In this document: positions 1-64,000 of the stretch, piece after piece
Layout: each line of letters starts with the position of its first letter
Numbering within the stretch: position 1 is the first letter of the stretch
Assembly: GCA_030614005.1 (NCBI GenBank)
Contig: JAUWKS010000002.1
Coordinates: forward strand, 96,101 to 160,100
Direction: 5' to 3'
Source of the DNA: Candidatus Heimdallarchaeota archaeon
Lineage (GTDB): Archaea; Asgardarchaeota; Heimdallarchaeia; JABLTI01
Length of the DNA: 64,000 nucleotides
Made by a program: the position numbers and the translations under genes
The notes under the pieces: model-generated
What the model was told of the DNA's origin: nothing
Databases searched by the model: none
Seen by the model: the letters and a program-made list of their open reading frames with translations, nothing else

Positions 1-652
1 GGTTGCAAGATTTCATTTCTCCACGCATTTCTCTCATTTTATCAACGGAACAGGTGCACGTGTATGCATAATTCTTTTCAATAAGTTCAACTGCTTTTTC
101 GTAAAAAATCGGCATGTCATTTGAAACAATTACTTCTTTAGTTGGATCTAACCCCAACCATTGCAAATCTTCTCGATGAGCATCCATGTATTCTACTCGC
201 TCTTGTTTTGGATTTGTATCTTCAAATCGCAAAACAAATGTTCCATGATATTTCTTCGCATAGTAATCGGCAAAGAAAGCAGTATAAGCATGACCTAAAT
301 GCATCTCACCATTTGGTTCGGGGGCATAACGAGTTACTACTTTGCCATCTACTGCATCTTTTAATGGTGGTAACTCTCTTGATCTTTTTTGAGATTCCTT
401 TTTTGTAAGTAATTCCGGTGCAATTTTAGAAAGACGTTTTTGTTGCTCTTCAACTGAAAGAGCATTGATTGTTGGAATTATTTCTTCAACGAGATCTCTA
501 ATTTGTTTGGAAAGCTTTCTTAGTTCAACATGAGTAGCCATTATTTTTTGCATAACCGATTTCTCATTTGCAGAACCATCATGGTGAACAGCATTTTCCA
601 AACCATATTTAGTAATTAAATGTCGAGCAGTTTCAATATCCTTATTTGACAA
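1..652 (-). CDS. gltX: Glutamyl-tRNA synthetase, archaeal/eukaryotic type (partial; C-terminal part lies beyond window start)
   Basis: Minus-strand translation gives ...LENAVHHDGSANEKSVMQKIMATHVEL...PPLKDAVDGKVVTRYAPEPNGEMHLGHAYTAFFADYYAKKYHGTFVLRFEDTNP. This has the class I aaRS HIGH motif (HLGH) and the RFEDTNP signature typical of archaeal GluRS. The N-terminal helix resembles archaeal GluRS. The first in-frame ATG is at 553, and an in-frame TTG at 652 better matches homolog N-termini. The ORF runs off the window edge. Confidence 0.8.
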   Translation of the reverse strand, partial: MSNKDIETARHLITKYGLENAVHHDGSANEKSVMQKIMATHVELRKLSKQIRDLVEEIIPTINALSVEEQQKRLSKIAPELLTKKESQKRSRELPPLKDAVDGKVVTRYAPEPNGEMHLGHAYTAFFADYYAKKYHGTFVLRFEDTNPKQERVEYMDAHREDLQWLGLDPTKEVIVSNDMPIFYEKAVELIEKNYAYTCTCSVDKMREMRGEMKSCN

Positions 653-777
653 TGGAAGAACACCTAGGATGAATTTTTGTCTAATTATGAATCGTAAACT
701 TTGTGTAATCCTTTAAATATTTCCTCTCACTAGCTGTTTCTATCACCAAACAATTTCTATTTGTTTTTCTACTCTGC

Positions 778-1917
778 CTATGCTTCAAGCCTTCTCTTCT
801 TCGAGGTGGTTGCCCTCTCCGAGTTAGCATTATCATGATCAGCGAAGGAATGCATCTCAGCATCCATAGCAGTATCAAGCTCTTCTCTTTTACTTGCCGA
901 TAATGAGATATTTCCATTTTCCATTATTAATCTCCCATCATAATAATCATTTATAGCCAAATTGACCATAATTAAGAGATGGTTTCGTAAAGAATTTTTT
1001 CCATAACGCATTGACTCAACTATTCGGTTCAATTCTTTTGAGTGATAGATATGGGTATATAACTTCAAATGATTGTCTTGACTTTCTTCAAGTTCCTTTT
1101 TTAATTTTTGGAAATTAATTGAACCATTTTGTTTATCATAACGATAAGAAGTCATAGATGGTTTTTTTCGGGTGATAGAAGAAGCAAGTTTATCATAATG
1201 CTTCAAAATTGGTAAGAAAGGATTTGTGCTTTCTTCTCCGTTGTGGTGGTTCTTACAGGCTTCTTTAATCTCCTCATCCTCAATATCTATCCGTTGATAG
1301 ATTTTGCTTTGATGTTTCTCGGTATGAACGAAATCGTGAAGCATGAGAGCAATGAGTAATTGTTGTAATTCCTCGGGATAATCTGCTCGTATACCAGCTC
1401 GAATCTTGAGTTTTTTGTAGGGCCAAGTTTGCTTGCAAGCAGTACATCGTTTGAGTTTAGAAACCTTATCGTAGATAACCGTTGTGTTTTTACATTGTGG
1501 ACATTTCTCAGATAAAGGAACAGTTACAGTAGGAAACGTTTTTGTAAAATGCTTAATTTCACATGATTCCCAAATGACTCTACCATGCCCTTCAGCAGTC
1601 TTTGAACCCAAAAATGATTTCTGGAGAAATGGTTCTATTTTCCTCTTTAATTGTTCTTCTGAAAAACCCACGCAACTGATTTTAACAAATCCTCGGAATC
1701 CTCGTAAGACAGTAGGATACTGATTCTTACCATAGACCAATTTACCTACAGTTGTAAAGAGAGGTTTGTTTTCCTTCTTTGGATCTCCGACCACTTTTAC
1801 CAGACACCCATACTTCCAATATGTTGATTGTGAAACAATAACAGGATTGATTATTCGACCTACTAAGGTAATAATTTTTTTTTGTTTTAGTTGTAAGCTT
1901 TCCATTCGTCTAAACAC
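778..1917 (-). CDS. RAMP-like/Zn-finger/HD-like fusion protein (small Cas5/Cas6-like RAMP with G-rich loop, CxxC..CxxC, helical domain with HD-like motifs), copy 1
   Basis: The N-terminal ~120 aa ends in a glycine-rich loop (LGSKTAEGHGRVIW) typical of RAMP proteins. This is followed by CPQCKN...CTACKQ, then LMLHDFVHTEKH...NHH...NHLL...NDYYDG, which resembles the permuted HD arrangement of Cas10-type HD domains. Paralogs are at 25734-26738 and 59365-60504. The gene overlaps the downstream end of the Cas7-like gene by 31 nt, consistent with an operon. Confidence 0.45.
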   Translation of the reverse strand: MFRRMESLQLKQKKIITLVGRIINPVIVSQSTYWKYGCLVKVVGDPKKENKPLFTTVGKLVYGKNQYPTVLRGFRGFVKISCVGFSEEQLKRKIEPFLQKSFLGSKTAEGHGRVIWESCEIKHFTKTFPTVTVPLSEKCPQCKNTTVIYDKVSKLKRCTACKQTWPYKKLKIRAGIRADYPEELQQLLIALMLHDFVHTEKHQSKIYQRIDIEDEEIKEACKNHHNGEESTNPFLPILKHYDKLASSITRKKPSMTSYRYDKQNGSINFQKLKKELEESQDNHLKLYTHIYHSKELNRIVESMRYGKNSLRNHLLIMVNLAINDYYDGRLIMENGNISLSASKREELDTAMDAEMHSFADHDNANSERATTSKKRRLEA

Positions 1918-2819
1918 TCCTGTAAGAGATGATTTTGATTCTCAATTTGTTCAACTTCGAGGATAGCGATTTTTCCGTTAATCTCTGTACCTAACTTTCG
2001 TTCTTGGAAAATGCGCTCAAAAGTTATGTCTTTTATTTCTAATCGACCATAACCACTATTTTCTCCTTTGCCTAAATGAGTGATACCAAAAATTCCCTTA
2101 ACTAATAATCCAAGCAACCACTCAGGTAATTCTTTGGTAAATTCTACATAAAATTGAAATTCACCAGAGAAATATTGTTCAGAGAAATCTTGTAATGATT
2201 TGCCGTCTCGTCTTGCAGAGTGACGATTCTCAGTAGAAACATGAACAAAAGAAAGTCCTTTTTGAGCAGTAATTTTGTTTAGTGATTTATCAGTTTGGAT
2301 AAGCACATCACTCCACACTTTGATTAAAGATTTTTCTCCGAGCATACCAAAGAGTCGTCGAATAGCACAGGGACTTTCTCCACACTTTCCCATAAGGTGT
2401 TCATTTTCAAGAAGTGTAGGCTCTCCAGTCCCTTTGAATTGTTCTTTCATAGTTGGAGAACAATAACTTATTCCTTTTCCATGTAGAATATTCATGATAC
2501 TATGTCTAAGAGCTCCTCGTATACCTTTCACTGCTCGAGAGTTTCCATACTCCTCTTTTAGAATTGATACTTGTATTTTCGCATCTTTCTTCTTCTCAGA
2601 AGCTTTGGCTCTTAGCTCTTCTAAATCATCAAGAACTATATCTTTGTTTAGAATGAGAAATTCTTCCAAGTCAGACACTTTAACGTTTGTCTTTCCTTGA
2701 AATTGGTAAGGTATCTCTCCACCCTTCATAAGAAATGAACTTGATCCACTACTACCGTTTAGTGTTTTTGTAAAGTATGCATAGACTCTTATTGTTAACC
2801 GATTAAATGTTTGTGTCAT
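1887..2819 (-). CDS. Cas7-like RAMP protein (Csm3/Cmr4-like), copy 1; the ORF could start at 2873 but the paralog alignment favours the Met at 2819
   Basis: Contains the RAMP hallmark AVKGIRGALRHS (cf. Cas7 GSS-[IL]-KG-x-LR-[ST]). A Cys pair followed by LFG (GKCGESPCAIRRLFG) resembles Csm3/Cmr4. A C-terminal glycine-rich loop (GKGENSGYGRLEI) is present. Paralogs are at 26729-27508 and 60474-61418. Confidence 0.55.
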   Translation of the reverse strand: MTQTFNRLTIRVYAYFTKTLNGSSGSSSFLMKGGEIPYQFQGKTNVKVSDLEEFLILNKDIVLDDLEELRAKASEKKKDAKIQVSILKEEYGNSRAVKGIRGALRHSIMNILHGKGISYCSPTMKEQFKGTGEPTLLENEHLMGKCGESPCAIRRLFGMLGEKSLIKVWSDVLIQTDKSLNKITAQKGLSFVHVSTENRHSARRDGKSLQDFSEQYFSGEFQFYVEFTKELPEWLLGLLVKGIFGITHLGKGENSGYGRLEIKDITFERIFQERKLGTEINGKIAILEVEQIENQNHLLQECLDEWKAYN

Positions 2820-2911
2820 GATAACTAACCAATTAACCATATAGTCAACCATATATTTAAGCATTTTGTACATAAGAAAATTAAAGAATAATCAAAGATA
2901 CAGTTAATTAG
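2820..2911. promoter_or_regulatory. Divergent promoter region between Cas7-like gene and AbrB-like gene (cassette 1)
   Basis: A ~90 nt AT-rich spacer between divergently oriented genes, with TATA-like runs. The same ~100 nt arrangement occurs in the other two cassettes. No specific boxes could be assigned. Confidence 0.25.
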
Positions 2912-3100
2912 ATGGTACAAATGGGTGAAGCAAAGAAACCGACTATAAAATTCAAACGAAAAATCGTTGGAAATACGGGTGTAACAAGAATAACAATACC
3001 TAAAGAAATTACAAACGCATTAGACATTCACTTAGGAGAATATTGGGAAGTTTATGCTGAGGATAATGATACGATAATAGTGAAAAGAATCAAAGAATGA
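2912..3100 (+). CDS. AbrB/SpoVT-family (swapped-hairpin) DNA-binding protein, cassette-associated regulator/antitoxin-like
   Basis: 62 aa; KRKIVGNTGVTRITIPKEITNALDIHLGEYWEV fits the AbrB/MazE looped-hinge-helix pattern (..G.s..itIPKeire.lgi..Gd.v). Four paralogs lie in the window, three of them divergent from Cas7-like genes. Confidence 0.65.
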   Translation: MVQMGEAKKPTIKFKRKIVGNTGVTRITIPKEITNALDIHLGEYWEVYAEDNDTIIVKRIKE

Positions 3101-3122
3101 TAATGTTAGGTTCTCAATAGTA

Positions 3123-3197
3123 TCCCATGTGGAGCGTCGTGAATCACTGTAAGTGATGAACAGCGACTGCATGAGTCTGCTCCGAGCAAGAGCATTG
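3123..3197. ncRNA. Candidate structured non-coding element at the 3' edge of duplication unit A
   Basis: 75 nt, GC-richer than its surroundings, and able to form nested hairpins (tggagc...gctcca; atcact-gta-agtgat; gcgtcg/cgactgc). The flanks are 100% identical to the copy at 61722-61796. The central hairpin carries 6 substitutions, including one compensatory pair. Confidence 0.3.
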
Positions 3198-3244
3198 GTT
3201 TTCTTCTTTGTAAATATCAGAATTAAAAAAAATCTTTGTTGGCC

Positions 3245-3538
3245 TTAATCTTTCCCAGCGGTTCCGATAATAGTACCACAATTTGGACAATAAATAAGGA
3301 TAGCCTTAGACATCCCTCGTTTTATTGTATCTCGAAGCATATTATGTAATACCGCTGTTTTGAAACCCTCTTTTTCTATCTCAGCAATTTTTTTCAGATG
3401 TTCTCCAATAGAATTCTTTCCATTAAAATCAGTTTTTTCAAGAGCTTGCCTAAGAGTTGATTCATCTGCTACACCTTGATAAGCAAAAATAGTGTTCCCA
3501 CATTCCGGACATTTTGGATCTTTCATAATTCTCACCAA
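3245..3538 (-). CDS. Small zinc-ribbon protein (CPECG...CPNCG), hypothetical
   Basis: 97-aa ORF with two CxxC pairs, one at each end. Confidence 0.45.
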   Translation of the reverse strand: MVRIMKDPKCPECGNTIFAYQGVADESTLRQALEKTDFNGKNSIGEHLKKIAEIEKEGFKTAVLHNMLRDTIKRGMSKAILIYCPNCGTIIGTAGKD

Positions 3539-3593
3539 TTTAAATTATAAGGAATAATTAGATTAATTCTCTCTAAAACATTTTCCTTTCCAT

Positions 3594-3833
3594 CTATGGT
3601 ATTAATCCAATGCCCCAACCAATAAAACCGCCTATAACTGACATGATTGCTCCAACAATTATTTGCTTAACAACAGGCTTTTGTCTCACCCACCAATTAA
3701 ATTTGTGAGGAGATGTTACCGCATCTACTCTCTCTTGTACCAGGTCTTTTTTAACTTCATTTAACACATGCTCATCAACTTTAACACTAATGTCTGTAAT
3801 ATTGAGGTTCCTTAAGGCAATGATTGATGCCAT
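3594..3833 (-). CDS. Small membrane protein, hypothetical
   Basis: 79-aa ORF with a C-terminal hydrophobic segment (VVKQIIVGAIMSVIGGFIGWGIGLIP). It lies 5 nt from the next gene on the same strand. Confidence 0.35.
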   Translation of the reverse strand: MASIIALRNLNITDISVKVDEHVLNEVKKDLVQERVDAVTSPHKFNWWVRQKPVVKQIIVGAIMSVIGGFIGWGIGLIP

Positions 3834-3838
3834 TGTAA

Positions 3839-4495
3839 CTAATTGCTGTCTTCTCTAATACTAATATCCCTCAAACATTTAACAGCCATTTCTCCACCTA
3901 TTTGTCCTAAAGCAAAAGTTGCCCAAGCACGTACACGAATATTATTATCATAAACAGCCAGTATTTCAATACGTTTTACAGCTTTTTGTGCAGTTAGATC
4001 TCCTAATGTCCATATAGCTTCTTTTCGTTTTTTCACCCTTAAAGAATCAAGTTGCGAAATTGATTTATCTATACGCTCTTCTTTCTTAATTATTGGTAGT
4101 AGGTTAACATTAAAGAAATTTTGAAAATCATCATATCCTAATTTGTTACTTAAACTATCCAAAGAAATTATAACCATATCTTGAATAGCTTTGTCCGGAT
4201 CATCATCTTTCATTTCAAAAAGTTTGATGAAAAAAGATGTTTGATTTTTCACATCGAGATTGGTGCTTGCCAACACTGTTAAGGCAGTTTTTCGAATATT
4301 TGAATCCTCATTATCTAATCGGTTCAATAATTGATGTATTACCTCATCTTTTTCTTTTTCAGTTAGAGCTTCATTTTTTAATTTCTCGCCCAACATATAT
4401 GTCCCAGAATCTAAACTTGCAAATTCTCCTGCGGCTAAAAGTAATAAAAATCCAAGTCCAACTATTAAAATCGTTTCAAGCACCATAAAATACAC
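3839..4495 (-). CDS. HEAT/PBS-lyase-like repeat protein with N-terminal transmembrane anchor
   Basis: 218 aa with an N-terminal TM helix. Repeats of the HEAT type are present (NIRVRAWATFALGQIG; NIRKTALTVLASTNLD). Confidence 0.55.
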   Translation of the reverse strand: MYFMVLETILIVGLGFLLLLAAGEFASLDSGTYMLGEKLKNEALTEKEKDEVIHQLLNRLDNEDSNIRKTALTVLASTNLDVKNQTSFFIKLFEMKDDDPDKAIQDMVIISLDSLSNKLGYDDFQNFFNVNLLPIIKKEERIDKSISQLDSLRVKKRKEAIWTLGDLTAQKAVKRIEILAVYDNNIRVRAWATFALGQIGGEMAVKCLRDISIREDSN

Positions 4496-4762
4496 CTATT
4501 TCCATTTTAAATTTTAAATTAATAAAACCTAAAAATGTTTCCTTGAAGAGAATTAAACAAATATTAATCATTTTCTCTTTCTTCTTTTGTTTCTTACAGA
4601 AGAATTAGGAGGCACAAAAATTCTTTGTAAAAGTGATTAAATGACAGAATCACCTGAAGAATTCATGACAAAGAAAAAAACAAAGACGAAAAAATTATAG
4701 GGAACTTTAGAATTTATGCTGTCTTTTTATCTTAACCTTCTAACTCTTTAGTGTGATATTTT

Positions 4763-4981
4763 ATGAAAAAAAGATCTACTTTTCCACCCACAACCATACA
4801 AAGGATCATAAAAGAGATAACGGGTATGATGGTCTCACAAGAACTGGCAGAATACGAAGCAGAAGTACTACTGAGAATTCTAACAAAAAGAACACTAAAA
4901 CTATACGCAGAACAACACAAAAAGAAAATATTGAAAAAAAAGATGGCTCAATTACTCGACCAATTTGAACCACCATATTAA
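4763..4981 (+). CDS. Histone-fold protein (archaeal/eukaryote-like histone or NC2/NF-Y-like)
   Basis: 72 aa; TTIQRIIKEITGMMVSQELAEYEAEVLLRILTKRTLKLYAEQHKK follows the helix-loop-helix-loop-helix histone-fold pattern of archaeal histones (I.RIiK.....vS.dA...L...Le.....i...A...A.HA.RKT). Called on sequence pattern only. Confidence 0.4.
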   Translation: MKKRSTFPPTTIQRIIKEITGMMVSQELAEYEAEVLLRILTKRTLKLYAEQHKKKILKKKMAQLLDQFEPPY

Positions 4982-5001
4982 ATCATTTTTTGTTTATCTA
5001 T

Positions 5002-5949
5002 TCACGTTGTCCGGTGATGATAGAAACCCATCTGTTCGCGAAGATCAGAAAGGGCAGTGAAATGAACGACTTGGCTAAGATTGAGAGATAGCTCGGGATG
5101 GGAAGGATCAGCCTTAGCACGAAGATTATATGCTTGAATGGCATGAAGAGCCTTGTCACGGTCACGCTTAAAGGGAACAAGGACAACATAACGACCGCGA
5201 CCACGCAACTCTTTTTCAGCGGTCAAGAGACGTTTGAGAAAATCGCTCTCATTATACGCTTTACTGCCGGTGTGAACCTCAAACCACCAAAGAGTGCTAC
5301 CACCGGTATGATCAACGCGAAGGCAATTATCAACAACAAAATCACCACTGCCGTCCCAATGGGGAAAACGCCAAAGATTATCAGAAGCATGAAAGAGACT
5401 GCCCTCAAGACCGGCGCGAAGAACACGAAAAGAGAGCTCGGCAAAAGCGTCGTGAGGGGGAAACCGCGCACGAAAATTGCGGGGAAGAAGGGGATAATGC
5501 TCACGAGGATAACCAAACCAATAGGCAAAACGAACACCAGTACAAGGCATGGGATAGGCACGAACAAGACCTAAGCGAAAGAGACGAAGAGAACCACCCA
5601 AACCAGAAAAATACTCTCTATCAGCATAGCACTCGCCAGTGGTCAAATGAATGCGAAGACTATCATCACAATAACGATCAAGAAAAGAGCCAAAAAATTT
5701 CCTGAGAAGAAAGAGAAAATCATTAATCGAGAAAAGGGGCTGAGGAGAACCAAAAGGATTGGGAGTAAGAGATTTCAAGAAACGGCGCTCGGACTTTTCT
5801 AAAAGATGGAAGGGAAGATTATCAAAATTAAGAGTGGAATGAGAAGGCCAACCGGAAGGAAGAACAGGGGGAAGAGAAGATTTGACACGCTTGACCAAGG
5901 AAAACAACAACAATAAAAAATGAAAAAGAAAATATAAAAAGACCAACAA
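5002..5949 (-). CDS. Hypothetical protein inside a GC-rich compositional island; only the C-terminal ~180 aa look globular
   Basis: Long ORF in a region whose GC content and purine skew differ sharply from flanking DNA. The C-terminal part has diverse composition (…VVDNCLRVDHTGGSTLWWFEVHTGSKAYNESDFLKRLL…). The N-terminal ~100 aa are low-complexity, so the true start may be the internal Met (MPCTGVRF). Function unknown. Confidence 0.3.
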   Translation of the reverse strand: MLVFLYFLFHFLLLLFSLVKRVKSSLPPVLPSGWPSHSTLNFDNLPFHLLEKSERRFLKSLTPNPFGSPQPLFSINDFLFLLRKFFGSFLDRYCDDSLRIHLTTGECYADREYFSGLGGSLRLFRLGLVRAYPMPCTGVRFAYWFGYPREHYPLLPRNFRARFPPHDAFAELSFRVLRAGLEGSLFHASDNLWRFPHWDGSGDFVVDNCLRVDHTGGSTLWWFEVHTGSKAYNESDFLKRLLTAEKELRGRGRYVVLVPFKRDRDKALHAIQAYNLRAKADPSHPELSLNLSQVVHFTALSDLREQMGFYHHRTT

Positions 5950-6102
5950 GTAGCTAAGAAAAAAAGACTCTAAGAAAAGAACTTCTTAGGGACATAGGAA
6001 CAGAAAGAAAAGGAAGGGAAAAAGACTGAAAAAAGGGTAAAAAAGAAGCTAAGAGAGAAGGAAAAAACTTAAAGGAAGGAATTAAGGAAAGGAAGAGATA
6101 AT

Positions 6103-7185
6103 ATGAAAGTTCTTTACGGCATCAATACAAATGGACAAGGACATATTAATCGATCAAGAGTCTTTGTTAATGAGTTAATGAATGATGGCCATGAAGTACA
6201 AGTTCTTTTTTCAGGCAAGAAACCTCCGAAATATGCATATGAAATTGCTCCTGTAGCTTTTTATCGCCTTGGTCCGATTGATATATATAAAGATAATAAG
6301 GTGGATGTCTATAAATCATTACAAGTAAATTTAGGGTCAATGGGTAAACTAACTAGAAATAGAAAAGACCTCTTAGAAATTGCCAATTCTGAGGAATATG
6401 ATGTAATCTTTACCGATTTTGAACCAACATCTTCAGTTGTAGGTAGAATTCTAAAAAAACCGGTTATCTGTATTGACCATCAACAATCAATTTTTCATCC
6501 AGCAAACGAAGAAGCTCCTGCAAAACCTATTATAAAATCATGGATGAAATTTGCTATACGAATAATGATACCATATTATTCCCATTGTTTTTCAATTGAT
6601 TTTGTCAATGAAATTAAAGTGGTTGATAATCATAGTCTTTATCCTTTAATCTGGAAATCCGAATTCAATGATCTTAAAATTACTTGCGAAAATCACTATC
6701 TAGTATATCTTGCAAGATATGACAAAGATGAGGTAATTAGAGTTTTATTAGCATTTCCAGATGAAATATTTTATGTTTACGGATTTAATACTGATGAAAA
6801 ACACAATAATATTATCTTCAAGAAAACATCTCGAGATGGGTTTCTTCAAGATCTGGTTTCATGTAAAGGTGTAATTAGTAATGCAGGATTTAACTTGGCG
6901 TGGGAAGCATGTATTGCAAAGAAAAACATTTGGATAATACCACATTCTAATAATTTTGAGCAGCTATCTAATGCTTTTAGATTGAAGAAACTTCAGAGAG
7001 CTTTTGTAACTGAATCATTGACAAAAAATGAGATGAGATATTTCTTAACTAAATCCAAGGAAAAGGATTTCAAACCTACTGTTGAAATACAGATACTCCA
7101 ACCGTCTATTCTAATGAAAGAAGTGTATAAGTTTCTGAATAACTATGAAGAACCAAAGAAAAAAAGTAGAAAAGGAAAGAATTGA
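6103..7185 (+). CDS. GT-B fold glycosyltransferase (MurG/MGT-like family)
   Basis: 360 aa. An N-terminal G-x-G-H-x-x-R motif (NTNGQGHINRSRVF) is present. The C-terminal half (VISNAGFNLAWEACIAKKNIWIIPHSNNFEQLSNA) resembles the UDP-sugar-binding domain of MurG-like transferases. Confidence 0.5.
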   Translation: MKVLYGINTNGQGHINRSRVFVNELMNDGHEVQVLFSGKKPPKYAYEIAPVAFYRLGPIDIYKDNKVDVYKSLQVNLGSMGKLTRNRKDLLEIANSEEYDVIFTDFEPTSSVVGRILKKPVICIDHQQSIFHPANEEAPAKPIIKSWMKFAIRIMIPYYSHCFSIDFVNEIKVVDNHSLYPLIWKSEFNDLKITCENHYLVYLARYDKDEVIRVLLAFPDEIFYVYGFNTDEKHNNIIFKKTSRDGFLQDLVSCKGVISNAGFNLAWEACIAKKNIWIIPHSNNFEQLSNAFRLKKLQRAFVTESLTKNEMRYFLTKSKEKDFKPTVEIQILQPSILMKEVYKFLNNYEEPKKKSRKGKN

Positions 7186-7188
7186 GAA

Positions 7189-7893
7189 TTACTTGAGTTC
7201 TTTTAGAATTATTCTCGCATCTACTCCGTATACCCCATCTTCATTAGCTATTACAGGATTTAAGTCAATTTCTTTGATATATTTGTCTAAATCAATAGCT
7301 AATTGGGATACTTGAACAATCATTTCAGCTAATGCATCTCTATCTACTGGAGGTAATCCTCTAAATCCATTGAGCAATTTTTGTGTTTTAATTTCACCTA
7401 TCAGACGCAAAGCACGTTCTTTTGTTGTTGGACACACTCTAAATGAAACATCACCTATTGCTTCAACTAAGATCCCTCCAATGCCAAATGCAACAACAGG
7501 ACCAAAAGTTGGGTCGATATTCATTCCGATAAGAATTTCGGTGCCTTTCTTCACTTGCTTTTCAACAAGAATACCAACTAAGTCATGTTTTTTCAAACGT
7601 GATTCCATATCATTAAATTGGTTTTTTAGAGCTTCGTCAGAATCTATGCCTATTATAACTGCTTTATAGTCTGATTTATGTAGAATTTTTGGTGACATTG
7701 CTTTAATTACAACAGGGTAACCAATTTTTTTTGCAAAGGTTACAGCTTCATCAACATTTTTCACTAGTTTATTCGGTGGGAAAATAACACCAATGCTTTC
7801 AAAAACTTTGAGTGCCTCATGCTCTAAAAGGAAATAACGTCCTTCGTTATAAGCTGTAGCAAAAGGTTCTGGTATTTTATTTGTATCTACCAT
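7189..7893 (-). CDS. acdB: Acetyl-CoA synthetase (ADP-forming) beta subunit, ATP-grasp domain
   Basis: 234 aa with ATP-grasp pattern (KKIGYPVVIKA...ILVEKQVKKGTEILIGM...). It sits immediately downstream of the alpha subunit gene on the same strand. Confidence 0.7.
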   Translation of the reverse strand: MVDTNKIPEPFATAYNEGRYFLLEHEALKVFESIGVIFPPNKLVKNVDEAVTFAKKIGYPVVIKAMSPKILHKSDYKAVIIGIDSDEALKNQFNDMESRLKKHDLVGILVEKQVKKGTEILIGMNIDPTFGPVVAFGIGGILVEAIGDVSFRVCPTTKERALRLIGEIKTQKLLNGFRGLPPVDRDALAEMIVQVSQLAIDLDKYIKEIDLNPVIANEDGVYGVDARIILKELK

Positions 7894-7907
7894 TTTTTTT
7901 CCTCCAA

Positions 7908-9335
7908 TTATTTTGGCGTCTCCCTAATTACTGGCAATTCTTGCCCATGTGTTCGCAGATAATCTGCGTATTCAGTTAATATACCAATTCCATAAACAGA
8001 TCGTGCCGGTGTTGGGTAAAATGGAAAATTCATTTGCTCCAATTCCTCTCGAATATAAAGAGCTTCTTCACCACCTATCGCACAGAAAGTAACCGTTTTA
8101 TTGATGCTCTTTGCATATGGTTTCAAACCTTCCATTAATTCCTTTACATTAATTGCGGGAGGAGTTGGTATGATAATGAAAGTAATTGAGTCAACCGCAG
8201 GGTCGTTTATTGTTTGTTCTAAAGCATAAAGATACTCTTTTGCCGTTGCACTTCCTGTTAAATCAATAGGATTTGCAACTGAGAAATATGGCGGTAAATC
8301 TTCCTTCATTTTCTTTTCAATTTCAGGGGATAAATCAGCCAGCTCTAAACCTAAAAGTCCAATAGCATCTGAAGCCATCACTCCTGCACCTCCTCCATCA
8401 GTAATCACAAGAACTTGATTTCCTTTTGGTAGCAATGTACTATTGAATGCTTTCATACAATCAAATAGATTATCCCAAGTATATGCTCTTATAATTCCTG
8501 CTTCTTTGAAAAGTGCCTCTGTAACATCATCATTAGCTGCTAGAGAAGCGGTATGACTGGCAACAGCTCGTGCTCCGGCTTCTGTTCTATTAGCTTTAAT
8601 TGCAATAATCGGTTTCTTTAGTGAAACTTTTCTTGCGGTTTCTATGAATCTTCGTCCATCTTTAAAACCTTCAAGGTAAATAAGAATAATCTTTGTTTCA
8701 GGGTCTTCGCCAAAATATTCTAGTATATCAGCCTCATTGATATCTGAGGCATTCCCAAAGCTAACAAATTTTGAGAGATAATTACCTTTCCCTAAAGAAC
8801 CCATAATATCTAGGAATGCAGATCCAAATGCTCCGCTTTGTGATAAAATTGATATCCCTCCTTCTGTAGGTCTTTTTAGTTTTTCTTCTGGCAAGAAAAC
8901 CATATCTAAACCTCTTTTTGGATAGAATAAACCAATACAATTTGGTCCTATAATTCTAATATCATGTTCTTTGGCAATTGTATCTATCTGTTGTTGTAAT
9001 TTTATTCCTTCTTCACCTATTTCCTTAAAACCACCGGATATTATCGTAACGGATTTTACTCCCTTTTTAGCGCAGTCTTCCATTGCAGCAGGAACATATT
9101 TTGCTGGAATGATAATTGTTGCAGCTTCTACAGGTCCCTCTACTTCTTCTAAGGTTTTGTAAACAGGTTGTCCTAGAATCTCTCCTCCTTTATGATTGAC
9201 TAAGATTGTTTTGCCATCAAAATTATTTATGAAATTTTCAGCAATAACAAAACCTGGTTTGTCCTTAGAAGCAGATGCACCAAAAATAGCCATACTCTTC
9301 GTTTGGAAAAATTTATGCAAAGGATTTTCAGTCAT
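7908..9335 (-). CDS. acdA: Acetyl-CoA synthetase (ADP-forming) alpha subunit (CoA-binding + succinyl-CoA synthetase-like domains)
   Basis: 475 aa. An N-terminal CoA-binding Rossmann motif (SMAIFGASASKDKPGFVI) and the CoA-ligase/flavodoxin-like domain match the NDP-forming acyl-CoA synthetase family. It pairs with the beta subunit gene. Confidence 0.8.
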   Translation of the reverse strand: MTENPLHKFFQTKSMAIFGASASKDKPGFVIAENFINNFDGKTILVNHKGGEILGQPVYKTLEEVEGPVEAATIIIPAKYVPAAMEDCAKKGVKSVTIISGGFKEIGEEGIKLQQQIDTIAKEHDIRIIGPNCIGLFYPKRGLDMVFLPEEKLKRPTEGGISILSQSGAFGSAFLDIMGSLGKGNYLSKFVSFGNASDINEADILEYFGEDPETKIILIYLEGFKDGRRFIETARKVSLKKPIIAIKANRTEAGARAVASHTASLAANDDVTEALFKEAGIIRAYTWDNLFDCMKAFNSTLLPKGNQVLVITDGGGAGVMASDAIGLLGLELADLSPEIEKKMKEDLPPYFSVANPIDLTGSATAKEYLYALEQTINDPAVDSITFIIIPTPPAINVKELMEGLKPYAKSINKTVTFCAIGGEEALYIREELEQMNFPFYPTPARSVYGIGILTEYADYLRTHGQELPVIRETPK

Positions 9336-9572
9336 ATTTTAAACTACTTCCAAATGTATACTTCTTCGTTTTTTTTAACTGAGTTACAAGTGAACCCGAA
9401 ATTTAATTATAAACTTTCGCTCTTTTAAGATTTTTTAAGGACAAAAAAACGACTTTTAATGATGTAATTCTTTCAGTTACCTCTGTCCATCGTGAAACTT
9501 TTAAAAAAAGAGGAAACTTACATCTATTAAGAATTCAATTGATCGTTAAATAAAGATAAGGCTGTGTAAGAA

Positions 9573-10397
9573 ATGTCCCAAATTATAGCATTATTAGATA
9601 AAATAAAAGTCGAATCTAGTTCAAAAGATAAGCAAACAAGTGGAGTAATTTTAGGTGGAGAATGGATTGAATTTTCAAAAACAAAGATACGAAAATGTCT
9701 TATCGCAGCCCATTTAACACGAAAAGTTGTAGCTACTGCTGTGAAAGAAAAAGCAGAAATTATCATTACAATATACCCTCCCTCATTTACACAAACCGAT
9801 TCGAATGAAATACCTCCAACTAAAATGGAATTATTACAGAGACTTGTTCAGAACAAAATTGCCGTTTATTCTTTAGGCGAAAGCTGGCTATTATCAGAAC
9901 AAGGAGGGTTTGATTATTTCTTACGTATGCTTGATTTCGATTATCGGCATAAAATGAAGATTGATTTCATTGATGATTTACACAATAAAAGAACAGCTGT
10001 GTGTAGATATGGTGAAAGGAAAAACAAAATTCAATTAAAAGATTTGGTTCAACTTCTGTATCAATATTTGGAATGCCCCTTCAAATATTCTGGGTATAAT
10101 CAATCTTCAATTAAAGGAGTTGTGCTTTTCAATGAAATTATCAATAAGGACATTATCTGCAAAATCAAGGAAAATGCAAAAATTAATGCAGTAATTTTTG
10201 GTGATATTGATTACGAATCTTTACAGAGCTTACAATTAAACAGAATATCCTATATTCATCTCTCACGCAGAATTTTAGAAAATGCATTGTTGGGAAAAAT
10301 AAGAAGAAGACTAATGGAAGAAATATCTGTAGATCTCCCTGAATTAAAAATTCTCAAACAAGAAGAGTTTGGAACAATCTTCAATGGAAAAATCTAA
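9573..10397 (+). CDS. Nif3-like (YqfO/NGG1p-interacting factor 3 family) dinuclear metal-centre protein
   Basis: 274 aa; N-terminal SGVILGGEW...IRKCLIAAHLTRKVVATAVKEKAEIIITIYPP resembles the Nif3 family. Assignment is from pattern only. Confidence 0.45.
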   Translation: MSQIIALLDKIKVESSSKDKQTSGVILGGEWIEFSKTKIRKCLIAAHLTRKVVATAVKEKAEIIITIYPPSFTQTDSNEIPPTKMELLQRLVQNKIAVYSLGESWLLSEQGGFDYFLRMLDFDYRHKMKIDFIDDLHNKRTAVCRYGERKNKIQLKDLVQLLYQYLECPFKYSGYNQSSIKGVVLFNEIINKDIICKIKENAKINAVIFGDIDYESLQSLQLNRISYIHLSRRILENALLGKIRRRLMEEISVDLPELKILKQEEFGTIFNGKI

Positions 10398-10403
10398 CTT
10401 TTC

Positions 10404-11318
10404 TTAATCCATAGATTTCCTCAACACTGCAACGATTTGATCAGATTCAATAAGCATTTGACCTAGTTTTGGCCGTTTCTTGCTTAAGCCAACAAAGGTA
10501 CACTTTCCATTTATTTTCTTAAATACAATGAAAGTATTCTTTTTCAGTTGTAATATTGTGGAACTTATTTCATCTCCAGCATCAAGTTCTTCAGCAATTC
10601 GCTCAACTGAACCCAAGATAACATTTGCAGAAAAGTCCACTAAGGGTGGAAGTTCTCCTACTTCATATATGGCCAATCCATCTTTAGAATAAACAGCAAG
10701 ACCACTATAACTGGAGTCTTTCACAAAGCGAGTTAGATATTGTTTAATCGAAACTTGATCATCCATTTCTTTCATCAGCATATCTTTAAATGCTAAATAA
10801 GTTGAAGCGTCAAAAATACTCGTTTCATGGATAAAGATATCTAAACCAGGAGTAATAAAGAGATTTTTTGTTGCACGAATAATATCAGAAGCATTATCAT
10901 TTTCAGCGAGTAAATCTACTTTGTTAAGGAGAAGAAATACCCGTGCATCTTTACTGAATTTATGCAAGTGTTGTACAAACACATCAAACCAATATTTAGC
11001 TATTGAGTAGCTTGATTGTTCGGTAACATCTAGTACAAAAACTAATGCTTGAACATGTTGATATATAGGGTCGCTATCACGATTGATTACGTCTTGGATA
11101 TTATTCTCGCCACCACACGGGAGAAACAGTACACGTTGTTGTAAAACATCTCGTAAAGTATTACCTATATCTAATCTTTCTATTGCAGCTTTCATCTCCT
11201 TGGGAGGATTATTATTAACAACAACAGCTTTGATTGTTTTTACACCTGCACCAGGTAGACCTGTTATTAAAATTTTTTTGGGATCGTCTTTAGAAACGGA
11301 CAAGGCATTCACCATCAA
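10404..11318 (-). CDS. Rag/Gtr1-like small GTPase with C-terminal roadblock/longin-like domain
   Basis: 304 aa with P-loop ITGLPGAGVKT and G4 motif LLLNKVDL. The ~120-aa C-terminal extension matches the family that is expanded in Asgard archaea. Confidence 0.6.
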   Translation of the reverse strand: MMVNALSVSKDDPKKILITGLPGAGVKTIKAVVVNNNPPKEMKAAIERLDIGNTLRDVLQQRVLFLPCGGENNIQDVINRDSDPIYQHVQALVFVLDVTEQSSYSIAKYWFDVFVQHLHKFSKDARVFLLLNKVDLLAENDNASDIIRATKNLFITPGLDIFIHETSIFDASTYLAFKDMLMKEMDDQVSIKQYLTRFVKDSSYSGLAVYSKDGLAIYEVGELPPLVDFSANVILGSVERIAEELDAGDEISSTILQLKKNTFIVFKKINGKCTFVGLSKKRPKLGQMLIESDQIVAVLRKSMD

Positions 11319-11474
11319 TAAGCGGATAAATTATTCTTTAATCTCTTTATTTTAAGCTTCTTTCCTAAAAAAACATTATTACTGAGGTAAACAAAAACCA
11401 ACTTTATTTGACAAAAAATAAGGAAAATAGATGTTCAGCGTTAAAAAAGCTGAACAAAACAAAAAGTGAATGAA

Positions 11475-12158
11475 TTACGTTTCTTTTTCTTTGCGTAATT
11501 CTTCAATTTCTTTAGCTAATTCAGATGAGCGGATATCAGGAGTAGGCAATCCGGTTTCAGCACCCAATCCAATTTCAGTGCCTATTTCACCCATTATTTT
11601 GTCTACATCAGTTTCATCCACATCCAATGACATCATGTCCTCAAAACCTTCATCCATCATATCAGTGGTCATTTCAATTCCTTCAAAGGAGTTTTCTAAA
11701 TCACTAATTAAAGAAGAAATTTCAGGTGCATTTAGTGTAGCATTTACTTCACGAAGAGCTCCAGCCATTCCTTTCAGTTCACCAGCGAGTTGTTGAACAG
11801 AATCAGCTTGTTCTAATCTGAAAATTATTCCTTCAATACGGGTAGTTAAACGAGTGTAACTGTACACCCATTTACGATTTCTAGCTACATTAGAAGCATA
11901 AAGTCGTGCTTGATCCATTAATCCCTTACGCATAGCTTCACGTGTTTTACGTTGAATCTTAGCTTCATCATTTTCAAGTTTCCTTGATGTTCGGGATAGT
12001 CGCTTATTTACCATTTTCAAATCAATAATATAATCTCGAGTAGATTTACCGCCGCCTAACCAGCGAGCGAATTTTCCAAATACCATAGTTTTTTCCAACC
12101 TTTTTTTCTGGTAACACATTATTTTACATTCACTAAAAAAAAGCTTTCTAAATAACAA
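11475..12158 (-). CDS. ESCRT-III (Snf7/CHMP-family) protein
   Basis: 227 aa coiled-coil protein with a basic N-terminal half and an acidic C-terminal half (…DEGFEDMMSLDVDETDVDKIMGEI…), as in Snf7/Vps2/CHMP proteins. Confidence 0.7.
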   Translation of the reverse strand: MLFRKLFFSECKIMCYQKKRLEKTMVFGKFARWLGGGKSTRDYIIDLKMVNKRLSRTSRKLENDEAKIQRKTREAMRKGLMDQARLYASNVARNRKWVYSYTRLTTRIEGIIFRLEQADSVQQLAGELKGMAGALREVNATLNAPEISSLISDLENSFEGIEMTTDMMDEGFEDMMSLDVDETDVDKIMGEIGTEIGLGAETGLPTPDIRSSELAKEIEELRKEKET

Positions 12159-12386
12159 AAATGCTTCTTTTTGGCAATCTTTACGTCTTTAAGATTCGCT
12201 TTAGCTATTATTAACATAATAACATATTTTTAACTTTTGATTTAGCACTAGTGAATTACCTTGAAAAACCAAGTCTTTGGAGTTCTAAGGAAGTTTATCA
12301 GAACTAAAATTTCTTTTTTTTCGAATGCAAACCTTTTTTAGTTTTTTTTACCTCCTTGTCTATATACTAACTATAGTTCGGAGCTG

Positions 12387-13199
12387 TTGATAAAAATGGT
12401 TAAACCCGGTTCAATTATCGGTGGATTTATTATTGCAATTTCAATTGCATTACAAGTAGTTACCCTGTTGGAAATTGCTCAATTTTGGTGGTTATTATTC
12501 ATCTGGGGATCTGGAATTATTGCAGGCGGATTTTATATTTGGGGTGGTACCGCTTTTAGCGAAAATGAAAAAATGGAGCACTTCACGATATCTGGTATTG
12601 GATTTGGTGCGATTATTTCTCTTACGATTTATTTCATACTCTTCCAATGGGATAATATTGTAGATAGCCTTGCACTTGCAAATGATAACTGGGTTATTGG
12701 TGCAGTAGGATTTTCCACCATAGCGGCAATTATGGCTGCGGCATCCTTCTTATTCATCATAACAGGCACAAACAAACAAATGAAAGGTGTAAAACCAGGT
12801 GCCATTATTGGTGGTATTTTAATTAGTCTTTCTTTGACCTTACAAATTGTTGTTGTAATACACATTAGAAAGGCATATTGGTTACTAGTATTCTGGTTTG
12901 TAGGATTAATTGGTGCTATTGCACTCAGCACAGGTGCTCGAGCACGCGGCTATAATAGTCCAACATCATTTGTTATCGCTGGAGTATTCATTGGCATACT
13001 GCTGTTTGGTGTACTGTATTGCACACTATCGAGCAATGCTATTAACGCAATAGATACAATGTCAGGGAACGCAGCTAGTGCACCATCGCATGATGGTTTG
13101 CCTACATGGTTGGCACCATTGCTTTCTTTTGTTTCAGGAGTAGTAGCTTTTATGGGAGTACTATTTTCTGCAGCATCCCTCCCAAAAAGAGGCTATTAA
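12387..13199 (+). CDS. Polytopic membrane protein with internal duplication
   Basis: 270 aa containing two homologous halves (VKPGSIIGGFIIAISIALQVVTLLEI vs VKPGAIIGGILISLSLTLQIVVVIHI). Confidence 0.45.
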   Translation: MIKMVKPGSIIGGFIIAISIALQVVTLLEIAQFWWLLFIWGSGIIAGGFYIWGGTAFSENEKMEHFTISGIGFGAIISLTIYFILFQWDNIVDSLALANDNWVIGAVGFSTIAAIMAAASFLFIITGTNKQMKGVKPGAIIGGILISLSLTLQIVVVIHIRKAYWLLVFWFVGLIGAIALSTGARARGYNSPTSFVIAGVFIGILLFGVLYCTLSSNAINAIDTMSGNAASAPSHDGLPTWLAPLLSFVSGVVAFMGVLFSAASLPKRGY

Positions 13200-13355
13200 G
13201 GAAGTTTCTCTTCCTTTTTTTCTTTTCTTTTTACATAGGAGAGGAAACAAAGAAATTAAATACACTTGAAGCTTTTTTGAACGCATAATGAATTGAAGTC
13301 AAGGATACTAAGATTAGATAGTATTCTCTAACATTACATACTGTGAGGAAATGAT

Positions 13356-13871
13356 TTGCCCAAAGCAAAAAGTTGTCATTTTAAATATGGATGCCTAGGA
13401 GGCACCTTTGATAGGTTACATGGTGGCCACAAACTTCTGCTGGAAGTTGCTTTTGAATTATCTGAGAAAGTACTCATTGGTATAACGAGTGATAAACTTG
13501 CACGAAGAGGGAAAGAGGTTCCAGAACTTATTTATCCATTCGACAAACGGGCAAGCGATGTAAGAGAGTATCTACATTCCTTAGGTATAGTTGACGATAG
13601 AATAGATATCAGAGAGTTATCCAAAGCAACACAATATGCAGATGATAACCCCAACTTAGAAGTTATTGTACTCAGCCCTGAAACGTATGGCAAGCTTCTC
13701 GAGATAAATAATCTAAGACGGGAGAATGAAATTAAAGAGCTTGTTGCAATTGCTATTCCGTATTATAGAGACGAAAGTGGAAAAATAGTTAGCTCAAAAA
13801 CTTTTAGGGAATTAGAGCTCCAACTAAAAAGACAAATAAAAATGAAAAATGATGATGCTGAGCTTTCTTAA
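13356..13871 (+). CDS. coaD: Phosphopantetheine adenylyltransferase, archaeal type (cytidylyltransferase-like fold)
   Basis: 171 aa with the nucleotidyltransferase motif GGTFDRLHGGH; size and motif fit archaeal PPAT. Confidence 0.65.
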   Translation: MPKAKSCHFKYGCLGGTFDRLHGGHKLLLEVAFELSEKVLIGITSDKLARRGKEVPELIYPFDKRASDVREYLHSLGIVDDRIDIRELSKATQYADDNPNLEVIVLSPETYGKLLEINNLRRENEIKELVAIAIPYYRDESGKIVSSKTFRELELQLKRQIKMKNDDAELS

Positions 13872-13874
13872 AAC

Positions 13875-16643
13875 TCAGAAGAAATCATCAAGAGATCTAA
13901 TGCCAATTATTTTTTCAAAGGAAACACCAACTGGTTCCAAAACTTGTTTTAGAGTTGATTCCATTTGAGCTAGATATTTATCAATAGCAATATCAGAAAT
14001 ATTGGCAAGTTCTATTGGTTTAACACCAAGTCCACCTGATGTTTTCACAAAAGAAATCAAATCGCCGGCACCCAACTCTTTACCAGTTGTTTCTAGTAAT
14101 ATTCTAGCAGCTTTAACATGTTGAGGTGTTGTTTTAATGTACTGCGCAAGAGATTTGTTTAACTGTACTCGAAATACAAGGTCTTCAATGGGTAATTTTC
14201 TATTTTTGAGGTCTTTGTAGCATTGTTGTACTCGTTCTTCTATTTCCGTTCTTGCACCCTCAATATCCTCTTCAACCTTTATTTCACTTAAAATCTGAAC
14301 GATATCATTAAAGACATCTTTGAGGAAAGTTGGAGTATTTCGTTTTTTGCCCAATAATCCTTTGACATCAACCTTTCCATCGTGATACACACCAAGATAG
14401 TTTTTCTTTCTATCAGATAATGCCAAGTATCGGTAATTCTTTTCGACATCAAGGTCAATTTTGAGATGTTCATCACTCCATTGGATGAGCTCTTTTATTT
14501 GATCTTTTGTGGGACTTTTTAGGAAGACAGAATCGGTATCACCATAAATAACAGGAATGCCCATTTCCGTACATTTCGCAATGGTATCAGTAATAGCCTT
14601 TCTACCAATGGCTGTTGTTGCTTCTGCTAGAGGTGGACAATAAAATGGAAAATGAGCAGCACCAAAAACACCATAGGAAGCGTTAATAACGACTTTTAAA
14701 GCAGATTGAATGACATTATAAAAATTCCTAGTATTTTCATCAAGTGATTTATCTTTGGTTTTAGGTTTAAACCAATCAACTCTTATATCTCTAATAAAGC
14801 CAATCAAAATTGCCATAAGTCCTTTATTTTTGGTACAGACCCAGTGGTCTGTGTCCGGTATCATTTTCTTATTCTTTTGGCAGCTTTCGTGCGTACAATT
14901 CATTGTTTCATAAGAGAGATTCCAGATTTTGATAATACTTGGATACAGGCTTGCAAAATCCAAAACGGTAACATCAAAATGAATACCTGGCGAAGGAGAA
15001 ACAACAATAGCCCCTTTGTATTTCTTTCCTTTAATCATCGCGCTCGTTGTTGAATCACCCCGAGAGCCAATAATCTCCTCAGGACGAGGTATGAGGTAAT
15101 TTCTATGACGATGTTCAGAGAAGAGCCAGTTTCGTATCCAAGTAGAAACTGCTTGGCGTGTTATGTCCTCAAAAGGCATGCCAGTTATACGCATAAGCAT
15201 AATTATTAAGCGCATTGTAAGGCTGTCATTAAAAGTAGTTAATTCGAGAGTAATTTTACTATCCCAATAATTATAGTAAGCAAGCTCATAACAATTTAAC
15301 AGACCGATGTCTTTATCCAATGTAACTTTGTGATTCTGAAGCAAAGCAGAGGTAATAGCATCTAAAGAACTAACATTATATTTACCACCATAGGCATACA
15401 CTTTGATTGCCGCTTGATTGAAAAATTTGTAAGCGTCAAAATGAATGGCATTCCGAATGGAATAGTAATCTCTATTTTCAATTAATGGATTATCTTTAGA
15501 GTCTATTTTCAAACGATTCGCTCGGTTCCGAAGATAAGGTAAATCAAAATTATCACCATTGAATGTTATAATAACAGGGTAGTCTTTCATTAACAGGAAC
15601 ATTTTCAGAAGAAGCTCTTTTTCATCGTCAAAGAATTCCACCTTAACATCAGGAGCAAGCTCCTTTGGACGAGTGCCACGAGAAACATCATCTCGTTGTA
15701 AAACAAGAACAAATTTAGCACCATCATTACCCACTAATGAAACGGAAATCACTTTTTCGAGGGCTTTTGTAGGATCAGCAATTCGATCCATGTTTTTAGT
15801 ATATACTTCAATATCAATTGCTGCGCGCTTGATGTGGGGGACTCGAGTTAAAAACAAAGGCAAATAAATAGGAATAAGCTCTTGCACTTCTTTGGGAGAA
15901 TCTTTGAATAACTCTTTGATTTGAGCTTCAACTTTTTTGTCTAACTTTTGAACAGCGGGCTCCAGATGACCATCTTTTAATTGATAAAACATTCCCGGAT
16001 AAAGCTTCAAATCATACAAGTAGTTCTTATGATAACGAATATTTGCTTCCCAAGCAGCAGGCAACTTTTCTCGGAGACTATCATATCTACCACCGATTGC
16101 TAAAGGGTCAGTAACGACTATTTTAGTCATATTTACATCTTTGTCAGTAAGTAGATTTTTCATTTGAACTTTCTTGTAGGCGACGATTTTCTTAAAATTC
16201 TTAACAGAAGAAATTTGTTGTAGTTGCTCTACGGTTAAATCTGTAAGCAAATAGGGTTTATGGCCAGTACTATCATAATAACCAATTAAGCGATTAGATC
16301 GCTCATCTAGTAAATAGAGAAATCCTTTGCCACTTTTTCCTTCATAGATAGACTGGAAAAGACAACTAGGGGGAGAATTTTTTGGACAGTACTCTACAGG
16401 AGCACCCTCATGGATAATCTCAACATCTGCATCAACACCCTCTTTCTCAAATTCAGAGATATCATCCGCCTCCTCTGAATCAACAATAGCTTTTGACGAA
16501 GCTGGTTCCTGATCTTTAGGGGAAGAGCTGCTAGGTTGTTTCTTTTCTTTTTTGAGAGATTCTTTTTTCTTCTTGTCCACTTTCGCTTCTTTTTTGGATG
16601 CTGCACCAAAAAATGAGTCCAAGGAAGGTTGTTCTTTTGACAT
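13875..16643 (-). CDS. polB: Family B DNA polymerase
   Basis: 922 aa. Exo I (IDIEVY), polymerase motif A (LDFASLYPSII), motif B (KVVINASYGVFG) and motif C (YGDTDS) are all present. There is a K/E/S-rich low-complexity N-terminal extension. Confidence 0.9.
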   Translation of the reverse strand: MSKEQPSLDSFFGAASKKEAKVDKKKKESLKKEKKQPSSSSPKDQEPASSKAIVDSEEADDISEFEKEGVDADVEIIHEGAPVEYCPKNSPPSCLFQSIYEGKSGKGFLYLLDERSNRLIGYYDSTGHKPYLLTDLTVEQLQQISSVKNFKKIVAYKKVQMKNLLTDKDVNMTKIVVTDPLAIGGRYDSLREKLPAAWEANIRYHKNYLYDLKLYPGMFYQLKDGHLEPAVQKLDKKVEAQIKELFKDSPKEVQELIPIYLPLFLTRVPHIKRAAIDIEVYTKNMDRIADPTKALEKVISVSLVGNDGAKFVLVLQRDDVSRGTRPKELAPDVKVEFFDDEKELLLKMFLLMKDYPVIITFNGDNFDLPYLRNRANRLKIDSKDNPLIENRDYYSIRNAIHFDAYKFFNQAAIKVYAYGGKYNVSSLDAITSALLQNHKVTLDKDIGLLNCYELAYYNYWDSKITLELTTFNDSLTMRLIIMLMRITGMPFEDITRQAVSTWIRNWLFSEHRHRNYLIPRPEEIIGSRGDSTTSAMIKGKKYKGAIVVSPSPGIHFDVTVLDFASLYPSIIKIWNLSYETMNCTHESCQKNKKMIPDTDHWVCTKNKGLMAILIGFIRDIRVDWFKPKTKDKSLDENTRNFYNVIQSALKVVINASYGVFGAAHFPFYCPPLAEATTAIGRKAITDTIAKCTEMGIPVIYGDTDSVFLKSPTKDQIKELIQWSDEHLKIDLDVEKNYRYLALSDRKKNYLGVYHDGKVDVKGLLGKKRNTPTFLKDVFNDIVQILSEIKVEEDIEGARTEIEERVQQCYKDLKNRKLPIEDLVFRVQLNKSLAQYIKTTPQHVKAARILLETTGKELGAGDLISFVKTSGGLGVKPIELANISDIAIDKYLAQMESTLKQVLEPVGVSFEKIIGIRSLDDFF

Positions 16644-16836
16644 TTATTCGCCTCTTCAATCTAGGAAGTACAATCTTATAATGACAATCCCATTTTACTG
16701 TAGAAATGAAATTAACTGTCTTATAGTTTAGTCTATCCCTTTTTAGATTTTTCACTAAAATGTTCTTGCGGAGTTATTTAGAGGACGCGTATTCGCTAAA
16801 AAGCGGTCTTTAAATTACTTTATCAATTATTCTAAG

Positions 16837-17292
16837 TTGAGAGAAATGAAAAACGACCAAAGCTCAGATTTAGGGTTTATTCTATTCTTGATTTTTGCAG
16901 GGATAATGCTTATACCGTTATATTTTGGTGTGAGGGATATCGCTGAATTAATACGAATAGGAAAAATAGCGCTCATCATAGTAGTAGTTTTGGCAGTTAT
17001 AATATGTGGTGTAATAGGTGGTTTCTACTTTCGACGGAAAATCAAAAATAGTAGACGAAAGAATTCGAAAGGGAAAACCAAAAATAAAAAAGAAGAAGAA
17101 TCATCGAAATTACATTTCAAGGGAAATGATAATGTGTCAATAATACGACCAACAATAGAAGATGAAGGATTCCTATTAGAAAATGACGAAATAATCGGAG
17201 AAACTATTGAAGAGATCATTCAGATAAATAATCATAAAGAAACAGAAGAAGATCGAAATTTAGAAAACCTTAATAGAAATTTCAATGGATAA
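16837..17292 (+). CDS. Small membrane protein with charged C-terminal tail, hypothetical
   Basis: 151 aa with two TM helices followed by a K/E-rich tail. Confidence 0.4.
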   Translation: MREMKNDQSSDLGFILFLIFAGIMLIPLYFGVRDIAELIRIGKIALIIVVVLAVIICGVIGGFYFRRKIKNSRRKNSKGKTKNKKEEESSKLHFKGNDNVSIIRPTIEDEGFLLENDEIIGETIEEIIQINNHKETEEDRNLENLNRNFNG

Positions 17293-17367
17293 AAAAATAG
17301 CTCTTATTCTTAATAAAAGAATTTTGTAGAGAAAAAAGCACAAGAAAAATACCTTAAAACATATACT

Positions 17368-18750
17368 TTGAGAAGATGGAAAATATATTTAATATGTAAT
17401 ACAATACAAAGTATCAGGGATTCGAAATTGGGATTGAGAAAACTAAATAGTACTGCAATAGTAGTAGTGATTGTATTAATTATCTTTTCAATAACTGGAA
17501 TAGCTATTTTCTTAGGGAATAGAAGTAAACCAATCACAATTATTGAAATAAATCATGTGAGCGATTTCTATCAAAGATATCATTTTCCTGGAAAAGGAAC
17601 GGAAGAAGAGCCTTACATAATTGAAGGATATAGATTGTCGGGTAATAAATACCATAACATCAAAATCTCATTAATAAAAGAGCATTTTATCATTCGAAAT
17701 TGTGTTGTGGAAAATTCAAATAAAGGAATTGAACTTATTGGATGTGAAAACGCAAAAATTATCAATAATACTATCAGAAACAATGATTTTGGAATTTGGA
17801 ACGGTGAGGGTATAATTAAAGGTAATTTGTTTAGTAATAATTTCAGTCCAATTGCCGGTTCTGTGTGTTGCAGAATACAATCAAATATCTTTAACAATAG
17901 CAAGTCAAATCCGAAGGGATGGAATGATGGAATCAGATTTTCTTCCTATGAAACAATAATTGAAGACAATATTTTCAATTCATTTGGCAAAGCGATAGTT
18001 TTGGATCGCGGAAGAGTAATTCAAGTAAAAAATAACTCGTTTAGGAATTGTGATTTTGGTGTTATTGTTAATGATGTTACGGACTGTAAACTAACATTTA
18101 ACACAGCGATAAATTGTACCACAGGGTTTACAATCATTCGAAGTGAAGAGATAGAATTATTACATAATAATTCAACAAAAAACAGAGAGAACGGATTCAA
18201 TATCGATACTGCTGAAAACTGCCTAATAGAAGGAAACAATGGATCAGGAAATGGAGACTATGGCATCTTGATGAAACGGATGACAAATGGGGATATACGA
18301 AATAATTACTTTGAGAGGAATAATGCAAGCGGTTTGTGTTTGTGGGTAGGGGATTATTATTCCATTAATAATAACTCTTGTAGCAATAACAACATAGGGA
18401 TAGAATTGAGCTGTGTAAATAATACTTCAATAAACTATAACAAAATTGAAACCAATAAAGAATACGGAATTGTAACAAGCGGTACAAATGCAACAATATG
18501 GAATAACAATTTCATAAACAACAATAATGACAATAACCCAACAATTACTTCGCAAGCGAAAGCAATAGTGAATGGAACAGGAATTTTTGATGAAAAATAT
18601 TATGGTTATCCTGAATGGTACAAGAAACAAGAAGAGAGAGGAAACTATTGGTCTGAATTAGTTTGGGCTATTGGAATAGAATATTTGATAGACCCAGGAA
18701 ATTGTACAGATAGCTATCCGCTTGAAAAACCAATAATGATAGATATATAA
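17368..18750 (+). CDS. Membrane-anchored right-handed beta-helix (pectate-lyase-like) repeat surface protein, paralog 1
   Basis: 460 aa. An N-terminal TM anchor is followed by many NN[ST]IxxNxxGIxL repeats. The C-terminus is conserved with its paralogs (GNYWSELVWAIGIEYLIDPGNCTDSYPLEKPIMI). Confidence 0.55.
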   Translation: MRRWKIYLICNTIQSIRDSKLGLRKLNSTAIVVVIVLIIFSITGIAIFLGNRSKPITIIEINHVSDFYQRYHFPGKGTEEEPYIIEGYRLSGNKYHNIKISLIKEHFIIRNCVVENSNKGIELIGCENAKIINNTIRNNDFGIWNGEGIIKGNLFSNNFSPIAGSVCCRIQSNIFNNSKSNPKGWNDGIRFSSYETIIEDNIFNSFGKAIVLDRGRVIQVKNNSFRNCDFGVIVNDVTDCKLTFNTAINCTTGFTIIRSEEIELLHNNSTKNRENGFNIDTAENCLIEGNNGSGNGDYGILMKRMTNGDIRNNYFERNNASGLCLWVGDYYSINNNSCSNNNIGIELSCVNNTSINYNKIETNKEYGIVTSGTNATIWNNNFINNNNDNNPTITSQAKAIVNGTGIFDEKYYGYPEWYKKQEERGNYWSELVWAIGIEYLIDPGNCTDSYPLEKPIMIDI

Positions 18751-18943
18751 AATCTCTATTATTTCATTAGTTTTTTTAGTAGATACTGTAAAAGTAAAGC
18801 TTCAAATGAACCACCTGTACAGTGACTTTTTTTTGTCAGTTATTTCAAATGAGTAACATAAGAATAAATTTCCTAAAAAAAGGAAACATTTATAACATAA
18901 TTTATGTACTTAATTATTGCTCTTTTTGAAAAGGAGCTGAGAG
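18751..18943. repeat. Duplicated intergenic segment (partner 21992-22190)
   Basis: ~170 nt that are nearly identical between the two copies (…aaatctctattat…agtagatactgtaaaagtaaagcttcaaatga…gtgacttttttttgtcagttatttcaaatgagtaacataagaataaatttccta…). Confidence 0.6.
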
Positions 18944-20440
18944 TTGGGAAATATGAAAAGACAAAAAAAACAGATAATTGTGGGATTATTACTTTCAATA
19001 ATCATTATTGGAATAATGAGTCCTTTAATTTCAAATGTTCGAGCAGCAAGTTATGCACTAGGTTACGTGAAAGATGATGGAACACGTGCAGGTATTGCTA
19101 GTGTTTATGTGACTGTTTATGGAAGATACGTGGATTCATATGGAAGGTTAAAATCCTTCTCAAGGAGTGGGTATACTAATTCATATGGTCGTTATTTGAT
19201 TACTCTCCCCAGTACAACCGTTTACACAAATGGATTAAGGGCTTCAAAAACAGGTTATGTTACTTACGATGGTAGTGTTGTAAATCCAGTTTATTTATCT
19301 GCGAAAGCTATCTCACTGCGCTTTACTGGTAAAGTTTTAGAAAAAACCGAAATCAATAATATTAAATATGTAAATTCAGGTACAAACACACTTACCTTAG
19401 ATTTACTCAATGATGGCCAAATAACAGGTTATTCCGATGTAATTACTGAGAAAATTATTTATGTAAGAATATATGATAAAAGCAACAATCTACTAAGGAC
19501 TGTATCATGCAATCAAGCAACAGGTTATTACGATACAGGTTCCTTCGGAGCACCAGCAGGAAATATAAAAGTCGTTATTACAGCAACACCCAGTGATATA
19601 AAACGATACAAAACAATAACCTACACTGAGGAATTTTTATCCACGAAAACAACTAATAAGAACTTCTATTTGGAGAGAGATTTAGGTGAAGTTTGGGCCT
19701 ATGGGGATGATGGAAGTTTTGATGATATTGATTATCATAAGCTAAAAGCCTATCATCCTAATAGTGGTGCCTTTTGGTTTGATGTAATGGACACGACCAT
19801 ACATACCAGTTGTCCTTCAACGATTGTTTATGAGCCTACTACAACAAAAACTACTTGGTCATGGTTAACAACATATTTTAATTGTAGAGGAACACAGCAA
19901 AACTTTATTGATAAAAGTCTAATTCGTGAAGCGAAAATACAGCTTTTTGTACAAAATAGATGGACAGATGATACTGATGTTATCAAAATGGGAAGAATTG
20001 ATAATCAACATAGTGAAGGATTTACAGCCGGTAACTTTGATTGGAATATTCAGGCATCATTGGGATATTCTGGATTGAATAATCCAATAGGCGGACAATT
20101 ACAACTATCGGGATCATATGAAGAGCCAGATGGAGTTATCCCTGATAGCAAGTCTATTGAACCAAAGGATAGAGTAAGAGAAGGAGATTGGACAGAAATT
20201 GGATGGATTACCATGGATTACACTAATCATAAGAAGTATCTTCAAAAATCATTACACACTCACTGGCAAATTGGTATTGATAATGAAAACTATTTGAATT
20301 TAAAAAATTGCGGTTCAAATATAAGATTCAAAGTAGTATATGGATTAAAATACAATCTTGCCAAGCGAATATATGGCAGAGTTGTTATGGCATACTTAGA
20401 TATGAACAAATTCTTGGTGATGATTGCGAATCTGGATTAA
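18944..20440 (+). CDS. Secreted CarboxypepD_reg/Ig-like fold surface protein, paralog 1
   Basis: 498 aa with a signal/TM N-terminus (KKQIIVGLLLSIIIIGIMSPLISNVRA) and a transthyretin-like segment (GYVKDDGTRAGIASVYVTVYGRY). Paralog at 22191-23798. Confidence 0.5.
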   Translation: MGNMKRQKKQIIVGLLLSIIIIGIMSPLISNVRAASYALGYVKDDGTRAGIASVYVTVYGRYVDSYGRLKSFSRSGYTNSYGRYLITLPSTTVYTNGLRASKTGYVTYDGSVVNPVYLSAKAISLRFTGKVLEKTEINNIKYVNSGTNTLTLDLLNDGQITGYSDVITEKIIYVRIYDKSNNLLRTVSCNQATGYYDTGSFGAPAGNIKVVITATPSDIKRYKTITYTEEFLSTKTTNKNFYLERDLGEVWAYGDDGSFDDIDYHKLKAYHPNSGAFWFDVMDTTIHTSCPSTIVYEPTTTKTTWSWLTTYFNCRGTQQNFIDKSLIREAKIQLFVQNRWTDDTDVIKMGRIDNQHSEGFTAGNFDWNIQASLGYSGLNNPIGGQLQLSGSYEEPDGVIPDSKSIEPKDRVREGDWTEIGWITMDYTNHKKYLQKSLHTHWQIGIDNENYLNLKNCGSNIRFKVVYGLKYNLAKRIYGRVVMAYLDMNKFLVMIANLD

Positions 20441-20680
20441 CGTATACATGGCAAAATCTTTGGAATGATGGTGTGAAACTTGACTTTGTTGATGGTGATT
20501 ATACTGCTCAAGATTTTATGGTGAACTTATTAGCTGGTGAAGCATCAACAGTACCAATATCACAATGATGTACTTAATAGTTTGTTATATTTGATAGCAA
20601 ACTATTTTTTTCAATTTCACAAAAAAAAACAAATAAGATAAATTTTGGAAAGAGAATAACATTATATCTGAGGGATAGAA

Positions 20681-21991
20681 TTGAAAAACACAAAAAGAAA
20701 TAGATTATTTGCACTATTAGTTATCAGTCTTATTGTTACAGTTACAGGAACATCAATTTTTTTAGGAATTTGGTTTCGACCTATAAAAGTGATTGAAGTT
20801 TATGACAACAAAGATTTTTCACGGAAATATCATTTTCCAGGCAAAGGTTCGAAAGATAATCCATATGTCATTGAAGGATATACTTTATCTGGAAACAGTC
20901 ATCATAATATACTAATTCGAGATGTATCAAAATATTTCATAATTCGAAATTGTGTTTTAGAGGGATCCAACAAAGGAATTAATCTTCTAAATCTAGAAAA
21001 TGGTTTTGCGAGAATAGAAAACAATACAATTCAGAATAATGTTTATGGTATTCTTATAAAGTCATGTTCAAATTTTATAATAAAAGGAAATGATTTTGAG
21101 GATAATTCTAGAGGAATTGAATCTAGCTCAATTGGAAATGGACTTATAGAAGATAATGTATTTTCAAATTGTGGAAATCAAGGAATGTTCCTTGGTCCAG
21201 ATTATAACATAACAATTCAAAACAATATTTTTAATAATTGTCGTGATGGATTCATTATCTTAGATTCTAATTTAATTTCAATAAATGGAAATACATTCAA
21301 CAATTGTAGTAGAACAAGTTTTGAAGCTCAATATATCAATAACATCAATATTCAAGGTAATACTGCTGTGGATTGTGGAAGTGGTTTTAATGTTGTGTAC
21401 AGTGAAAATGTAATCTTTTTGAGGAATAATTTCACAAAAACCAAAGATTGTATATGGGCCAGCTATTCGGATACAGTAGTAATAGAACAAAATTATTGTA
21501 GGGCAAGTGACACAGAAGGAATAAGAGCATTTGGAATTTCTAATGGAAGAATCAGCAATAATACGTTAGTTTCGAATAACGAAGAGGGACTATACATCTG
21601 GGGTAGTTTACAAATAAAGGTAAATAACAATTCATGCTATAATAATACAATTGGATTGAAGGTATTTTGCTCGAATCTAATAGATATAACCAATAACACT
21701 TTCGAACATAATTTAGAATATGGGGTAGTAACCAAAGGAGCAAATGCTACAATATGGAATAACAATTTCATAAACAATGATTACACAAATATCACTACAA
21801 TAAACTCTCAAGCAAGAGTAGATGGAAATTGTACAGATTGGATAGGATTTCCTATTTGGTATAATGACGATGCCTTACAAGGAAATTATTGGTCGGAGTT
21901 AATATGGTATGAAGGAGTAGAATATTTAATCGACCCAGGAAATCACACAGATAGCTATCCGCTTGAAAATCCAATAATGATAAATATTTAA
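20681..21991 (+). CDS. Membrane-anchored beta-helix repeat surface protein, paralog 2
   Basis: 436 aa, collinear with 17368-18750 and 23959-25311. Confidence 0.55.
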   Translation: MKNTKRNRLFALLVISLIVTVTGTSIFLGIWFRPIKVIEVYDNKDFSRKYHFPGKGSKDNPYVIEGYTLSGNSHHNILIRDVSKYFIIRNCVLEGSNKGINLLNLENGFARIENNTIQNNVYGILIKSCSNFIIKGNDFEDNSRGIESSSIGNGLIEDNVFSNCGNQGMFLGPDYNITIQNNIFNNCRDGFIILDSNLISINGNTFNNCSRTSFEAQYINNINIQGNTAVDCGSGFNVVYSENVIFLRNNFTKTKDCIWASYSDTVVIEQNYCRASDTEGIRAFGISNGRISNNTLVSNNEEGLYIWGSLQIKVNNNSCYNNTIGLKVFCSNLIDITNNTFEHNLEYGVVTKGANATIWNNNFINNDYTNITTINSQARVDGNCTDWIGFPIWYNDDALQGNYWSELIWYEGVEYLIDPGNHTDSYPLENPIMINI

Positions 21992-22190
21992 AATCTCTAT
22001 TATTTTCATCAGTTTTTTTAGTAGATACTGTAAAAGTAAAGCTTCAAATGAAGCACCTGTACAGTGACTTTTTTTTGTCAGTTATTTCAAATGAGTAACA
22101 TAAGAATAAATTTCCTAATAAAAGGAAATATTAATAACATAATATATATCATTGAATATGCTCTTTTTGAAAGGTGAAAGGAGTTGAGAG
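21992..22190. repeat. Duplicated intergenic segment (partner 18751-18943)
   Basis: Near-identical to 18751-18943, indicating tandem segmental duplication. Confidence 0.6.
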
Positions 22191-23798
22191 TTGGAAAAAA
22201 TGAAAAAACAAAAGAAGCAGATAATTGTGGGATTATTATTTTCAATAATCATTATTGGAATAATGAGTCCGTTAATTTCAAATGTTCGAGCAAAAAGCTA
22301 TGCACGAGGTTATGTGAAAGATGATGGAACACGTGCAGGTATTGCTAGTGTATATGTGACTGTTTACGGAAGATACGAGGATTCATATGGAAGGTTAAAA
22401 TCCTTCTCAAGGAGTGGGTATACTAACTCAAATGGTTATTATTCGATTACTCTACCAAGTACAACCGTTTACACAAATGGATTAAGGGCTATAAAAACAG
22501 GTTATGTTACTTATGATGGTAGTGTTGTAAATCCAGTTTATTTATCTGCAAAAAGTATATCACTGCGCTTTACTGGTAAAGTTTTAGAAGATCAAGTAAT
22601 TGACAATATAAAAGTTGTTAATGCCGAACAAGTTTCCCTGGACATTGCTAGTGGAGTTTCAGGTTACTCAAATATTCTAACAGATAAAGTTATTTATGTA
22701 AGAATATATGACAAATGTAACAACCTATTAAGGACAGTGTCATGCAATCAAGTAGAGGGTCATTACGATACAGGTTCTTTTGGTGCTCCTGCTGGAAACA
22801 TTAAATTTGAGATTACATCTTTACCTAGTGATATTCGAAAATATAAGACATTAATACATACAGAGGAAATTTTATCTTCTACAACTGCTAGTAGAAATTT
22901 CTATTTGCAAAGAGATCTTGGTGAAGTTTGGGTTAATGGTCACACCAATGGACCAGGGGCATTTGATGAAATTAATGATCATAAGGTAAATATAGAAGAC
23001 ACTGAAGGGTACGCTTTCATTGAAGGGCTCGATTTCTCTGTTGATGCTGAATGCCCTCCAACAATTGTATATAACCCATGGGGATCATTTGAAACTTATA
23101 CATTCCTAAGAACTAGCTTTGATATTACAGGAGCAACTTTTGGTGCAGCTAAGTGTCTTACACCAGGAGCTAGAGTAAGTTTATATGCAAGAAATCAGTG
23201 GTCTGATAATGTTGATATTCTGGACTTAACAGACATACATTATGATTCTAGCTCACAATATAGTTCAGCTAAGCTTGATTGGACCGTTCAAGCTTCCTTA
23301 GGTTATAGTGGATTAACAAGTGCTCTGGGTGGACAAATTCAGCTTTCCTCAACTTATACTCCACCGCAAGGAGTAAGCATAGATTATGATACAACAAAGT
23401 CACAAGATGGGGATTGGACTAGATTAGGATATATAGATGTAGATTACACAGATGATAAAGAAAATCTACAAAAAAAGATGGACTTAAAATGGGAAATACA
23501 GATAGATAACGGAGAAAACTATGGAGAACTATTTAGCCTTTATGAGTGTGGTTCAAATATTCAATTTAAAGTAGTACATGAATTCAATTTACAATGTGTG
23601 TCTTTAGGTTGTTGGGCTACATTTTATGGAAAAATAAAATTTGAACAAATACTTGGGGACAACACTGTGTCAGGGATAACGACAACACTTTTACCAGAGT
23701 GGGGTTCTTATCTATTAGTGGAAACATTTGGAAACTATGATGCCACCGATTATACTATTAATCTACTCAGAGGTGAATCTGCAATTTTATACATCTAA
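22191..23798 (+). CDS. Secreted CarboxypepD_reg/Ig-like fold surface protein, paralog 2
   Basis: 535 aa; the N-terminal ~130 aa are nearly identical to 18944-20440. Confidence 0.5.
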   Translation: MEKMKKQKKQIIVGLLFSIIIIGIMSPLISNVRAKSYARGYVKDDGTRAGIASVYVTVYGRYEDSYGRLKSFSRSGYTNSNGYYSITLPSTTVYTNGLRAIKTGYVTYDGSVVNPVYLSAKSISLRFTGKVLEDQVIDNIKVVNAEQVSLDIASGVSGYSNILTDKVIYVRIYDKCNNLLRTVSCNQVEGHYDTGSFGAPAGNIKFEITSLPSDIRKYKTLIHTEEILSSTTASRNFYLQRDLGEVWVNGHTNGPGAFDEINDHKVNIEDTEGYAFIEGLDFSVDAECPPTIVYNPWGSFETYTFLRTSFDITGATFGAAKCLTPGARVSLYARNQWSDNVDILDLTDIHYDSSSQYSSAKLDWTVQASLGYSGLTSALGGQIQLSSTYTPPQGVSIDYDTTKSQDGDWTRLGYIDVDYTDDKENLQKKMDLKWEIQIDNGENYGELFSLYECGSNIQFKVVHEFNLQCVSLGCWATFYGKIKFEQILGDNTVSGITTTLLPEWGSYLLVETFGNYDATDYTINLLRGESAILYI

Positions 23799-23958
23799 TT
23801 AAGATTTTTTGCTAAATTTCTAGCAAAAACATTCTCTTTTTTTGGATTAGATGTGTGATTTAAGCATTAGTTTAAATAATGAAAATTTATAACAATCTGG
23901 AAAACATTGGGAATGAACTACCTTTGGATTTTTAACATATTATTATATAAAAACAGTA

Positions 23959-25311
23959 TTGAGTAGATATGGAAATAAAAATATGAGGAAACTGAGAATG
24001 GGATTAAAAAAAGTTGATAACAAAATTCTTACAATACTAATAATTGGACTAGTTATATCTATAACTGGAACAGCAATCTTTTTGGGAATATGGTTCAAAC
24101 CAATAAAAGTAATAGAAATATATGAGGATAAAGATTTTTCACGAAAGTATCACTTTCCCGGAAAGGGAACTAAAGGTGACCCTTATATTATTGATGGATA
24201 CAAATTATCAGGCAATAAATATCATAATATCAAAATATATGATGTTACGAAACATTTTATCATTCAAAATTGTGTTTTGGAACACTCTGATAAAGGTATT
24301 GATCTAAGAGGATTAGCTGATGGTATTGCAATGATAATCAACAATACCATACAAAATAATGATTGGGGGATAAGAGCAAATGCATGTGTTAATTGCTTCA
24401 TAAGTGGAAATAGTTTTTTTAACAATAATGTTGGGATTAGTGCAGGTTCAGGCAATGGTTATACTATACAAGCAAACACCTTTAGTAATAACTCTAATAC
24501 TGCAATGAATTTAATATGGAACTATAATACAAAGATACAAAATAATATTATTGAAACAGTAAATCAAGGGTTGAAAATTACTTATTCTGATTTAGTACTT
24601 ATAGAAGGAAACAACTTTAGCGAGTGTAGTGATATAAGTTTAACAGCACAATATTTAACTGAAACAACCATTGCAAACAACTCAGTAACAAATTGTGGAA
24701 TAGGATTTGCGATTGCTTTTACTGAAACAATCAATATAGATAGGAACAATTTTACAAATAATAACAACGGAGTATTAGTAAGTGTAACAAGCGATGGTTT
24801 AATAGAGCATAATTATTGTGCTAACAATAAATATTATGGAATAAGAGCTTACAATTTGATATATAGTAGTATAAGGAATAATAGACTGATTTCCAATAAT
24901 GGTAGTGGGTTAATAATCGAGCTATGTTTTGCCACAGAGATAAACAATAATACTTGCTACAATAATACTCAAGGATTGGAAATTTCTTGTTCAAGCATAT
25001 CAAAAATCAGCTATAATACATTGGAGCATAATTTAGTGTATGGTATAGTAATGCAAGGAGTAAATACAACTGTTTGGAATAATAATTTTATAGATAATAA
25101 CTATCAAAATAACCCTGAAATTACTTCACAAGCAAAAGTAGAAGGAAATTGTACAGATTGGGTAGGATTTCCAGAATGGTTCAATAATACAACAAAACAA
25201 GGAAACTATTGGTCAGACTTAGCGTGGACGATAGGAATAGAATACACCATCGATCCAGGAAATTATACGGATAGCTATCCACTAGAAGAACCGGTAATAA
25301 TCAATAGCTGA
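23959..25311 (+). CDS. Membrane-anchored beta-helix repeat surface protein, paralog 3
   Basis: 450 aa with the same architecture and conserved C-terminus (GNYWSDLAWTIGIEYTIDPGNYTDSYPLEEPVII). Confidence 0.55.
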   Translation: MSRYGNKNMRKLRMGLKKVDNKILTILIIGLVISITGTAIFLGIWFKPIKVIEIYEDKDFSRKYHFPGKGTKGDPYIIDGYKLSGNKYHNIKIYDVTKHFIIQNCVLEHSDKGIDLRGLADGIAMIINNTIQNNDWGIRANACVNCFISGNSFFNNNVGISAGSGNGYTIQANTFSNNSNTAMNLIWNYNTKIQNNIIETVNQGLKITYSDLVLIEGNNFSECSDISLTAQYLTETTIANNSVTNCGIGFAIAFTETINIDRNNFTNNNNGVLVSVTSDGLIEHNYCANNKYYGIRAYNLIYSSIRNNRLISNNGSGLIIELCFATEINNNTCYNNTQGLEISCSSISKISYNTLEHNLVYGIVMQGVNTTVWNNNFIDNNYQNNPEITSQAKVEGNCTDWVGFPEWFNNTTKQGNYWSDLAWTIGIEYTIDPGNYTDSYPLEEPVIINS

Positions 25312-25388
25312 AGCAAATAAAAAAACACCTTAAAACATAAGCTTAGAAAAGATTAAAAAGGAAAAAAGAACAGAAAAAAAGTAATTAC

Positions 25389-25535
25389 GCCCTGATAGTG
25401 TAGTACGGCTCATCATCTTCGGCTGTCAAAGCCAAGAAATGTGCACTGCAAGCTTTTGGCTGCAGAGCCCGATGGACATGAATGTGCAAAGAAAAACGCA
25501 TTCACCATTAACGGGTTCGAATCCCGTTCGGGGCG
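25389..25535 (+). tRNA. tRNA-like gene with long intervening sequence (intron-containing or split); isotype not determined
   Basis: The 5' end GCCCUGA-UA-GUGUAGUACGG (acceptor + D-arm-like) and the 3' end ACGGG-UUCGAAU-CCCGU-UCGGGGC-G form a canonical T-arm and an acceptor stem complementary to the 5' end. About 70 nt of extra sequence lies between them, consistent with archaeal BHB introns. I could not fold an anticodon arm confidently. Confidence 0.45.
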
Positions 25536-25733
25536 CTTTTTCCCCATTTCCCATAATACATAATTATATAATCAAATAGTTATTTTATAAAAAAGTTTTC
25601 TTTGTCAAGATTTTTCTAGATAAAAAATAGAACAGATAAAAAAGGTAAAGACCTAATTTATCTGTTATCAGAATCCCATTCGGAGCGCTGTTTCTACTTC
25701 TTAACAGTTTCTTATTACTGTCTTAACTACTAG

Positions 25734-26738
25734 CTATGTTAACGCTTTTTTCTTTTCGCTACTCATGCTAGTAATTCGATGCATCTCAGCATCTCTGATA
25801 GTGTTAAGATCTTCATCTTCTTCATCTATCGATGTTGAGACATTTCTTACTAGGTATACTTTTTCTCTGCTAATTTTCAACCATTGATTGTAGTAGCTAG
25901 TTATTGCAAGATTTACCATTAGTAGTAAGTGGTTTTTGAGTGAGTTTCTTGCATATCTAAAAGACACTACTACTCTATCTAATTCTATAGATTTGAGTAT
26001 ATAATCATACAGTTTATTGGTTGATTCTTGTCTTGCCTCTATTTCTTTTGCTAATTTAACAAAGTCTATCTTACCGTTTTCGAAATCATATCGTCCCTTT
26101 GTCAAATAGCTGGTTTTTCTGTTCATGTATGCCGCTACTTGGTCGAAGTATCTTACTATTGGGTGTAAATTATTCCCTTTTATTTTCCTCACATGATGAT
26201 TTTGACATGCTTCTCTTATTTCCTCATCATTGATTTCTACTTCTTGGAAAATCTTACTCATATGCCTCTCTGTATGCACAAAATCATGAAGCATCAGAGC
26301 TCGAAGTAATCTTTGTAGTTTCTTAGGATAATTTGTTCCCAAACCCTTTCGTATTCTGAATTTCTTTCGTTTTGGTTCTGAAGGTATTTTCTTGTATTTT
26401 TCTTCTTTATACTCTAACCACTTTACTTTTCCAAGGCCATCATTCTTTTTACTTCCTAGATATTCCTTCCTAAGATATTGTTTGATTGTTTCTTTTCCTC
26501 GAGTTTCATTACAATCTACTGTTGTTACTCTTACGAATCCTCTATATGCTAGGTATTCATCGGGTATTTTTCGTTCCCCTTTAATCAATTTTCCAACATA
26601 ACTTTTGAGTGGTTTTTCATTTGTTTCTAATTCTCTAACTATTCTTATCCAGACCTTTCCTTTCTTAAGAAGTGGTTTTGAAGCAATTATTGGTGAGAGT
26701 AATTCACCAGTCAGAGTATAGAGTGTTCTTATTTCCAT
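25734..26738 (-). CDS. RAMP-like/HD-like fusion protein, copy 2 (divergent; lacks the CxxC pairs)
   Basis: 334 aa; G-rich loop LGSKKNDGLGKVKW, then LMLHDFVHTERH...ACQNHH...NHLLLMVNLAITSYY, collinear with 778-1917. Confidence 0.45.
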   Translation of the reverse strand: MEIRTLYTLTGELLSPIIASKPLLKKGKVWIRIVRELETNEKPLKSYVGKLIKGERKIPDEYLAYRGFVRVTTVDCNETRGKETIKQYLRKEYLGSKKNDGLGKVKWLEYKEEKYKKIPSEPKRKKFRIRKGLGTNYPKKLQRLLRALMLHDFVHTERHMSKIFQEVEINDEEIREACQNHHVRKIKGNNLHPIVRYFDQVAAYMNRKTSYLTKGRYDFENGKIDFVKLAKEIEARQESTNKLYDYILKSIELDRVVVSFRYARNSLKNHLLLMVNLAITSYYNQWLKISREKVYLVRNVSTSIDEEDEDLNTIRDAEMHRITSMSSEKKKALT

Positions 26739-27508
26739 GCTTTCAACACCTCATCCATCTCTTTCCAGAGATTTTGTTCTGATTCTTTTTCGATTACTTT
26801 TCCTTTCTTTACAGTTCTCGTCCTTGTTACTTCTTGCAAATTCACTTCTAGTAGGTCTATTTTCCCAGCACCGTTATTTGCCGATGCACCCCACCGTATT
26901 TCGGGCATGTAAAGAATACTTTTCAAAAGGAATCCTAGTAACTCTTGATCTAGCTCTTTTAGTAGTTCGATCTCCAAGTTAAATTCACCAGCAATGAATC
27001 GTTCTCTAAAATCTTGTGTGCTTCTCTTTGAATCTTTCATTAGAGCATTTCGTATTTCAGTAGATAGATGTACTTTCTGTGCGTCATTAATTTCTTCTTT
27101 GATGTTATCGGATGTTATTATCACAGGATTAAATCTCACTACGGATTGTTTCTTTAAGGACCCCATTAATTTATGTCTAATGCATTCTTCTTCTGGATAG
27201 CATGAACCATTAAGATGATACCCTTCAGGTAGTAATGGTTCTCCTTTCTGTGTTGTCTTTTTATCAGATATGTGACATACTTCTATTTCTCTTTGTTTTG
27301 CCAGTTCCATCATTGCGTGATTCAATACGCCTCTTAATCCTTTTACTAAGTATCTCTTACCCTCTTTTCCACCATTTGGATTATAGACTAATAGCAGATT
27401 TTTCATATTCCCTCTTGCCATCTGACCATTTCCAGGTTTCGCTATGGAGGTTCTAACAGTTATTTTTATTCGCTTAAACGTTCGAGAGACAAACATAAGT
27501 TTCACCAT
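26729..27508 (-). CDS. Cas7-like RAMP protein, copy 2 (divergent)
   Basis: 259 aa with RYLVKGLRGVLNHAMMEL (G-x-LR motif). The N-terminus RTFKRIKITVRT is collinear with the copy 1/3 N-termini. It overlaps the downstream RAMP-HD gene by 10 nt. Confidence 0.5.
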   Translation of the reverse strand: MVKLMFVSRTFKRIKITVRTSIAKPGNGQMARGNMKNLLLVYNPNGGKEGKRYLVKGLRGVLNHAMMELAKQREIEVCHISDKKTTQKGEPLLPEGYHLNGSCYPEEECIRHKLMGSLKKQSVVRFNPVIITSDNIKEEINDAQKVHLSTEIRNALMKDSKRSTQDFRERFIAGEFNLEIELLKELDQELLGFLLKSILYMPEIRWGASANNGAGKIDLLEVNLQEVTRTRTVKKGKVIEKESEQNLWKEMDEVLKAWK

Positions 27509-27608
27509 ATTAATGTAATATATATTTAATATATATTATTTATCTATTTAAACGCTTCGCTGAGAATATTTATATTTAAATTTAATTAGTACAATATAGT
27601 GATGTGCT
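27509..27608. promoter_or_regulatory. Divergent promoter region, cassette 2
   Basis: 100 nt AT-rich spacer between the Cas7-like gene and the AbrB-like gene. Confidence 0.25.
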
Positions 27609-27785
27609 TTGGCAGAAAATGATGAAGCGGTGTTAATTTATTTCAAAAGAAAAGTAGGTAAAATTGGTGACAGTTTACATATTACAATACCTAAAGAAAT
27701 CGTAGAGGCTCTAGACATTAAACAGGGAGACACTTTGGGAATTTTTGCAAAGGATTACAAAACAATCGAAGTGAAAAAACAATGA
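27609..27785 (+). CDS. AbrB/SpoVT-family DNA-binding protein, copy 2 (probable TTG start)
   Basis: In-frame translation LAENDEAVLIYFKRKVGKIGDSLHITIPKEIVEALDIKQGDTLGIFAKDYKTIEVKKQ, homologous to 2912-3100. It is below the 60-aa ORF cutoff and has no ATG. The TTG at 27609 follows a stop. Confidence 0.5.
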   Translation: MAENDEAVLIYFKRKVGKIGDSLHITIPKEIVEALDIKQGDTLGIFAKDYKTIEVKKQ

Positions 27786-28231
27786 GTTTAACAACAACTG
27801 AATGGATAACAATAGGATTTAGTATAACCAATACACTACTTGCTTTTGCAGTTTTCATATATATATGGTATACAAACAAGACAAAAGGTCCTAGAATATC
27901 TATTGTTGATTATATCTCAAGAAAAATGGATTCTGATGAGATAACTATTAATTTTCGATATGTAAATAGTGGAGATACAAAAACTATTTTGATTTTTACT
28001 GGGTTTATTGAATTTAGAGATCAAGCATTTGAAAGTTCAGTTACAAAAAAAGAAGCAATAAGTCCAGTAAAAGAGATACAACAAAATCATGTACATTTTA
28101 AAAATTCACTTCCGCAAGGGGGGATTGTAATCGATGAGACAATATTACAAATTAGAGGATATTATTTTGATCATAATGGAAAGAAGAAAAAATTAAAACA
28201 AAAACCAATTCAACTAAATGAAATAAAGTAA
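27782..28231 (+). CDS. Membrane-anchored hypothetical protein
   Basis: 149 aa with an N-terminal TM helix. Its start overlaps the AbrB-2 stop by 4 nt. Confidence 0.4.
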   Translation: MSLTTTEWITIGFSITNTLLAFAVFIYIWYTNKTKGPRISIVDYISRKMDSDEITINFRYVNSGDTKTILIFTGFIEFRDQAFESSVTKKEAISPVKEIQQNHVHFKNSLPQGGIVIDETILQIRGYYFDHNGKKKKLKQKPIQLNEIK

Positions 28232-28282
28232 ATTTCGTGGTGTTCTTATTTTTCGTACAAATAAAGCTAAGAGGAACGAGAC

Positions 28283-29857
28283 TTGACAGTACTCAATTGG
28301 CAGAATGATCCAATATACTTTGATGATGTATCTAAAGAAGTCAATCACTGGATAAATGCCAATGAGTTGATGGAAAATAATCGACAAGTGGAGATCTTTC
28401 TTCCAAACACAGAAACACTCAATCTTTTCCCGATCCTAGTACGAAGAGCGGATTTTCTCCGGGTAAACTCTTCCGATCGCATCCTTGCCAGGTTGCCTTT
28501 CATACAGCTTACAGAGAAGGAAAAGGTACTATTCAAAAACCAAGAATTACTCGTATCCGAAAAATTGCGTGATTACTTTTACCAATCTGATAATCGCAAG
28601 ATCCTTGAGTGGCGAGACATCCTTCGGAACTATCTTGAGCGTGGAGCCATTCCTTTACCGTTCTTCCGTTGTTATCCTGATGAGTGGGGGCTCGATTTCC
28701 AAGACCGAATCCTTGAATTCTCTCGAGGGGAAACTTTTGCAATGCCTACTAGGTTAACTACTGAGCTTGCTTATCTTTGTGGCATGGTCAATGGTGATGG
28801 CAATCTCACTAAATATGTTCTCAATATTGTTGATTATTCCATTGAAAACATTCGACAGTTAAAGGAACAGTTCGAACGATTATTCCAACAAACAGGAAGG
28901 ATTCAACTACAAACGGAGAATTGCCCAAAACTCATTATTACTAATCTCTGGGTTGCACGTTTATTTTCCTTTCTTACGGATCAACCAATTGGTGGTAAGA
29001 AGTACAGTAATTTACGTGGACCACTACTCTTTCTAGAGCAACCCTTACGTTCGCACTATTGGTCGGGAGTTATGGATGCGGATGGAAGTTATACTAATAG
29101 AAACATTACATTTACAAGTGCAAGTAAAAATTATACGCAAGATTTTATCTCATTTATGAAATCAATAAGTATTCTAGCAAAACAGTATTCGAGAAATGAT
29201 GGAACGTTTCAAGTATATATTTCAAGAAAATTTCATGATATATACAAGTCACAATTATTATGTTTACACCCTGAAGAGAAATTACAATTTAATAAATTAC
29301 AAAAGGGAATCAGTAAAAACTATGGTGTACGAATCAGAAAAAAATTTGTTGATTTTGATAAAGATAAGATGATAAACGGTTTTTTTGACTTTAGATTCCT
29401 TACACAAGTCCATATTATTGGCTTAGGAGATTTTCTTCGAATCGAAAGAGAAACTAAAACCTTAAAGTCCTTTTCAAAAGAATTAGGAGTGAGTGATAGT
29501 TTTCTCTCAATGCTTGAAAACGAAAGAAGTGCAATACCAATTGAATTATTATTGAAAATCCTTCAAAGAAAAAATAAACAATTAATGCATTTTCTTTTGT
29601 TAAATAAACAACACATTCTCTATAGAAAGGGAAGTTCCAAACCTATTAAATTAAATTTGAAACCTAACAAAGAGCTTCTCTATTTGGCTACAAAAATGAC
29701 TTTCCACAAAGCTTCTATTAGTTTACCTTTAAAAAAGCAAGATTTACAAGATAAAATTACAGACCGTTTTGGAGTTATTATAAAGAAAAATAGAATTGAT
29801 AATAAATTACTTCTCTATTATTTTACTACTTTTTGTAAGCTAAAAAAAATTGATTGA
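28283..29857 (+). CDS. LAGLIDADG-motif protein with C-terminal HTH, paralog 1 (TTG start)
   Basis: 524 aa with two LAGLIDADG-like motifs (LAYLCGMVNGDGNL; HYWSGVMDADGSY) and a C-terminal XRE-like HTH (KELGVSDSFLSMLENERSAIPIELLLKIL). Paralogs at 31689-33260 and 46645-48273. Confidence 0.6.
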   Translation: MTVLNWQNDPIYFDDVSKEVNHWINANELMENNRQVEIFLPNTETLNLFPILVRRADFLRVNSSDRILARLPFIQLTEKEKVLFKNQELLVSEKLRDYFYQSDNRKILEWRDILRNYLERGAIPLPFFRCYPDEWGLDFQDRILEFSRGETFAMPTRLTTELAYLCGMVNGDGNLTKYVLNIVDYSIENIRQLKEQFERLFQQTGRIQLQTENCPKLIITNLWVARLFSFLTDQPIGGKKYSNLRGPLLFLEQPLRSHYWSGVMDADGSYTNRNITFTSASKNYTQDFISFMKSISILAKQYSRNDGTFQVYISRKFHDIYKSQLLCLHPEEKLQFNKLQKGISKNYGVRIRKKFVDFDKDKMINGFFDFRFLTQVHIIGLGDFLRIERETKTLKSFSKELGVSDSFLSMLENERSAIPIELLLKILQRKNKQLMHFLLLNKQHILYRKGSSKPIKLNLKPNKELLYLATKMTFHKASISLPLKKQDLQDKITDRFGVIIKKNRIDNKLLLYYFTTFCKLKKID

Positions 29858-29975
29858 AGAAATAAATTATAATATTTCAGAAACAATAGAAGTGAATTGA
29901 TTACTAACTATTTTTGAAATAAACTATTGGGTATTAGATATTAACTGTATACAACAACACAATAAAAACAATTCT

Positions 29976-30056
29976 AGCCATCTGCCCGTTACCAGGTTTC
30001 GCTATTGATGTTCTAGCGGTTATTTTTATTCGCTTAAATGTTCGAGAGACGTTCAT
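29976..30056 (-). pseudogene. Truncated Cas7-like gene remnant (N-terminal ~27 codons only)
   Basis: Reverse translation MNVSRTFKRIKITARTSIAKPGNGQMAR matches the N-terminus of 26729-27508 (MFVSRTFKRIKITVRTSIAKPGNGQMAR) with ~85% nucleotide identity, after which the homology ends. An AbrB-like gene lies divergently 124 nt away. Confidence 0.5.
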
Positions 30057-30180
30057 TTTTGTTCACCAATAAATTAAAGCATCATATTATTATGTTGTTA
30101 ATCATCATATATAAGCACTTCTCTGACCAATTTGAACAGCATTTTTAAATATTTTAAACCATCATTTATAGTGATTAGAT

Positions 30181-30357
30181 ATGGATGAAGAAAAAGATCC
30201 TAAAATTATCTTTAAGAGAAAAATAATCTTTAGCTCTGGAACACATCGGATTAGTATTCCATTAGAATTAGTTGAGGCACTCAATATTGAACCAGGAGAA
30301 GAAGTATTATGCTATCTTGATGGTTCAAAGAAGATAGTTTTTGAATTGACAAAGTAA
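30181..30357 (+). CDS. AbrB/SpoVT-family DNA-binding protein, copy 4 (next to Cas7 remnant)
   Basis: MDEEKDPKIIFKRKIIFSSGTHRISIPLELVEALNIEPGEEVLCYLDGSKKIVFELTK; 58 aa, below the ORF-track cutoff, homologous to the other AbrB-like copies. Confidence 0.6.
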   Translation: MDEEKDPKIIFKRKIIFSSGTHRISIPLELVEALNIEPGEEVLCYLDGSKKIVFELTK

Positions 30358-30407
30358 TAATTTAGAACAGATTTTACCACAATTATTTGTAGAGAGTATT
30401 TAATTTA

Positions 30408-31163
30408 TTATCCATCCAATTTCAACAATTCGAGTGTTTCAGCATCCAGGAGGGTTTCTAATTTTTCCAATTCTACTGTTACGTTTTCTCCTACTTCTTG
30501 ATAGTGACAAAGGGTACAATATGCTTTTAGTGGAACATCCTTAATCTTGATATGATATAATCCTTGACGATATTTGTAAGCTTCACCAGAATGCTTTGCT
30601 TCTAAAGTTTCGGATCTGCATAGAGGACATTTCTTTATATTGTATTCTTCTGGTTTTATTGTTCGAATCGATCGTAATTGCTTCTCCACCATATTGATGA
30701 TTTGTTCTTCTTGTTCCTCTACTTCCAAGCTAAATGATGTAGTCTTGCAAGTACTATTACTACATACTTGTGCAGGTTTTTGTTCTAAAATTAACTCATA
30801 GTTAGTACCTTGTATCCACGAGCTCACTGTTCTTTTTATCAATAATCCGTCTTTACACACATGACAGTATATACCCGTTCTTTTATCCACGTAAGATAAC
30901 AATTCAAGGATTGAGTCAAATTTGAGATTATATTTGGCATAATCAAAAATATTAATTTGATAATGAGTAATTGTATTTCTTAGGGTTCGCAAAGCATTTC
31001 TATCTTGTGGGGTTAATGGGGACCCCTCTAATTTTCTTTCATATTTCGTTAGTAATGCGTCTTTTTGTTTTTTTGTAATATATTCTTTTTTAAGAGCATC
31101 TTCTATAATTTCTCTAAATTTCTCCTCTTCTTTGCCTGCGAATATTTGTGTCATTTCTCTCAC
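30408..31163 (-). CDS. Zinc-finger protein, hypothetical
   Basis: 251 aa containing several Cys pairs (CHVCKDG; CSNSTC; CPLCRS; CTLCHY). Confidence 0.4.
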   Translation of the reverse strand: MREMTQIFAGKEEEKFREIIEDALKKEYITKKQKDALLTKYERKLEGSPLTPQDRNALRTLRNTITHYQINIFDYAKYNLKFDSILELLSYVDKRTGIYCHVCKDGLLIKRTVSSWIQGTNYELILEQKPAQVCSNSTCKTTSFSLEVEEQEEQIINMVEKQLRSIRTIKPEEYNIKKCPLCRSETLEAKHSGEAYKYRQGLYHIKIKDVPLKAYCTLCHYQEVGENVTVELEKLETLLDAETLELLKLDG

Positions 31164-31290
31164 GGTTTTTTGGGGTTAAATGGTTAATATGGTTATTGTG
31201 TTTACTAGTAAGTAGTTATTTAAATATTTCCTACACATGTGTAAAATAAACATACACAAGTCTTAAATAGTTGTCCCCTTCTGTAAAAGT

Positions 31291-31605
31291 ATGAACAATT
31301 TGAGAGAAAAGGTAAAAGAGTTTGCTATTCGCTTTCAGAGAGGACATGGAGAGCTTCGTTGGAGAGAGCGAAGTATACCACCAGATGAAATTGAGGATAT
31401 TGTTCGACAATGGGATGTTATTGACGACACAAAAGATGGACGGTACTTGTTATGGGGGGAGTTAGATAATAAACGTATAATACATATACCTTGTTTTCTG
31501 GACATGCAAACTAAAATAATATGGGTACTAACAGTTTATTATCCGGATGATGAGAATTTCACAATGGAATCTAATTATAGAGTAAGGAAAACGATAAGCA
31601 AATAG
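31291..31605 (+). CDS. DUF4258-like (toxin-like) protein
   Basis: 104 aa; FAIRFQRGHGELRWRERSIPPDEIEDIV...RIIHIP...IIWVLTVYYPDD fits the DUF4258 pattern (hA..Rm.eR.I...ei..vl ... vITvy.P). Pattern-level call. Confidence 0.4.
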   Translation: MNNLREKVKEFAIRFQRGHGELRWRERSIPPDEIEDIVRQWDVIDDTKDGRYLLWGELDNKRIIHIPCFLDMQTKIIWVLTVYYPDDENFTMESNYRVRKTISK

Positions 31606-31688
31606 ATTGTATTAGAAACAAATTTTTGCAGTATTTTTAGAGAAGAGTATTTATTCCTCATTTAACCAAAGCTGCTGAGGAAAAATAA

Positions 31689-33260
31689 TTGACGGTACTC
31701 AATTGGCAAACGGATCCAATTTATTTTGATGTTGAGGATAAACCGGTCAATCAATGGATAAATGCCAATGAGTTAATAGAAAGCAATCATAGAGAAGAGA
31801 TCTTTCTTAATAGCATTAGTATTCTCAATCTGTTTCCTATCCTCGTTCGCAGGGCTGATTTTGTGCGGGAAAACCATTCTGACCGTATCCTTGCCCGTTT
31901 ACCATTTGTGCAGCTAACTGAGGAGGAAAAAGAATTTGTCAGTAATCAAGATCTTCTCGTCGCTGAGAAATTGCGTGATTATTTTTATCAATCGGATAAT
32001 CGTAAGATCCTTGAATGGAGGGATGTTTTGCGAAAGTATCTCGAGCGAGGTGCTGTCCCCCTGCCCTTCTATCGCTGTTTTCCGGAAGACCTCGAACTTA
32101 ATTTCCATGAAAGAATCCTTGAATCCTCTCGAGGGGAAACGTTTGGTATGCCCACTACTTTGACTAATGAATTAGCCTACCTTTGTGGTATGGTCAATGG
32201 TGATGGTAGTCTCACTAAATATGTCCTCAATATCATAGATTATTCCATAGAAAATATTAGACAACTAAAAGAACAGTTCGAGCGATTATTCCGGCAAACT
32301 GGTAGAATTCAGATGCAAACTGAGAACAGCCCTGCTTTAATTATCACTAATCTTTGGGTTGTCCGCTTTTTCTCGTTTCTGACAGATCAACCAATAGGAG
32401 GAAAGAAATATCAAAATCTTAGTGAACCACTCCTTCTCCAAGAACAACCATTCCGTTCCCATTATTGGTCTGGTGTGATGGATGCAGACGGGAGTTATGC
32501 AAATGGAGGAATTTCTTTTACTTCTGCCAGTAAACATTATGCAAAGAAATTCAGTGATTTTCTGGAATCACTGACAATAAAACCAACTTTTTTTGACCGT
32601 CCAGATAACACTTTTCGAGTTTATATTCCTCGAAAGTTCAATTTATTGTATAAGAGCAAAATGTTTAGTTTCCATCCTGAAAAGAGATTAGAATTCCAAA
32701 AGCTGAAAGAAGGAAGAGAGAAAAAAGCTAAAGTAACATATCTATTTCAAGAATTTAATCAAAATACTATGAGAAATAATTATTTTGATTTTAGTTTAAT
32801 GATAGACATACAAGTCACTGGATTAGGAGAGTATCTAAAAGAAACTCGAAATAACTTAACTCAACATGAATTTGCTCAGAAAATAGATGTAAGTACGAAG
32901 ACACTTCAATTGATGGAAAAAAATAGAAGTGCAATTTCCCTTAATACTCTAGAAAAAATTCTGTTAAAGCAAAAAAAATCCTTGATGCAATTTTTAATGT
33001 TCTATGGACGTCAAATCCAATTTAGAAGATTTAGAGCTCCACCAGTGTTTCTTGATTACAGACCATCTAATCAATTGAAATATTTTGCTAAAAAAATGTT
33101 GTTTTTTAAAAATCATATTCGAATTGATAGCAAAGATAAGAAATTGAATTCCCAAATTGAAAATCATTTTGGTATAAAGATAGAAAACAATGTCATTAAC
33201 AATGGGGTTATTAGATACTTTTTCAAAACATTTTGCAATCTTACAAAACAAGAAGACTAG
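31689..33260 (+). CDS. LAGLIDADG-motif protein with C-terminal HTH, paralog 2 (TTG start)
   Basis: 523 aa, collinear with paralog 1 (LAYLCGMVNGDGSL; HYWSGVMDADGSY). The N-terminal third is ~80% identical to paralog 1 at nucleotide level. Confidence 0.6.
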   Translation: MTVLNWQTDPIYFDVEDKPVNQWINANELIESNHREEIFLNSISILNLFPILVRRADFVRENHSDRILARLPFVQLTEEEKEFVSNQDLLVAEKLRDYFYQSDNRKILEWRDVLRKYLERGAVPLPFYRCFPEDLELNFHERILESSRGETFGMPTTLTNELAYLCGMVNGDGSLTKYVLNIIDYSIENIRQLKEQFERLFRQTGRIQMQTENSPALIITNLWVVRFFSFLTDQPIGGKKYQNLSEPLLLQEQPFRSHYWSGVMDADGSYANGGISFTSASKHYAKKFSDFLESLTIKPTFFDRPDNTFRVYIPRKFNLLYKSKMFSFHPEKRLEFQKLKEGREKKAKVTYLFQEFNQNTMRNNYFDFSLMIDIQVTGLGEYLKETRNNLTQHEFAQKIDVSTKTLQLMEKNRSAISLNTLEKILLKQKKSLMQFLMFYGRQIQFRRFRAPPVFLDYRPSNQLKYFAKKMLFFKNHIRIDSKDKKLNSQIENHFGIKIENNVINNGVIRYFFKTFCNLTKQED

Positions 33261-33688
33261 CTTAATTAGGATTATTTTAAGTAATGTTATTAGAAAAAAG
33301 TAAATAACTTATAGCTCTGCTATCGCAGATTCGCGGTCACTACAAGCCCACTTACAGTGGTCTTGCTTAACGTTCTAGCGCGAGATTCTATTAAATACTA
33401 TATCTCAAAAGAAAAAATGATGAATAAAAATGAGTAGTGGTATGTTCAATACAACAAGAATAAAAACTTTGGAAAGTCAATTAAAAGAAGTTATAGAAAA
33501 GCTCGAATTACTTGAGAAAAGAATTACAGCACTAGAATCCAAGTGAAATTTTTCTACAAAGTTTATTTGTTTTTTAAATAGAAATGCAATCCGATGAAAC
33601 TAATATACAAGAGGGGTTTATTTAGTCAGGAGAAGGGCTAAGAAAGGGAAAAAAGGCATTCTTAGAGCGGAGAGAGTGGGTAAAAGAA

Positions 33689-33803
33689 TCGGATTTCGGA
33701 ATTTTTTACTAGTGAACGAAAAAAGCGAAAAATAGAGTATAAGGATGTCAGTTTTCGGATTTTTTTACGGGTATTTTTTGGGTATTTTGGAATTTTTTAC
33801 GCG
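33689..33803. repeat. Iteron-like direct repeats upstream of the Cas1-like operon
   Basis: Three copies of TTT(C/T)GGA(A/T)TTTTTTAC lie at 33694-33709, 33753-33768 and 33785-33800. Two gggtattttt(t)g sub-repeats sit between them. The region lies 50-160 nt upstream of the operon's first gene. Confidence 0.4.
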
Positions 33804-33853
33804 TTTAGAGGTTTATAATCAATATTTCTTAGTGAGTATTTGGAGTAATCTTT

Positions 33854-34639
33854 ATGTCGGTTAAGAAAAGTCTTATCTTGATGGAGGGGGATAGGTATAG
33901 TTTCGCTGAGTTGAACATCAACGTTAAACTCACTCCTGTTATGGAGGAGGTGCTATGGACTCTCCAAGTGTTGTTTATCCTACTTTTCACATCATCTTTT
34001 ATCAATATAGTAAAATTTCTTTGTCGGTTTTTGAACCGTTCACCTAAAGCTATTGGTTCTACCTTGCAATCCCTTGCAGATCTTGGTCTTATTGACTATT
34101 ATCGTTCTGGTCGCAGTCGAGTGGTCAAACTTCACTTCGAACACCCATTTCTTGCAAGTTCTCTGTTCCGGTTCTTTGGTTTCAATACCTGGTTACTAGA
34201 CCAAAAGAGTGCAATAAGCGAGGGTGACCATCATCTCTTTGGCTTTCTTCCATCAGAGAAGAATGTCCAAAAGTTCTTTGCTTTCCTGCAACTAAAAGAA
34301 CAACAGCTAGATGCTAAGATTGCTGATTATCAAGAGTGGATTGATTGGGTGCTGAAAGTAGAATATACAGTAACTACTGCAAAAGATGTCCTTGTTGAAG
34401 ATTCAGAAGAGACGGCTGAACATCCTATTCATTTGTTCGCTGAGGAGATCGTCTCTCGAATTAAACAAGCAGAAGTTCCTCAAGTAAACCATCTAGACAT
34501 CATAAAACTCACTAATGTTATTCTCTCTGTTTTTGCTGATTATCGAGAGGAACCACCCTGGATTGACGAGGCCTATCTCCGGCAACAAGCTTTTCTGAAA
34601 GGTGACGAACAATTGGAGGGATTGTATGAGAACAAATAA
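33854..34639 (+). CDS. Winged-helix-containing hypothetical protein (first gene of Cas1-like operon)
   Basis: 261 aa with a wH-like segment (KAIGSTLQSLADLGLIDYYRSGRSRVVKL). It overlaps the next gene by 38 nt. Confidence 0.4.
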   Translation: MSVKKSLILMEGDRYSFAELNINVKLTPVMEEVLWTLQVLFILLFTSSFINIVKFLCRFLNRSPKAIGSTLQSLADLGLIDYYRSGRSRVVKLHFEHPFLASSLFRFFGFNTWLLDQKSAISEGDHHLFGFLPSEKNVQKFFAFLQLKEQQLDAKIADYQEWIDWVLKVEYTVTTAKDVLVEDSEETAEHPIHLFAEEIVSRIKQAEVPQVNHLDIIKLTNVILSVFADYREEPPWIDEAYLRQQAFLKGDEQLEGLYENK

Positions 34640-36626
34640 GAACGAGCTCCGTGATTTGGTTGCCTCTTGGGTGGATGCCCTTGATGGTCCTGCTCAAGCT
34701 GTCTCGAGTAAGGAGCTTACTATTCGTTTAGATAAAAGTCATTCTCACATTTGTCAGATTTTACGAACCCTTGCTGTTCAGGGAAGAATTACCTATATCA
34801 ACGGCAAGCGTTCTCTTGACCGTTCTGTTCGACTATATTATAGTGCTGAATGCTCTACTGAAGAAGAAAGTTCATTTTGTAGCCGTCCCACTTGTGGCTC
34901 TTGTCAGTGGTTATCGGAAATCCAGAGATGTATCTTATTGGATCTTGTTTTTGAAAGCAATCCTTCTGTTTTACCACCCGAGTTGAAACTAAGAGCTTAT
35001 GTACAGGAAATACCGCTTAATGCCCCTTGCTGTGATCATTTCGATAAACGAGTTGCAGGGCAAGTAAAGAGCAGACATATGTCTCGTTTTATTCGTGAGA
35101 ATACTGATGGTTCACTCTTTCTTTGTCCAATTGAACGTTGTCGTCAAGTTATCGATGAATTCAGTTTCTACCTTCAAACTATCAATCTTGGTTCTAGTAC
35201 TTTTTATTGTCCTCATTGTGGCAGCCCAATGGTCTTTGGGTATGATGAACGGTTTGATGATTATCGCGTCTTTTACTGGGATAGTCATTTTGATATCCTT
35301 CAGCAGAGCTTTTTCGAGTTAACTGGTACAACACTAACTCGAGAGAAGAAGCAAAAGGATGAAGTAAAGGTTGGTATATCCATCATTAAACCGAACAGTT
35401 TCACTCCTGATACTAAACTAGAGAATTTGTTTATTGGTAGCAAGACCTCTCCGGAAGAATTGGTATTCTCCAAAGATTTGACCTTCTTTCCATTTAGAAA
35501 AATAGGTTATATCTACTCCAAGCATTGGGAAGATTATTTCACACTCAAAGACTCATTGCATCCCATTGATCCTGTAAAAGGACGGAAGCTCTATCAAAAT
35601 ATCGAATTATTTCCTCCTATTGATCCAATAAAAAGTGTTGAACCTATTGCTCGAGAGGTTGGTGGAAATGAATTACTCATTGCTAGTGGTTTTCTTACTT
35701 TCCCATCTTTTCAGGCTAATCTGACCACTCGAGTAGCTTTGATTGAATCGAAAATAAGAGAATTTGTTGATTTGGATCTGAAAGGATTCTTTACTGAATC
35801 TCTTCAGCAAATGAAAGATACTATACGCAGCTACCAACACTTACGTGTTCTAGATCACTTACAATGGCAAAGATATGAAGGAGGAGTTAGTAGTTTAATG
35901 ATCGAAGCTCTTAAGCGCGAAGCACAGAAATATGGCTTTCTTACACCTGCCCGATCGAAATCTCGTATGGTACGTTATGATCGTTTTCTTCCTTTTGGCT
36001 TATATTATGCTCGTTCTGCTTATGATTCTTTAATCAATGGTGTCAATCATGTTATCACAACAATTTTGAAAAAAGACATCTACAATGAAATCTCTCTTGC
36101 GTGGGATGGATTACGTGGTTGGTGTCACAGAAAATACCCTATTGGTCTCTATTTAGATACTATTGAACAGGCGAAAATTATTGCTTGGCTTTGGATCCAT
36201 GAAGCAATACGAGACAGAGAAATTCAACCCAGTGATTTTCAAATCAGACGAGGAAAACGATATGAACTGTATTACTGCGTAATTCCGAATTCGAATCTTC
36301 ATACACTCATCAGAAAGATTGGTTTACAGGCACTGAAAACAACCATTCGCTTAGCAACAGGTGAAAGTATGAGTCTGAAACGAACATATGAGAAATATCT
36401 GAAACAGCAGAAAGAACTCATAAACAAATTTGCTATTCATTCTTCAGAATTATTATGCACTAATTTATCGGAAAATAAGCAAATCACTCTCTGGAAGAAA
36501 TTAGAGCAAACCAAGAATAGAGAACTATTAACCTACCAAGAACTACAACAATTACATTCATTCTCTCAAGAGTTCTTTACTAACGAGTTTTCTTTCGAAC
36601 CTTTGGCAATAGTTGAGGTGTGTTAG
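34602..36626 (+). CDS. Winged-helix + Zn-finger + Cas1-like integrase-fold fusion protein
   Basis: 674 aa. There is an N-terminal wH (HICQILRTLAVQGRITYINGKRSLDRSVRLYY), then several Cys pairs (CSRPTCGSC; CCDH; CPIERC; CPHCG). The C-terminal ~250 aa align to Cas1 core motifs. These are MIEALKREAQKYGF (E-site, cf. EGxAAR.YF), SLINGVNHVITTIL (cf. NALLSFGYTLL), ISLAWDGLRGWCH (cf. GLDPYLGFFH catalytic His) and LYLDTIEQAKIIAWLWIHEAIRDREIQPSDF (cf. LALDLMEEFRP..LVL.LLNRRELTADDF, catalytic Asp). Alignment was done by eye. Confidence 0.5.
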   Translation: MTNNWRDCMRTNKNELRDLVASWVDALDGPAQAVSSKELTIRLDKSHSHICQILRTLAVQGRITYINGKRSLDRSVRLYYSAECSTEEESSFCSRPTCGSCQWLSEIQRCILLDLVFESNPSVLPPELKLRAYVQEIPLNAPCCDHFDKRVAGQVKSRHMSRFIRENTDGSLFLCPIERCRQVIDEFSFYLQTINLGSSTFYCPHCGSPMVFGYDERFDDYRVFYWDSHFDILQQSFFELTGTTLTREKKQKDEVKVGISIIKPNSFTPDTKLENLFIGSKTSPEELVFSKDLTFFPFRKIGYIYSKHWEDYFTLKDSLHPIDPVKGRKLYQNIELFPPIDPIKSVEPIAREVGGNELLIASGFLTFPSFQANLTTRVALIESKIREFVDLDLKGFFTESLQQMKDTIRSYQHLRVLDHLQWQRYEGGVSSLMIEALKREAQKYGFLTPARSKSRMVRYDRFLPFGLYYARSAYDSLINGVNHVITTILKKDIYNEISLAWDGLRGWCHRKYPIGLYLDTIEQAKIIAWLWIHEAIRDREIQPSDFQIRRGKRYELYYCVIPNSNLHTLIRKIGLQALKTTIRLATGESMSLKRTYEKYLKQQKELINKFAIHSSELLCTNLSENKQITLWKKLEQTKNRELLTYQELQQLHSFSQEFFTNEFSFEPLAIVEVC

Positions 36627-37338
36627 TGGAGAAAGGAATATGAGCAATACAACTATAGAAATAGAGAATCCCCTGCAAAATTTGCATGAGAAGATCATTT
36701 ATCTGATTCAAAACAAGGACTTCAAAATAACAAAAGAAAAAAATCAAAGAATTCTAAGTGAAGCTATCAAGAAAATTGCTCAAAATGGATTTTTAAGAAC
36801 ACATGCTTTTCTTCACAATTGGTTGAGAGAATTTTTCGAAGAAGGAGAACTAACGAGTAAAAGCTTACTGAATATACGCTCTTCACTTCCTTGGTCCTGG
36901 GATCAGACCAAGAAGTATTTTGATGCACTTGAAAGAAATAAGGTATTGATTTACTCTCGAGACTCCATTGGGAAAAAGATTTGTACTCTCACTATTACAG
37001 ACCATTTGGGAGAGGGTGTAAATAGTATTCCAACCCAAGAGCTTCGGTTATTCTATTATCTAAAGTATCAGAAAAACATACCAACAGATGAATTTGCTAA
37101 TCTAAAATCGAGAATTGGAAATTACTATTCAAAACTAGAGAATTTTGAACAAATGAAATCAAAAGTAGAGAAAGAAAAAGAGAAATTTCAATCCACTGAG
37201 ATGAATCATATAAAATTGCTTGCAGAAGAAATTGCTACCTTTTATTGGCACAATAGAACAAAGAAGGGAATAGTCAATGATATAGAAGAAATGTTAGTGG
37301 AAAGACCAACAACCATCTTTTCTTTGGAATACAGGTAG
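36613..37338 (+). CDS. Hypothetical protein (possible winged-helix), third gene of operon
   Basis: 241 aa; overlaps its upstream neighbour by 14 nt and the downstream gene by 1 nt, so it is operonic. No recognisable Cas2 features. Confidence 0.4.
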   Translation: MRCVSGERNMSNTTIEIENPLQNLHEKIIYLIQNKDFKITKEKNQRILSEAIKKIAQNGFLRTHAFLHNWLREFFEEGELTSKSLLNIRSSLPWSWDQTKKYFDALERNKVLIYSRDSIGKKICTLTITDHLGEGVNSIPTQELRLFYYLKYQKNIPTDEFANLKSRIGNYYSKLENFEQMKSKVEKEKEKFQSTEMNHIKLLAEEIATFYWHNRTKKGIVNDIEEMLVERPTTIFSLEYR

Positions 37339-38096
37339 TGAGAGTTATGGTTGTACTTGACTATGAAATAAATTTGAGTAAAACAGAATACTTGTATTAT
37401 CTTGAGTGCCCACAAAAATTCCGTATACATCGAATACTAAATCCAATTCCATATAAGACAACTTTCATGAATACAAAAAGAAGCACTTCTAGTTATGTTC
37501 TGCGTAATTATGATGAAGAAAATTTGAATGGAATATTCAAACATTCATTCTTTGAAACGTTTCATAAAAAATATTGGAATAGAATCACTGAACCAGAAAC
37601 ACCAAAAGAAATTGCTAGCAATCAAATAAAATTATTCTATTGGTTGTATCAACAAAGAAAATATTTCGAAGATTCTGATTACTGGATACCTGTTCAAACA
37701 GAATTACGATTAATGACAGAAAGACAGAGAGGGATAATCGATTGTGTGGAATTGTGTAAGAATAAAAATGGATTAAGAATAATTGACTATAAATCTGAAC
37801 CACATCAAAGTGATATGCTAGCACTGATATTCTATGCAAACTTGTTTAACACCTTTAGAGCTGAAGACAAGGAATATGATGAATACTTGTATGATGTTGT
37901 AGAGATTGGTTGTTATTATTATATATCAGGAATTGAGAGAATCTTTGAATTAAAAGTAGATAATCTATTATCTTTTCAAGAAATTTTCCAACGGATACTC
38001 ACTGAGATTTCCCAAGAGAAATTTCCATTAATCGAAACTTCTTGTTGGAATTGTAAATTAATAGATGTTTGTAAAATTGAGAAAAGAAGAAGGTAA
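37338..38096 (+). CDS. Cas4-like PD-(D/E)XK nuclease with 4-Cys Fe-S cluster signature
   Basis: 252 aa with an N-terminal Cys (YYLECPQKF). RecB-type motifs GIIDCVEL...RIIDYKSE follow (hhhD..E ... hhDhK). A C-terminal CWNCKLIDVC supplies the remaining three Cys, matching the Cas4/AddB C-x(n)-CxxCx5C arrangement. Confidence 0.5.
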   Translation: MRVMVVLDYEINLSKTEYLYYLECPQKFRIHRILNPIPYKTTFMNTKRSTSSYVLRNYDEENLNGIFKHSFFETFHKKYWNRITEPETPKEIASNQIKLFYWLYQQRKYFEDSDYWIPVQTELRLMTERQRGIIDCVELCKNKNGLRIIDYKSEPHQSDMLALIFYANLFNTFRAEDKEYDEYLYDVVEIGCYYYISGIERIFELKVDNLLSFQEIFQRILTEISQEKFPLIETSCWNCKLIDVCKIEKRRR

Positions 38097-38427
38097 TATA
38101 ATATAGACTCAAAATCTTCAATATAGTAAATATTTATACTAGTTATGTTCTTCGTAAGGAAAAATAATTTATTCAAAAAATTTCAATATTTTTCTTATAA
38201 TAAACCATATAAAAACGAAATTATTGATGACTTGCTTAAATACAATCTCTCATTTGAAAGAACAAGACGGAAAATTAGGTGTAATTGCTATAATTTTAGG
38301 TGAGGATATGCATCTAACGCCAGGCTATTTCTATAGCACAATGTTCTTTGAGTTTCCTTCTAGAATATGGAGAAATGTTGATTTATTAATTCGATTTATT
38401 AAACGAAGAATTGAACGATAGGATTTA

Positions 38428-41400
38428 ATGTTTATCAATTTAAAAAAAATGAAAATTTATATAGACGAAAATTATATCTTATTTAACTTGGAATCATCTA
38501 AACAAGAGAAGGATAATATCAAAATGGGAATTCATTTATTTTGTGGAAATGCTTCTGACAGAGAGCATGAATGGGAACAATTAGTAGAAATCTGTGAAAC
38601 TATTCATCAAGGATATGATGAAGATAAAGAAATTTACCTACTATATAATTTTGAATTACCTAATCAATGTCAAATTGATCTTTTAATAATACAAGAAAAA
38701 GGCATCAGTATTCTGGAATTTAAAAAACACAAGGGAGTGATTATTGGGAAAGATGATGAAGGAACAGAGTGGTTTGTAATAACTGATAATGGAAATACCC
38801 CACTAAGAAGGAATCTCTTTGAGCAAATTAAGAGAGAACGTAGAGAAGTAACAAAGAAATTATTTGAAATCAAAAGAAAATTACACCTCCAAATGAAACC
38901 AAAAAATCTTGGCAAAGTTTATGCATGGGGTTATTTCCCAAAAGAGAGTGAATACGATAAGTCTCAAGTTTCAGATGAAAATAAACTCTGGTTTGATGTT
39001 ATTACTAGTAATTCACTACTAAAAAAATTGCGTTATGTAAACACAGATTATAAATTATCTAGTCAGAACATGAAGGACATTACAGATAGATTTGAATTAG
39101 AACCTTACTCTGGATTTGATACAAGATTGTATTTTATATCATCTGAAGTCGTTGATAAAAAATGGAATACTAATTATCTGAAAATTGCGAATGATTTCCT
39201 TCAAAATGAGCTAGAGAAAAAATCAACTCTAATCTACTCTATTGGTTTAGGAGAACCAGTATCTTATACACCAATTAAAGTAGCATTCCAAGTTGCTATG
39301 AACCAACACGGTGATAAGGCCGTTGACCTTGATATCAATTTTATACTTAGAGAATTAACAAAAAAATTAGATGATGAAGAAAAATTCAAACCAATCCTAA
39401 TAACATCCGAAGGAGGTTCAGGTAAAACTTCACTATCAAGACAATTATTCTTGAAGACATCCAAAAAATTCATGCGAGGAAATCTAGATTATCTCCCCTT
39501 TCTTGTACAGCTATCTAATTATGGTTCATCGAAGTTAAATTTTAAGGAATGGATTCAAAATCTAGTGAGTGAACTGGAATTATTTGGTAAAAATTCTAGT
39601 GCAATTTTTAGGCATATGTATAGAAATGGAATGCTCCTTTTTCTTGTTGATGGATTAGATAATTTACCTCAAGATCAAAGAAATGAACTTAATCATTGGC
39701 TAATTGAAACACGAAAGTTTGGGAATAGATTGTTTATTACTTCTAGACCTTATGTTGAACCCACTTCTGAGCTGAAGGTCGAAAGATTGACTATTTTACC
39801 ATTAACATTAGAAATAATAGAAAATTTTATTGAAAACAGACAAAAGAACAAGAAATTGCTTAAGACGATTCTTCATAAAATAAATTCAAATTATAACCCC
39901 TTACTATTTAATCCATTCTATCTTGATCTTATTGCTTCACTAGATCCAGAGGAATTTCCTGACGATGAAATCTCATTATTTGATAAATGGTTAATTGGAA
40001 TAGAACATAAAGAGAGTTATTTAAAGGAAAATATAAGCGCTGTAGAGAAGCTTGCTTTTGAATATTGTTTTCCAGAGAGTAACGCATTTTCAAGGGATGA
40101 AATAAAAAGTAAAACTGATGATAATGATATTTTTAGACCATTAGAGAGAGCTGGTTGGATAATGCCAACTAATTCTTATTTACATAATAAATTCGTTTTT
40201 ACTCATGATAGGTTGAAAGAATATCTAGCAGGGAGATTTGTATGGAACAATTGGGAGAAATCAAAGAATGAGATATATCTAAAGGAAAATAGTTTACTAC
40301 ATTTCCTCGAATCCAATAAAATTTTTGAATATGCTTTCCTTTTTGGAAAGCATTTACATGAAGAAGAGAAGATTGCAGAAAGAATTACCGATATAATTGG
40401 TGAAGTTGAGTCTCTAAGTGGTGATGTTGGAACTGTTGTTTTACGAGCACCATTTTTAGGTTTCTATCTAGCAGGTTGTATGGGACTAAAAAATAAAACA
40501 TGGTATTTAACTATTGAGAAATTTATCAAAGATAGCTGGTTTGACATAATTGAAGACCTAATTGGTAACAAACCAAGAACCACATATCTTCGCTATATTT
40601 TCAAGAGTGTTTGTTTAGCTATGTTACATATCAAACCTTGGACAACTATTCTACCTAAAGGAATGAAGAAATTATACACTAAGAGTTCATTAAAAAAGAT
40701 GGATAAAGAAATTGAACCAGAAAATAAAATCACTCCTTTCAAACAATGGTTGTTGATAGCAAATTCAGTTAAGGATATTCAATCAGAAGTTTTCCATAAT
40801 TTTGTTAGAACAGGTTATGAACTAGCTTGTACAAAAGAAAATGAAACGGAATTCTTTAGAACATTGAACAAATTACAATTTTCTCCTAACTATAAGACTT
40901 ATGCAAATCATTTTGTTAGCGATTTTGAAACAGAATTAGGTAAGTGGTATGCAGCAGCTAAGATTTACATCAATTACTATCCTGAAGAACTAAAATCATT
41001 TTTTATTAGTTGGACAATTTCAGAAGATACTATTTCTTTAAGAAATTCAATTGATCGTTGTGAATATCTATCAAATTACAAAGATCTATTTAGCGACATA
41101 GTTGCACAAGTAATGTATAGTTGGCTAAATGCACATGATTCTGAAATTCGAATTTTAGCTATTAACATGCTTGTTCGGAATCATTCAAATTTGAGTTTCG
41201 ATCTCGATGAACGCCTTTCTGAATTGCTAGATGAAAAGGATTATGATAAATGGCTAGATGTATCCAAGAAAAGATTCCACACTGAATGGGAAAAGGATTC
41301 CATAAAAAATTTGAGATTGTGGATTTATAGAAAACATGCTTTAGAAGAAGTATACCAAATTTTTAGACATAAATTTCGATTATTATATCTGGAAATTTAC

Positions 41401-43671
41401 GAGTATTACAAGGAATCTTTAGAATTAAATGATGCTATTTTTTTAGCCAATCATGTTCCACATTTTGATGAATGGAAAGGACCTGTTATTGAAACTCTTG
41501 AAGAGATGAACTCCAGATTTAATTCCATAGAGATTTCTCAAATAATAGAAGACACCAAATTTAATTTATTAAGTTTAGATGAAATACATTATTATTTGAA
41601 AGAATTTGATACATTGGATGAGTATAAAAGATCAAATATTGTTGATAAATTAGTATATTTTCAAAAATTGGAAAAAAAAGAGGTTTATCCGTTTCTGGAG
41701 TATATTGTTAGAAATAATTCCTCTGGTGCTCAGCTTGTTTTTACACAGCTTATTAAAGACAAGAACTACCCCATTGAGAAAAAGCATCAGCTATTAGACA
41801 ATGCTATGAAGGATAGTGACTGGGTGTCATTTTATAACTTTATGAATGGCATTTTTCTAAATAACCCCTCTATTCTGAAAGTTGAAAGGTATCTAGAGTT
41901 TTTGCTTAAAAGTGAATATCCGGTTTTCAGATTTCTAGGTGTAAATGCATTATTCTTCTCTGAAAATACTTTACAAGAAAAACGGCTAGATGGAATTTTA
42001 GCCAAAGAGGAGAATCCAAATGTAATTGCTGCAGCTATTAGAATTAAAGCACTAAGTGGAGGATTAAATTTCGATAATGTTATTAATTTCTTTAATTGGA
42101 AATTTCAATTCAAAAGAATGTATATGAAAGAAATTAATATTGGTGCTACAAGAGATATTGAACTTACAGTTATCTCCACACCAATGAATGAAGATCTTAA
42201 ATTTGAAATAAAGAATAGAATGTATTCCTTTGGAATTGCCACTAATCATTTTACTTCTTTTCTGCAGACATTGCATACAAAATACGGATACAAAAAGAGT
42301 AAAATGTATCCCTTTGATATAATTAAAAAACTTAGACAAAAAGAGAATTTGAAAGATATTGAATTTGAAATACCAAATTGGTTAATCATTGGATTAAAAA
42401 ACAAATATGAACCTCTAATTAGAGCATCATTGGTATACTTGATTGCATATTTAATGGAAATAAAATCGATAAATGTAAATACTATTGTTGAGCTCATCAA
42501 ACCATTAGATGAACACGATGATAAAGAAATAAAAGCATATAGTAAATTTCTTCTATCATTGTATCAAGAAGGTTATTTCCTTAATTGTTTAAATGAAATA
42601 TCCGAATTCACAAATATAGAACAATTAGCTCTCATATGGTCAATTTCACTAAATACAGATTTTAGTGTTCATAGAAAAATTTTCAAAATACTACCTTCAC
42701 TATCTGAACGTATAAGAGAGTTATATTTCTCTTTTATACCTCAAACCAATGAGTTATTCTATTTATACTTAGAGGAAATTACAAAAAATCCAACAGTTGC
42801 TTATCCAGAGTATGTCTCACAATTTGAAAAACATAAATGGGGATTCTCACCAAGAAAGGAGTATATTCCTGGGAGAGATGTTCTATTCACTTGGAATTAC
42901 GTTTTTGCAGATTCAATTATTTGGACTCACATAAAGAAATCTCTTAATATAAACCCAAATGATAAACCATATCCTGAAGATATAATTGATAAATCAATGA
43001 ATTGGTTATCAAAATTGAATACTCAACCATTTGATATTTTGGGTACAAAAATATATCAAATTATCGAAGAAATGTTAGATTCAAAAGATTCAATTATTTG
43101 TTCCCTTGGAATATTATTATCATCCATGACTAAAAAATTTCCAAAAAATTTCTCATCAAAGATAAATAATGAAAGCTGGGTTAAAGCTAATATTTATTCT
43201 TTATTGATGTTATTTGATGATTTACCACTCGATAATTCTTTAAAGATTATTCAAATTGGTTTGAAATCAAATCATCCAATAAATGTCTATTTGGCATTAA
43301 AGTGTATAAAATTAGAATTTGGATTCAAAAAAGTAATCGAATTATTGGATAAGAAGCTATTACAATTTGGCTTGCACAATGATCTATATTATCATGATAA
43401 TCGAATCAAAATCATTGAAGCTATTCGTTTATTCTGGAAGGAGAATTGTAATCAATTACTGAAAGAAGATTTTGATTTTGTAATGAAATGGGCTGCTGAG
43501 ACAAATAGAATCATTTGGTTATCATGGGAACAAATTCAACGTAATACTTTGTTTGATATTCTAAATTGGTCTCTTGAAAATGAAGAGAACCAAAACTTGT
43601 ATTGGACTATTACCCATGTTTTATTTAGCAGAATTTGGTTCTCAAAAGGACTGCCTTGGAATAAAAGATGA
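38428..43671 (+). CDS. NERD-domain + STAND (NACHT-like) NTPase with long C-terminal helical-repeat region (Avs-like antiviral ATPase candidate)
   Basis: 1747 aa. The N-terminus matches NERD (CQIDLLIIQEKGISILEFKKHKGVIIGKDDEGTEW). Walker A ILITSEGGSGKTSL and Walker B LLFLVDGLDNL are present. The remaining ~1200 aa are helical-repeat-like. Confidence 0.6.
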   Translation: MFINLKKMKIYIDENYILFNLESSKQEKDNIKMGIHLFCGNASDREHEWEQLVEICETIHQGYDEDKEIYLLYNFELPNQCQIDLLIIQEKGISILEFKKHKGVIIGKDDEGTEWFVITDNGNTPLRRNLFEQIKRERREVTKKLFEIKRKLHLQMKPKNLGKVYAWGYFPKESEYDKSQVSDENKLWFDVITSNSLLKKLRYVNTDYKLSSQNMKDITDRFELEPYSGFDTRLYFISSEVVDKKWNTNYLKIANDFLQNELEKKSTLIYSIGLGEPVSYTPIKVAFQVAMNQHGDKAVDLDINFILRELTKKLDDEEKFKPILITSEGGSGKTSLSRQLFLKTSKKFMRGNLDYLPFLVQLSNYGSSKLNFKEWIQNLVSELELFGKNSSAIFRHMYRNGMLLFLVDGLDNLPQDQRNELNHWLIETRKFGNRLFITSRPYVEPTSELKVERLTILPLTLEIIENFIENRQKNKKLLKTILHKINSNYNPLLFNPFYLDLIASLDPEEFPDDEISLFDKWLIGIEHKESYLKENISAVEKLAFEYCFPESNAFSRDEIKSKTDDNDIFRPLERAGWIMPTNSYLHNKFVFTHDRLKEYLAGRFVWNNWEKSKNEIYLKENSLLHFLESNKIFEYAFLFGKHLHEEEKIAERITDIIGEVESLSGDVGTVVLRAPFLGFYLAGCMGLKNKTWYLTIEKFIKDSWFDIIEDLIGNKPRTTYLRYIFKSVCLAMLHIKPWTTILPKGMKKLYTKSSLKKMDKEIEPENKITPFKQWLLIANSVKDIQSEVFHNFVRTGYELACTKENETEFFRTLNKLQFSPNYKTYANHFVSDFETELGKWYAAAKIYINYYPEELKSFFISWTISEDTISLRNSIDRCEYLSNYKDLFSDIVAQVMYSWLNAHDSEIRILAINMLVRNHSNLSFDLDERLSELLDEKDYDKWLDVSKKRFHTEWEKDSIKNLRLWIYRKHALEEVYQIFRHKFRLLYLEIYEYYKESLELNDAIFLANHVPHFDEWKGPVIETLEEMNSRFNSIEISQIIEDTKFNLLSLDEIHYYLKEFDTLDEYKRSNIVDKLVYFQKLEKKEVYPFLEYIVRNNSSGAQLVFTQLIKDKNYPIEKKHQLLDNAMKDSDWVSFYNFMNGIFLNNPSILKVERYLEFLLKSEYPVFRFLGVNALFFSENTLQEKRLDGILAKEENPNVIAAAIRIKALSGGLNFDNVINFFNWKFQFKRMYMKEINIGATRDIELTVISTPMNEDLKFEIKNRMYSFGIATNHFTSFLQTLHTKYGYKKSKMYPFDIIKKLRQKENLKDIEFEIPNWLIIGLKNKYEPLIRASLVYLIAYLMEIKSINVNTIVELIKPLDEHDDKEIKAYSKFLLSLYQEGYFLNCLNEISEFTNIEQLALIWSISLNTDFSVHRKIFKILPSLSERIRELYFSFIPQTNELFYLYLEEITKNPTVAYPEYVSQFEKHKWGFSPRKEYIPGRDVLFTWNYVFADSIIWTHIKKSLNINPNDKPYPEDIIDKSMNWLSKLNTQPFDILGTKIYQIIEEMLDSKDSIICSLGILLSSMTKKFPKNFSSKINNESWVKANIYSLLMLFDDLPLDNSLKIIQIGLKSNHPINVYLALKCIKLEFGFKKVIELLDKKLLQFGLHNDLYYHDNRIKIIEAIRLFWKENCNQLLKEDFDFVMKWAAETNRIIWLSWEQIQRNTLFDILNWSLENEENQNLYWTITHVLFSRIWFSKGLPWNKR

Positions 43672-43704
43672 TGATATTTACGAACATTCAAATTTACACC
43701 CAAG

Positions 43705-44184
43705 CTACAATTGAAATGGTATTAGATAATAGCTTAGTTCAATGGTTCCACCCAATTTTGGATAGTTTATGCTTTGCAATATAATTTTGTTCGTTTCGAC
43801 AGTGATTGGAGTTATTAACTTCATTGAGTTTTTACCCACCATTTTTGTTATCAAAACTATATAGTAGCTTTCATTTACCAGTTGCTCTCCATAAACTACA
43901 AATGCAGTTAGGTTATCGTAGATGTATGTTCCACGTGGGTTTAAACTGGCAGGGTACTCTTGATAGCCAAATTGTGCATTTGATCGTATTTTGAAATCAT
44001 ACCAAATTGATCCACTAAAACTATCGCTTATATTTAGATCCACTATTATCATTGATAATTTCTGCATCTTATCCTGCTGGTTCTGATAATATGAATTCAC
44101 ACTGACTGGTATGACTATCGAACTAACAACCACTATTCCTACTATTGAAAAAAACAATATCTTTGTTTTCTTTTCTCGATCCAT
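43705..44184 (-). CDS. Small secreted/membrane-anchored hypothetical protein
   Basis: 159 aa with an N-terminal signal/TM (ILFFSIVGIVVVSSIVIPVSVNS). Confidence 0.4.
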   Translation of the reverse strand: MDREKKTKILFFSIVGIVVVSSIVIPVSVNSYYQNQQDKMQKLSMIIVDLNISDSFSGSIWYDFKIRSNAQFGYQEYPASLNPRGTYIYDNLTAFVVYGEQLVNESYYIVLITKMVGKNSMKLITPITVETNKIILQSINYPKLGGTIELSYYLIPFQL

Positions 44185-44832
44185 ATGAAGTTCTCTCCTA
44201 GGCTATACTTTGTTCATCTGTTATATTAATCTTTTTTTTATAAAGTTGAATTTTTTTCTAATTATCTTTTTATCCGGTTATGTTTCTTACTTTATCCATT
44301 TTCGAGCTGAACGAGCTCTACGATATAGCATTGCTCATGCTGAAGAATAGATGCATCTCAGCTTCCCTAGTAGGTTGGAGTTTTCCTCTTTTCCTTACCG
44401 ACGTTGAGAATATTTTCCACCTAAATAAGAATTCAAGCGGATTGCAGAAGGAGGAAATACAGTAAAAGTGGGAAACCAACACCAAAAGCAAGTAGGGATG
44501 CAAATGAAACAAAATATTTCACCCATTTCTTTGTTACTGTTCTTACATATCCGGCCGATCTTCTCGAGATAGAATATTTCCTAAATTGCCAATTTGTTAA
44601 AGGTGTTACCGGTGGATCATATTTCTTTCCTTGTGGTTTTTCTGTAATGCTTAGTAAATGATTCCAAGTTTTCACTTGTAAAATACATCGATACTCTTCA
44701 AATGGGCTATAACCAAGTTCTTGGTCCTTCGTTTTGTTGTAGTATTTTTCCCCTTTCTTTTCTATTTCTGTGAATTCATGTCCGGGAGCTTCTATTGTTG
44801 ACCGTTCCTTTTTTTATGGACAAATAGGACAT

Positions 44833-46473
44833 TTATCCATCACCAGTCACCACAACAAGTCCAGAGGATTTGTTGCAGCTCATCTCTGAGCCCCCACTAG
44901 GAATAGTTGAGTGGAGGGTTCCCGAGTCCATGTAGGGCACGGGGCTAGTGTCTTTAAGACTTTTAATTTTAACATAATCTATGAAGCTTGCACGATAAAT
45001 GTTCACAGAAGCATTATAGTCTCTGTCTGCAGTGAAACCGCATTCGGGGCAGTGGAAGAAGCGACCACATTTGTTCTCTAACAGATTGTTTGGTCCTTTC
45101 ACTTTCAAGCCTTTTGCGCTGCATCTTGAGCAGTGACTGGAAGTATTCCAAGGACAAACTTTCACAAGTGTTAGCCCTTTTTGTCGGCACTTGTAGTCTA
45201 GGAGGAAGACTATTCTTCCTCTTAGCCAGTAGCTTAATTTTCTTGACCAGGATCTCTTTCCACGAGGAGGTTTGTAATCTCGCAGGTCTTCGATAGCGAT
45301 TTTTGTGCACTGCCATTTTTGGGCAATTTCTATGAGCTTGTTTGTTGTATAATGAGCCAATTCTTCTCCTAAGCGATTTCTTTTTTGGTAGAGCTTGCTT
45401 CTCTCTTCTTCTCTTCGAGCGACTTTTATTTGCTTGCTTGGTCTTTTCTTTTTCTGCTTGGATAGTTGTCGTTGTATGCCGGCAATATGCCCATATAGTC
45501 TTTCTATGTGCCTGTATTGTCCACCGATCATATTGATGAAAATTGGCTTGGAAATTTGTTTTCCATCCTCACAAACCACACATGTAGCCACTTTTTTCAA
45601 ACCAGGATCTACTGCAAGCACTCGCTCTTTTCCTTCTTTTGGTATCGTTTCTCCTGGGTATTCCCATGGAAACTGTAAGAAGAAGTATTCGAGCCCTGCT
45701 TTCAAGTTCTTGGTTCGCAAAGTAGGTTTTAATGGTTGAGGATATATTGCTTGTGCGATTTTTTCTTCTATTTTTTCGGGCACGAACAGTGTTTGTTCTA
45801 TCCAAACCCAATCGCTTCTCTTTTTTGGTTCCAAACTTGTTGGTAGCTTTATCTCTAGATTGATGGTTTGTTTTTCTACAGTATATTTTATTGCTTGGTC
45901 ATCATCTGGTGCGTAAGGGAAAGTGTATCGTTTTATTTTTGGTTTCACAAAGTCTGTGTAAATGAAATTAGAAAATGCCTCTCCGAGTCTTTGGTGCAAA
46001 TTCTTTATCATTTCTATTGTTTGCTCGATCATGACTTTCTTGTATCGGTAGTAAGTTTTTTCACCATTCTTTGCGGTATTTCTGCAGTGCTGTCTTACCA
46101 CTGAAACCAATTTTTGTTCTGTTGTTTGTATCCCTAACCACTCGACTATTTGGATGCAATCATAGTAACAGCTCATGCGCTTATGTTGTCCTCTAATTAT
46201 TCGTCCTACCCATTCTGTTACTCCTCTTAGTACCCTGGAGGGAAGATATACTCCTTCTGTTTTCGCTTGTGCTTCGTTGATTGCTTTGTATGCATTGAGT
46301 TTGCTTTCACCTATCCTTGTTATCCATTCTTCTGACCATATTTTATCGAGGAGGTCTTGAGCAGTTTTTGTCGTTAACTCTTTGAACCAGTTTAATCTTT
46401 CATCTTGTGTCATTTTGAATTGGTAGCTATTGATTGGATTATTTTTGTTTCTCTTTTTCTTGTTGGAGGACAT
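44833..46473 (-). CDS. tnpB: TnpB-like RuvC/Zn-finger nuclease (IS200/IS605 family OrfB, IS1341-type; OMEGA effector)
   Basis: 546 aa with RuvC-I (LAVDPGLKKVAT), RuvC-II (IAIEDL) and the C-terminal Zn finger plus RuvC-III (CSRCSAKG...FHCPECGFTADRDYNASVNIYRA). No tnpA is adjacent, and no CRISPR array was seen. Confidence 0.75.
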   Translation of the reverse strand: MSSNKKKRNKNNPINSYQFKMTQDERLNWFKELTTKTAQDLLDKIWSEEWITRIGESKLNAYKAINEAQAKTEGVYLPSRVLRGVTEWVGRIIRGQHKRMSCYYDCIQIVEWLGIQTTEQKLVSVVRQHCRNTAKNGEKTYYRYKKVMIEQTIEMIKNLHQRLGEAFSNFIYTDFVKPKIKRYTFPYAPDDDQAIKYTVEKQTINLEIKLPTSLEPKKRSDWVWIEQTLFVPEKIEEKIAQAIYPQPLKPTLRTKNLKAGLEYFFLQFPWEYPGETIPKEGKERVLAVDPGLKKVATCVVCEDGKQISKPIFINMIGGQYRHIERLYGHIAGIQRQLSKQKKKRPSKQIKVARREEERSKLYQKRNRLGEELAHYTTNKLIEIAQKWQCTKIAIEDLRDYKPPRGKRSWSRKLSYWLRGRIVFLLDYKCRQKGLTLVKVCPWNTSSHCSRCSAKGLKVKGPNNLLENKCGRFFHCPECGFTADRDYNASVNIYRASFIDYVKIKSLKDTSPVPYMDSGTLHSTIPSGGSEMSCNKSSGLVVVTGDG

Positions 46474-46644
46474 TTTTTCTTCGCGTTTACTGTTGTTTAG
46501 CTAGATATAATTAAATTCTCTAAGGAGATTACCGAAAGTATTAGAGATTTGTTTAAAAGAATAGTTGAACGAATAGCTAAACGTACAGCTTTTCTAAGAG
46601 GTATTTAATAAAGGAAGTGGGAATAACCTTCTAGGAGAACAGCT

Positions 46645-48273
46645 ATGCAAGACTTTCTCAATTGGCGAACGGATCCATTACTAGTGGATATTGAACCTGC
46701 CAGACCTAACCAATGGTTCACAGCAAATGAGTTAATAGAGGGAGATAGAAGAGATTCATTCATAACACCGGAAAATCAATTGCTTCTTTATCCAATCATG
46801 ATCCGAAAAAACGATTTCATAACCGGGGAACGAATCTTGCAATCGTTTCCATATATTCTATTAGACACTAGAATAATTTCCAAATGTCGTAAACAATCTC
46901 TTGCATTAGCAGAAAAAACCCATTATTATTTTCAAGGCTCTAATTATAATCATTCTATTCGTGATTGGCAGAAAAAGTTCATCAGTTATTTAGAAGAACA
47001 ACAACGCCTGCCTTTTCCTCTATTTCGACTTTATGATGATTGGTTAGATTATATAAAAGAGAAAAAATTTGCTCGATTCCAATCTGCTCGAGGAGAGAAT
47101 TTTCAATTACCACTTTATCTTTCCGAGGACTTGGCTTATCTTTCCGGTGTGGTTATGGGTGATGGTCATCTGGCGGAATATTTTGTTAATATCATTGATT
47201 CTTCAAAAGAGCACATTCTAAATTTAAAAGAAAAGCTTGAAGAGCAATTCAATTCCAAAACGGAATTTTTCAAACAACCAAACGCTAAAGCTTGGAATGT
47301 CAATATTCTAGGTAAATGGATCGTTCGCTTCTTTAACTTTATTTTATCACAACCAATTAAAGAGAGAAAATATCCTGCTCTTAGAGAACCATTTATTTTT
47401 CGAGAGAATGAGTATTTTCGCAGTAGGTTTTGGTCAGGATTGATGGATGCAGATGGTACCTATAAAAGAGTTATTGGATTTAGTTCTGCATCCAAACAAC
47501 TTCGATCTGACTTTTCTAATTACTTAGATGAAAACAATATAAAACATCGATTTTATGAGTATAGTGTTTTTGGTGGAACTACTTTTAGTATAACTATTGC
47601 AGGTCATTCAAGAAAGCCATTTGCTCAACAAATAGGTTCAAATCATCCAGATAAACAACAAGAACTGCAGTTACTATTACAGAAAAAAGTCTATCGATTT
47701 TCACCTCGAATTACTACTCTCAGAAAAAAAAACTCATGGAACGAGCAAGTTCAAGACTTTTCTAAAGATGCAATCCTTGATGGTTTTTTTAATCTTTCAT
47801 TAATTACCACTCTACAAATTTTAGATTTAGGTAGTGATATAAAATCACTGCGAAAAAAGCACAAGGAAAAACAAAAAGAATTAGCTTCATATTTAGAGAT
47901 TACCCCTAGTTTACTTTCAAAATATGAATTAAATAAAACAGCACTTCCAATTTATATTCTTAAAAAGATACTTTCAAAATACAATGTTTCATTTAATCAC
48001 TTTTTTTCTCAATTAAGTAATTTAATTTTCCGTTCTACAAGTTCTAGTTGTCAGTTTCCATTAAAACCAGAAGAAAGGTTATTGACTTTAATTAGAGGAT
48101 TACAAATTATGCCAGAAAATTATTTTCGAGTTATAGGATTGAGAGAAGTGTCAATTGAACATTATAAGAAAGAAATTAGTGATTATTTTAAAATTAATGA
48201 ACCTATAACAGATGTTTTTCATAACGCTTGTTTAGTTGAATTGATTCGATCATTTTGCTTAATCCGAAATTAA
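46645..48273 (+). CDS. LAGLIDADG-motif protein with C-terminal HTH, paralog 3 (more divergent)
   Basis: 542 aa with LAYLSGVVMGDGHL and RFWSGLMDADGTY motifs and a C-terminal HTH-like region. The N-terminus MQDFLNWRTDPLLVD parallels MTVLNWQNDPIYFD of paralogs 1/2. Confidence 0.55.
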   Translation: MQDFLNWRTDPLLVDIEPARPNQWFTANELIEGDRRDSFITPENQLLLYPIMIRKNDFITGERILQSFPYILLDTRIISKCRKQSLALAEKTHYYFQGSNYNHSIRDWQKKFISYLEEQQRLPFPLFRLYDDWLDYIKEKKFARFQSARGENFQLPLYLSEDLAYLSGVVMGDGHLAEYFVNIIDSSKEHILNLKEKLEEQFNSKTEFFKQPNAKAWNVNILGKWIVRFFNFILSQPIKERKYPALREPFIFRENEYFRSRFWSGLMDADGTYKRVIGFSSASKQLRSDFSNYLDENNIKHRFYEYSVFGGTTFSITIAGHSRKPFAQQIGSNHPDKQQELQLLLQKKVYRFSPRITTLRKKNSWNEQVQDFSKDAILDGFFNLSLITTLQILDLGSDIKSLRKKHKEKQKELASYLEITPSLLSKYELNKTALPIYILKKILSKYNVSFNHFFSQLSNLIFRSTSSSCQFPLKPEERLLTLIRGLQIMPENYFRVIGLREVSIEHYKKEISDYFKINEPITDVFHNACLVELIRSFCLIRN

Positions 48274-48593
48274 AGTAATGTTTTGATTCTAGACAAAAAA
48301 AAGTTAATAATTCGCACTTTGGGGTGCGTTCGCATCGACGCTACTCATCGCTTACAGCGATTCCTCACGCGTCAGAGCGATTTTCTATTAGTTTTTTGTA
48401 TAAAAAAGTCAAAAGTTTTGAAATACAGCTAATCAGAAAGGAATGTCATTATTTTTGACGTTTATAAATGAAATAGATTTTTGGGCTTTTTTAGTCATTT
48501 TTAAAGAAAATTGGCTAGTGTTTAATAGTTAAGGGTTAAATTTCAGGAAATTAGCAAAAAAGACTGAAAAAAGTGTTAAAATGAGGTTTTTCT

Positions 48594-51500
48594 ATGAGTA
48601 AAGCTGTTTCTTCCACAAAAAAACTTCCTCTTTGTCTTTCTATGGGTGTGACAGAGGTGCTAGAAGGAAGGGAGAGCATAACAGGTAAAGACCTTCTAGA
48701 TTATTTTTCTTTACAGGATAAAACATCTTTTCTTACTAACACGAAAAATTTTGTTCTTGTTTGTGGAAATAAACAGAGACCAAATGACTATGAGCCTAAC
48801 AAATTCCTCGGCTCTTTTGGTGTTCGAAGAGCACTAGCAATGAAGAATTACACTCGATTGCCTGTAATTATTGTTACCAATAACCGTTTTGAAACTTCTA
48901 TGCTTATTGAGCAGTTTAATAAACTAACTTCTTGTTTCAAACTATACACATCAAAGAAAAGTCAAAGAGAAAATATTAATGAAGAAATTAAAGCGGACTA
49001 CCCGAATGAAGCAGACTTTATACTGACAACATATAGCTCTTTCTGGGATCAAACAACAAACAAGGATGATCCATCTTCAGAACAAATTATCTTAATCAAT
49101 CCATTAAGACTAAAATATATCATCGAGGATGTAGGCAAATTAGATGTCATTTTTGGCTGTATACATAGGCATAAGCGAATAAGACCGAATTATTCCTTCA
49201 TTCTTGATGAAGCACACTACCCAATTCTATCAAAGAAAGATTATCAATTCTTATTTAAAGCAGGCAATAGTCTTTTCTTTAGATGCAAAGAGAGAATGCT
49301 TTTAGAATATAATAATCCATTCAGAGAAGCTATTTCTCACCTAACTAGTGATCAATTCCAGCTATTTATTTTCACAGATCTTTTTAGGGGAAGAAAACTG
49401 ATAAAAGAACTGGTTAAAGAGTTCAAATCAACTTTTACTTATAAAATGTACCTCTACAGTAATGGTATTTTTCCAACAATTGATGAAAAATTGCCTTCAA
49501 AAGAACTTCTTAAAGAAAAGAATAGGCTTGATAAGAAAGTTTTAAGTGGAATTGTAAAACAAATACATTTATTCACAAAAGGAAGCAACACCAAAACGAT
49601 AACAGGAAAAGTAACTTACAGCGATTTTGATTTTAACGTTGGCCTCAGTAAACAAGAGATATCTCGAACGTATTCCTGGGATAAACCAAAAGAAGCAGCA
49701 AGATTCCTTCCGGTAGTCACTAAGGAAGAAGGAAGATTCAAACTTAGCGCTCTAGGAGAAGAAATATTTGGTGTGTCATCATGGTTTAGTGGTGTTGAGG
49801 ACAATTTTAGCGAACTTTTAGCTCACTTTTCTAGGATCCTTTACAAAAACAAGAAGGAAAACCACAAATTTTCCGTGAAAGAGATAATCATTTTTTATCT
49901 TCAAATGATAGATTGCAATTATGAAACAGTGAAAAGATTTGAGGAGGCAATTCCTGAAAAGTTAGACACAGAAAAAAAGAATGACCAAATGATCGCAATC
50001 CTTGAAAAGAAATTCAAGCCACTAGTTAAAAATTTCAAAAGAGTTTCAGCAAAAAAAATCCTTGGTGCTTTTGAAAAATTAATGAATACTGAAGCATACA
50101 TTTTCTATCAACAATTCAAGAATTATAAGAAAGAAGAGAAACGTTCCTGGGAAGAGAGAAGGAGAAAAGCGGTCCTAAGAAAAGCAAATTATCAGCCCTT
50201 AGCTGTGAAATTCACAGGTGATTATTATCACATGTTTTGGCAAGACGCCAAGAAGTTATTGGAAGAATTAGTTGAAGAAGGGCGACTTGTCAGGATTATT
50301 TCTTACAATGGTAGAGGAAAACCGATACTAAAGTACCTTACTCAAGAATTACTGGATGCGAACCCTCATTTCCAAAAGAATTGCGGGAACTGTCAATGGT
50401 ACAATCAACGCTTCAAAACATGCACCTTTTTACGTTTAAAACAAGCGAAAAACCCGAGTACAATGACAAAAGAAGAATTTGAATATGCTAATGATACACT
50501 AAGATTTGAAGCAACTGCTTGTGAGAAGTACATAGAAAAAGATGATTTTCAGTCGATGGAAGGCAATGTTAAGTTCACTGCTACCGTTGAGAAGTTAACT
50601 AAAGATATGAAGAATATATCAATGAGCTTTTTATCAGGAGATATTGCAGAGTACAAGTATCATTGTCTTTCTTGCCAGGAACAAATAGAAGAATTTGGTA
50701 CAGGTGATAGAATCTTCTTTCCAAGGAGAAGAATTATTTGTCCTAACTGTTCGACAGTTTATCTTCAACTAAAAGATCGGAAAAAAGTAAAAGTGAAAAT
50801 GGAGGAAAGAGATCATCAAAGAAGCTTATACTTCAAAGAAACTGGGACCATTACTGACGTTTTGAGGAAGAAAGATTCTGCTCGTGTTTTTGTCATACAT
50901 GACATAGATAGTGCTAGATTAAGAATCAACGAAGAAAATGATGAGCCACCTTATTTTCTAGTGATAGGTAAAAATGAAATAGCTCTGGATTTGGTGCAGT
51001 TTGTCTATTTTTCAGGTATACGTCATCAAGAATTAGAAGAAACAATGTGGTTACTAGCGGACCTTGATTCTGAAAGATACAAATACAAAATTAAGCGAAC
51101 AGAACAAAAGTCAAAGAAGAAAAAAGCAAAAAGTCGATATAAAAGACCCTTTTCAGCTGAAGACTATTCCAATATCATAAAAATAATCAAAAAAAGCTCC
51201 GATAAAGAAATATTCAACCATCAATTTTTGGAAGCAAGGCTTATCTCAAATATTGCTGGAATGTTATCAATAAAATATGAAATAGAAATGGAAAGCTTCT
51301 CTGACTGGCATTACAATCACCAATTGTTGGAAATGGTTGATTTGCATATGAAAGTAATTGGCGGAGAAGTAAAGTCAAGCTATTATGGAACTCAATTAGA
51401 AGCACTTAGCAACAAGCACTTTTTTGACTTTTTGAAGGGAGAAGCTGCGAGAGTAGGTCTCTGGTCAAAAGGGCGAGTGAATAGCAGGCTAGTGATAGAT

Positions 51501-52772
51501 ATGCTTAAATCCTTCAGCCAAAAGGTTAGTAGTGCTTTTTCACCTTTAGATGCTTTACTGAATCAAATGTTGCGCTCATTCAGAGTAGAATTAGATCCGT
51601 TGTTTCACAGGATGGGCATGGATCCTGCAATGTTAGGTCCAGGTTTGTTTCATAGACGAAAAACAAAATCTGATATTGACCAGCTAGGTTTTTACTTCGA
51701 CTTAATAGAAGCTGTGCGAGTTCTAGTGCTTGTAACTATTGTTAAAGCTATTCGAGATGGCACCCTCGGTTTTGATGATTGTAAATACGTACTAGGTGAG
51801 GATGGACAAGAGATCTATCAAGTGAAAGGTTCTTCCCTGGATAAATTCACCAATCTGGTTTCAGAAGCTCTTGAACAAACCGTTTCACATCAAGGGCAAA
51901 GAATGACTTTTAAACAAGCTTTTGAATTCAATCTTTTGTGCTTAAGAGTTGCTTTTGAAAAATGTCTTTCAGAGATAGAAGAACATAAACAAATTACTTT
52001 GAAAAAAATCAAGAAGTGTTTTGATGATTCACTTTTTATTTCATTTACTTTCTGCCCTGAAGGACTAGAAGAGAAGTTAATAGATTTAAATCGATTTGCA
52101 AGTAAAGAAGGAGTAATTTTCTTTGGAAAAGAACAAGAAGTTTTGGAACGAAAAGAAACAAGAGAAAAATATAGAAAAGAAGTAAAGAGTCATTGGTACA
52201 ACGAAAATGTGATTAAAAAGCTAAATGCTTTTCGGTTGACCAAACATCAAATTAAAGAGCAAGATAGAAGTTTGCTTGTTATTTTGTTGTTATTGTACAA
52301 TACTTTTGAAAGAGATTTTACAATTGATGAATACTCAACTAATCATTTTAAGGAATTACTTGGAATAACTCAAAACCAAGTACAGAGATTACTTGATCAA
52401 ATGGTTTCCAGTGGATTGCTTCTTCGAGAGAAAGTAAATAGAAAGAATTTCTACGAGTTAAATCTTAAAAATCTAAATGTTAAGGACTTTCGTTTTCTTC
52501 TTGGAGTAAATCTCTCTTTAGAGGAACATCTTCAAAGAGAGTTTATCATCAATATTCCTCCTCATTTAGAGCGAGTTGAAAAGATTATTTCTCAAATCAA
52601 ATTGCTTCCTACTAATCAACAAAAAGTCATAAGAAGTAATTTTTGGTTTGATTGGGAACCAACAGAAATTATTCGAAGAGTAATTGTTTGGGCAGAAGAG
52701 AAAGCTGTAACTAGTAAAGCATTTTTCAAAATGATAGGTGATATTCATGGTAAAAAGCAGTTACATTTTTAA
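48594..52772 (+). CDS. Large multidomain protein of unknown function (Zn-ribbons, wH; possible degenerate DEAH-like motif), co-operonic with helicase
   Basis: 1392 aa with Cys clusters (CGNCQWY...C; CLSCQE...CPNCS) and a C-terminal wH (LLGITQNQVQRLLDQMVSSGLLLREKVNRKNFYEL). An ILDEAHYP segment is also present. Its 3' end overlaps the helicase gene by 35 nt. Confidence 0.5.
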   Translation: MSKAVSSTKKLPLCLSMGVTEVLEGRESITGKDLLDYFSLQDKTSFLTNTKNFVLVCGNKQRPNDYEPNKFLGSFGVRRALAMKNYTRLPVIIVTNNRFETSMLIEQFNKLTSCFKLYTSKKSQRENINEEIKADYPNEADFILTTYSSFWDQTTNKDDPSSEQIILINPLRLKYIIEDVGKLDVIFGCIHRHKRIRPNYSFILDEAHYPILSKKDYQFLFKAGNSLFFRCKERMLLEYNNPFREAISHLTSDQFQLFIFTDLFRGRKLIKELVKEFKSTFTYKMYLYSNGIFPTIDEKLPSKELLKEKNRLDKKVLSGIVKQIHLFTKGSNTKTITGKVTYSDFDFNVGLSKQEISRTYSWDKPKEAARFLPVVTKEEGRFKLSALGEEIFGVSSWFSGVEDNFSELLAHFSRILYKNKKENHKFSVKEIIIFYLQMIDCNYETVKRFEEAIPEKLDTEKKNDQMIAILEKKFKPLVKNFKRVSAKKILGAFEKLMNTEAYIFYQQFKNYKKEEKRSWEERRRKAVLRKANYQPLAVKFTGDYYHMFWQDAKKLLEELVEEGRLVRIISYNGRGKPILKYLTQELLDANPHFQKNCGNCQWYNQRFKTCTFLRLKQAKNPSTMTKEEFEYANDTLRFEATACEKYIEKDDFQSMEGNVKFTATVEKLTKDMKNISMSFLSGDIAEYKYHCLSCQEQIEEFGTGDRIFFPRRRIICPNCSTVYLQLKDRKKVKVKMEERDHQRSLYFKETGTITDVLRKKDSARVFVIHDIDSARLRINEENDEPPYFLVIGKNEIALDLVQFVYFSGIRHQELEETMWLLADLDSERYKYKIKRTEQKSKKKKAKSRYKRPFSAEDYSNIIKIIKKSSDKEIFNHQFLEARLISNIAGMLSIKYEIEMESFSDWHYNHQLLEMVDLHMKVIGGEVKSSYYGTQLEALSNKHFFDFLKGEAARVGLWSKGRVNSRLVIDMLKSFSQKVSSAFSPLDALLNQMLRSFRVELDPLFHRMGMDPAMLGPGLFHRRKTKSDIDQLGFYFDLIEAVRVLVLVTIVKAIRDGTLGFDDCKYVLGEDGQEIYQVKGSSLDKFTNLVSEALEQTVSHQGQRMTFKQAFEFNLLCLRVAFEKCLSEIEEHKQITLKKIKKCFDDSLFISFTFCPEGLEEKLIDLNRFASKEGVIFFGKEQEVLERKETREKYRKEVKSHWYNENVIKKLNAFRLTKHQIKEQDRSLLVILLLLYNTFERDFTIDEYSTNHFKELLGITQNQVQRLLDQMVSSGLLLREKVNRKNFYELNLKNLNVKDFRFLLGVNLSLEEHLQREFIINIPPHLERVEKIISQIKLLPTNQQKVIRSNFWFDWEPTEIIRRVIVWAEEKAVTSKAFFKMIGDIHGKKQLHF

Positions 52773-55700
52773 CAAGAAAGAAATCTTCCCGATTAATCCT
52801 GGTAAACCCCGAAAATGGATCACTATTCATAACCTTCCTGCTACTGAACCAAGGAAAATAACTGGTCTCACATGGCAAGAAGTACTACCTGGTTATGCTC
52901 AAGCTTTAGCAGAAGTGATCGAAGAAATAACTGGTAGTAAGAACCCCTATGAGCACCAAGAACAAGCAATAAAGCATTTATTGAATAATTCTGCTAATAA
53001 GAAATGCCTGGACCTCATAATTAAAGGTGGAACTTATTCAGGAAAATCACTATCTTTCATCGTTCCTGGTATCATCAAGCAAATAAATGAGGAAACGGAT
53101 TTTACAGTCATTTTTTACCCTTCGAAACAATTACTCCTAGACCAATTTGAAAGAGTGAAAGAGTATTTGGTGAAATTCGAGGAAAAAACAGGCATCAGAT
53201 TAATTTGTGAAAAGTACAGTGGAGATACTGGAAATACTAATTACTCTAAAGGGGTAGCTCGTGTAAATGATCAAGAGCTGAATAATTTAGAACAGAACCC
53301 GCCGAATGTCTTGCTTGCCACTTTTGACAAATTTTGGCATCATTATGAGAGTGGGAACAGCAGTCCGTTAATAAAGAAAATAGCATCTGCAAATTATCTT
53401 GTTTTTGATGAGATACATGCATTTGACGGTTACGCTGCAGGTAACATTAAGGGCTTTATTGCTATTCACAAGAAAGCTAATCCTCAGGGGCAATTTATAC
53501 TTTCCTCTGCTACTATAGCTAATGTTGAAGGATTCAGAGACGATTTCTTGCCTAATGCTAAAATAATTACTTGCCCACCAGTGAGAGGAGAACAAGTGTA
53601 TGTTGGCACAACAATTGAACACACAGTTTCACTGCTTGCAGATTTCTGGAAAGAAATGGAAAAAATGCCAGGAAAAACCGGTCTTGTTTTCCTTGATTCG
53701 AAAGAAAACATCGAATTATTAACAGACCTACTCTGTAGGAAACTCAAGCAGGATGACCCTTTCTTTGATCCTGACACTGTGCAGATGATCCACGCAGATT
53801 TGGAATATTATCATCGTAAAAGAGTGCAAGATGAGCTTCGAAAAGGAAATAGAAATATTATTAGAATTCTCATCTCTTCCTCAGTCTTGGAGCTTGGTGT
53901 AAATATCCCTAACATTCAAACAGTATTTAATATTGGCATTCCGATAACACAGAAAGATGGTATTATTCAAAGGATGGCTCGCAATCGCTCTGTTCCCGGT
54001 GAAAGAAGAACGAATGTTTTTCTGTTCGACCTTTCTAAGAAACGTGACAGTTTTTACTGGAACAATAAGGAAATCCTCAAGGACATTCTTGAAACGAATG
54101 CTTGTAACCCTATTCTTTATCCCAAACTTAACCCGAAGATATTGGCGGGGCAAATTATCTTGCACCTTAGATACGGTATTAATGACTTTGGAGAGATAAT
54201 GCAATTCTTCCTTGATCAAGGACCACAAGTTTATCGCTTAGCAAGACAACAATACACTAAACTTGTTAGTTTAAATGTCCTGAAAAAAAGCAGCGATGGT
54301 AAAGTTCTCTTCACAAGCCAAGGAGAAAAAAAGCTAAAAGTGCAAGCAAAAAAGAAAAATCATCTTGTTCCGTTCTCCATACGAGCTATTAAAAATAATT
54401 GGTCTATTAAGAAAAAATTTGGAGAAAGTTCTTACTGGCATGAAAATAGAAAATCTAGTCTTGGTAAGATCTCTACCAAGGATGTTTTAAAGAAAGGATT
54501 GCCTGACAATATTATTACTCGTAACAAAAAACAGTATCTTGTTACGGATAAAGATCAGCAATTAAGAACTATTTACGTTAAAGAATTACTTTCTAAAGAA
54601 AAAAGTGCTGGAAATTTTTCCGGAATAACTAATCGTTTACTTGACCCTCAGATAACTCCTGGTGTTTTCTCTAAGAAAGTTAAAGGAACAAAAATAGTTG
54701 ACATTAGTTTTGGTCAAGTTTCAATTAAGCAACAACCTTTAGCTATTGTTAACTCTAATCCCGAAAAAATTAGTTCTAATAATACTCATGTAAAGGATAA
54801 CAAGAACTTTTTTTGGCAAGAATTAACCCCAAAACGCTCGGAAGAATTGGCTAATACTGAAAAGTCAGATGGATTAGCCATTACATTAACTTCTGATATT
54901 CCAAAACCAAAAGAACTTACAACTAAGAAATTACTAGAATATTTTGGGCGCGTCCTACAAGTTGAGATTGAAACCGTTCTTTCAATTCCAGGTAGTGAAT
55001 TCGCACTTGCGATTAATACTAATCAATTAGCAATTTATGATAAAGGAGACCCAAATGGAAACTCAGAGTATTTGTTTAGTCATTTACAAAAAGTCGCTGC
55101 TCGAACGCTCAAAAGATTGACAGATTGTTCTTGTGAAAATGGTTGCAAAAATTGTTATGGTGAAATTCTTGGCTTATTTCCTAAAGGAGTAAAAGAATCA
55201 CTAAAAATACTTTTCAAGGATTTAACGCTGATTTCTGAAGTGGAGTTTGATGATGAATTGTTGCATGAAATCAATCCTGAGCAAATGAATTTCAAAGAAA
55301 ACAGAATTATTGCTTTTTCAGATATTCATCTTACAAACAAGCTTTGTTTCCAGGAAGAATTTTTCGAAGCGCTCAAAGAGCAGAGTAAACAAGCTGATAT
55401 TATCATCATCAATGGTGATTTATTAGATACTATTTCAGAAGATAGTTATCAGGCTTTTAGTGAATTCAAAAGCATGGCTATACGTGAAGGTTTTTGGTCG
55501 AAACTAGTTCTGATACGCAGTTCTTCTATTCATGACGGCAATCTTGAGCAATTCACAGGTTTCCTCCATCAAGATTATGTTGAAGTTGAGATCGGTTCTG
55601 AACAAGTATTATTCGTCCACGGAAATAGGATCGGCATAAATCCTAGTTTAGTAGATAAAACAAGTATAGGAAAAGCTGTCTTTGAAGCAAAAAAGGCTTT

Positions 55701-55914
55701 AATAAAGCCGGGCAAGATTTGGCTTCCTGTTATTCTCCCTGAAACTCATCTTGTTATTGGCCATGTTCATCTCCGATTTTATAATGAACGCTTTCGAGTT
55801 TATGGTTCTGGTCACTGGACAAAAAAAGGTGACCCTTACAATCAACGATGCATGATAATTCTTGACCCTAATTCTTTAGATGTGCCAAAAATCGTTTCAT
55901 TTGATAACTATTAG
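52738..55914 (+). CDS. SF2 DEAH-type helicase fused to MZB/DUF1998-like Zn-binding domain and C-terminal calcineurin-like metallophosphoesterase
   Basis: 1058 aa with Walker A GGTYSGKSLS, motif II LVFDEIH, motif III SSAT and motif VI QRMARNRS. The 4-Cys cluster TDCSCENGCKNCYGE is DUF1998/MZB-like. Phosphoesterase motifs are AFSDIHL, INGDLLD, FVHGNR and VIGHVHLR. Confidence 0.7.
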   Translation: MIFMVKSSYIFNKKEIFPINPGKPRKWITIHNLPATEPRKITGLTWQEVLPGYAQALAEVIEEITGSKNPYEHQEQAIKHLLNNSANKKCLDLIIKGGTYSGKSLSFIVPGIIKQINEETDFTVIFYPSKQLLLDQFERVKEYLVKFEEKTGIRLICEKYSGDTGNTNYSKGVARVNDQELNNLEQNPPNVLLATFDKFWHHYESGNSSPLIKKIASANYLVFDEIHAFDGYAAGNIKGFIAIHKKANPQGQFILSSATIANVEGFRDDFLPNAKIITCPPVRGEQVYVGTTIEHTVSLLADFWKEMEKMPGKTGLVFLDSKENIELLTDLLCRKLKQDDPFFDPDTVQMIHADLEYYHRKRVQDELRKGNRNIIRILISSSVLELGVNIPNIQTVFNIGIPITQKDGIIQRMARNRSVPGERRTNVFLFDLSKKRDSFYWNNKEILKDILETNACNPILYPKLNPKILAGQIILHLRYGINDFGEIMQFFLDQGPQVYRLARQQYTKLVSLNVLKKSSDGKVLFTSQGEKKLKVQAKKKNHLVPFSIRAIKNNWSIKKKFGESSYWHENRKSSLGKISTKDVLKKGLPDNIITRNKKQYLVTDKDQQLRTIYVKELLSKEKSAGNFSGITNRLLDPQITPGVFSKKVKGTKIVDISFGQVSIKQQPLAIVNSNPEKISSNNTHVKDNKNFFWQELTPKRSEELANTEKSDGLAITLTSDIPKPKELTTKKLLEYFGRVLQVEIETVLSIPGSEFALAINTNQLAIYDKGDPNGNSEYLFSHLQKVAARTLKRLTDCSCENGCKNCYGEILGLFPKGVKESLKILFKDLTLISEVEFDDELLHEINPEQMNFKENRIIAFSDIHLTNKLCFQEEFFEALKEQSKQADIIIINGDLLDTISEDSYQAFSEFKSMAIREGFWSKLVLIRSSSIHDGNLEQFTGFLHQDYVEVEIGSEQVLFVHGNRIGINPSLVDKTSIGKAVFEAKKALIKPGKIWLPVILPETHLVIGHVHLRFYNERFRVYGSGHWTKKGDPYNQRCMIILDPNSLDVPKIVSFDNY

Positions 55915-56221
55915 TAACTTTTTTTCACATTTATCTTATGTCCTATTTGTCCATATTTTGTGGCAACAGTTGACACCCTTAATTATATCACTTGTTTTCA
56001 GAACAGAATAATTTCTTCGTTCCATACCTGTTAATTTCAAGCCGGTTAGAAAAGCAATTAACCCTAGAGTAGGTCCGATGAACACAATAATAGCTATTAC
56101 ATTCATAGTTTCCACGACAAAACTCAACTCTGTAGTGATTAGGATGTTATTTCTACTATTTGAATTATGCCACAAATTACTTGCAGTCTATATTTGCTAT
56201 TTTTGACTTTATTCAGTTACT

Positions 56222-57088
56222 ATGATAACATTATTCAAATGGATAAAGGAAATTATTACTATGCCAACGATAGCAATTAGTGATATTGATATTTATTATG
56301 AGATTCTTGGAAAAGGTCCCTCATTGCTTTTTATTCATGGTGGATGGGTTAGTCGAAAGATGTGGACCCCCCAAGTGAAACATTTTTCAGCTAATTATCA
56401 AGTTATTACTTGCGATATTAGGGGTCATGGACGTACTGGTGGTTCTTTAAAGAAGAGATATTCAATGGAACTCTTTGCTTCTGATATTGTAGAGATGTTA
56501 GAGAAGCTTCAAATAAATGAACCAATTATCGTTGGACTTTCAATGGGTGGAATGGTTGCTCAGGTTTTAGCTACAAAATATTCCGATTATCCCATCAAAG
56601 CACTAATTTTATCTGATACTGCTATTTCCTCGGAACTTACCTTCAATGACAAATTAATAAAATATCTTTTCGCTCCAAAATGGTTGTTCTTATTAATAGT
56701 GCGATTATTAGGAGTGAAAAGATATGCCAACTTTGCTTTCTGGTTTGCAAAAAAATCTCGCGGTGAGAAGTGGGTTGGCGAAGATGAAAGTATTATTGAC
56801 TATGAAAAAGAAGAGATGAATAGATTTGACGTTAAAGAATTTAACAAGATATTTAGTGCTATCTATGATTATAAAATTCAAGATCTTTCAAAAGTCAAGG
56901 TTCCCACTTTACTAATTAATGGTGAATTTGAATCGAAATCTGTTTTTCAACATGCTAATAAAATGAACGAATTAATAGAACATTCCACTATGAAAATAAT
57001 TGCTAATGCAGGTCATACCTCAAATATGGAAAATCCTGATGAATTTAACAGAGTTTTAGCTGAATTTCTTCTTAAGAATAAATTATGA
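56222..57088 (+). CDS. Alpha/beta hydrolase fold protein
   Basis: 288 aa with nucleophile elbow GLSMGGMVA and a typical N-terminal HGGW segment. Confidence 0.6.
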   Translation: MITLFKWIKEIITMPTIAISDIDIYYEILGKGPSLLFIHGGWVSRKMWTPQVKHFSANYQVITCDIRGHGRTGGSLKKRYSMELFASDIVEMLEKLQINEPIIVGLSMGGMVAQVLATKYSDYPIKALILSDTAISSELTFNDKLIKYLFAPKWLFLLIVRLLGVKRYANFAFWFAKKSRGEKWVGEDESIIDYEKEEMNRFDVKEFNKIFSAIYDYKIQDLSKVKVPTLLINGEFESKSVFQHANKMNELIEHSTMKIIANAGHTSNMENPDEFNRVLAEFLLKNKL

Positions 57089-57093
57089 AAATC

Positions 57094-57480
57094 TCAACCA
57101 TGAAAAAGATCATCAGTTGTGTCAAAATTTTGTTGTTGTTCGTCTTCTTCTTGCTCCTTTCTTTTGTTATTAGCAATATAACCATAGATACTATTTGATA
57201 GGAATATTAGTGTAATTGAGCAAGCAAAAACACTTACAATAATTGAACCAGCATGGGGCACATCATCTAGAAAAAGCATTATTACGCATGCTATTGCTAT
57301 GATAAGAAACACTATAGAAACAACCAGTAGTTTATTCCTTTCACCTATTGCATTACATTTGAAAGAACAATAATATGGTGGATCGTTACGTCTATATCGT
57401 GTTCCACTATGAAAACTACTTATCGGTGATTTCCCACAAATCTTACAAACCTCTTCTTTGTCAGAATAACCCAATACCAA
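57094..57480 (-). CDS. Zinc-ribbon membrane protein, hypothetical
   Basis: 128 aa with CKICG...C, two TM helices and an acidic C-terminal tail. Confidence 0.4.
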   Translation of the reverse strand: MVLGYSDKEEVCKICGKSPISSFHSGTRYRRNDPPYYCSFKCNAIGERNKLLVVSIVFLIIAIACVIMLFLDDVPHAGSIIVSVFACSITLIFLSNSIYGYIANNKRKEQEEDEQQQNFDTTDDLFHG

Positions 57481-57596
57481 TTTTCTCCTTTGAAATATTT
57501 CATCTATAAATATTTAATACTAAAAAATAGAAATCTTGGATATGTTTCTATTAGTTAATTTTTAGATTTACTTTTTCATTCTAGAAAAAAGAAAAA

Positions 57597-58400
57597 TTAT
57601 TCTTGCGTACTAAATTTTTTGTGCTTGTCAGTATCAATTATTTTTTGTGTTACTAAACGGAATTTAATTGAAGTTTCTATAAGAAAAGCGAGAAAAACTG
57701 CAGCTAAAACAATATGAATAATAAACAATACTAGAAACATTGGTTCAGTGTTAGCATTTAATACAAAACCGTTACCTATAATACATTGTTCAATTATTAG
57801 TGCATCTGAATTATAGAAAATGAATTTTAGCAAAATTATTGGATAAGAAAAGAATCCAGTAAACAATCTTCGATTCTTATAGCTAAAATTACCAACCATT
57901 TTTGTATGAATTATTGATATTGCATAGAAAGAATATCCGATGAAAATATATCTAACAAAATAGACTATTTCGAAAACAATGTATGATGATTTCACTAGTG
58001 AATCAGTAACATCCCAATTGCTACTAGTATATATAAAGAACACTAGGAGGAAAATAGCTATTATTATATCGATAATTATTGCTATTAACTGACCAATAAC
58101 TAAATTTCTAAAACCGTTTTTGACATTATCATCATTTATTTTTGTTCCAAATCTTTTCATTATACTTAAAACAATAGCCAATGAGGTTATACTCCCACCC
58201 AAGAAAATTACTAAACTTATAGCATTATTGAGCGAAAAAATCATCACACTATATAAAATAAAACTTGTAATTATCACTGAACTACAAGATTTCAAAAGAT
58301 TATAAGCAACATAAGGTTGATTGCCGAAATGCGAAATTGTATAATTAGAATAAGCTTCAGACATTATTTCTCTAAATCCACTAATAATAATTGTATACAA
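57597..58400 (-). CDS. Polytopic membrane protein, hypothetical
   Basis: 267 aa with multiple hydrophobic helices. Confidence 0.4.
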   Translation of the reverse strand: MYTIIISGFREIMSEAYSNYTISHFGNQPYVAYNLLKSCSSVIITSFILYSVMIFSLNNAISLVIFLGGSITSLAIVLSIMKRFGTKINDDNVKNGFRNLVIGQLIAIIIDIIIAIFLLVFFIYTSSNWDVTDSLVKSSYIVFEIVYFVRYIFIGYSFYAISIIHTKMVGNFSYKNRRLFTGFFSYPIILLKFIFYNSDALIIEQCIIGNGFVLNANTEPMFLVLFIIHIVLAAVFLAFLIETSIKFRLVTQKIIDTDKHKKFSTQE

Positions 58401-58596
58401 CCTAGTATTTAAAGCGAATCATTTGAATCCCAGTTTTTATTGAAGAATCATTTTCGACACTTGATTGCGCTTCCCTAGGTTTTCATTTGTAAAAAAAATT
58501 AATAGCATTTCTTTAATAGAAAAATAATTTATTATTGGAAGATCTATTATTTATATTCCAATAATGAACTTTTTTTTCAAACTAAAATCTCTGTGT

Positions 58597-59319
58597 TTAT
58601 GGTTGCAACCTTCTTTTTAGATCCTTATTTCTTGTAACACGAAAATGTAGATAGAGTAAGAATCCTCCAGATAGAACCGCAGGCACTAGAACATATAACG
58701 ACCACCCTAATTTGAGAACACTAAAGAGATAATTTGTAACACATACATCAACTATTAGGCAAATTATACTTGTTCCAAATAAGATAAAAGCTGGTATATT
58801 CAATCCTTTATTTTTTGATTTCAAAGTTCCAAATGCAATTATGAAGCTTGCTACTCCAATAGAGGCAATTATTGGCAAGGCTACTCTAACATACCAATTT
58901 AAGGTTCCATTATCTATTAGATCAATAACTAAAAAGTAGACTAATAATGGAATAAATTCACCTGCTGCTAATACAACAATTTTATTTGGAAAAAGCAGTG
59001 GTGCTGAAATCATAAACCACATAAGTAACAAAGTTGCAGTTGGGTATAGTGCCCAAGTAACTGTTTGATCTATTATGAGGTTTGTTGTTATTGATATTAT
59101 TAGTGGAATAACTAGTACAACGCTTGTAATTTCAAAAGCTAGCAACCGTTTCTTCTTCTTCTCTTTCGGTGGTTTTTGTTCATCCTTTGGAACATCATCC
59201 GGATATTTGCTTTTATAATCGGGTTTTTCTTCATCAAGTGGTTGTAATGTAGTATTACATAGTGGGCATTTTAGTATATTTGCTTCCACTTCTACACCGC
59301 ATCTTGGACAGTAGGTCAT
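58597..59319 (-). CDS. Zinc-ribbon + polytopic membrane protein, hypothetical
   Basis: 240 aa with an N-terminal CPRCG...CPLCN followed by 5-6 TM helices. Its start codon abuts the start of duplication unit B. Confidence 0.45.
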   Translation of the reverse strand: MTYCPRCGVEVEANILKCPLCNTTLQPLDEEKPDYKSKYPDDVPKDEQKPPKEKKKKRLLAFEITSVVLVIPLIISITTNLIIDQTVTWALYPTATLLLMWFMISAPLLFPNKIVVLAAGEFIPLLVYFLVIDLIDNGTLNWYVRVALPIIASIGVASFIIAFGTLKSKNKGLNIPAFILFGTSIICLIVDVCVTNYLFSVLKLGWSLYVLVPAVLSGGFLLYLHFRVTRNKDLKRRLQP

Positions 59320-59364
59320 TGGACTATCACCAAATAATTTTTTATTATTATTTTGCTTCTCTGC

Positions 59365-60504
59365 CTATGCTTCAAGCCTTCTCGTCTTCGAGGTGGTTGT
59401 CCTCTCAGAGAGAGCAGTATCATGGTCAGTGAAGGAAAGCATCTCAGCATCCATAGCAGTATCAAGTTCTTCTCTTCTACTTGCCGATAATGAGATAATT
59501 TCATTATGTATTACTAATTTTCCATTATAAAAGTCATTTATTGCTAAATTTACCATTAACAAAAGATGATTTTTCAAGTAATTTTTTCCATACTGGAAGG
59601 ATTCTACTATCCTTTCAAGATTATCTGAAAGAAGGAGATAATTATAAAGTTTTAGATGATTAACTTGATTCACTTCAATATCTTTTTTTAATTGCTGAAA
59701 GTCAATCTTCCCTTTTGACTTGTCATAGCGAAAGGTTGTCTGGTATGGCTTCTTTCGAGTGATGTAAGAGGCAAGTCTATCGTAATACTGCACTATTGGT
59801 AGGAGCATATTGGTACTTCCTTCTCCATTGTGGTGGTTTAGACAAGCTTCTCTAACTTCTTCATCTACGATGTCTATCTGTTGGAAAATTTTACTGTTGT
59901 GTTTCTCTGTGTGAACAAAATCGTGTAGCATGAGAGCAATAAGCAATCTTTGTAATTCCTCAGGGTAATCTGCTCGTAAACCAGCTCGAATTTTGAATTT
60001 CTTATACTGCCATGTTTGATTACAAGAAGTACATCGTTTGCGTTTAGAATTTTTATCATAGATTGTTGTTGAATTCTTGCATTGAGGACATTTCTCAGAT
60101 AAAGGAACGGTTACAGTAGGATCTGTTTTTGTAAAATGCTTGATTTCACATGATTCCCAAAGGACTCTACCATACCCTTCAGCAGTCTTTGGACCCAAGA
60201 ATGATTTCTGGAGAAATGGTTCTATTTTCCTCTTTAGCTGTTCTTCTGAAAACCCCACACAACTGATTGTAACAAATCCTCGGAACCCATGTAAGACCGT
60301 AGGATACTGATTCTTGCCATAGACCAATTTACCTATAGTTGAAAAGAGAGGTTTAGTTTCCTTCTTTGGATCTCCGACCACTTTTACCAAACACCCGTGC
60401 TTCCAATATGTTGATTGAGAAACGACAATTGGATTCACCAACCGACCCACGAGTGTAGCAATTTTCTTTTGTTTTATTTGTATGTTTTCCATGCGTCTAA
60501 ACAT
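59365..60504 (-). CDS. RAMP-like/Zn-finger/HD-like fusion protein, copy 3
   Basis: 379 aa, collinear and highly similar to 778-1917 (GPKTAEGYGRVLWE; CPQCKN..CTSCNQ; LMLHDFVHTEKH; NHLLLMVNLAINDFYNG). Confidence 0.45.
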   Translation of the reverse strand: MFRRMENIQIKQKKIATLVGRLVNPIVVSQSTYWKHGCLVKVVGDPKKETKPLFSTIGKLVYGKNQYPTVLHGFRGFVTISCVGFSEEQLKRKIEPFLQKSFLGPKTAEGYGRVLWESCEIKHFTKTDPTVTVPLSEKCPQCKNSTTIYDKNSKRKRCTSCNQTWQYKKFKIRAGLRADYPEELQRLLIALMLHDFVHTEKHNSKIFQQIDIVDEEVREACLNHHNGEGSTNMLLPIVQYYDRLASYITRKKPYQTTFRYDKSKGKIDFQQLKKDIEVNQVNHLKLYNYLLLSDNLERIVESFQYGKNYLKNHLLLMVNLAINDFYNGKLVIHNEIISLSASRREELDTAMDAEMLSFTDHDTALSERTTTSKTRRLEA

Positions 60505-61418
60505 TCCTGTAATAGTTGATTTTGATATGTAGTTCTTTCTTCCTCAATGATAGCTAATTTCCCATCACCATTTTCTTGCCCTAATTTTCTCTCGAAAACT
60601 ATCTTCTCATACGAAACATTTTTTATCTCAAGACGACCATACCCACTATTTTCTCCTCGACCAAGATACTTTAAAGAAAAAATTCCATCAATAAGTAGCC
60701 CAAGTAACCATTGTGGGAGAGATTCTGAAAATTCAACATAGAATTGAAACTCTCCACTGAAATATTGTTCACTAAAATCTTGCAAGACTTTTCCATCTCT
60801 TCGTGAAGCATGACGATTCTCAGTAGAAACATGAACAAATGAAAGGCCTTTTTGAGCAGTGATTTTATTAGAAGGTTTATCGGTTTGTACGAGAGCATCA
60901 GTCCATACTCTTATAGGGGACTTCTCACCAAGCATACCAAATAACTGTCTTACAGGGCATGGGTTCTCTCCACATTTACCCATAAGATGCTCGTTGATTA
61001 GTAAGGTTGGTTCATTGTTTCCTTGAAATCTCTCTTTCATAGTAGGAGAGCAATATTCAATTCCTCTGTTATGTAGAATCTCCATGATACTATGTCTAAT
61101 TGCACCACGAACGCCTTTAACCATCCGAGAGCTTCCAAGTTCTTCTTTAAGAGTAAAGACTTGAATTTTAGCGTCGTTTTCCTTTCCTTCTGCTTTAACT
61201 TTTAGCTCGTTAAAATCATCAAGAATCAAATCTTTGTTGGTTAAGAGGAATTCCTCTAATTCTGAAACCTTAACATTTGTTCTACCTTGAAATTGATAGG
61301 GAACGTCTCCCCCTTTCATAAGAAAGGAACTTTTACCGCTACTTCCATTAAGCGTTTTCGTAAACCAAGCATATACCTTAACTGTTAAACGATTGAAAGT
61401 GTGTGTCATAATCATCAT
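60474..61418 (-). CDS. Cas7-like RAMP protein, copy 3
   Basis: 314 aa with MVKGVRGAIRHSIMEIL, GKCGENPCPVRQLFG and GRGENSGYGRLEI, collinear with 1887-2819. Confidence 0.55.
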   Translation of the reverse strand: MMIMTHTFNRLTVKVYAWFTKTLNGSSGKSSFLMKGGDVPYQFQGRTNVKVSELEEFLLTNKDLILDDFNELKVKAEGKENDAKIQVFTLKEELGSSRMVKGVRGAIRHSIMEILHNRGIEYCSPTMKERFQGNNEPTLLINEHLMGKCGENPCPVRQLFGMLGEKSPIRVWTDALVQTDKPSNKITAQKGLSFVHVSTENRHASRRDGKVLQDFSEQYFSGEFQFYVEFSESLPQWLLGLLIDGIFSLKYLGRGENSGYGRLEIKNVSYEKIVFERKLGQENGDGKLAIIEEERTTYQNQLLQECLDAWKTYK

Positions 61419-61514
61419 ATAACATTAATGATTCATTACTTTTAAAGGTTTCTAATTAGTATTTTTAAAGAATGTTTATATTGCCGTATTCAGTAATTCT
61501 AATTTGTGGTAAAA
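61419..61514. promoter_or_regulatory. Divergent promoter region, cassette 3
   Basis: 96 nt AT-rich spacer between divergent genes, the same arrangement as in the other cassettes. Confidence 0.25.
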
Positions 61515-61685
61515 ATGAGCGAAGAAATACCAAAAATAGTATGGAAAAGGAAAGTAATCTACAATTCTGGTTCATTTCGAATATCATTGCCGATAGAAAT
61601 AGCTGATGCTTTTGATATTCAAAAGGGACAACTACTACAACTGTCTGTTGAAGGAAAACGGATTATCGTCGAACTAATTGATTGA
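61515..61685 (+). CDS. AbrB/SpoVT-family DNA-binding protein, copy 3
   Basis: MSEEIPKIVWKRKVIYNSGSFRISLPIEIADAFDIQKGQLLQLSVEGKRIIVELID; 56 aa, below the ORF-track cutoff, homologous to 2912-3100. Confidence 0.6.
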   Translation: MSEEIPKIVWKRKVIYNSGSFRISLPIEIADAFDIQKGQLLQLSVEGKRIIVELID

Positions 61686-61721
61686 AATTTTTAGCCATAT
61701 TAATTTAATTATTCAATAATC

Positions 61722-61796
61722 TCCCATGTGGAGCGTCGTTTATCACCGTAGGGGATAAACAGCGACTGCATGAGTCTGCTCCGAGCAAGGACATTG
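61722..61796. ncRNA. Candidate structured non-coding element, copy B (partner 3123-3197)
   Basis: Flanks are identical to copy A. The central hairpin differs (ttatcaccgtaggggataaa vs gaatcactgtaagtgatgaa) yet is still foldable. Confidence 0.3.
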
Positions 61797-61841
61797 AAAG
61801 AAAATAACAACTATCTAATAATAGTTAAATCAAAAAGGGAT

Positions 61842-63536
61842 CTAATTCTTTCCAAGTAATTCCTTCGCTAAACACGGTCGTAACTCTGGCTTAGATTCCC
61901 AAATTTCTTTTATCTCAGACGGGGACTTCTTAACGGTTTCTTCTGCTAAAGTTGTCCGCTTATCACACTCAGCCAGAGTGATCTCTTTTGCACACAGAGA
62001 GCATTTCTCAGCAAACGTTATCAATAACTCTCGTTCTTCTTGAGTTATATTCTTAACATCAAATGTTAATACAACAATTGCTTTTTTTAATCTACTTGTA
62101 TCTTGCACTGTTTCTGTTGGTTCTTGCTTTCCTACTGAACTAATCTGTTTGTATTCCATTTCTTTAAATTCATCTAATATCACCAGTGCTAAAAATTGTT
62201 GTAATTCAGTTTCTTTCTTCCAGACTTTGGGGATGTTTTCAATCCATTGAGTGTTTTCCTCTTCTGTTATTCCTAACAGGCTTTTAGCTATACTTCTCTT
62301 ATCAACAATCTCTTCTGGTGAAAGTTTAGCATAATCTATTGTTGCAGCTACTATCTCAAAAATCTGTTTTGCTTCATCTATCGTCTCACTATCGGACAGA
62401 GGATAATGAGTCATTGTCTCTTGAGGTACTTGTTTATCCGGTTCTTCTTCCTTTTCATCTTGTAGTAATTTTAATCCCATTCGCTTTTTCTCTTCGAGTG
62501 TCTTTTTATCGACTTGGAAAATCTCTCCGTAATACCTGAAGAATACCTCCAGACCATCAATTTGATCAAACTTGCTTAAAGCTGTTAGTTCTCGTATCAA
62601 ATGACAGATTGAACATAACAAGAACTTATCCATTAGCTCAGGTGTTAATTCCCATTTCGTATATTTTCTAAGATATAGCTTTACTATATGTCGAAGTTCT
62701 TTGATATTGTATATTCGATCGTGTAAACACTCCGCTGTAAAATCATGTTTATCAGTAGTAGAACAAACTTTCTGTATAATTTTAGTCAATTTAGGATCTC
62801 CTTCAAGATTTTTCATAAAATCAAAAAACAAAACTTCCGGGGGTTCGGTTTCCATCACTATATCTTCCTCCTCCTCCTGTGAGAATGCTTCACCTATCTC
62901 AAAAGAATCATCATCAAAAGCAGTTTCAACTGTTTCGGGAGAACTCTCCTCGATTCTAATTAAATCCGTTTTTTTATTATTCCATCTCTTATTGATCCGT
63001 TCTTCATAATCTTGGATAGTTGCATTATTTGCATCAATATTCATCAAATAATAATAAACTAATAACAAGTTAGTGAGCAATGATTTTATTTTTGATATAC
63101 CTACTTTTTTCTTTTCTCTCTCTTTGAGTATCTTCTTGCATCCAAGAACACAAAAGGTCAATATCCTAACTGAATTTTTCTTATGTGTTTTGTAGAATGT
63201 TAATCCCTCTTCTGTTCTACGCAGGTGTTTTATTATCTTACTCTCTATTACACTAATCGTTTCATCAATCAAGGTTTTGTTTAGTTCTCTATCACCGGTC
63301 TTTCCCTTGATGAATTGGCTGAGAATGATATTTTCCTCGGATACGTCCTCGATAATTGCTGACCAATCTTGCATCATACATATTGGAAAGTGGTCAATTG
63401 CTCTTGGACATGGAGCTTTGAATAACTCTTGGTAGGCTTTCTCAGTCTTGGAAATATTCTTCATAAGTTTCAGTCCTCCAATTGTAGTTTTCTCCCTTAG
63501 TATCAAAACCATACGAGGAAGTTTGTAATTTCTCAA
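61842..63536 (-). CDS. Hypothetical protein (acidic, Cys pairs)
   Basis: 564-aa ORF with no recognisable motifs other than scattered Cys pairs. It overlaps the upstream ORF by 95 nt in another frame. Confidence 0.4.
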   Translation of the reverse strand: MRNYKLPRMVLILREKTTIGGLKLMKNISKTEKAYQELFKAPCPRAIDHFPICMMQDWSAIIEDVSEENIILSQFIKGKTGDRELNKTLIDETISVIESKIIKHLRRTEEGLTFYKTHKKNSVRILTFCVLGCKKILKEREKKKVGISKIKSLLTNLLLVYYYLMNIDANNATIQDYEERINKRWNNKKTDLIRIEESSPETVETAFDDDSFEIGEAFSQEEEEDIVMETEPPEVLFFDFMKNLEGDPKLTKIIQKVCSTTDKHDFTAECLHDRIYNIKELRHIVKLYLRKYTKWELTPELMDKFLLCSICHLIRELTALSKFDQIDGLEVFFRYYGEIFQVDKKTLEEKKRMGLKLLQDEKEEEPDKQVPQETMTHYPLSDSETIDEAKQIFEIVAATIDYAKLSPEEIVDKRSIAKSLLGITEEENTQWIENIPKVWKKETELQQFLALVILDEFKEMEYKQISSVGKQEPTETVQDTSRLKKAIVVLTFDVKNITQEERELLITFAEKCSLCAKEITLAECDKRTTLAEETVKKSPSEIKEIWESKPELRPCLAKELLGKN

Positions 63537-63999
63537 TTTCAGAGTCGTAATCGATCAAAAAACTGAAAGCTTCGGTAAACGAGAGTAATTCCTCTTTCAT
63601 CAACCCTTGAAGAATCCATTGAAAAGCACATTTGGTCAAATTTCTACGATCATCATTGGTTACTGCTCTCTTCCCCATTTTCAATTCATCATCAATGCTT
63701 GTATTAACCATAATAGAAAGACTATCAAGGAAATCAGAGAAATCATCATTCAATTTCACAGAGATGTTTTCCCAACCATCGTAATCTTGTATGACAAATC
63801 TACGTGAGGATTCTTTCAAAATCTGAGCTAATTTTGTTTTCTTGAAAAGAAGACAATCACCTTTCTCTGAGAAAAGAAAACTACATTTTGAGAGGCAATT
63901 CTGCCCTAAATTTTCCACCTCTTCTTTCAACCGTGCATTATCTTGCATTTCGATTAATTCAGTATCAGCATCTTCGAGCAGATATGATTGGTTACTCAA
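63442..63999 (-). CDS. Hypothetical protein (possibly the N-terminal part of a frameshifted gene continuing into 61842-63536)
   Basis: 185-aa ORF on the same strand as, and overlapping, the next ORF. Confidence 0.3.
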   Translation of the reverse strand: MSNQSYLLEDADTELIEMQDNARLKEEVENLGQNCLSKCSFLFSEKGDCLLFKKTKLAQILKESSRRFVIQDYDGWENISVKLNDDFSDFLDSLSIMVNTSIDDELKMGKRAVTNDDRRNLTKCAFQWILQGLMKEELLSFTEAFSFLIDYDSEIEKLQTSSYGFDTKGENYNWRTETYEEYFQD

Positions 64000-64000
64000 T

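Follow-up and report, generated by a model that had tools for sequence, protein, structure and literature searches.

A predicted DNA-integrating aCas1-Cas4 cassette of Asgard archaea and its relation to aCas1 transposons and ARAMP systems

The aCas1 proteins, Cas1 homologues of Asgard archaea that occur with distinct forms of Cas4, were described computationally (Makarova et al., 2020, CRISPR J 3:156; summarized in PMC8730458 and PMC12669027). As far as these summaries describe them, a distinct Cas1 and an association with PD-(D/E)XK nucleases characterize most ARAMPs, and the aCas1/ARAMP systems are predicted to be mobile elements of a new kind or else to provide non-programmable defence (PMC8730458; PMC12669027). 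In addition, aCas1-TnpB transposons, “often flanked with repeats,” were reported from Asgard archaea, for which aCas1 was proposed to be the transposase and a “WhiA/meganuclease-like” cargo protein was noted (Altae-Tran et al., 2023; PMC10691335). Systems of this kind are already known from computational catalogues, and the kind itself is not new.

The locus analysed here lies in a 64-kb stretch of DNA from a Candidatus Heimdallarchaeota archaeon (the window) and was matched to these systems via the description in the published summaries. According to that description, it shares the restriction to Asgard archaea, an extremely diverged Cas1, a distinct Cas4 or PD-(D/E)XK nuclease and the lack of an array; a triple repeat and a 75-nt element found here do not feature in what the summaries report. 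With a probability of roughly 0.55, the locus is an Asgard-specific aCas1 system (Makarova et al., 2020), namely a predicted DNA-integrating cassette, probably related to aCas1 transposons but sedentary or domesticated.

Four forward-strand ORFs, located at 33854–34639, 34602–36626, 36613–37338 and 37338–38096, encode ORF1 (261 aa), aCas1 (674 aa), ORF3 (241 aa) and a Cas4-like protein (252 aa). The four-gene operon proposed in the preliminary description was thereby recovered, although the overlaps of 38, 14 and 1 nt given for it apply to the longest possible ORFs only. The starts of homologues (MRT in P0001, MSNTT in P0038 and MVVLDYE in orthologues) suggest true starts at 34626 for aCas1, 36640 for ORF3 and 37347 for the Cas4-like gene. 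With these starts, the first two genes overlap by 14 nt and the following intervals are 13 and 8 nt long, so that the operon is still tight. Their identical order at more than 10 independent loci of Asgard archaea shows the four genes to be real.

Three parts are fused in the 674-aa protein: a winged helix (about residues 13–81; 34638–34844), a Cys-rich Zn-ribbon region whose clusters are predicted to bind Zn (about residues 98–226; 34893–35279) and a complete Cas1 fold (about residues 255–620; 35364–36461), comprising the N-terminal beta and the C-terminal alpha-helical catalytic domain of the Cas1 superfamily (PF01867). The underlying AF2 model has a pLDDT of 70, a medium value, which falls below 50 in the loop bearing H509. 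The Cys pairs mentioned earlier correspond to C98/C101, C175/C180 and C203/C206, accompanied by C110 and C144, and the quoted Cas1-like motifs are likewise present: YEGG (E426), INGVN (N479), D502-x3-G-W-C-H509, D519 10 residues past the His, and AIRDREIQPSDF. E426 (E/D), H509, D519 and E522 (E/D), the equivalents of E. coli E141, H208, D218 and D221, are kept in 17 of 17 sequences, and the further Cas1-motif residues R451, R455, N479 and G506 are invariant in the same set, which includes very divergent subfamilies. Judged by its sequence, the protein is an extremely diverged, predicted integrase of the Cas1 type whose E-H-D-E/D metal site is intact.

Direct sequence matches of the window aCas1 to Cas1 are weak. 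It matches the PADLOC Cas1 model, which 6 of 11 core members match, at E=5e-4 and has no Cas1 match in Pfam (Cas_Cas1) or NCBIfam, where the curated threshold is not reached. However, the family member P0037 lies above the Cas_Cas1 gathering score (34.7 versus 22.3 bits) and thereby links the window protein transitively to Cas1; P0025, P0034 and P0035 match Cas1 models as well. An exhaustive profile search of 1.84 billion sequences showed the family to be rare, with 29 clusters, the identifiable members of which are Asgard archaea. It might be argued that the likeness to Cas1 is spurious or that the domain serves as a scaffold without catalysis, the operon encoding only DNA-binding regulators and a generic nuclease, as the window protein lacks Pfam and NCBIfam matches, a PDB search with the full-length aCas1 profile retrieves no Cas1 and group-1 Cas1-solo proteins offer a precedent for the loss of catalytic residues (PMC9939771). 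This explanation is highly improbable in view of the four catalytic and four further motif residues kept throughout the 17 sequences and of transitive profile links to Cas1 that reach significance in a search of 1.84 billion sequences.

A profile restricted to the Cas1 domain has a casposase (6opm_A, 5.4e-6) as its best PDB sequence match; GxcH...LDLxE is aligned to GFLHEMAPSKNSLAYDLQEPFR, and the His/Asp block of aCas1 pairs with the casposase motif GFLH...YDLQE. Like this family 2 casposase of Methanosarcina mazei (PDB 6OPM), aCas1 is a predicted Cas1-fold integrase with retained catalytic residues that would function without Cas2 or an array, and extra DNA-binding domains are fused to its Cas1 core. 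These are N-terminal in aCas1 (winged helix and Zn ribbons), whereas the casposase carries a C-terminal HTH. As for the earlier suggestion of a casposase-like element, the PolB, terminal inverted repeats (TIRs) and 14–15-bp target-site duplication (TSD) that define casposons are all missing. The obligatory partners of aCas1 are instead Cas4, a pair of winged-helix proteins and the LAGLIDADG protein.

The last gene of the operon encodes a predicted Cas4-like Fe-S PD-(D/E)XK nuclease, which matches Pfam PDDEXK_1 at 1.3e-9 (38.8 bits, cut-off 22) over profile positions 2–247 of 247. Among 10 sequences of this family, C21, D132, D147, K149 and Y163 are invariant, and C233/C236/C242 are found in nine. 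The Cas4 signature that had been proposed, consisting of an N-terminal Cys, D132, D147-x-K149 and a C-terminal CWNCKLIDVC, is conserved, and the pattern C...CxxCx5C is predicted to provide the ligands of an Fe-S cluster. Eight of the 10 family members match Cas4 models (best 9.5e-8), and the top-ranked families are all Cas4; the window protein itself matches a Cas4 profile weakly (E=0.013) and has no match in NCBIfam, and the family profile yields no sequence match in the PDB. In sum, the preliminary description of a module with a Cas1-like and a Cas4-like protein is supported: the 674-aa protein has a significant profile connection to Cas1, the E426/H509/D519 triad that had been named beforehand as a check is conserved in 17/17 sequences, and the 252-aa product aligns to a RecB-type nuclease model over its full length.

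The two remaining operon products are predicted winged-helix proteins. Residues 56–97 of ORF1 give weak matches to winged-helix-type families (HVO_A0114, 0.0085; ArsR/SmtB, 0.026; MarR_2), and orthologues of ORF1 occur in all loci, a gene of ~234 aa occupying its position in the distant subfamily. In a low-confidence model, ORF3 consists of a winged-helix domain and a C-terminal half that is long and helical. This model does not resemble Cas2, as it shows no ferredoxin fold. The claim that Cas2 is absent holds, with no Cas2 match for any operon product in Pfam, NCBIfam or PADLOC and no adjacent cas2 gene, and the search of the 64-kb window for a CRISPR array, also said to be absent, returned none. 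Compared with Cas1-Cas2-Cas4 modules of type I-C or I-G (PDB 8D3P, 7MI4), the cassette is thus devoid of Cas2, array and leader, and its Cas1, unlike that of CRISPR adaptation, shows similarity below Pfam detection and carries a predicted DNA-binding N-terminal extension of 250 residues.

A fifth conserved gene is located directly upstream of the operon (31689–33260, forward strand). It encodes a 523-aa protein predicted to be a WhiA-like, two-domain LAGLIDADG meganuclease with an HTH_3 domain (Pfam LAGLIDADG_3, 3e-7; HTH_3, 6.5e-7). Bacterial WhiA has the same architecture, with two LAGLIDADG domains followed by a C-terminal HTH, and its catalytic acids are usually described as lost. In the archaeal proteins, the catalytic Asp of both LAGLIDADG motifs (GDG/DADG) is kept in 11/11 sequences, and nuclease activity is plausible on account of this conservation. 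Unlike LAGLIDADG homing endonucleases, the gene does not reside in an intron or intein; no 5' exon-like element turned up when one was searched for.

Three elements occupy the region between the WhiA-like gene and ORF1. The “iteron-like” repeats noted upstream of the operon are present as three direct copies on the forward strand within 33689–33800, with TyGGAwTTTTTTAC at 33696, 33755 and 33787 and the longer form TTTnGGAwTTTTTTAC beginning at 33689, 33748 and 33780. The motif has only these three matches in the whole 64 kb, all within 105 nt, against 0.54 expected by chance. The spacing of 59+32 nt is identical in L006, L002 and L001 and is 58+32 nt in L007, while L009 retains the first 59-nt interval only; this fixed geometry argues against an expanding mini-array. 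A TATA-like TTTATAAT (33812–33819) follows just downstream, and the repeats are presumed to be a candidate operator or binding sites. Further upstream, a GC-richer non-coding element of ~75 nt (about 33300–33386, forward strand) is almost 100% identical between the window, L006, L004 and L014, where the neighbouring proteins are just 34–74% identical. It is missing from the remaining aCas1 loci and was found on only two metagenome contigs. Its fold z-score is only -1.2 to -1.5, and it matches no tRNA or Rfam family. A “tRNA-like gene” reported beside the island was not found by ARAGORN, nor did Rfam detect anything in the window; the patch so described is probably this element, at about 33310–33385. 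Between the two lies a small conserved ORF of 38 aa (33430–33546, forward strand), identified by reading the sequence and by alignment with L006 and L004, the latter of which also has a 39-aa gene call at this position. Its heptad-like Leu/Ile/Glu/Lys pattern is read as a putative coiled coil.

The conserved unit is therefore larger than the four genes originally noted and comprises ~6.3 kb with the LAGLIDADG-HTH gene, the triple repeat and four genes. The order WhiA-like, ORF1, aCas1, ORF3, Cas4 was found in the window and in nine loci, which are all the informative ones (L001, L004, L006, L007, L008, L009, L010, L012 and L014). In all cases, aCas1 is co-encoded with a four-Cys PD-(D/E)XK nuclease of the Cas4 family and two winged-helix proteins, and this four-gene core persists in a distant subfamily (E~1e-31); the LAGLIDADG-HTH gene and the fixed-spacing repeats before the promoter are features of the Heimdall core family. 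Pairwise DNA similarity between loci begins ~200 nt upstream of the WhiA-like gene, where this end is visible (L007 versus L009), and ends at the Cas4 stop codon, also in the two copies from one genome, L009 and L010. The flanks vary from locus to locus (RNA polymerase genes, PCNA/GINS, TnpB), and the block behaves as a discrete cassette in different chromosomal contexts.

Such identical limits, together with two copies in one MAG (L009, L010) and apparent frameshifts in some copies, would also be expected of a currently active, autonomous casposon-like transposon, in which aCas1 would act as the transposase, the Cas4-like and LAGLIDADG nucleases would aid excision or target cleavage and the ends would be too short or degenerate to detect. 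The casposase as best PDB match, the published proposal of aCas1 as a transposase (Altae-Tran et al., 2023; PMC10691335), a sister aCas1 in a TIR-bounded insertion of the same window and a divergent TnpB adjoining the WhiA-like gene in L004 and L007 point in the same direction. Yet flanking repeats were found in no locus: the suggested check of the borders for TIRs and TSDs revealed none within 1.5 kb in eight loci, with only chance-level matches of 13–19 nt, and none beyond TnpB in L004 and L007. Moreover, no locus has a PolB inside the cassette, and the sole PolB of the window (13875–16643) lies 15 kb upstream of the WhiA-like gene and 18 kb from aCas1. Neither IMG/VR viral contigs nor PLSDB plasmids contain members of the family, and the two intragenomic copies are just 84% identical. 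Finally, the cassettes of the window and L006 share their chromosomal site despite ~27% DNA divergence, which indicates that there was no recent mobility. An active transposon is accordingly an improbable description of the cassette.

The cassette is located in a defence and mobile-element island and sometimes lies beside ARAMP RAMP genes. Surrounding genes include NERD-NACHT, a helicase-nuclease and toxin-antitoxin-like pairs. The statement that no effector operon is present stands in part: a pair comprising a Csm3/Cas7-like RAMP (259 aa, 26729–27508) and a 334-aa partner (25734–26738) is encoded divergently on the reverse strand 6 kb upstream (25734–27508; Pfam RAMPs 2e-7, PADLOC Csm3 3e-5) and is syntenic with the cassette in L006 and L010, an arrangement resembling the ARAMPs of the summaries, in which diverged type-III-like RAMP genes adjoin some loci. 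This raises the alternative that ARAMP, an array-less, type-III-derived CRISPR relative, has the cassette as its Cas1-Cas4 “adaptation-like” arm, which would act in antiviral defence with the RAMP and its partner, e.g., by capturing or processing invader DNA instead of moving DNA elements. It would be consistent with the defence-island surroundings, the stable position in the window and L006 and the association of most published ARAMPs, as summarized, with a distinct Cas1 and PD-(D/E)XK nucleases. However, the RAMP pair is a facultative neighbour. Five of eight informative loci have the cassette without RAMP genes; none was found nearby in L004, L007, L009 and L012, and L001, whose contig begins ~400 nt upstream of the WhiA-like gene, has a partner-gene fragment only, downstream. 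Conversely, two more paralogous RAMP pairs in the window have no adjoining aCas1. Neither an array nor another store for acquired DNA exists, and the fixed spacing of the triple repeat is unlike that of an expanding mini-array. The ARAMP alternative is thus possible but rather doubtful, even though the adjacent RAMP pair at three loci and the island setting suit a defence role equally well.

The locus is most likely a predicted DNA-integration module of mobile-element origin. A link to mobile elements is suggested by the TnpB genes next to the cassette in L004 and L007, by the second aCas1 in its TIR-bounded insertion and by the literature on aCas1 systems and aCas1-TnpB transposons. In this model, the cassette machinery would integrate DNA whose ends are trimmed by the Cas4-like nuclease, and aCas1 would join the 3'-OH ends to the target by transesterification, by analogy with Cas1 and casposases. 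Recognition and architecture of the DNA, the part of Cas2 in CRISPR adaptation, would be provided by the winged-helix/Zn module of aCas1 together with the two winged-helix proteins, while the triple repeats may serve as an operator for autoregulation by one of the winged-helix or HTH proteins of the cassette. The cassette would then most likely be akin to the aCas1 transposons, in a sedentary or domesticated form, and not a module for spacer acquisition.

A more speculative and unlikely proposal regards the aCas1-Cas4 cassette as the engine of an integron-like cassette capture in Asgard archaea, which, together with the LAGLIDADG meganuclease and winged-helix “ruler” proteins, would insert WhiA-headed gene cassettes (toxin-antitoxin, defence) into the island. 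If so, DNA would be integrated with a geometry found neither in CRISPR nor in casposons, the 75-nt element would serve as an RNA cofactor or as a recognition site, and a 2.47-kb WhiA_a insertion in the window, which is flanked by a 78-nt target duplication (27413–27490/29973–30050), would be its footprint.

TnpB does not adjoin the cassette in the window, L006, L009, L010 or L012. The features of aCas1-TnpB transposons are seen in a second aCas1 element of the window, an 11.1-kb insertion with perfect 18-nt TIRs (44815–55955) that carries TnpB and is absent from L006. Its aCas1 of 1392 aa matches the domain profile at E=4e-39, has the same winged helix-Zn-Cas1 order and sits behind another WhiA-like gene. 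The gene set of this element recurs in L019.

Cas1 is the integrase behind both CRISPR memory and casposon transposition. Asgard archaea are reported to exceed all other prokaryotes taken together in the diversity of their Cas1 proteins, and we know of no Asgard Cas1 that has been characterised. The preliminary description had placed four same-strand open reading frames (ORFs) in the studied locus: ORF1 (33854-34639, 261 aa), the gene for a 674-aa Asgard Cas1 (aCas1; 34602-36626), ORF3 (36613-37338, 241 aa) and the Cas4-like ORF4 (37338-38096, 252 aa). All four are present with exactly these coordinates, and the claimed overlaps of 38, 14 and 1 nt are true for the longest ORFs. The N-termini of homologues point to likely starts at 34626, 36640 and 37347, which leave a 14-nt overlap followed by gaps of 13 and 8 nt; the operon is tight under either set of starts. 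The four ORFs are considered genuine genes because their order is repeated in more than ten independent contigs. The G+C content of the window is about 33%. In agreement with the absence of an array claimed earlier, neither TRF nor a repeat finder identified a CRISPR array in the window, and Cas2 is absent from the studied locus. The tRNA-like gene suggested to lie beside the locus was not found in the window by ARAGORN or by Rfam searches at gathering thresholds and then at relaxed E-values.

Taken alone, the 674-aa protein matches no Pfam or NCBIfam model and shows a weak match to a PADLOC Cas1 model (E=5e-4, residues 488-602); direct sequence searches of the PDB with the single protein or the full-length family profile retrieved no Cas1. 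The family is tiny: a word-indexed search yielded 10 clusters, the two named ones being from Gerdarchaeota and Heimdallarchaeota metagenome-assembled genomes (MAGs), and 29 were retrieved when a profile was run exhaustively with HMMER against 1.84 billion representatives. The family is tied to Cas1 by its remote members. The homologue P0037 (family E=1.3e-4) exceeds the gathering score of Pfam Cas_Cas1 (34.7 vs 22.3 bits), and three others (P0025, P0034 and P0035) match PADLOC Cas1 models. A domain profile (A2) comprising the C-terminal 370 residues of 17 divergent members, distant ones included, ranked the casposase 6opm_A first among PDB sequences (E=5.4e-6), with the family block G-x-C-H...L-D-L-x-E aligned with casposase GFLHEMAPSKNSLAYDLQEPFR. 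The equivalents of the Cas1 metal site, E426 (E/D), H509, D519 and E522 (E/D), are kept in 17/17 sequences, and R451, R455, N479 and G506 are invariant among these 17. Invariant cysteines also lie between the winged-helix (wH) and Cas1 parts (C98, C110, C144, C175, C180, C203 and C206) and include a zinc ribbon, CPx4C...YCPHCG. The remote Cas1 links and the conserved metal-site residues therefore indicate that the initial by-eye alignment to the Cas1 core was essentially right, with the caveat of poor model quality (pLDDT below 50) in the loop that holds the His. One protein from the 29-cluster search, P0032 (3922 aa), carries nine tandem copies, spaced by 260 residues, of a segment matching aCas1 profile positions 291-361, where a linker joins the beta and helical domains of aCas1.

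The Cas4-like identity proposed for the 252-aa product also holds. The protein covers the whole Pfam PDDEXK_1 profile (E=1.3e-9), eight out of ten family members match Cas4 models (best 9.5e-8), and the top-ranked PADLOC families for these members are all Cas4. In an alignment of 10 orthologues, C21, D132, D147-x-K149 and Y163 are invariant and C233/C236/C242 (CxxCx5C) is found in nine; the family profile has no sequence match in the PDB. Winged-helix signals in ORF1 are weak, and the idea that ORF1 and ORF3 are paralogues was rejected, as no pairwise similarity was detected. ORF3 was also considered as a substitute for Cas2 by fold. A structure modelled from database homologues, of low confidence, suggests a winged helix and no ferredoxin fold, and a substitution on the basis of fold was rejected as well.

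A tblastn map of the window genes across all loci revealed that the functional unit is larger than initially reported. In every informative locus, a gene for a WhiA-like protein of about 525 aa (LAGLIDADG_3 and HTH_3 domains; 31689-33260 in the window) lies immediately 5' of ORF1. The catalytic Asp of both LAGLIDADG motifs is kept in 11/11 WhiA-like proteins, and the protein is therefore probably an active meganuclease. Three direct repeats with the consensus TTTnGGAwTTTTTTnnnAGT precede ORF1, just 5' of a TATA-like box. Their spacing is conserved (59+32 nt in the window and in the Asgard loci L006, L002 and L001; 58+32 nt in L007), and in the window the motif occurs at these three sites only, vs 0.54 expected by chance. 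We infer that the triple repeat could act as an operator array for a wH or HTH protein. Comparisons of DNA among the loci delimit a discrete cassette block. At its 5' border, visible in L007 vs L009, similarity begins about 200 nt before the WhiA-like gene; at its 3' border, it stops with the Cas4 stop codon. The flanks vary by locus and include RNA polymerase genes, PCNA/GINS and TnpB, and one MAG contains two cassette copies, L009 and L010, which are 84% identical. A subfamily related at only E~1e-31 is devoid of the LAGLIDADG gene and keeps a protein of about 234 aa, aCas1, a protein of about 217 aa and a PD-(D/E)XK nuclease, and the four-gene core is therefore ancient.

Between the WhiA-like gene and ORF1, a non-coding element of about 75 nt was identified (33300-33386 in the window; L006, 8656-8745; L004, 8359-8446; L014, ~3975-4060). 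It is almost 100% identical in these four loci, whose neighbouring proteins are 34-74% identical, and is restricted to them; it was found on two metagenome contigs only. The element is neither a tRNA nor a known Rfam RNA and folds no better than shuffled sequence, with no convincing structure. The possibility that a LAGLIDADG-bearing intron interrupts an RNA gene whose 3' exon is this element was rejected, as no conserved 5' counterpart exists upstream of the WhiA-like gene; the unremarkable fold z-scores and the absence of the element from most aCas1 loci also disfavour it. A 38-aa ORF located 3' of the element and before ORF1 shows a heptad-like pattern, from which we read it as a putative coiled coil.

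Apart from three window-specific insertions, collinearity between the window and L006 extends from 24.0 kb past 60 kb, and the cassette is therefore vertically stable here but situated within an insertion hot spot. The first insertion (2.47 kb at 27.5-30.0 kb; 27413-30050 with duplications) comprises a small AbrB/MazE-like ORF (~27610-27785), a 149-aa ORF (p149) and a second WhiA-like gene (28283-29857). On its two sides lie directly repeated 78-nt copies of the 5' end of the RAMP gene at 26729-27508, which are 88% identical and 2,560 nt apart. A MazE-family gene precedes the WhiA-like gene in L001 too. The second insertion (38097-44383) lies immediately 3' of the Cas4-like gene and encodes a 1747-aa NERD and NACHT protein (38428-43671) and a 159-aa ORF. 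A 3'-end fragment of a RAMP partner gene is located at an insertion boundary (44267-44415). At 30408-31605, two divergent genes encode a 104-aa DUF4258 protein and a 251-aa Zn-ribbon protein whose C-terminus is YokU-like (antitoxin-like). L006 has both genes in synteny, the 251-aa gene is present in L001 as well, and the two genes may represent a toxin-antitoxin pair attached to the cassette.

The third insertion, an 11.1-kb element (44815-55955), ends in a perfect 18-nt inverted repeat, TATGGACAAATAGGACAT (E=4e-6), whose two copies are the only ones in the window, vs 0.11 expected by chance; a target duplication, if there is one, does not exceed TA or TTTT. The element contains TnpB (44833-46473, minus strand), the third WhiA-like LAGLIDADG-HTH gene of the window (46645-48273), a 1392-aa second aCas1-family protein (48594-52772; aCas1 domain profile E=4e-39) and a DEAD-helicase/MZB/metallophosphoesterase protein (52738-55914). 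Two collinear BLAST segments show that the wH-Zn-Cas1 order is common to the 1392-aa and 674-aa proteins. The 1392-aa protein is 43% identical to the homologue P0036, whose locus (L019) has the same gene set; at L019 no clear terminal inverted repeat (TIR) was found, only weak 13-nt AT-rich matches. Transposons combining aCas1 and TnpB have been described as flanked with repeats (Altae-Tran et al., 2023; PMC10691335), and the 44815-55955 element fits this description.

Several observations argue for mobility of the cassette itself: its discrete limits and varied contexts, the presence of two copies in one genome, the apparent frameshifts in some copies, the TnpB genes adjoining its WhiA-like gene in L004 and L007, and the TIR-bounded sister element in the same window. 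However, searches for TIRs and target-site duplications (TSDs) around the cassette in eight loci, and beyond TnpB in L004 and L007, identified none. PolB is missing as well, no relatives of the family were found on viral contigs or plasmids, and synteny is kept across about 27% DNA divergence. A family-B DNA polymerase gene (13875-16643, minus strand) lies outside the cassette, 15 kb 5' of its WhiA-like gene and 18 kb from aCas1; after the polymerase gene comes an array encoding paralogous beta-helix/NosD proteins that look secreted (17368-25311). We conclude that the cassette most likely serves DNA integration, descends from a mobile element and is sedentary in this lineage. The core of the earlier interpretation, an array-less Cas1-type integrase with a Cas4-like nuclease, is supported.

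The main rival explanation is a defence role of the cassette alongside array-less RAMP systems (ARAMP). Divergently oriented and upstream of the cassette, a minus-strand unit (25734-27508) comprises a Csm3/Cas7-like RAMP gene (26729-27508; Pfam RAMPs 2e-7, PADLOC Csm3 3e-5) and the gene for a 334-aa partner; its synteny with the cassette is shared by L006 and L010 and not by other loci. Together with paralogous minus-strand units at 778-2873 and 59365-61418, each with a RAMP (Csm3/Cas7-like) followed by a 334-379-aa partner, it gives this genome region the appearance of holding several ARAMP-type effector pairs. A zinc ribbon is present in both 379-aa partners. Of the three units, the middle one alone is next to the aCas1 cassette; the two at the ends of the window are without aCas1.

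As reviewed, array-less Asgard ARAMP systems contain diverged Cas5/Cas7 and “a distinct form of Cas1,” and Asgard Cas1 homologues are of unprecedented diversity, with some in putative mobile elements (Makarova et al., 2020; reviewed in PMC8730458); ARAMP is typically associated with PD-(D/E)XK or HNH nucleases (PMC12669027). The present locus matches these summary descriptions, and this exact family has quite probably been described already (Makarova et al., 2020). The locus differs from a CRISPR adaptation module, as it has no Cas2 and no array, and from a casposon, as it has no TIRs, TSD or PolB; its chemistry would nevertheless plausibly resemble that of both. Systems of this kind are already known from computational prediction. 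New here are a meganuclease partner that is predicted to be obligatory and keeps its catalytic residues, three repeats at conserved spacing, the ultra-conserved 75-nt element, the sharp cassette limits and the TIR-bounded sister aCas1 element co-resident with the cassette.

The window is an unusually informative specimen, in which one aCas1 family is locked in a conserved six-part cassette (meganuclease, operator-like triple repeat, two wH proteins, aCas1 and Cas4) and a sister aCas1 lies 10 kb away in a freshly inserted, TIR-bounded TnpB element. The window therefore offers concrete candidate substrates (the 18-nt TIR, the three repeats, the 75-nt element and the 78-nt duplication) for probing biochemically what is integrated by a Cas1-Cas4 machine that has neither Cas2 nor an array. 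Such enzymes, if active, would inform how CRISPR adaptation arose from mobile elements and could supply new integrases for genome engineering.

In the MAG with two cassette copies, one gene per copy breaks into two tblastn segments, the Cas4-like gene in one and aCas1 in the other (L009, ~13087-13102; L010, ~11446-11449), which suggests frameshifts, pseudogenisation or assembly errors. The intergenic blocks between TnpB and the WhiA-like gene are conserved across L004 (6560-6740), L014 (2170-2355) and L007 (7212-7400); they include the palindromic AGCT...TATATAGCT and CCGAAAGTAATAAT and may represent promoter elements or a transposon end.

Follow-up and report, generated by a model that had tools for sequence, protein, structure and literature searches.

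The closest described counterparts of the gene analysed here are the bNACHT proteins (Kibby et al. 2023; 10.1101/2022.07.19.500537), in particular REase-NACHT members such as bNACHT25, in which a REase-fold effector, a NACHT module and a C-terminal repeat sensor are laid out in the same order and for which HEAT repeats are among the sensor types described. Such REase-NACHT proteins protect against phage, and mutation of the REase active site removes their toxicity (10.1101/2022.07.19.500537). A comparable layout of effector, STAND NTPase and large helical sensor characterizes Avs1-4 (Gao et al. 2020, 2022) and the Avs proteins reported later (10.64898/2026.01.04.697583), and here, as in the family under study, the N-terminal effectors are exchanged on a conserved sensor chassis. 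The NERD domain is regarded as an endoDNase effector of conflict systems (PMC10853773) and has already been included among the effector domains of STAND proteins (supplement of 10.64898/2026.01.04.697583), while NLR-type systems of Asgard archaea have been catalogued (PMC11291487). In view of these two reports, the remark in the initial annotation that proteins of this kind are rarely described in Asgard archaea is overstated.

The gene lies on the forward strand of the window, by which we refer to the whole 64-kb stretch of DNA that was analysed, and we regard it as likely that it encodes a single-protein, NLR-like immune sensor of the NACHT clade of STAND NTPases in a probable Heimdall-group archaeon. 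The features on which the following sections draw are:

38428..43671, plus strand: longest open reading frame as first listed, 1747 codons plus stop
38506..38513, plus strand: Shine-Dalgarno-like sequence GAGAAGGA, 10 nt upstream of the ATG at 38524, from direct reading of the sequence
38524..43671, plus strand: probable true coding sequence, Met33 to stop, 1715 aa, with the start common to 8/8 full-length homologues
38524..39120, plus strand: N-terminal NERD module, aa 33-231, a PD-(D/E)XK core with a beta/alpha extension, from Pfam and homologues
38569..38724, plus strand: predicted catalytic residues E48 (38569-71), D84 (38677-79), E97 (38716-18) and K99 (38722-24), from conservation
39394..39789, plus strand: NACHT nucleotide-binding domain, aa 323-454, Pfam match
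39406..39429, plus strand: Walker A motif (P-loop) SEGGSGKT, aa 327-334, with G330, G332 and K333 invariant in the family
39634..39660, plus strand: Walker B motif LLFLVDGLD, aa 403-411, with D408, G409 and D411 invariant in the family
39739..39750, plus strand: TSRP motif of the NACHT sensor-1 region, aa 438-441, with R440 and P441 invariant in the family
40192..40239, plus strand: winged-helix motif FVFTHDRLKEYLAGRF, aa 589-604, of the NLR type FxHxxxxE[YF]xA with the nucleotide-sensing His593, from profile alignment and homologues
40255..43668, plus strand: all-alpha HEAT-like solenoid, aa 610-1747, the presumed sensor, from the AF2 model and Foldseek
41914..42063, plus strand: clearest pair of HEAT repeats, aa 1163-1212, EYPVFRFLGVNALFF ... 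NPNVIAAAIRIKALSGG, by sequence correspondence to aa 1200-1253 of the homologue P0080
44833-46473, minus strand: TnpB gene, 3' of the NACHT gene

The frame of 1747 codons plus stop is uninterrupted, begins with ATG at exactly the position first listed, and corresponds to an identical 1747-aa protein in the NCBI record P0001. Given the base composition of the window, 1747 stop-free codons would be expected by chance with a probability of about 1e-59; the GC content of the gene is 0.292 compared to 0.337 in its surroundings. Translation probably starts further downstream, at 38524, yielding a product of 1715 aa, because all full-length relatives (8/8) begin at the equivalent of Met33 (MGIHLFCG) and GAGAAGGA, which may function as a Shine-Dalgarno-like site, precedes this ATG. 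The homologue at locus L001 has the same start, with an AAGGGA motif ahead of it.

The N-terminal part carries a NERD domain, a family (PF08378) reportedly described by Grynberg and Godzik in 2004. For PF08378 (cut-off 22.1), residues 66-148 score 40 bits when the whole protein is scanned, and 43 bits are reached when the N-terminal segment is scanned alone; the NERD (PD-(D/E)XK-related) domain proposed in the initial annotation is thus borne out. E48, D84 and the E97-x-K99 pair are invariant in nine of nine family members, and among 57 distant proteins with a NERD module the positions corresponding to E48, D84 and K99 show conservation of at least 90%. The E...D...(D/E)xK constellation is hence intact in the window protein, which is a predicted nuclease. 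Beyond the Pfam model, the subfamily to which the window protein belongs has a conserved extension of about 80 aa, a beta/alpha segment with WGYF..GS... and WFDVIT. In 105 of the proteins returned by the homologue search the NERD module of about 200 aa alone was the matched part, and NERD was recognized in 57/57 partner proteins that carry the module. It heads UvrD helicases most frequently (11 proteins; UvrD_C_2 in 11/57, with AAA_30 and UvrD-helicase matches as well), followed by nSTAND3 NTPases and TPR proteins (8 each), AAA ATPases and TBP-TOTE conflict proteins (5 each). The NERD cassette has been shuffled among different partners. Other NERD-domain proteins, including the NERD-UvrD helicase fusions and NERD-DndF, likewise combine this REase fold with an intact E...D...ExK site, and in these, as in the window protein, NERD serves as the N-terminal module of an NTPase conflict protein; they differ in that NERD is joined to a helicase or DndF rather than to a NACHT-HEAT sensor.

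The NTPase module belongs to the NACHT clade of STAND proteins, in an NLR-like or bNACHT-like form. PF05729 (cut-off 26.7) is matched at aa 323-454, scoring 33.4 bits in the whole protein and 36 bits when aa 288-609 are scanned alone, and the Walker A (GGSGKT) and Walker B (LLFLVDGLD) motifs noted at the outset are both present. TSRP and the winged-helix histidine are said to have been presented as NACHT-defining by Koonin and Aravind in 2000. The window protein reads ITSRP at aa 437-441, and R and P of TSRP are at least 90% conserved among outgroup NACHT proteins; the winged-helix motif is conserved in P0002, P0011, P0012, P0047 and P0080. At Walker B, the window protein has DGLDN as opposed to DGYDE in a related subfamily of 1530-aa proteins, and thus lacks the second of the acidic residues that follow the Walker B Asp there. 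A search of the PDB with the full protein sequence returned no match, and a profile of the N-terminal region reached NLRC4 with only E=0.07; significance required a broader NACHT profile. With this profile (A5; the NACHT region plus its nearest outgroups), NLRC4 was matched with E=2e-12 across NBD, HD1 and WHD, followed by NLRP3 (about 1e-7), NOD2 (2e-4) and, with only 3e-3, NB-ARC, and at the winged-helix motif its consensus YsFtHrSlqEYFaA aligned to NLRC4 YKFFHKSFQEYTAG. We also considered the possibility that the NTPase would have no STAND or NACHT match; the PF05729 score above the cut-off and the NLRC4 profile match speak against it. An AlphaFold model of the N-terminal region from seven sequences (pLDDT 45.5) had NLRC4, NLRP7, NAIP5 and NOD2 ranked first in a fold search, which, at this low confidence, is weak corroboration. 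Among solved structures, animal NLRs (NLRC4, NAIP, NLRP3, NOD2) thus come closest to the NTPase module by profile and fold search, and they share with it Walker A, Walker B, TSRP and the FxHxxxQEYxA winged-helix motif. The identity is only 14-19%, however, and animal NLRs have an LRR sensor and a CARD/PYD adaptor output where the window protein has a HEAT-like sensor and a predicted nuclease. Few prokaryotic NACHT structures are present in the PDB, and the closest solved structure is therefore not to be equated with the closest relative.

The initial annotation placed about 1200 aa of helical repeats, TPR or HEAT, behind the NTPase. A helical region of this kind was recovered by structure prediction, while the repeats appear to be HEAT-like rather than TPR, as judged from the model, the fold search and the homologue P0080. 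The C-terminal 1138 aa were predicted to be all-helical, with 66 helices and no strand of three or more residues, at a mean pLDDT of 57.8 with a more confident core (63-92) over aa ~837-1212. Foldseek returned 47 PDB matches with E<=1e-3 for this model, and all matches listed were HEAT solenoids, including PP2A-A, karyopherins, SF3B1, mTOR and CAND1, at low TM-scores of 0.12-0.35. Across the fold matches of both models the TM-scores range from 0.11 to 0.35, and overall confidence is low for either model (pLDDT 45.5 and 57.8). When the C-terminal segments of the window protein were scanned with Pfam, no repeat family was matched at E<=10, which leaves a TPR identity unsupported. In P0080, aa 1200-1253 score 35.5 for Pfam HEAT (cut-off 23.5) and 34.8 for HEAT_2 (cut-off 27.7). 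In the PDB, a profile of the C-terminal region matched only the Fli-1 SAM/PNT domain, and this weakly (E=0.0065); the match was not relied on. The C-terminus is the fastest-diverging part of the protein, by about twofold: identity to P0002 is 28-30% in this region as compared to 58-64% in the N-terminal domains. Such rapid divergence would be expected of a ligand-binding surface engaged in an arms race.

The family comprises about 10-15 proteins. In word-index searches, the N-terminal alignment recovered only three new proteins and the C-terminal alignment only the query, indicating a very small family. All members and chassis relatives with a named organism belong to Candidatus Heimdallarchaeota, and the distribution is patchy within this one lineage, with paralogues in variable islands. 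The window protein and the 1530-aa subfamily share 45% identity in the NERD module, as opposed to only 20-23% in the NACHT module. Conversely, aa 257-823, covering NACHT and the proximal C-terminal region, are 43% identical to P0011, a protein that lacks NERD. Non-NERD N-termini are found on a chassis of the window type in P0080 and P0011 and on one of the 1530-aa type in P0030, and the alternative N-terminal domain of the chassis in sister genomes comprises about 240-300 unannotated amino acids. Judging from these natural variants, the predicted nuclease is a swappable output of the NACHT-HEAT chassis. Two chassis genes with non-NERD N-termini are followed by a MoaA/viperin-like radical-SAM gene, with 56% identity between the two genomes. 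A sister copy at locus L011 is split by an in-frame TAA into pieces of 792 and 960 aa, and P0010 and P0012, which share a contig, resemble the two parts of a split copy.

For a STAND defence protein, neighbours of a defence type would be expected, and they were present at most homologue loci examined (L001, L002, L004, L010, L013) in the form of restriction-modification, PLD-nuclease, Nmad and helicase genes. The respective homologues reside next to a type I restriction-modification system and a TPR-CHAT protein (L001), an MmeI-like methyltransferase, an SNF2-PLD protein, and Nmad2/3 and PLD genes (L002), a type ISP restriction-modification enzyme, Nmad3 and a helicase with a metallophosphatase (L004), and PDDEXK_4, PLD and Nmad3 genes (L010); the L009 locus has few recognizable defence neighbours. 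In the window, RAMP genes, TnpB and a helicase-MZB-phosphatase gene are located near the gene. The initial annotation placed it between a Cas1-like operon and a TnpB gene, of which TnpB was confirmed; the label of the upstream gene goes back to a weak PADLOC match (E=5e-4, 17.6 bits) that found no counterpart in Pfam, NCBIfam or PDB, and 'Cas1-like' is unsubstantiated beyond it. The NACHT gene is also followed by a LAGLIDADG-HTH gene, and the same pair with TnpB recurs after the L011 homologue with a conserved intergenic stretch of 112 nt. A protein of 149-189 aa is encoded directly upstream in the 1530-aa subfamily, and PDDEXK_4, PLD and Nmad3 genes recur across loci. A conserved partner gene was sought across the homologue loci, but none adjoins in all of them and none is next to the window gene; an operon partner was accordingly rejected, and this lack of a conserved neighbour suggests that the gene acts alone. 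No direct or inverted repeats of note flank the gene, and the 64-kb window contains no tRNA genes, Rfam matches, tandem arrays or CRISPR arrays.

PADLOC-DB 2.0.0 includes models for Avs proteins. None of the Avs/AVAST-named models matched the window protein at E<=1, nor did any other PADLOC or NCBIfam defence model, apart from weak N-terminal matches to PDC-M16A (E=0.0034) and PglW (E=0.023). Thus, the initial designation as an Avs-like antiviral STAND protein holds for the layout of effector, STAND NTPase and repeat sensor and does not extend to family membership; the protein is better described as a NACHT-clade, NLR-like defence candidate outside the named Avs families. It also differs from the Avs proteins in the NACHT-clade NTPase and in a sensor whose model matches HEAT solenoids, and the 50 PDB fold matches listed for each of the two models include no Avs structure. 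With the bNACHT proteins it has in common the NACHT hallmark motifs including the winged-helix His, the single-gene organization and the occurrence in defence islands. Unlike these, it is archaeal, with all named relatives in Heimdallarchaeota, has an effector of the NERD family and a HEAT arm of about 1140 aa, and is matched by no PADLOC model.

Domain identities, intact motifs, the helical solenoid, NERD shuffling, fast C-terminal divergence and defence neighbours are directly supported by our data. With regard to ligand, oligomerization, DNA substrate and antiviral outcome, the following model is drawn by analogy to Avs and bNACHT proteins, and activation by binding of a viral protein and subsequent oligomerization, as in Avs, is presumed. 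In the resting state, ADP would be held by NACHT through the P-loop and the winged-helix His593, keeping the protein monomeric and the NERD nuclease off. The HEAT-like solenoid of about 1140 aa would bind a ligand derived from a virus or mobile element, most likely a protein, and binding would lift autoinhibition, allowing nucleotide exchange and oligomerization of the NACHT modules. The oligomer might then gather the NERD PD-(D/E)XK domains for DNA cleavage, which would either stop the invader or kill the infected cell by abortive infection.

Several other explanations have to be weighed against this model. NERD might be a module for DNA recognition or processing instead of a cell-killing effector, which would make the protein an NTP-dependent factor for DNA surveillance or repair, with the HEAT arm as scaffold and with direct restriction or end processing as its activity. 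Such a role is consistent with UvrD-type helicases as the most frequent partners of the module, with the weak match of the N-terminus to PglW, a BREX protein, and with the restriction-modification systems that often adjoin homologues. However, nSTAND3, TPR and TOTE conflict proteins likewise begin with the module, the Pfam scan of the window protein detected neither a DNA-binding nor a helicase domain, and the nuclease-free NACHT-HEAT chassis of P0080, P0011 and P0030 strongly suggests that the nuclease is an output that can be exchanged rather than the central function, so that we consider a DNA-processing role unlikely. It is very unlikely that a mobile genetic element, such as one tied to the TnpB and LAGLIDADG genes, carries the gene as cargo or as a weapon that would serve addiction or competition between elements instead of defending the host. 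While these two genes follow the NACHT gene both here and at L011, including the conserved intergenic stretch, and the GC content of the gene is below that of the rest of the window, most homologue loci are devoid of TnpB and the gene has no repeats at its ends or flanks; moreover, defence genes often ride on or beside mobile elements without serving them.

Non-immune regulators such as AfsR exist among the STAND NTPases, and the L009 locus with its few recognizable defence genes would be in line with a MalT/AfsR-like signalling or regulatory NTPase that links a cue from inside the cell with a housekeeping response. Yet the Pfam scan revealed no HTH or other transcriptional output domain, an intact predicted nuclease site would be an odd output for a regulator, and the neighbours are mostly genes of a defence type. 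The patchy distribution in one lineage, the paralogues in variable islands and the lower GC content likewise argue against such a function, which we regard as highly improbable. The least probable explanation in our view is that of a decaying or inactive relic with an intact frame. The broken sister copy at L011, the apparently split P0010/P0012 and the missing second acidic residue at Walker B might point in this direction, but an open frame of 5.2 kb at 29% GC cannot last without selection, and the catalytic and NTPase motif residues are all kept. We therefore favour a single-protein antiviral sensor, probably of a kind already known from bacteria.

It might further be speculated, as a possible but rather doubtful extension, that the NACHT-HEAT chassis of Heimdallarchaeia is an immune platform that is indifferent to its output, and that elsewhere its N-terminal domain recruits or activates the radical-SAM protein, resulting in a nucleotide-modifying defence under STAND control. 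If true, NLR-like sensing and viperin-like chemistry would be connected in the archaea that are most closely related to eukaryotes.

Immunity in animals, plants and fungi depends centrally on NLR-type receptors, whose prokaryotic roots are actively debated. The gene described here exemplifies a nuclease-NACHT-HEAT receptor with its motifs complete, and all of its relatives with an organism name are Heimdallarchaeota, the archaeal group closest to eukaryotes; the gene leaves the current picture of STAND immunity unchanged and extends it to a new lineage and a new domain combination. With its swappable nuclease and its fast-evolving HEAT arm, the protein is a compact candidate for asking if archaeal NLR-like proteins recognize viral proteins in the manner of the bacterial Avs and bNACHT proteins, and what Asgard viruses present to such sensors.

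By all membership features that could be tested, the window protein is both a NACHT-clade STAND protein and a NERD-family REase. As given in the initial annotation, its gene is present exactly as one open frame of 1747 codons, identified by ORF calling at 38428-43671 on the forward strand, and the NCBI assembly protein P0001 is identical to the 1747-aa product. At the base composition of the window, stops make up ~7.5% of random codons, and the probability of a frame of this length staying open by chance is ~1e-59. Since the residue aligned to Met33 (MGIHLFCG) is the start in all eight full-length relatives, a GAGAAGGA motif is located 10 nt 5' of the Met33 ATG, and the gene of the closest homologue begins at the equivalent position, preceded by an AAGGGA motif, the actual CDS is probably 38524-43671, encoding 1715 aa. 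The following features are numbered in the 1747-aa frame:

aa 33-231, NERD nuclease module (Pfam NERD and a block conserved in homologues)
aa ~300-609, NACHT NTPase (Pfam NACHT and motifs)
aa 327-334, Walker A, SEGGSGKT
aa 403-411, Walker B, LLFLVDGLD
aa 437-441, ITSRP motif
aa 589-604, winged-helix motif FVFTHDRLKEYLAGRF
aa 610-1747, C-terminal region, predicted HEAT-like helical repeats

The Pfam NERD model matches aa 66-148 with 40 bits (gathering cut-off 22.1). In the alignment, none of the nine family members departs from the PD-(D/E)XK constellation E48 ... D84 ... E97-x-K99, and residues equivalent to E48, D84 and K99 show at least 90% conservation among 57 distant carriers of the module. 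The conserved NERD unit exceeds the Pfam model in length: conservation continues for ~80 aa past it (WGYF.KGS, WFDVIT), and homologues align en bloc to profile positions 1 to ~199. Pfam NACHT is matched with 33.4 bits (cut-off 26.7). A profile built from the NACHT region and the nearest outgroup NACHT proteins, searched against solved structures, matched NLRC4 across NBD, HD1 and WHD (E=2e-12), covering the FxH...QEYxA motif, followed by NLRP3 (~1e-7) and NOD2 (2e-4), while NB-ARC was far weaker (3e-3). AlphaFold gave a poor model of the N-terminal part (pLDDT 45.5); its top fold matches are the same NLRs, which may be taken as corroboration only.

Pfam identified no family in the C-terminal region even at E<=10. 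Its AlphaFold model, derived from five sequences (mean pLDDT 57.8), contains 66 helices and no strand of three or more residues, with a confident core at aa ~837-1212 (pLDDT 63-92). All 47 PDB fold matches at E<=1e-3 are HEAT solenoids (PP2A-A, karyopherin-beta, SF3B1, mTOR and CAND1), at low TM-scores of 0.12-0.35, and the homologue P0080 matches Pfam HEAT and HEAT_2 above cut-off in a stretch equivalent by sequence to window aa ~1163-1212. Therefore, the helical repeats noted initially are borne out, and they are of HEAT-like type, not TPR. In addition, the C-terminal profile weakly matches the Fli-1 SAM/PNT domain (E=0.0065) at aa ~949-1020 (window 41272-41480), where the model has several short helices at pLDDT of about 74-92; this stretch could be a SAM-like insertion into the solenoid or a match by chance.

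The family is very small. Among 5.8 billion clustered proteins there are eight full-length relatives, only one of which, P0002 (37% identical, 92% of the query covered), belongs to the window subtype; the other seven make up a subtype of ~1530 aa. Only a few more full-span members (P0013 and P0018, partly P0047) came from an exhaustive HMMER search covering 1.84 billion cluster representatives. All organism-named members or relatives of the chassis (NACHT and HEAT-like arm, regardless of the N-terminus) are Candidatus Heimdallarchaeota, and of the 185,579 species-representative genomes scanned, a single Heimdallarchaeota MAG gave hits, namely two paralogues. The same exhaustive search returned 105 proteins matching the ~200-aa NERD module only, at their own N-termini. 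Among them, 57 proteins of at least 400 aa join it to UvrD-type helicases (11), nSTAND3 NTPases (8), TPR arrays (8), AAA ATPases (5), TBP-TOTE conflict-system domains (5), AAA_16 (5) or ATPase_2 (5). Conversely, the chassis occurs without NERD: in the window type, P0080 (1488 aa) and P0011 with its next ORF carry another N-terminus of about 240-300 aa, and in the 1530-aa type P0030 (1771 aa) has a different one. Because the NERD module of the window protein is 45% identical to that of the 1530-aa subtype and the NACHT modules only 20-23%, while window aa 257-823 (NACHT and proximal C-terminal region) are 43% identical to the NERD-free P0011, the sequence comparison confirms shuffling between NERD and chassis. 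Between the window protein and P0002, NERD, NACHT and HD/WHD are 58-64% identical and the C-terminus only 28-30%. This modularity is the most informative result of the analysis: a swappable N-terminal enzyme, a conserved switch and a fast-diverging C-terminal arm constitute the signature of an effector-switch-sensor immune receptor. In locus L011, a single in-frame TAA (10377-10386), present in both the NCBI MAG and a Logan assembly, splits a Heimdallarchaeota chassis copy into ORFs of 792 and 960 aa, which could reflect a pseudogene, a split gene or an assembly error common to both.

Beside this main finding, the most novel lead is the gene that follows the nuclease-free chassis. Downstream of P0080, and likewise of P0011 with its next ORF, a conserved radical-SAM gene lies on the same strand:

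L013 5448-11169, nuclease-free chassis and radical-SAM gene
L011 8001-14379, nuclease-free chassis and radical-SAM gene

These radical-SAM proteins share 56% identity with each other, and their best NCBIfam matches, MoaA and prokaryotic viperin, are both below cut-off. The pairs may represent a two-gene STAND plus radical-SAM system.

The window STAND gene stands alone, preceded by a gap of 330 nt and followed by a small ORF for a membrane protein in convergent orientation, and its GC content is 0.292 compared to 0.337 in the rest of the window. A 65-aa ORF (38224-38421, +) occupies most of the gap directly 5'; it has no similarity to genes adjoining homologues and may not be a real gene. No neighbour gene is conserved across all loci compared. 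Most homologues reside in defence-type neighbourhoods:

L001, type I R-M and TPR-CHAT protein, then a PDDEXK_4 gene
L002, MmeI-like methyltransferase, SNF2-PLD protein, Nmad2, Nmad3 and PLD genes
L004, type ISP R-M enzyme, Nmad3, helicase with metallophosphatase
L010, PDDEXK_4, PLD and Nmad3 genes
L013, SNF2-PLD protein

The L009 neighbourhood is less telling, and the short contig L014 has no recognisable defence genes. In the window, the surrounding genes include:

33854-38096, upstream four-gene cluster (261, 674, 241 and 252 aa), the last gene PDDEXK_1 (Cas4-like fold)
28283-29857, 31689-33260 and 46645-48273, three LAGLIDADG_3 + HTH_3 paralogues of ~520-540 aa

The upstream cluster had been called Cas1-like, for which the evidence is weak: the 674-aa protein matches PADLOC Cas1 at aa 488-602 with E=5e-4, and Pfam, NCBIfam and PDB searches gave no support. 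Downstream of the STAND gene are the TnpB gene noted initially, a LAGLIDADG-HTH gene and a large helicase-MZB-metallophosphatase pair. The arrangement of TnpB (-) followed by LAGLIDADG (+) recurs 3' of the STAND gene in the window (44833-46616) and L011 (14416-16035), where the 112-nt intergenic stretch (window 46505-46616; L011 15926-16035) is 76% identical and the TnpB proteins only 26%. Two LAGLIDADG_3 + HTH_3 paralogues compared share 34% protein identity, the first two genes have common DNA blocks (73-78% identical), and a homologue (33-46% identical) adjoins the related STAND in L011. At 48594-55914, a 1392-aa protein without Pfam family precedes a 1058-aa DEAD helicase with MZB (DUF1998) and metallophosphatase that matches PADLOC SngC (1.8e-16); a five-gene cluster beside the homologue P0003 (L004 17018-24100) contains homologues of the 1392-aa protein, the helicase and the phosphatase, and the pair is possibly an undescribed defence system. 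Small proteins of 149-189 aa without Pfam match recur (window 27782-28231; L001 5325-5828; L002 9408-9977; L004 9316-9885), directly upstream of the NERD-NACHT gene in the 1530-aa subfamily and not adjacent to the window gene. Further out, the window contains two Csm3-like RAMP proteins (26729-27508 and 60474-61418, both -), a 78-nt stretch (27413-27490) repeated at 29973-30050 with 88% identity, and a family B DNA polymerase gene (13875-16643, -) followed by five ORFs of 436-535 aa (17368-25311, +), three with NosD or right-handed beta-helix domains; it lacks CRISPR arrays and other notable tandem repeats.

The initial interpretation of the protein as NERD, NACHT and helical repeats was essentially right, with corrections to the start, the repeat type, the Cas1-like neighbour and membership in Avs. 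"Avs-like" is apt for the effector-STAND-repeat architecture; since no PADLOC Avs model matches, membership in a named Avs family was rejected, and the protein is NACHT/NLR-like instead. For both models, the 50 listed fold matches include no Avs structure. Bacterial REase-NACHT-repeat proteins, HEAT sensors included, have already been described (10.1101/2022.07.19.500537), NERD is among the effectors listed in the latest STAND survey (10.64898/2026.01.04.697583), and a count of NLR-type systems in Asgard genomes exists (PMC11291487).

The evidence best supports reading the protein as a stand-alone NLR-like sensor, working in a manner that would resemble Avs and bNACHT: the HEAT arm would bind an invader-derived ligand, the NACHT switch would exchange nucleotide and then oligomerise, and the clustered NERD domains would cut DNA. 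While domain anatomy, intact motifs, modularity and context were observed here, we infer ligand binding, oligomerisation, DNA substrate and antiviral outcome from studies on bNACHT, in which mutating the REase effector removes the toxicity caused by a hyperactive winged-helix His mutant (10.1101/2022.07.19.500537), on conflict systems, where NERD is regarded as an endoDNase effector (PMC10853773), and on Avs proteins (10.64898/2026.01.04.697583). There is little probability that NERD acts in DNA processing, a role for which its occurrence on UvrD-type helicases speaks and against which its occurrence on conflict-system proteins does, or that the protein is a non-immune regulator; it is similarly improbable that the gene is mobile-element cargo, despite TnpB downstream, or that it is decaying, given its long open frame.

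The kind of system is thus already known, and our literature search found no paper describing this particular NERD-NACHT-HEAT family, which is therefore a new member of an existing type. Current understanding is not challenged by it; the window protein illustrates the type cleanly in an archaeon, with domain swaps among its natural relatives.

Follow-up and report, generated by a model that had tools for sequence, protein, structure and literature searches.

The gene pair A-B, which makes up the right two thirds of a unit of ~11.2 kb (~44801-55970) in the window, the whole 64,000-nt stretch of Candidatus Heimdallarchaeota DNA analysed, belongs on balance to a predicted "Asgard Cas1 (aCas1)-TnpB" transposon-like element, in which we infer that gene B provides an accessory helicase-nuclease. 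The unit carries terminal inverted repeats at both edges and has a conserved order of TnpB (- strand), a LAGLIDADG-HTH protein (LH, +), a ~70-nt structured element that is probably RNA, gene A (+) and gene B (+). The original prediction set two open reading frames at 48594-52772 and 52738-55914 with a 35-nt overlap, and they lie exactly there: gene A (48594..52772, +; 1392 aa) opens with ATG and gene B (52738..55914, +; 1055-1058 aa) with the GTG that gives the 35-nt overlap, an in-frame ATG at 52747 being an equally plausible start with a 26-nt overlap. The "two-gene operon" is thus a real pair but an incomplete one, being part of a four-gene unit with an RNA element and terminal inverted repeats. 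Because A-B lies with TnpB and LH within a repeat-bounded, multi-copy element, the locus resembles a mobile element more than a defence system standing alone. The pair cannot be taken as free-standing, lying as it does inside a TnpB-carrying, repeat-bounded unit with at least seven diverged copies in one genome, and the proposed anti-MGE role, although possible, is therefore not the best-supported reading, as the locus itself looks like an MGE.

Both Foldseek and hhalign identify gene A as a highly diverged Cas1-family protein, and its putative catalytic residues are kept. Residues ~730-1120 have a Cas1 fold, for which the best 44 PDB matches in Foldseek are all Cas1 or casposase, led by the casposase 6opm (E 1.6e-8, TM ~0.5 relative to the target); the Cas1-Cas2/3 structures 8flj and 9p11 are also among the matches. 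In hhalign, A aligns with the 674-aa Cas1-like protein of the window (97.6%, E 3.6e-12) and with P0074 (97.7%, E 1.8e-12), which has Pfam Cas_Cas1 at 45.5 bits. The Cas1-like alpha-helical domain (residues ~880-1120; 51231..51953, +) contains the putative catalytic E936, H1020 and D1036/E1039, plus N990. Across 29 family representatives, H1020, D1036 and the glycine at position -3 from the histidine do not vary and N990 hardly does; the 15-sequence A7 alignment has N990 and E936 invariant and E1039 nearly so. These positions line up with YEG, NPxNAxxNY and GLLH...DLxD of the Pfam-verified Cas1 domain of P0074. The description of A as having "no clear enzymatic motif" was therefore wrong, since a Cas1-fold integrase domain is present. 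The N-terminal SF2 RecA1-like domain (residues ~40-230; 48711..49283, +) has a DEAH-like LDEAH with an invariant D205, an AF2 pLDDT of 74-91 and Foldseek PDB matches to the XPF helicase-like domain, MDA5/RIG-I, Hel308 and DEAD-box RecA1 (E 2e-4 to 5e-3, probability ~1.0); lacking a GK[ST] Walker A, it probably does not act as an ATPase. The Zn ribbons of the original prediction correspond to two 4-Cys modules (residues 597-720; 50382..50753, +) with invariant cysteines (C597/C600/C610/C643 and C691/C694/C716/C719), common to the 674-aa paralogue and P0074 and preceded at residues ~516-590 by a winged-helix-like stretch with a weak eS25-like winged-helix match. The winged helix it named is found as a C-terminal domain (residues 1244-1313; 52323..52532, +) with weak matches to PADLOC WH_III-A and PDC-M05A and to the Pfam Mnd1 HTH. 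The AF2 model of A is only moderate overall (mean pLDDT 64), which counts against the mobile-element reading. The family is tiny, with 31 representative clusters in 1.84 billion proteins, and of the nine close homologue clusters only one carries a source name, Heimdallarchaeota. Makarova et al., in CRISPR J in 2020, reportedly remarked on an "unprecedented diversity of Cas1 homologs in Asgard archaea".

Gene B combines a YprA/MrfA-family DEXH helicase, an MZB (DUF1998) module and a metallophosphoesterase with intact active-site residues, and the motifs originally listed for the three parts are all present and invariant or nearly so in 26 homologues. The SF2 helicase core (residues 59-437; 52921..54057, +; Pfam DEAD 62 bits, Helicase_C 47.5 bits) carries the motifs GGTYSGKS, DEIH, SAT and QRMARNR, with every ATPase motif invariant, and its placement in the YprA/DUF1998 helicase family central to DISARM, Druantia and Dpd is upheld by the closest solved structure, Bacillus subtilis YprA/MrfA (6znp, E 1e-18), followed by 9tu7, a 2108-aa DEAD/DEAH helicase. 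In the MZB module (residues 756-803; 55012..55155, +; Pfam PF09369, 29 bits, cut-off 24.2), the cysteines C794/C796/C800/C803 (CSCENGCKNC) are invariant in those 26 sequences. The calcineurin-like metallophosphoesterase (residues 853-1050; 55303..55896, +; Pfam Metallophos 21.7 bits, cut-off 21.5) keeps D859xH861, GD891, H958 (VHGN) and GH1006xH1008 invariant wherever the domain is present; it has weak YfcE/LpxH-type similarity only, which allowed no assignment to Mre11, SbcD or PdeM. In three related loci (L003b, L007 and L019), helicase-MZB and phosphoesterase are separate genes. The ~30 homologue clusters of B are, where named, from Heimdallarchaeota but for one Bathyarchaeia.

On the other side of the unit, tnpB (44833..46473, -; 546 aa, lineage "TnpB1") is predicted from its sequence to encode an RNA-guided RuvC nuclease, with Pfam OrfB_IS605 and Cas12f1-like_TNB, NCBIfam guided_TnpB at 109.9 bits (cut-off 100) and, in alignment, the RuvC D/E/D residues and a CxxC..CxxC zinc finger. 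LH (46645..48273, +; 542 aa) comprises an N-terminal domain, a double LAGLIDADG and an XRE-type HTH_3 (Pfam LAGLIDADG_3, HTH_3), an architecture like WhiA or a meganuclease; both LAGLIDADG motifs are invariant with the acidic residue kept (GDGHL, MDADG), and PDB profile matches link the HTH to PezA/HipB/SinR and the LAGLIDADG part to PI-PfuI. Between LH and A, a G+C-rich element (48313..48381, +) of five helices and 20 base pairs, found in 13 of 15 loci, is probably an RNA: 88.8% of cells are paired and 13 of the 20 pairs show compensatory changes, values that none of 500 shuffles matches, slid controls reach 16-47% pairing, and G-U pairs favour the + strand. It has no match in Rfam. A conserved block, TAATCAGAAAGGAATGTCATTATTTTTGACGTTTATAAATGAA with a TATA-like TTTATAAA (48430..48473, +), is kept in nearly all loci, still upstream of A in arrangement II (L010), and is likely the archaeal promoter of A-B, a function we infer from this conservation. 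Neither Cas2 nor a CRISPR array was found with the element, no family-B DNA polymerase lies within it, and no serine or Y1 transposase occurs in any of the loci examined.

The left terminal inverted repeat (44801..44832, -), read outward on the minus strand as ATGTCCTATTTGTCCATAAAAAAAGGAACGGT, begins immediately past the tnpB stop codon and presumably forms the omega-RNA scaffold's 3' end; the right one (55938..55970, +), ATGTCCTATTTGTCCATATTTTGTGGCAACAGT, lies 24 nt past the stop codon of gene B. The repeats are 32-33 nt long, and a perfect 18-nt inverted core pairs 44815-44832 with 55938-55955. The left block is kept in five TnpB1-type loci, beyond which the sequence diverges. The arrangement seen in the window recurs in L009, whose pair is a 22-nt perfect repeat, and in L003a/L011, L003a likewise having a pair, and TnpB2-type elements (L014, L001) have another repeat, GTTAAC..GACCAT, at both ends. 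The repeat sequence tracks the TnpB lineage, matching the 3' end of whichever lineage is present, and does not track the gene A phylogeny, which would be unexpected if A recognises the ends and counts against the mobile-element reading. The same is true of the failure to identify a target-site duplication at the three complete repeat pairs, or to find an empty site. Compared with the right end, the TnpB end carries 12-17 extra nt in the window, L009 and L003a; in the window this variable segment (44789..44800, -; CAACAATAGAAG..., boundaries uncertain) is a candidate omega-RNA guide and matches nothing else in the window and nothing in viral contigs.

The related loci bear out the expected co-occurrence, with A directly upstream of B in 18/18. 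LH adjoins A-B in all 17 loci that reach far enough, and a TnpB gene almost always accompanies the pair, the slot beside LH holding TnpB of three unrelated lineages. Taxon-labelled loci come from Heimdallarchaeota MAGs, except one labelled Bathyarchaeia, and no homologues were found on viral contigs. Copies sit at different places on the chromosome; one MAG has at least seven, some decayed, and another has three; pseudogenes occur among the related units. Two deletion derivatives retain both repeats, of which L025 has lost the interior and L023, which shares its chromosomal site with the complete L001, has lost exactly A-B. Copies that share a genome are old, their LH proteins being 48-72% identical, with 100% just between orthologous sites of related genomes, and no recent one was found among those compared by LH identity; this divergence therefore gives no demonstration of recent transposition. 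Moreover, relative to A-B the TnpB-LH pair is found in three orientations and could thus be a mobile module of its own that joins up with A-B, a further point against the mobile-element reading.

In the transposon-like element proposed here, A would act as the integrase (transposase) joining the element ends to target DNA, in the manner of casposases and Cas1-Cas2. B, which would be translationally coupled to A, may unwind and trim DNA at the ends or the target, a partnership that would parallel Cas2/3 or Cas4 with Cas1, or MrfA with the nuclease MrfB. LH could serve as a site-specific DNA binder, regulator or nickase, and TnpB with its omega-RNA may promote retention or homing of the element. 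Asgard aCas1-TnpB loci, as presented in one report (Altae-Tran et al., 2023, PNAS, PMC10691335), are repeat-flanked, with aCas1 (groups Cas1H-Asgard-1/-2) as the likely transposase and, downstream of tnpB, a hypervariable stretch with a conserved T on one side and a CRISPR-repeat-like motif on the other. They resemble the present unit in their Asgard (Heimdall) host, a highly diverged Cas1 homologue beside tnpB that is the predicted transposase, flanking repeats and a variable stretch past the conserved end downstream of tnpB. However, the Cas1 here is fused to a helicase-like N-terminus and is likened to the Cas1H-Asgard groups by description; the YprA-MZB-phosphoesterase helicase and the LAGLIDADG-HTH protein are obligate partners, and the downstream motif (ATTCACAGA, TTTCACAGA) is only a partial match to the published GTTCACTCA. 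Neither the co-variation of repeat and TnpB lineage nor the structured RNA was found in the accessible text of that report or in the literature searched. The same report describes some TnpB transposons whose cargo includes helicase, WhiA/meganuclease-like and unknown genes, which fits B, LH and A under routine annotation, although that description is tied to the serine-recombinase branch Ser-3 and the present loci have no serine/Y1 transposase. Casposons likewise combine a Cas1-family integrase, terminal inverted repeats and accessory helicase and nuclease genes in archaeal hosts, but the element here carries TnpB, LH and a YprA helicase and has no family-B DNA polymerase, no 14-15-bp target-site duplication was found, and Cas1 is far more diverged and fused to extra domains. 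Type I-F Cas1-Cas2/3 adaptation complexes also join a Cas1 integrase to an SF2 helicase-nuclease; here there is no Cas2 or CRISPR array, and in place of Cas3 and its HD domain stands a YprA-type helicase with a phosphoesterase.

An alternative scenario, which we consider unlikely, is that A-B is a defence system carried as cargo and merely ferried by the TnpB element, B being a YprA-family effector like DruE, DrmA-DrmB or the ARMADA YprA, and A a DruH-like sensor or partner whose Cas1-like nuclease, zinc and winged-helix domains recognise invader DNA. Several defence systems are indeed defined by a YprA-family helicase with an attached nuclease, and the YprA/MrfA systems (MrfAB repair, DISARM, Dpd, Druantia, ARMADA, BRIGADE, TALON) have in common with B the DEXH core and DUF1998/MZB, a nuclease-type domain at the C-terminus or in the next gene, and a large partner protein, as in DruH-DruE of Druantia III. 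However, the partners listed in a survey of the family are DnaQ-like exonuclease, PLD, Vsr/PD-(D/E)xK and RNase H, with no mention of Asgard archaea, TnpB or phosphoesterase (Bell et al., 2025, bioRxiv 10.1101/2025.09.15.676423). The original statement that the phosphoesterase fusion matches no described system is supported in that the fusion falls outside these partners. The partner protein A is not featureless, being a Cas1-family integrase rather than DruH, DrmB/C/D, BrxHII or PglX. The best PADLOC matches of B are SngC, DruE, BrxH and Cas3, but they span the generic helicase core only, and the PADLOC search originally suggested returned no Druantia, DISARM or Shango partner-protein model (DruH, DrmB/C/D, SngA/B) for A or its neighbours. 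NERD-NACHT, RAMP and Cas1-like modules neighbour the unit, its patchy, multi-paralogue, decay-prone distribution is also typical of defence genes, and the deep divergence of copies could mean diversifying specificities; on the other hand, at least seven copies in one genome and TnpB-matched inverted repeats are more transposon-like, a methyltransferase occurs at one related locus only (L007), and neither homologues nor a guide-like match were found in viral contigs.

It is decidedly doubtful that the unit acquires guides as a "proto-CRISPR", with A inserting short DNA beside the omega-RNA scaffold end and so reprogramming the TnpB guide, B as helicase-nuclease supplying the fragments, and single-spacer adaptive targeting as the outcome. 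The 12-17-nt variable segment past the TnpB-side repeat, absent at the right-hand repeat, would suit such a process, as would the persistence of LH-A-B while TnpB lineages are swapped, the parallel of Cas1 plus helicase-nuclease with Cas1-Cas2/3 (8flj and 9p11 among the structural matches of A) and the spacer-like guide suggested for aCas1-associated tnpB by Altae-Tran et al. (2023, PMC10691335). However, five TnpB1-type ends only are available and the limits of the segment are uncertain; at 12-17 nt it would make a short TnpB guide, both an array and Cas2 are absent, the segment has no match in the window or viral contigs, and it may be nothing more than the genomic DNA next to the element, as is the case for ordinary IS605-type elements. 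Most improbable, and disfavoured here, is a housekeeping DNA-repair pair akin to MrfA-MrfB or the bacterial Lhr-Core/MPE (PdeM) ligase-associated cluster, in which the helicase would unwind damaged DNA and the phosphoesterase trim it. The repair helicase MrfA/YprA is the closest solved relative of B, bacteria have clusters of a helicase with a metallophosphoesterase nuclease, and B weakly matches NCBIfam TIGR04121 (ligase-associated DEXH helicase; E 5e-12, 44 bits, cut-off 850). Yet B lies far under every equivalog cut-off, its distribution is narrow, the unit is multi-copy and often pseudogenised, and the linkage to a Cas1-like protein, TnpB and terminal repeats is constant. The original prediction had named orthology to a housekeeping complex as what would overturn it; chromosomal context is not conserved, and there is no housekeeping synteny, because the flanking genes differ at every site.

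The defence-island setting originally described is supported, the neighbourhood of the unit being rich in defence- or MGE-type genes, with NERD-NACHT, three RAMP modules and a second Cas1-like module nearby. At L007, an MmeI-type methyltransferase adjoins; this is the sole related locus with one, and the gene is not a conserved part of the unit.

The two reading frames at the centre of this analysis were found where the original prediction of a defence-type two-gene operon (48594-55914) had placed them, on the + strand at 48594..52772 (gene A, 1392 aa) and 52738..55914 (gene B), with a 35-nt overlap; an ATG at 52747 offers an alternative start for gene B. The accompanying claim that gene A lacks an enzymatic motif is wrong, as four lines of evidence (a paralogue in the window, an exhaustive HMMER search, the alignment to a distant relative and structure comparison) place a Cas1-family domain in it. 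Searches of Pfam, NCBIfam and PADLOC with gene A returned nothing significant, including no direct Cas1 match at E<=0.1 in Pfam or PADLOC, and the sequence link to Cas1 is transitive, passing through the 674-aa paralogue (34602-36626) and through the distant relative P0074. A gene A profile likewise found nothing significant among PDB sequences, Cas1 being detected via fold comparison and transitive profile matches only, and a homologue search with a 15-sequence A alignment returned only nine clusters, all already known. Residues 516-1118 of A are homologous to the 674-aa protein (hhalign 97.6%, E 3.6e-12), which itself has a weak PADLOC Cas1 match (5e-4). When a profile of the A Cas1 domain was searched exhaustively with HMMER against 1.84 billion proteins, only 31 representative clusters were found, the most distant of which, P0074, passes the Pfam Cas_Cas1 model at 45.5 bits and aligns to A over 485 columns with 97.7% probability (hhalign). 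E936, N990, H1020 and D1036/E1039 of A stand opposite the Cas1 motifs YEG, NPxNAxxNY and GLLH...DLxD of P0074; among 29 family representatives, H1020 and D1036 never vary and N990 is nearly invariant; the 15-sequence alignment shows an invariant E936 and N990 and a nearly invariant E1039. An AlphaFold model of residues 500-1200 has a mean pLDDT of 64, rising to 75-95 across the catalytic domain, and in a Foldseek comparison with the PDB its best 44 matches were all Cas1 or casposase (probability 1.00; TM ~0.5 relative to target), led by 6opm (E 1.6e-8). As modelled, A has the two-domain Cas1 fold, an N-terminal beta domain followed by a C-terminal alpha-helical catalytic domain. Profile and model evidence together identify A as a Cas1-family protein that keeps the catalytic Glu, His and Asp residues and has predicted activity. 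Upstream of this region, a second predicted model places an SF2 RecA1-like domain at residues ~40-230, with matches including the XPF helicase-like domain, RIG-I/MDA5 and Hel308; a DEAH-like motif is present, but the Walker A lysine is absent and the domain is therefore probably not an ATPase. Between the RecA1-like and Cas1 regions lie a winged-helix stretch and, separately, two invariant 4-Cys modules, and a second winged helix is located close to the C-terminus.

Gene B matches the Pfam DEAD (62 bits) and Helicase_C (47.5 bits) domains, MZB/DUF1998 (PF09369; 29 bits against a gathering cut-off of 24.2) and, narrowly, Metallophos (21.7 bits against 21.5). Its previously quoted motifs, comprising those of the ATPase, the phosphoesterase metal ligands and the four cysteines of the MZB module, hold up as invariant or nearly invariant in an alignment of 26 homologues, in which GGTYSGKS, DEIH, SAT and QRxARxR (motifs I, II, III and VI) and C794, C796, C800 and C803 are all invariant. 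In a profile search of PDB sequences, the top solved relative is Bacillus subtilis YprA/MrfA (6znp, E 1e-18), followed by 9tu7, a 2108-aa DEAD/DEAH helicase. By these domains and motifs, gene B is classed as a YprA/MrfA (DUF1998) family helicase. Its matches to SngC, DruE, BrxH and Cas3 in PADLOC, and those in NCBIfam, are confined to the generic helicase core and fall far under family cut-offs. The phosphoesterase domain is divergent, and its weak YfcE/LpxH-like similarity allows no assignment as Mre11, SbcD or PdeM; it may therefore be described as a putative nuclease, with an active site that appears intact from its residues. A search of viral contigs yielded no gene B homologue. A 2025 survey of the YprA family (10.1101/2025.09.15.676423) describes DnaQ-like, PLD, Vsr/PD-(D/E)xK and RNase H partners and makes no mention of a phosphoesterase, of Asgard archaea or of TnpB.

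Context look-ups and a scan of related loci showed a recurrent gene set, consisting of a TnpB gene (44833..46473, - strand, in the window), a divergently transcribed LAGLIDADG-HTH protein (LH; 46645..48273), then A and then B. Of the predicted two-gene operon, the A-B pair stood, A lying directly upstream of B in 18/18 loci in strict adjacency and with overlapping reading frames, whereas the pair as a full unit did not, as TnpB and LH belong to it too: LH is adjacent in 17/17 loci that extend far enough, and TnpB is found beside LH in nearly all. LH is a protein of ~540 aa with a double LAGLIDADG domain that retains both acidic residues, and an XRE-type HTH. The window carries a TnpB, and no TnpA-type gene (Y1 (HUH) or serine recombinase) is present in any of ~25 loci, the slot beside tnpB always being occupied by LH. 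Three unrelated TnpB lineages occur, TnpB1 (that of the window) and TnpB2 sharing ~20% identity and a third type being found in locus L032, and the TnpB-LH pair takes three orientations relative to A-B. The L032 protein (251-2152, 540 aa) is co-directional with LH and preceded by a 58-aa AbrB/SpoVT-like gene; in locus L028 the same slot holds 1.8 kb without ORFs, possibly a decayed tnpB. In locus L007 (7004-9934; = L021), which has arrangement III, a 976-aa MmeI-type restriction-modification gene lies between the phosphoesterase gene and LH. All related loci with a taxon label derive from Heimdallarchaeota MAGs, with the exception of one Bathyarchaeia label, the metagenome loci carrying no such labels. 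The genes flanking the unit vary between all sites; one MAG contains at least seven LH copies and another three complete units, within-genome LH identity is 48-72%, and several copies are decayed, with frameshifted LH genes, TnpB fragments and internal deletions. The unit thus occurs many times, at various sites and in part decayed. LH copies that stand alone or are decayed, with no A-B, are seen at L013 (10001-11629), L016, L022 and L024, that of L013 also being without TnpB and that of L024 forming a TnpB1-LH tandem whose orientation differs.

The unit has defined ends. In the window, a 32-nt block immediately past the tnpB stop codon (44801-44832) recurs as an inverted copy 24 nt past the B stop codon (55938-55970), with a perfect 18-nt core. 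Related locus L009 has a perfect 22-nt repeat pair at the corresponding positions, and a pair is likewise present in L003a, while elements of the TnpB2 lineage (L014, L001) have another repeat, GTTAAC..GACCAT, at both ends. The far-end repeat, as read from these sequences, co-varies with the TnpB lineage, and this shows that the four genes form a single bounded unit and not an insertion sequence beside an operon; the TnpB-LH pair alone has no inverted repeat between its two ends. One related locus (L025) has lost its interior and retained both repeats, and another (L023), located at the chromosomal site of the complete L001 and identical to it in both flanks, has lost exactly A-B and retained the repeats. 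The ends of unrelated convergent genes come within 8-25 bp of B in L006, L009 and L010, and the right repeat of L009 overlaps the final codons of its convergent neighbour. Outside the left repeat, the TnpB end extends 12-17 variable nt further than the right end. In the window, the conserved end ...GGAACGGT is followed by the variable sequence and then by ATTCACAGA, and the motif after the variable stretch reads TTTCACAGA in L003b, TTTTGCAAG in L003a and TTTCTCATA in L009, five ends being available in all. For the candidate guide segment, neither a second match within the window nor an exact match in viral contigs was found. No consistent direct repeat that would represent a target-site duplication flanks the terminal inverted repeats; in the window, the 6-bp sequence GTTGAC is repeated at the two ends, but L009 and L003a show no such repeat and it was put down to chance. 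When an empty site was sought via the downstream alpha/beta-hydrolase gene, only a 1.8-kb contig with an identical junction was recovered. Between the left end and the next long ORF (43705-44184) lie ~600 bp (44185-44790) with no ORF of at least 100 aa and one 80-aa ORF (44433..44675), and this stretch may hold a distal TnpB guide region or the remnant of another element.

Between LH and A, at 48313-48381, lies a G+C-rich element of ~70 nt with five helices, in which 88.8% of cells are paired and 13/20 pairs show compensatory changes. These values were reached by 0/500 shuffles, slid controls gave 16-47% pairing, and the G-U pairs point to the + strand. Neither this intergenic element nor anything else in 43500-56500 matches an Rfam family. 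Downstream of the RNA element, a conserved block carrying a TATA-like box (48430-48473) probably serves as the A-B promoter; a bacterial promoter/terminator scan, irrelevant for an archaeon, performed no better than on shuffled sequence. In two otherwise complete LH-A-B loci, L027 (683-897) and L006 (264-498), the structured element is absent and the LH-A spacer leads directly into the promoter-like block, so the RNA element is dispensable in some lineages.

Among described systems, Druantia type III pairs DruH with DruE, a ~2000-aa protein whose C-terminus carries PLD-like nuclease domains, whereas the DruE match covers only residues 61-261 of B (36-39 bits, PADLOC), A has no DruH match and no PLD domain is present. 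DISARM consists of the DrmA helicase, DrmB (DUF1998), DrmC (PLD) or DrmD, and a methyltransferase, whereas the sole DrmA match, at 20 bits, falls on the N-terminus of the B helicase, and neither the unit nor its window neighbours include a methyltransferase or PLD gene. The Shango (SngABC) model SngC reaches 58 bits on the helicase core of B, and PADLOC detected no SngA or SngB in A or the neighbours. The ligase-associated Lhr-Core/MPE (PdeM) cluster combines an Lhr-type helicase, the PdeM phosphoesterase and an ATP-dependent ligase; B scores 44 bits on TIGR04121 against a cut-off of 850, and neither a PdeM model match nor a ligase gene was found. A CRISPR-Cas adaptation module was rejected, with no array-like tandem repeat in the 64-kb window and no Cas2 match among the neighbours, as was an IS200/IS605 or IS607 insertion sequence, TnpB being present without a TnpA-type gene. 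Of the features that mark the ends of a casposon, terminal inverted repeats are present and no consistent flanking direct repeat was seen; unlike a casposon, the unit has no family-B DNA polymerase inside the repeats, where only TnpB, LH, A and B are found. LH shares its architecture, LAGLIDADG_3 plus HTH, with the WhiA family; however, the LAGLIDADG domain of WhiA is degenerate, whereas LH keeps both acidic residues and has an XRE-type HTH_3, and no WhiA model in Pfam or NCBIfam matches it. The available text of Altae-Tran et al. (2023; PMC10691335) describes two Asgard-specific TnpB groups associated with Asgard Cas1 homologues (aCas1), aCas1 loci that are "often flanked with repeats", a proposed transposase role for aCas1, and a hypervariable stretch downstream of tnpB with a conserved T on one side and a GTTCACTCA-like motif on the other. 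With a diverged Asgard Cas1 adjoining tnpB in a repeat-flanked locus, the unit fits the description of the aCas1 loci, and its variable segment may correspond to the hypervariable stretch; it is most suitably classed among the aCas1-TnpB elements predicted for Asgard archaea, as a well-preserved member. The accessible portions of the literature found mention neither an obligatory YprA-MZB-phosphoesterase partner nor co-variation of terminal repeats with TnpB lineage or a covarying RNA element, and earlier description of this exact gene set is possible.

The model given slightly better than even weight is one of a mobile element built around a Cas1 integrase. It proposes that A would join the element ends to new DNA, and that B may unwind and trim DNA for A, by analogy with Cas2/3 or Cas4 acting with Cas1, with MrfA-MrfB and with the helicase and nuclease genes of casposons. 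LH could bind or nick specific DNA or, alternatively, regulate the divergent promoters, and TnpB with its omega-RNA might secure retention or homing of the element. Against this model stand the lack of a target-site duplication and of an empty site in the searches made, the lack of recent copies given the divergence among LH genes within a genome, and the observation that the repeats track the TnpB lineage and not the phylogeny of A.

A defence system carried as cargo of the element, the nearest relative of the original interpretation, is considered unlikely. The helicase family of B fits such a role, as does a neighbourhood that contains, besides a NERD-NACHT protein and three RAMP/Csm3-like modules, another Cas1-like module that includes a PD-(D/E)XK nuclease; this much of the defence interpretation survives, but PADLOC models detect none of the partner proteins of described systems. 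It is also conceivable, though quite doubtful, that A and B form an acquisition machine that writes a new short guide beside the omega-RNA scaffold belonging to the adjacent TnpB. This proposal draws on the stretch of variable sequence at the TnpB end and on the fact that Cas1 is paired with a helicase-nuclease; however, the stretch is seen at five ends only and has no target match. Housekeeping DNA repair is very improbable because the unit is multi-copy, variable in context and prone to decay.

Cas1 integrases and TnpB nucleases are the ancestral parts of CRISPR-Cas12, and loci in which the two travel together are, to our knowledge, rare. The present locus provides a complete, apparently intact example with defined ends. 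It contains a Cas1 fusion for which catalysis is plausible, a YprA-type helicase that is its obligatory companion and carries a nuclease-like phosphoesterase, a protein of the LAGLIDADG-HTH type and an RNA element that shows covariation. The system bears on the origins of CRISPR adaptation and of type V effectors. It makes testable whether a Cas1 homologue can serve as the transposase of a polymerase-less element, what a YprA helicase does beside an integrase, and whether TnpB guides can be replaced. The YprA family, which features in DISARM, Druantia and Dpd defence, is extended here by Cas1 as a partner and the metallophosphoesterase as a fused domain, both new to it, with the caution that "helicase plus DUF1998" should not be read as defence by default.

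Elsewhere in the window, a second Cas1-like module (31689-38096) comprises an LH paralogue (31689-33260; LAGLIDADG_3 plus HTH_3, ~32% identical to the LH of the unit), a 261-aa winged-helix protein, the 674-aa Cas1-like homologue of A at 34602-36626, a 241-aa protein and the PD-(D/E)XK nuclease (37338-38096); LH-family proteins are thus found alongside Cas1-like proteins in two module types within the window. A third LH-family paralogue (28283-29857, 524 aa) is 59% identical to that at 31689-33260 and is not adjoined by a gene for a Cas1-like protein, TnpB or a helicase. Directly adjoining the element on its left, at 38428-43671, the 1747-aa protein combining a NERD nuclease with a NACHT NTPase looks like a STAND/NLR-type defence candidate. 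A RAMP gene pair is present in three copies, all on the - strand (778-2873, 25734-27508 and 59365-61418), each encoding a RAMP/Csm3-Cmr1-like protein of 259-328 aa and a protein of 334-379 aa that has an LHDFVHTEKH motif as well as a zinc ribbon; identity is 78% between the 379-aa proteins (778-1917 and 59365-60504). Array-less "ARAMP" CRISPR derivatives have been reported from Asgard archaea, and the pairs resemble these. A 922-aa family-B DNA polymerase (13875-16643, - strand) lies 28 kb from the element and outside its repeats, its C-terminal part matching a PADLOC "homing endonuclease" model at 107 bits. Finally, five tandem genes on the + strand (17368-25311) encode proteins of 436-535 aa, three of which are right-handed beta-helix/NosD-like paralogues, possibly surface proteins.
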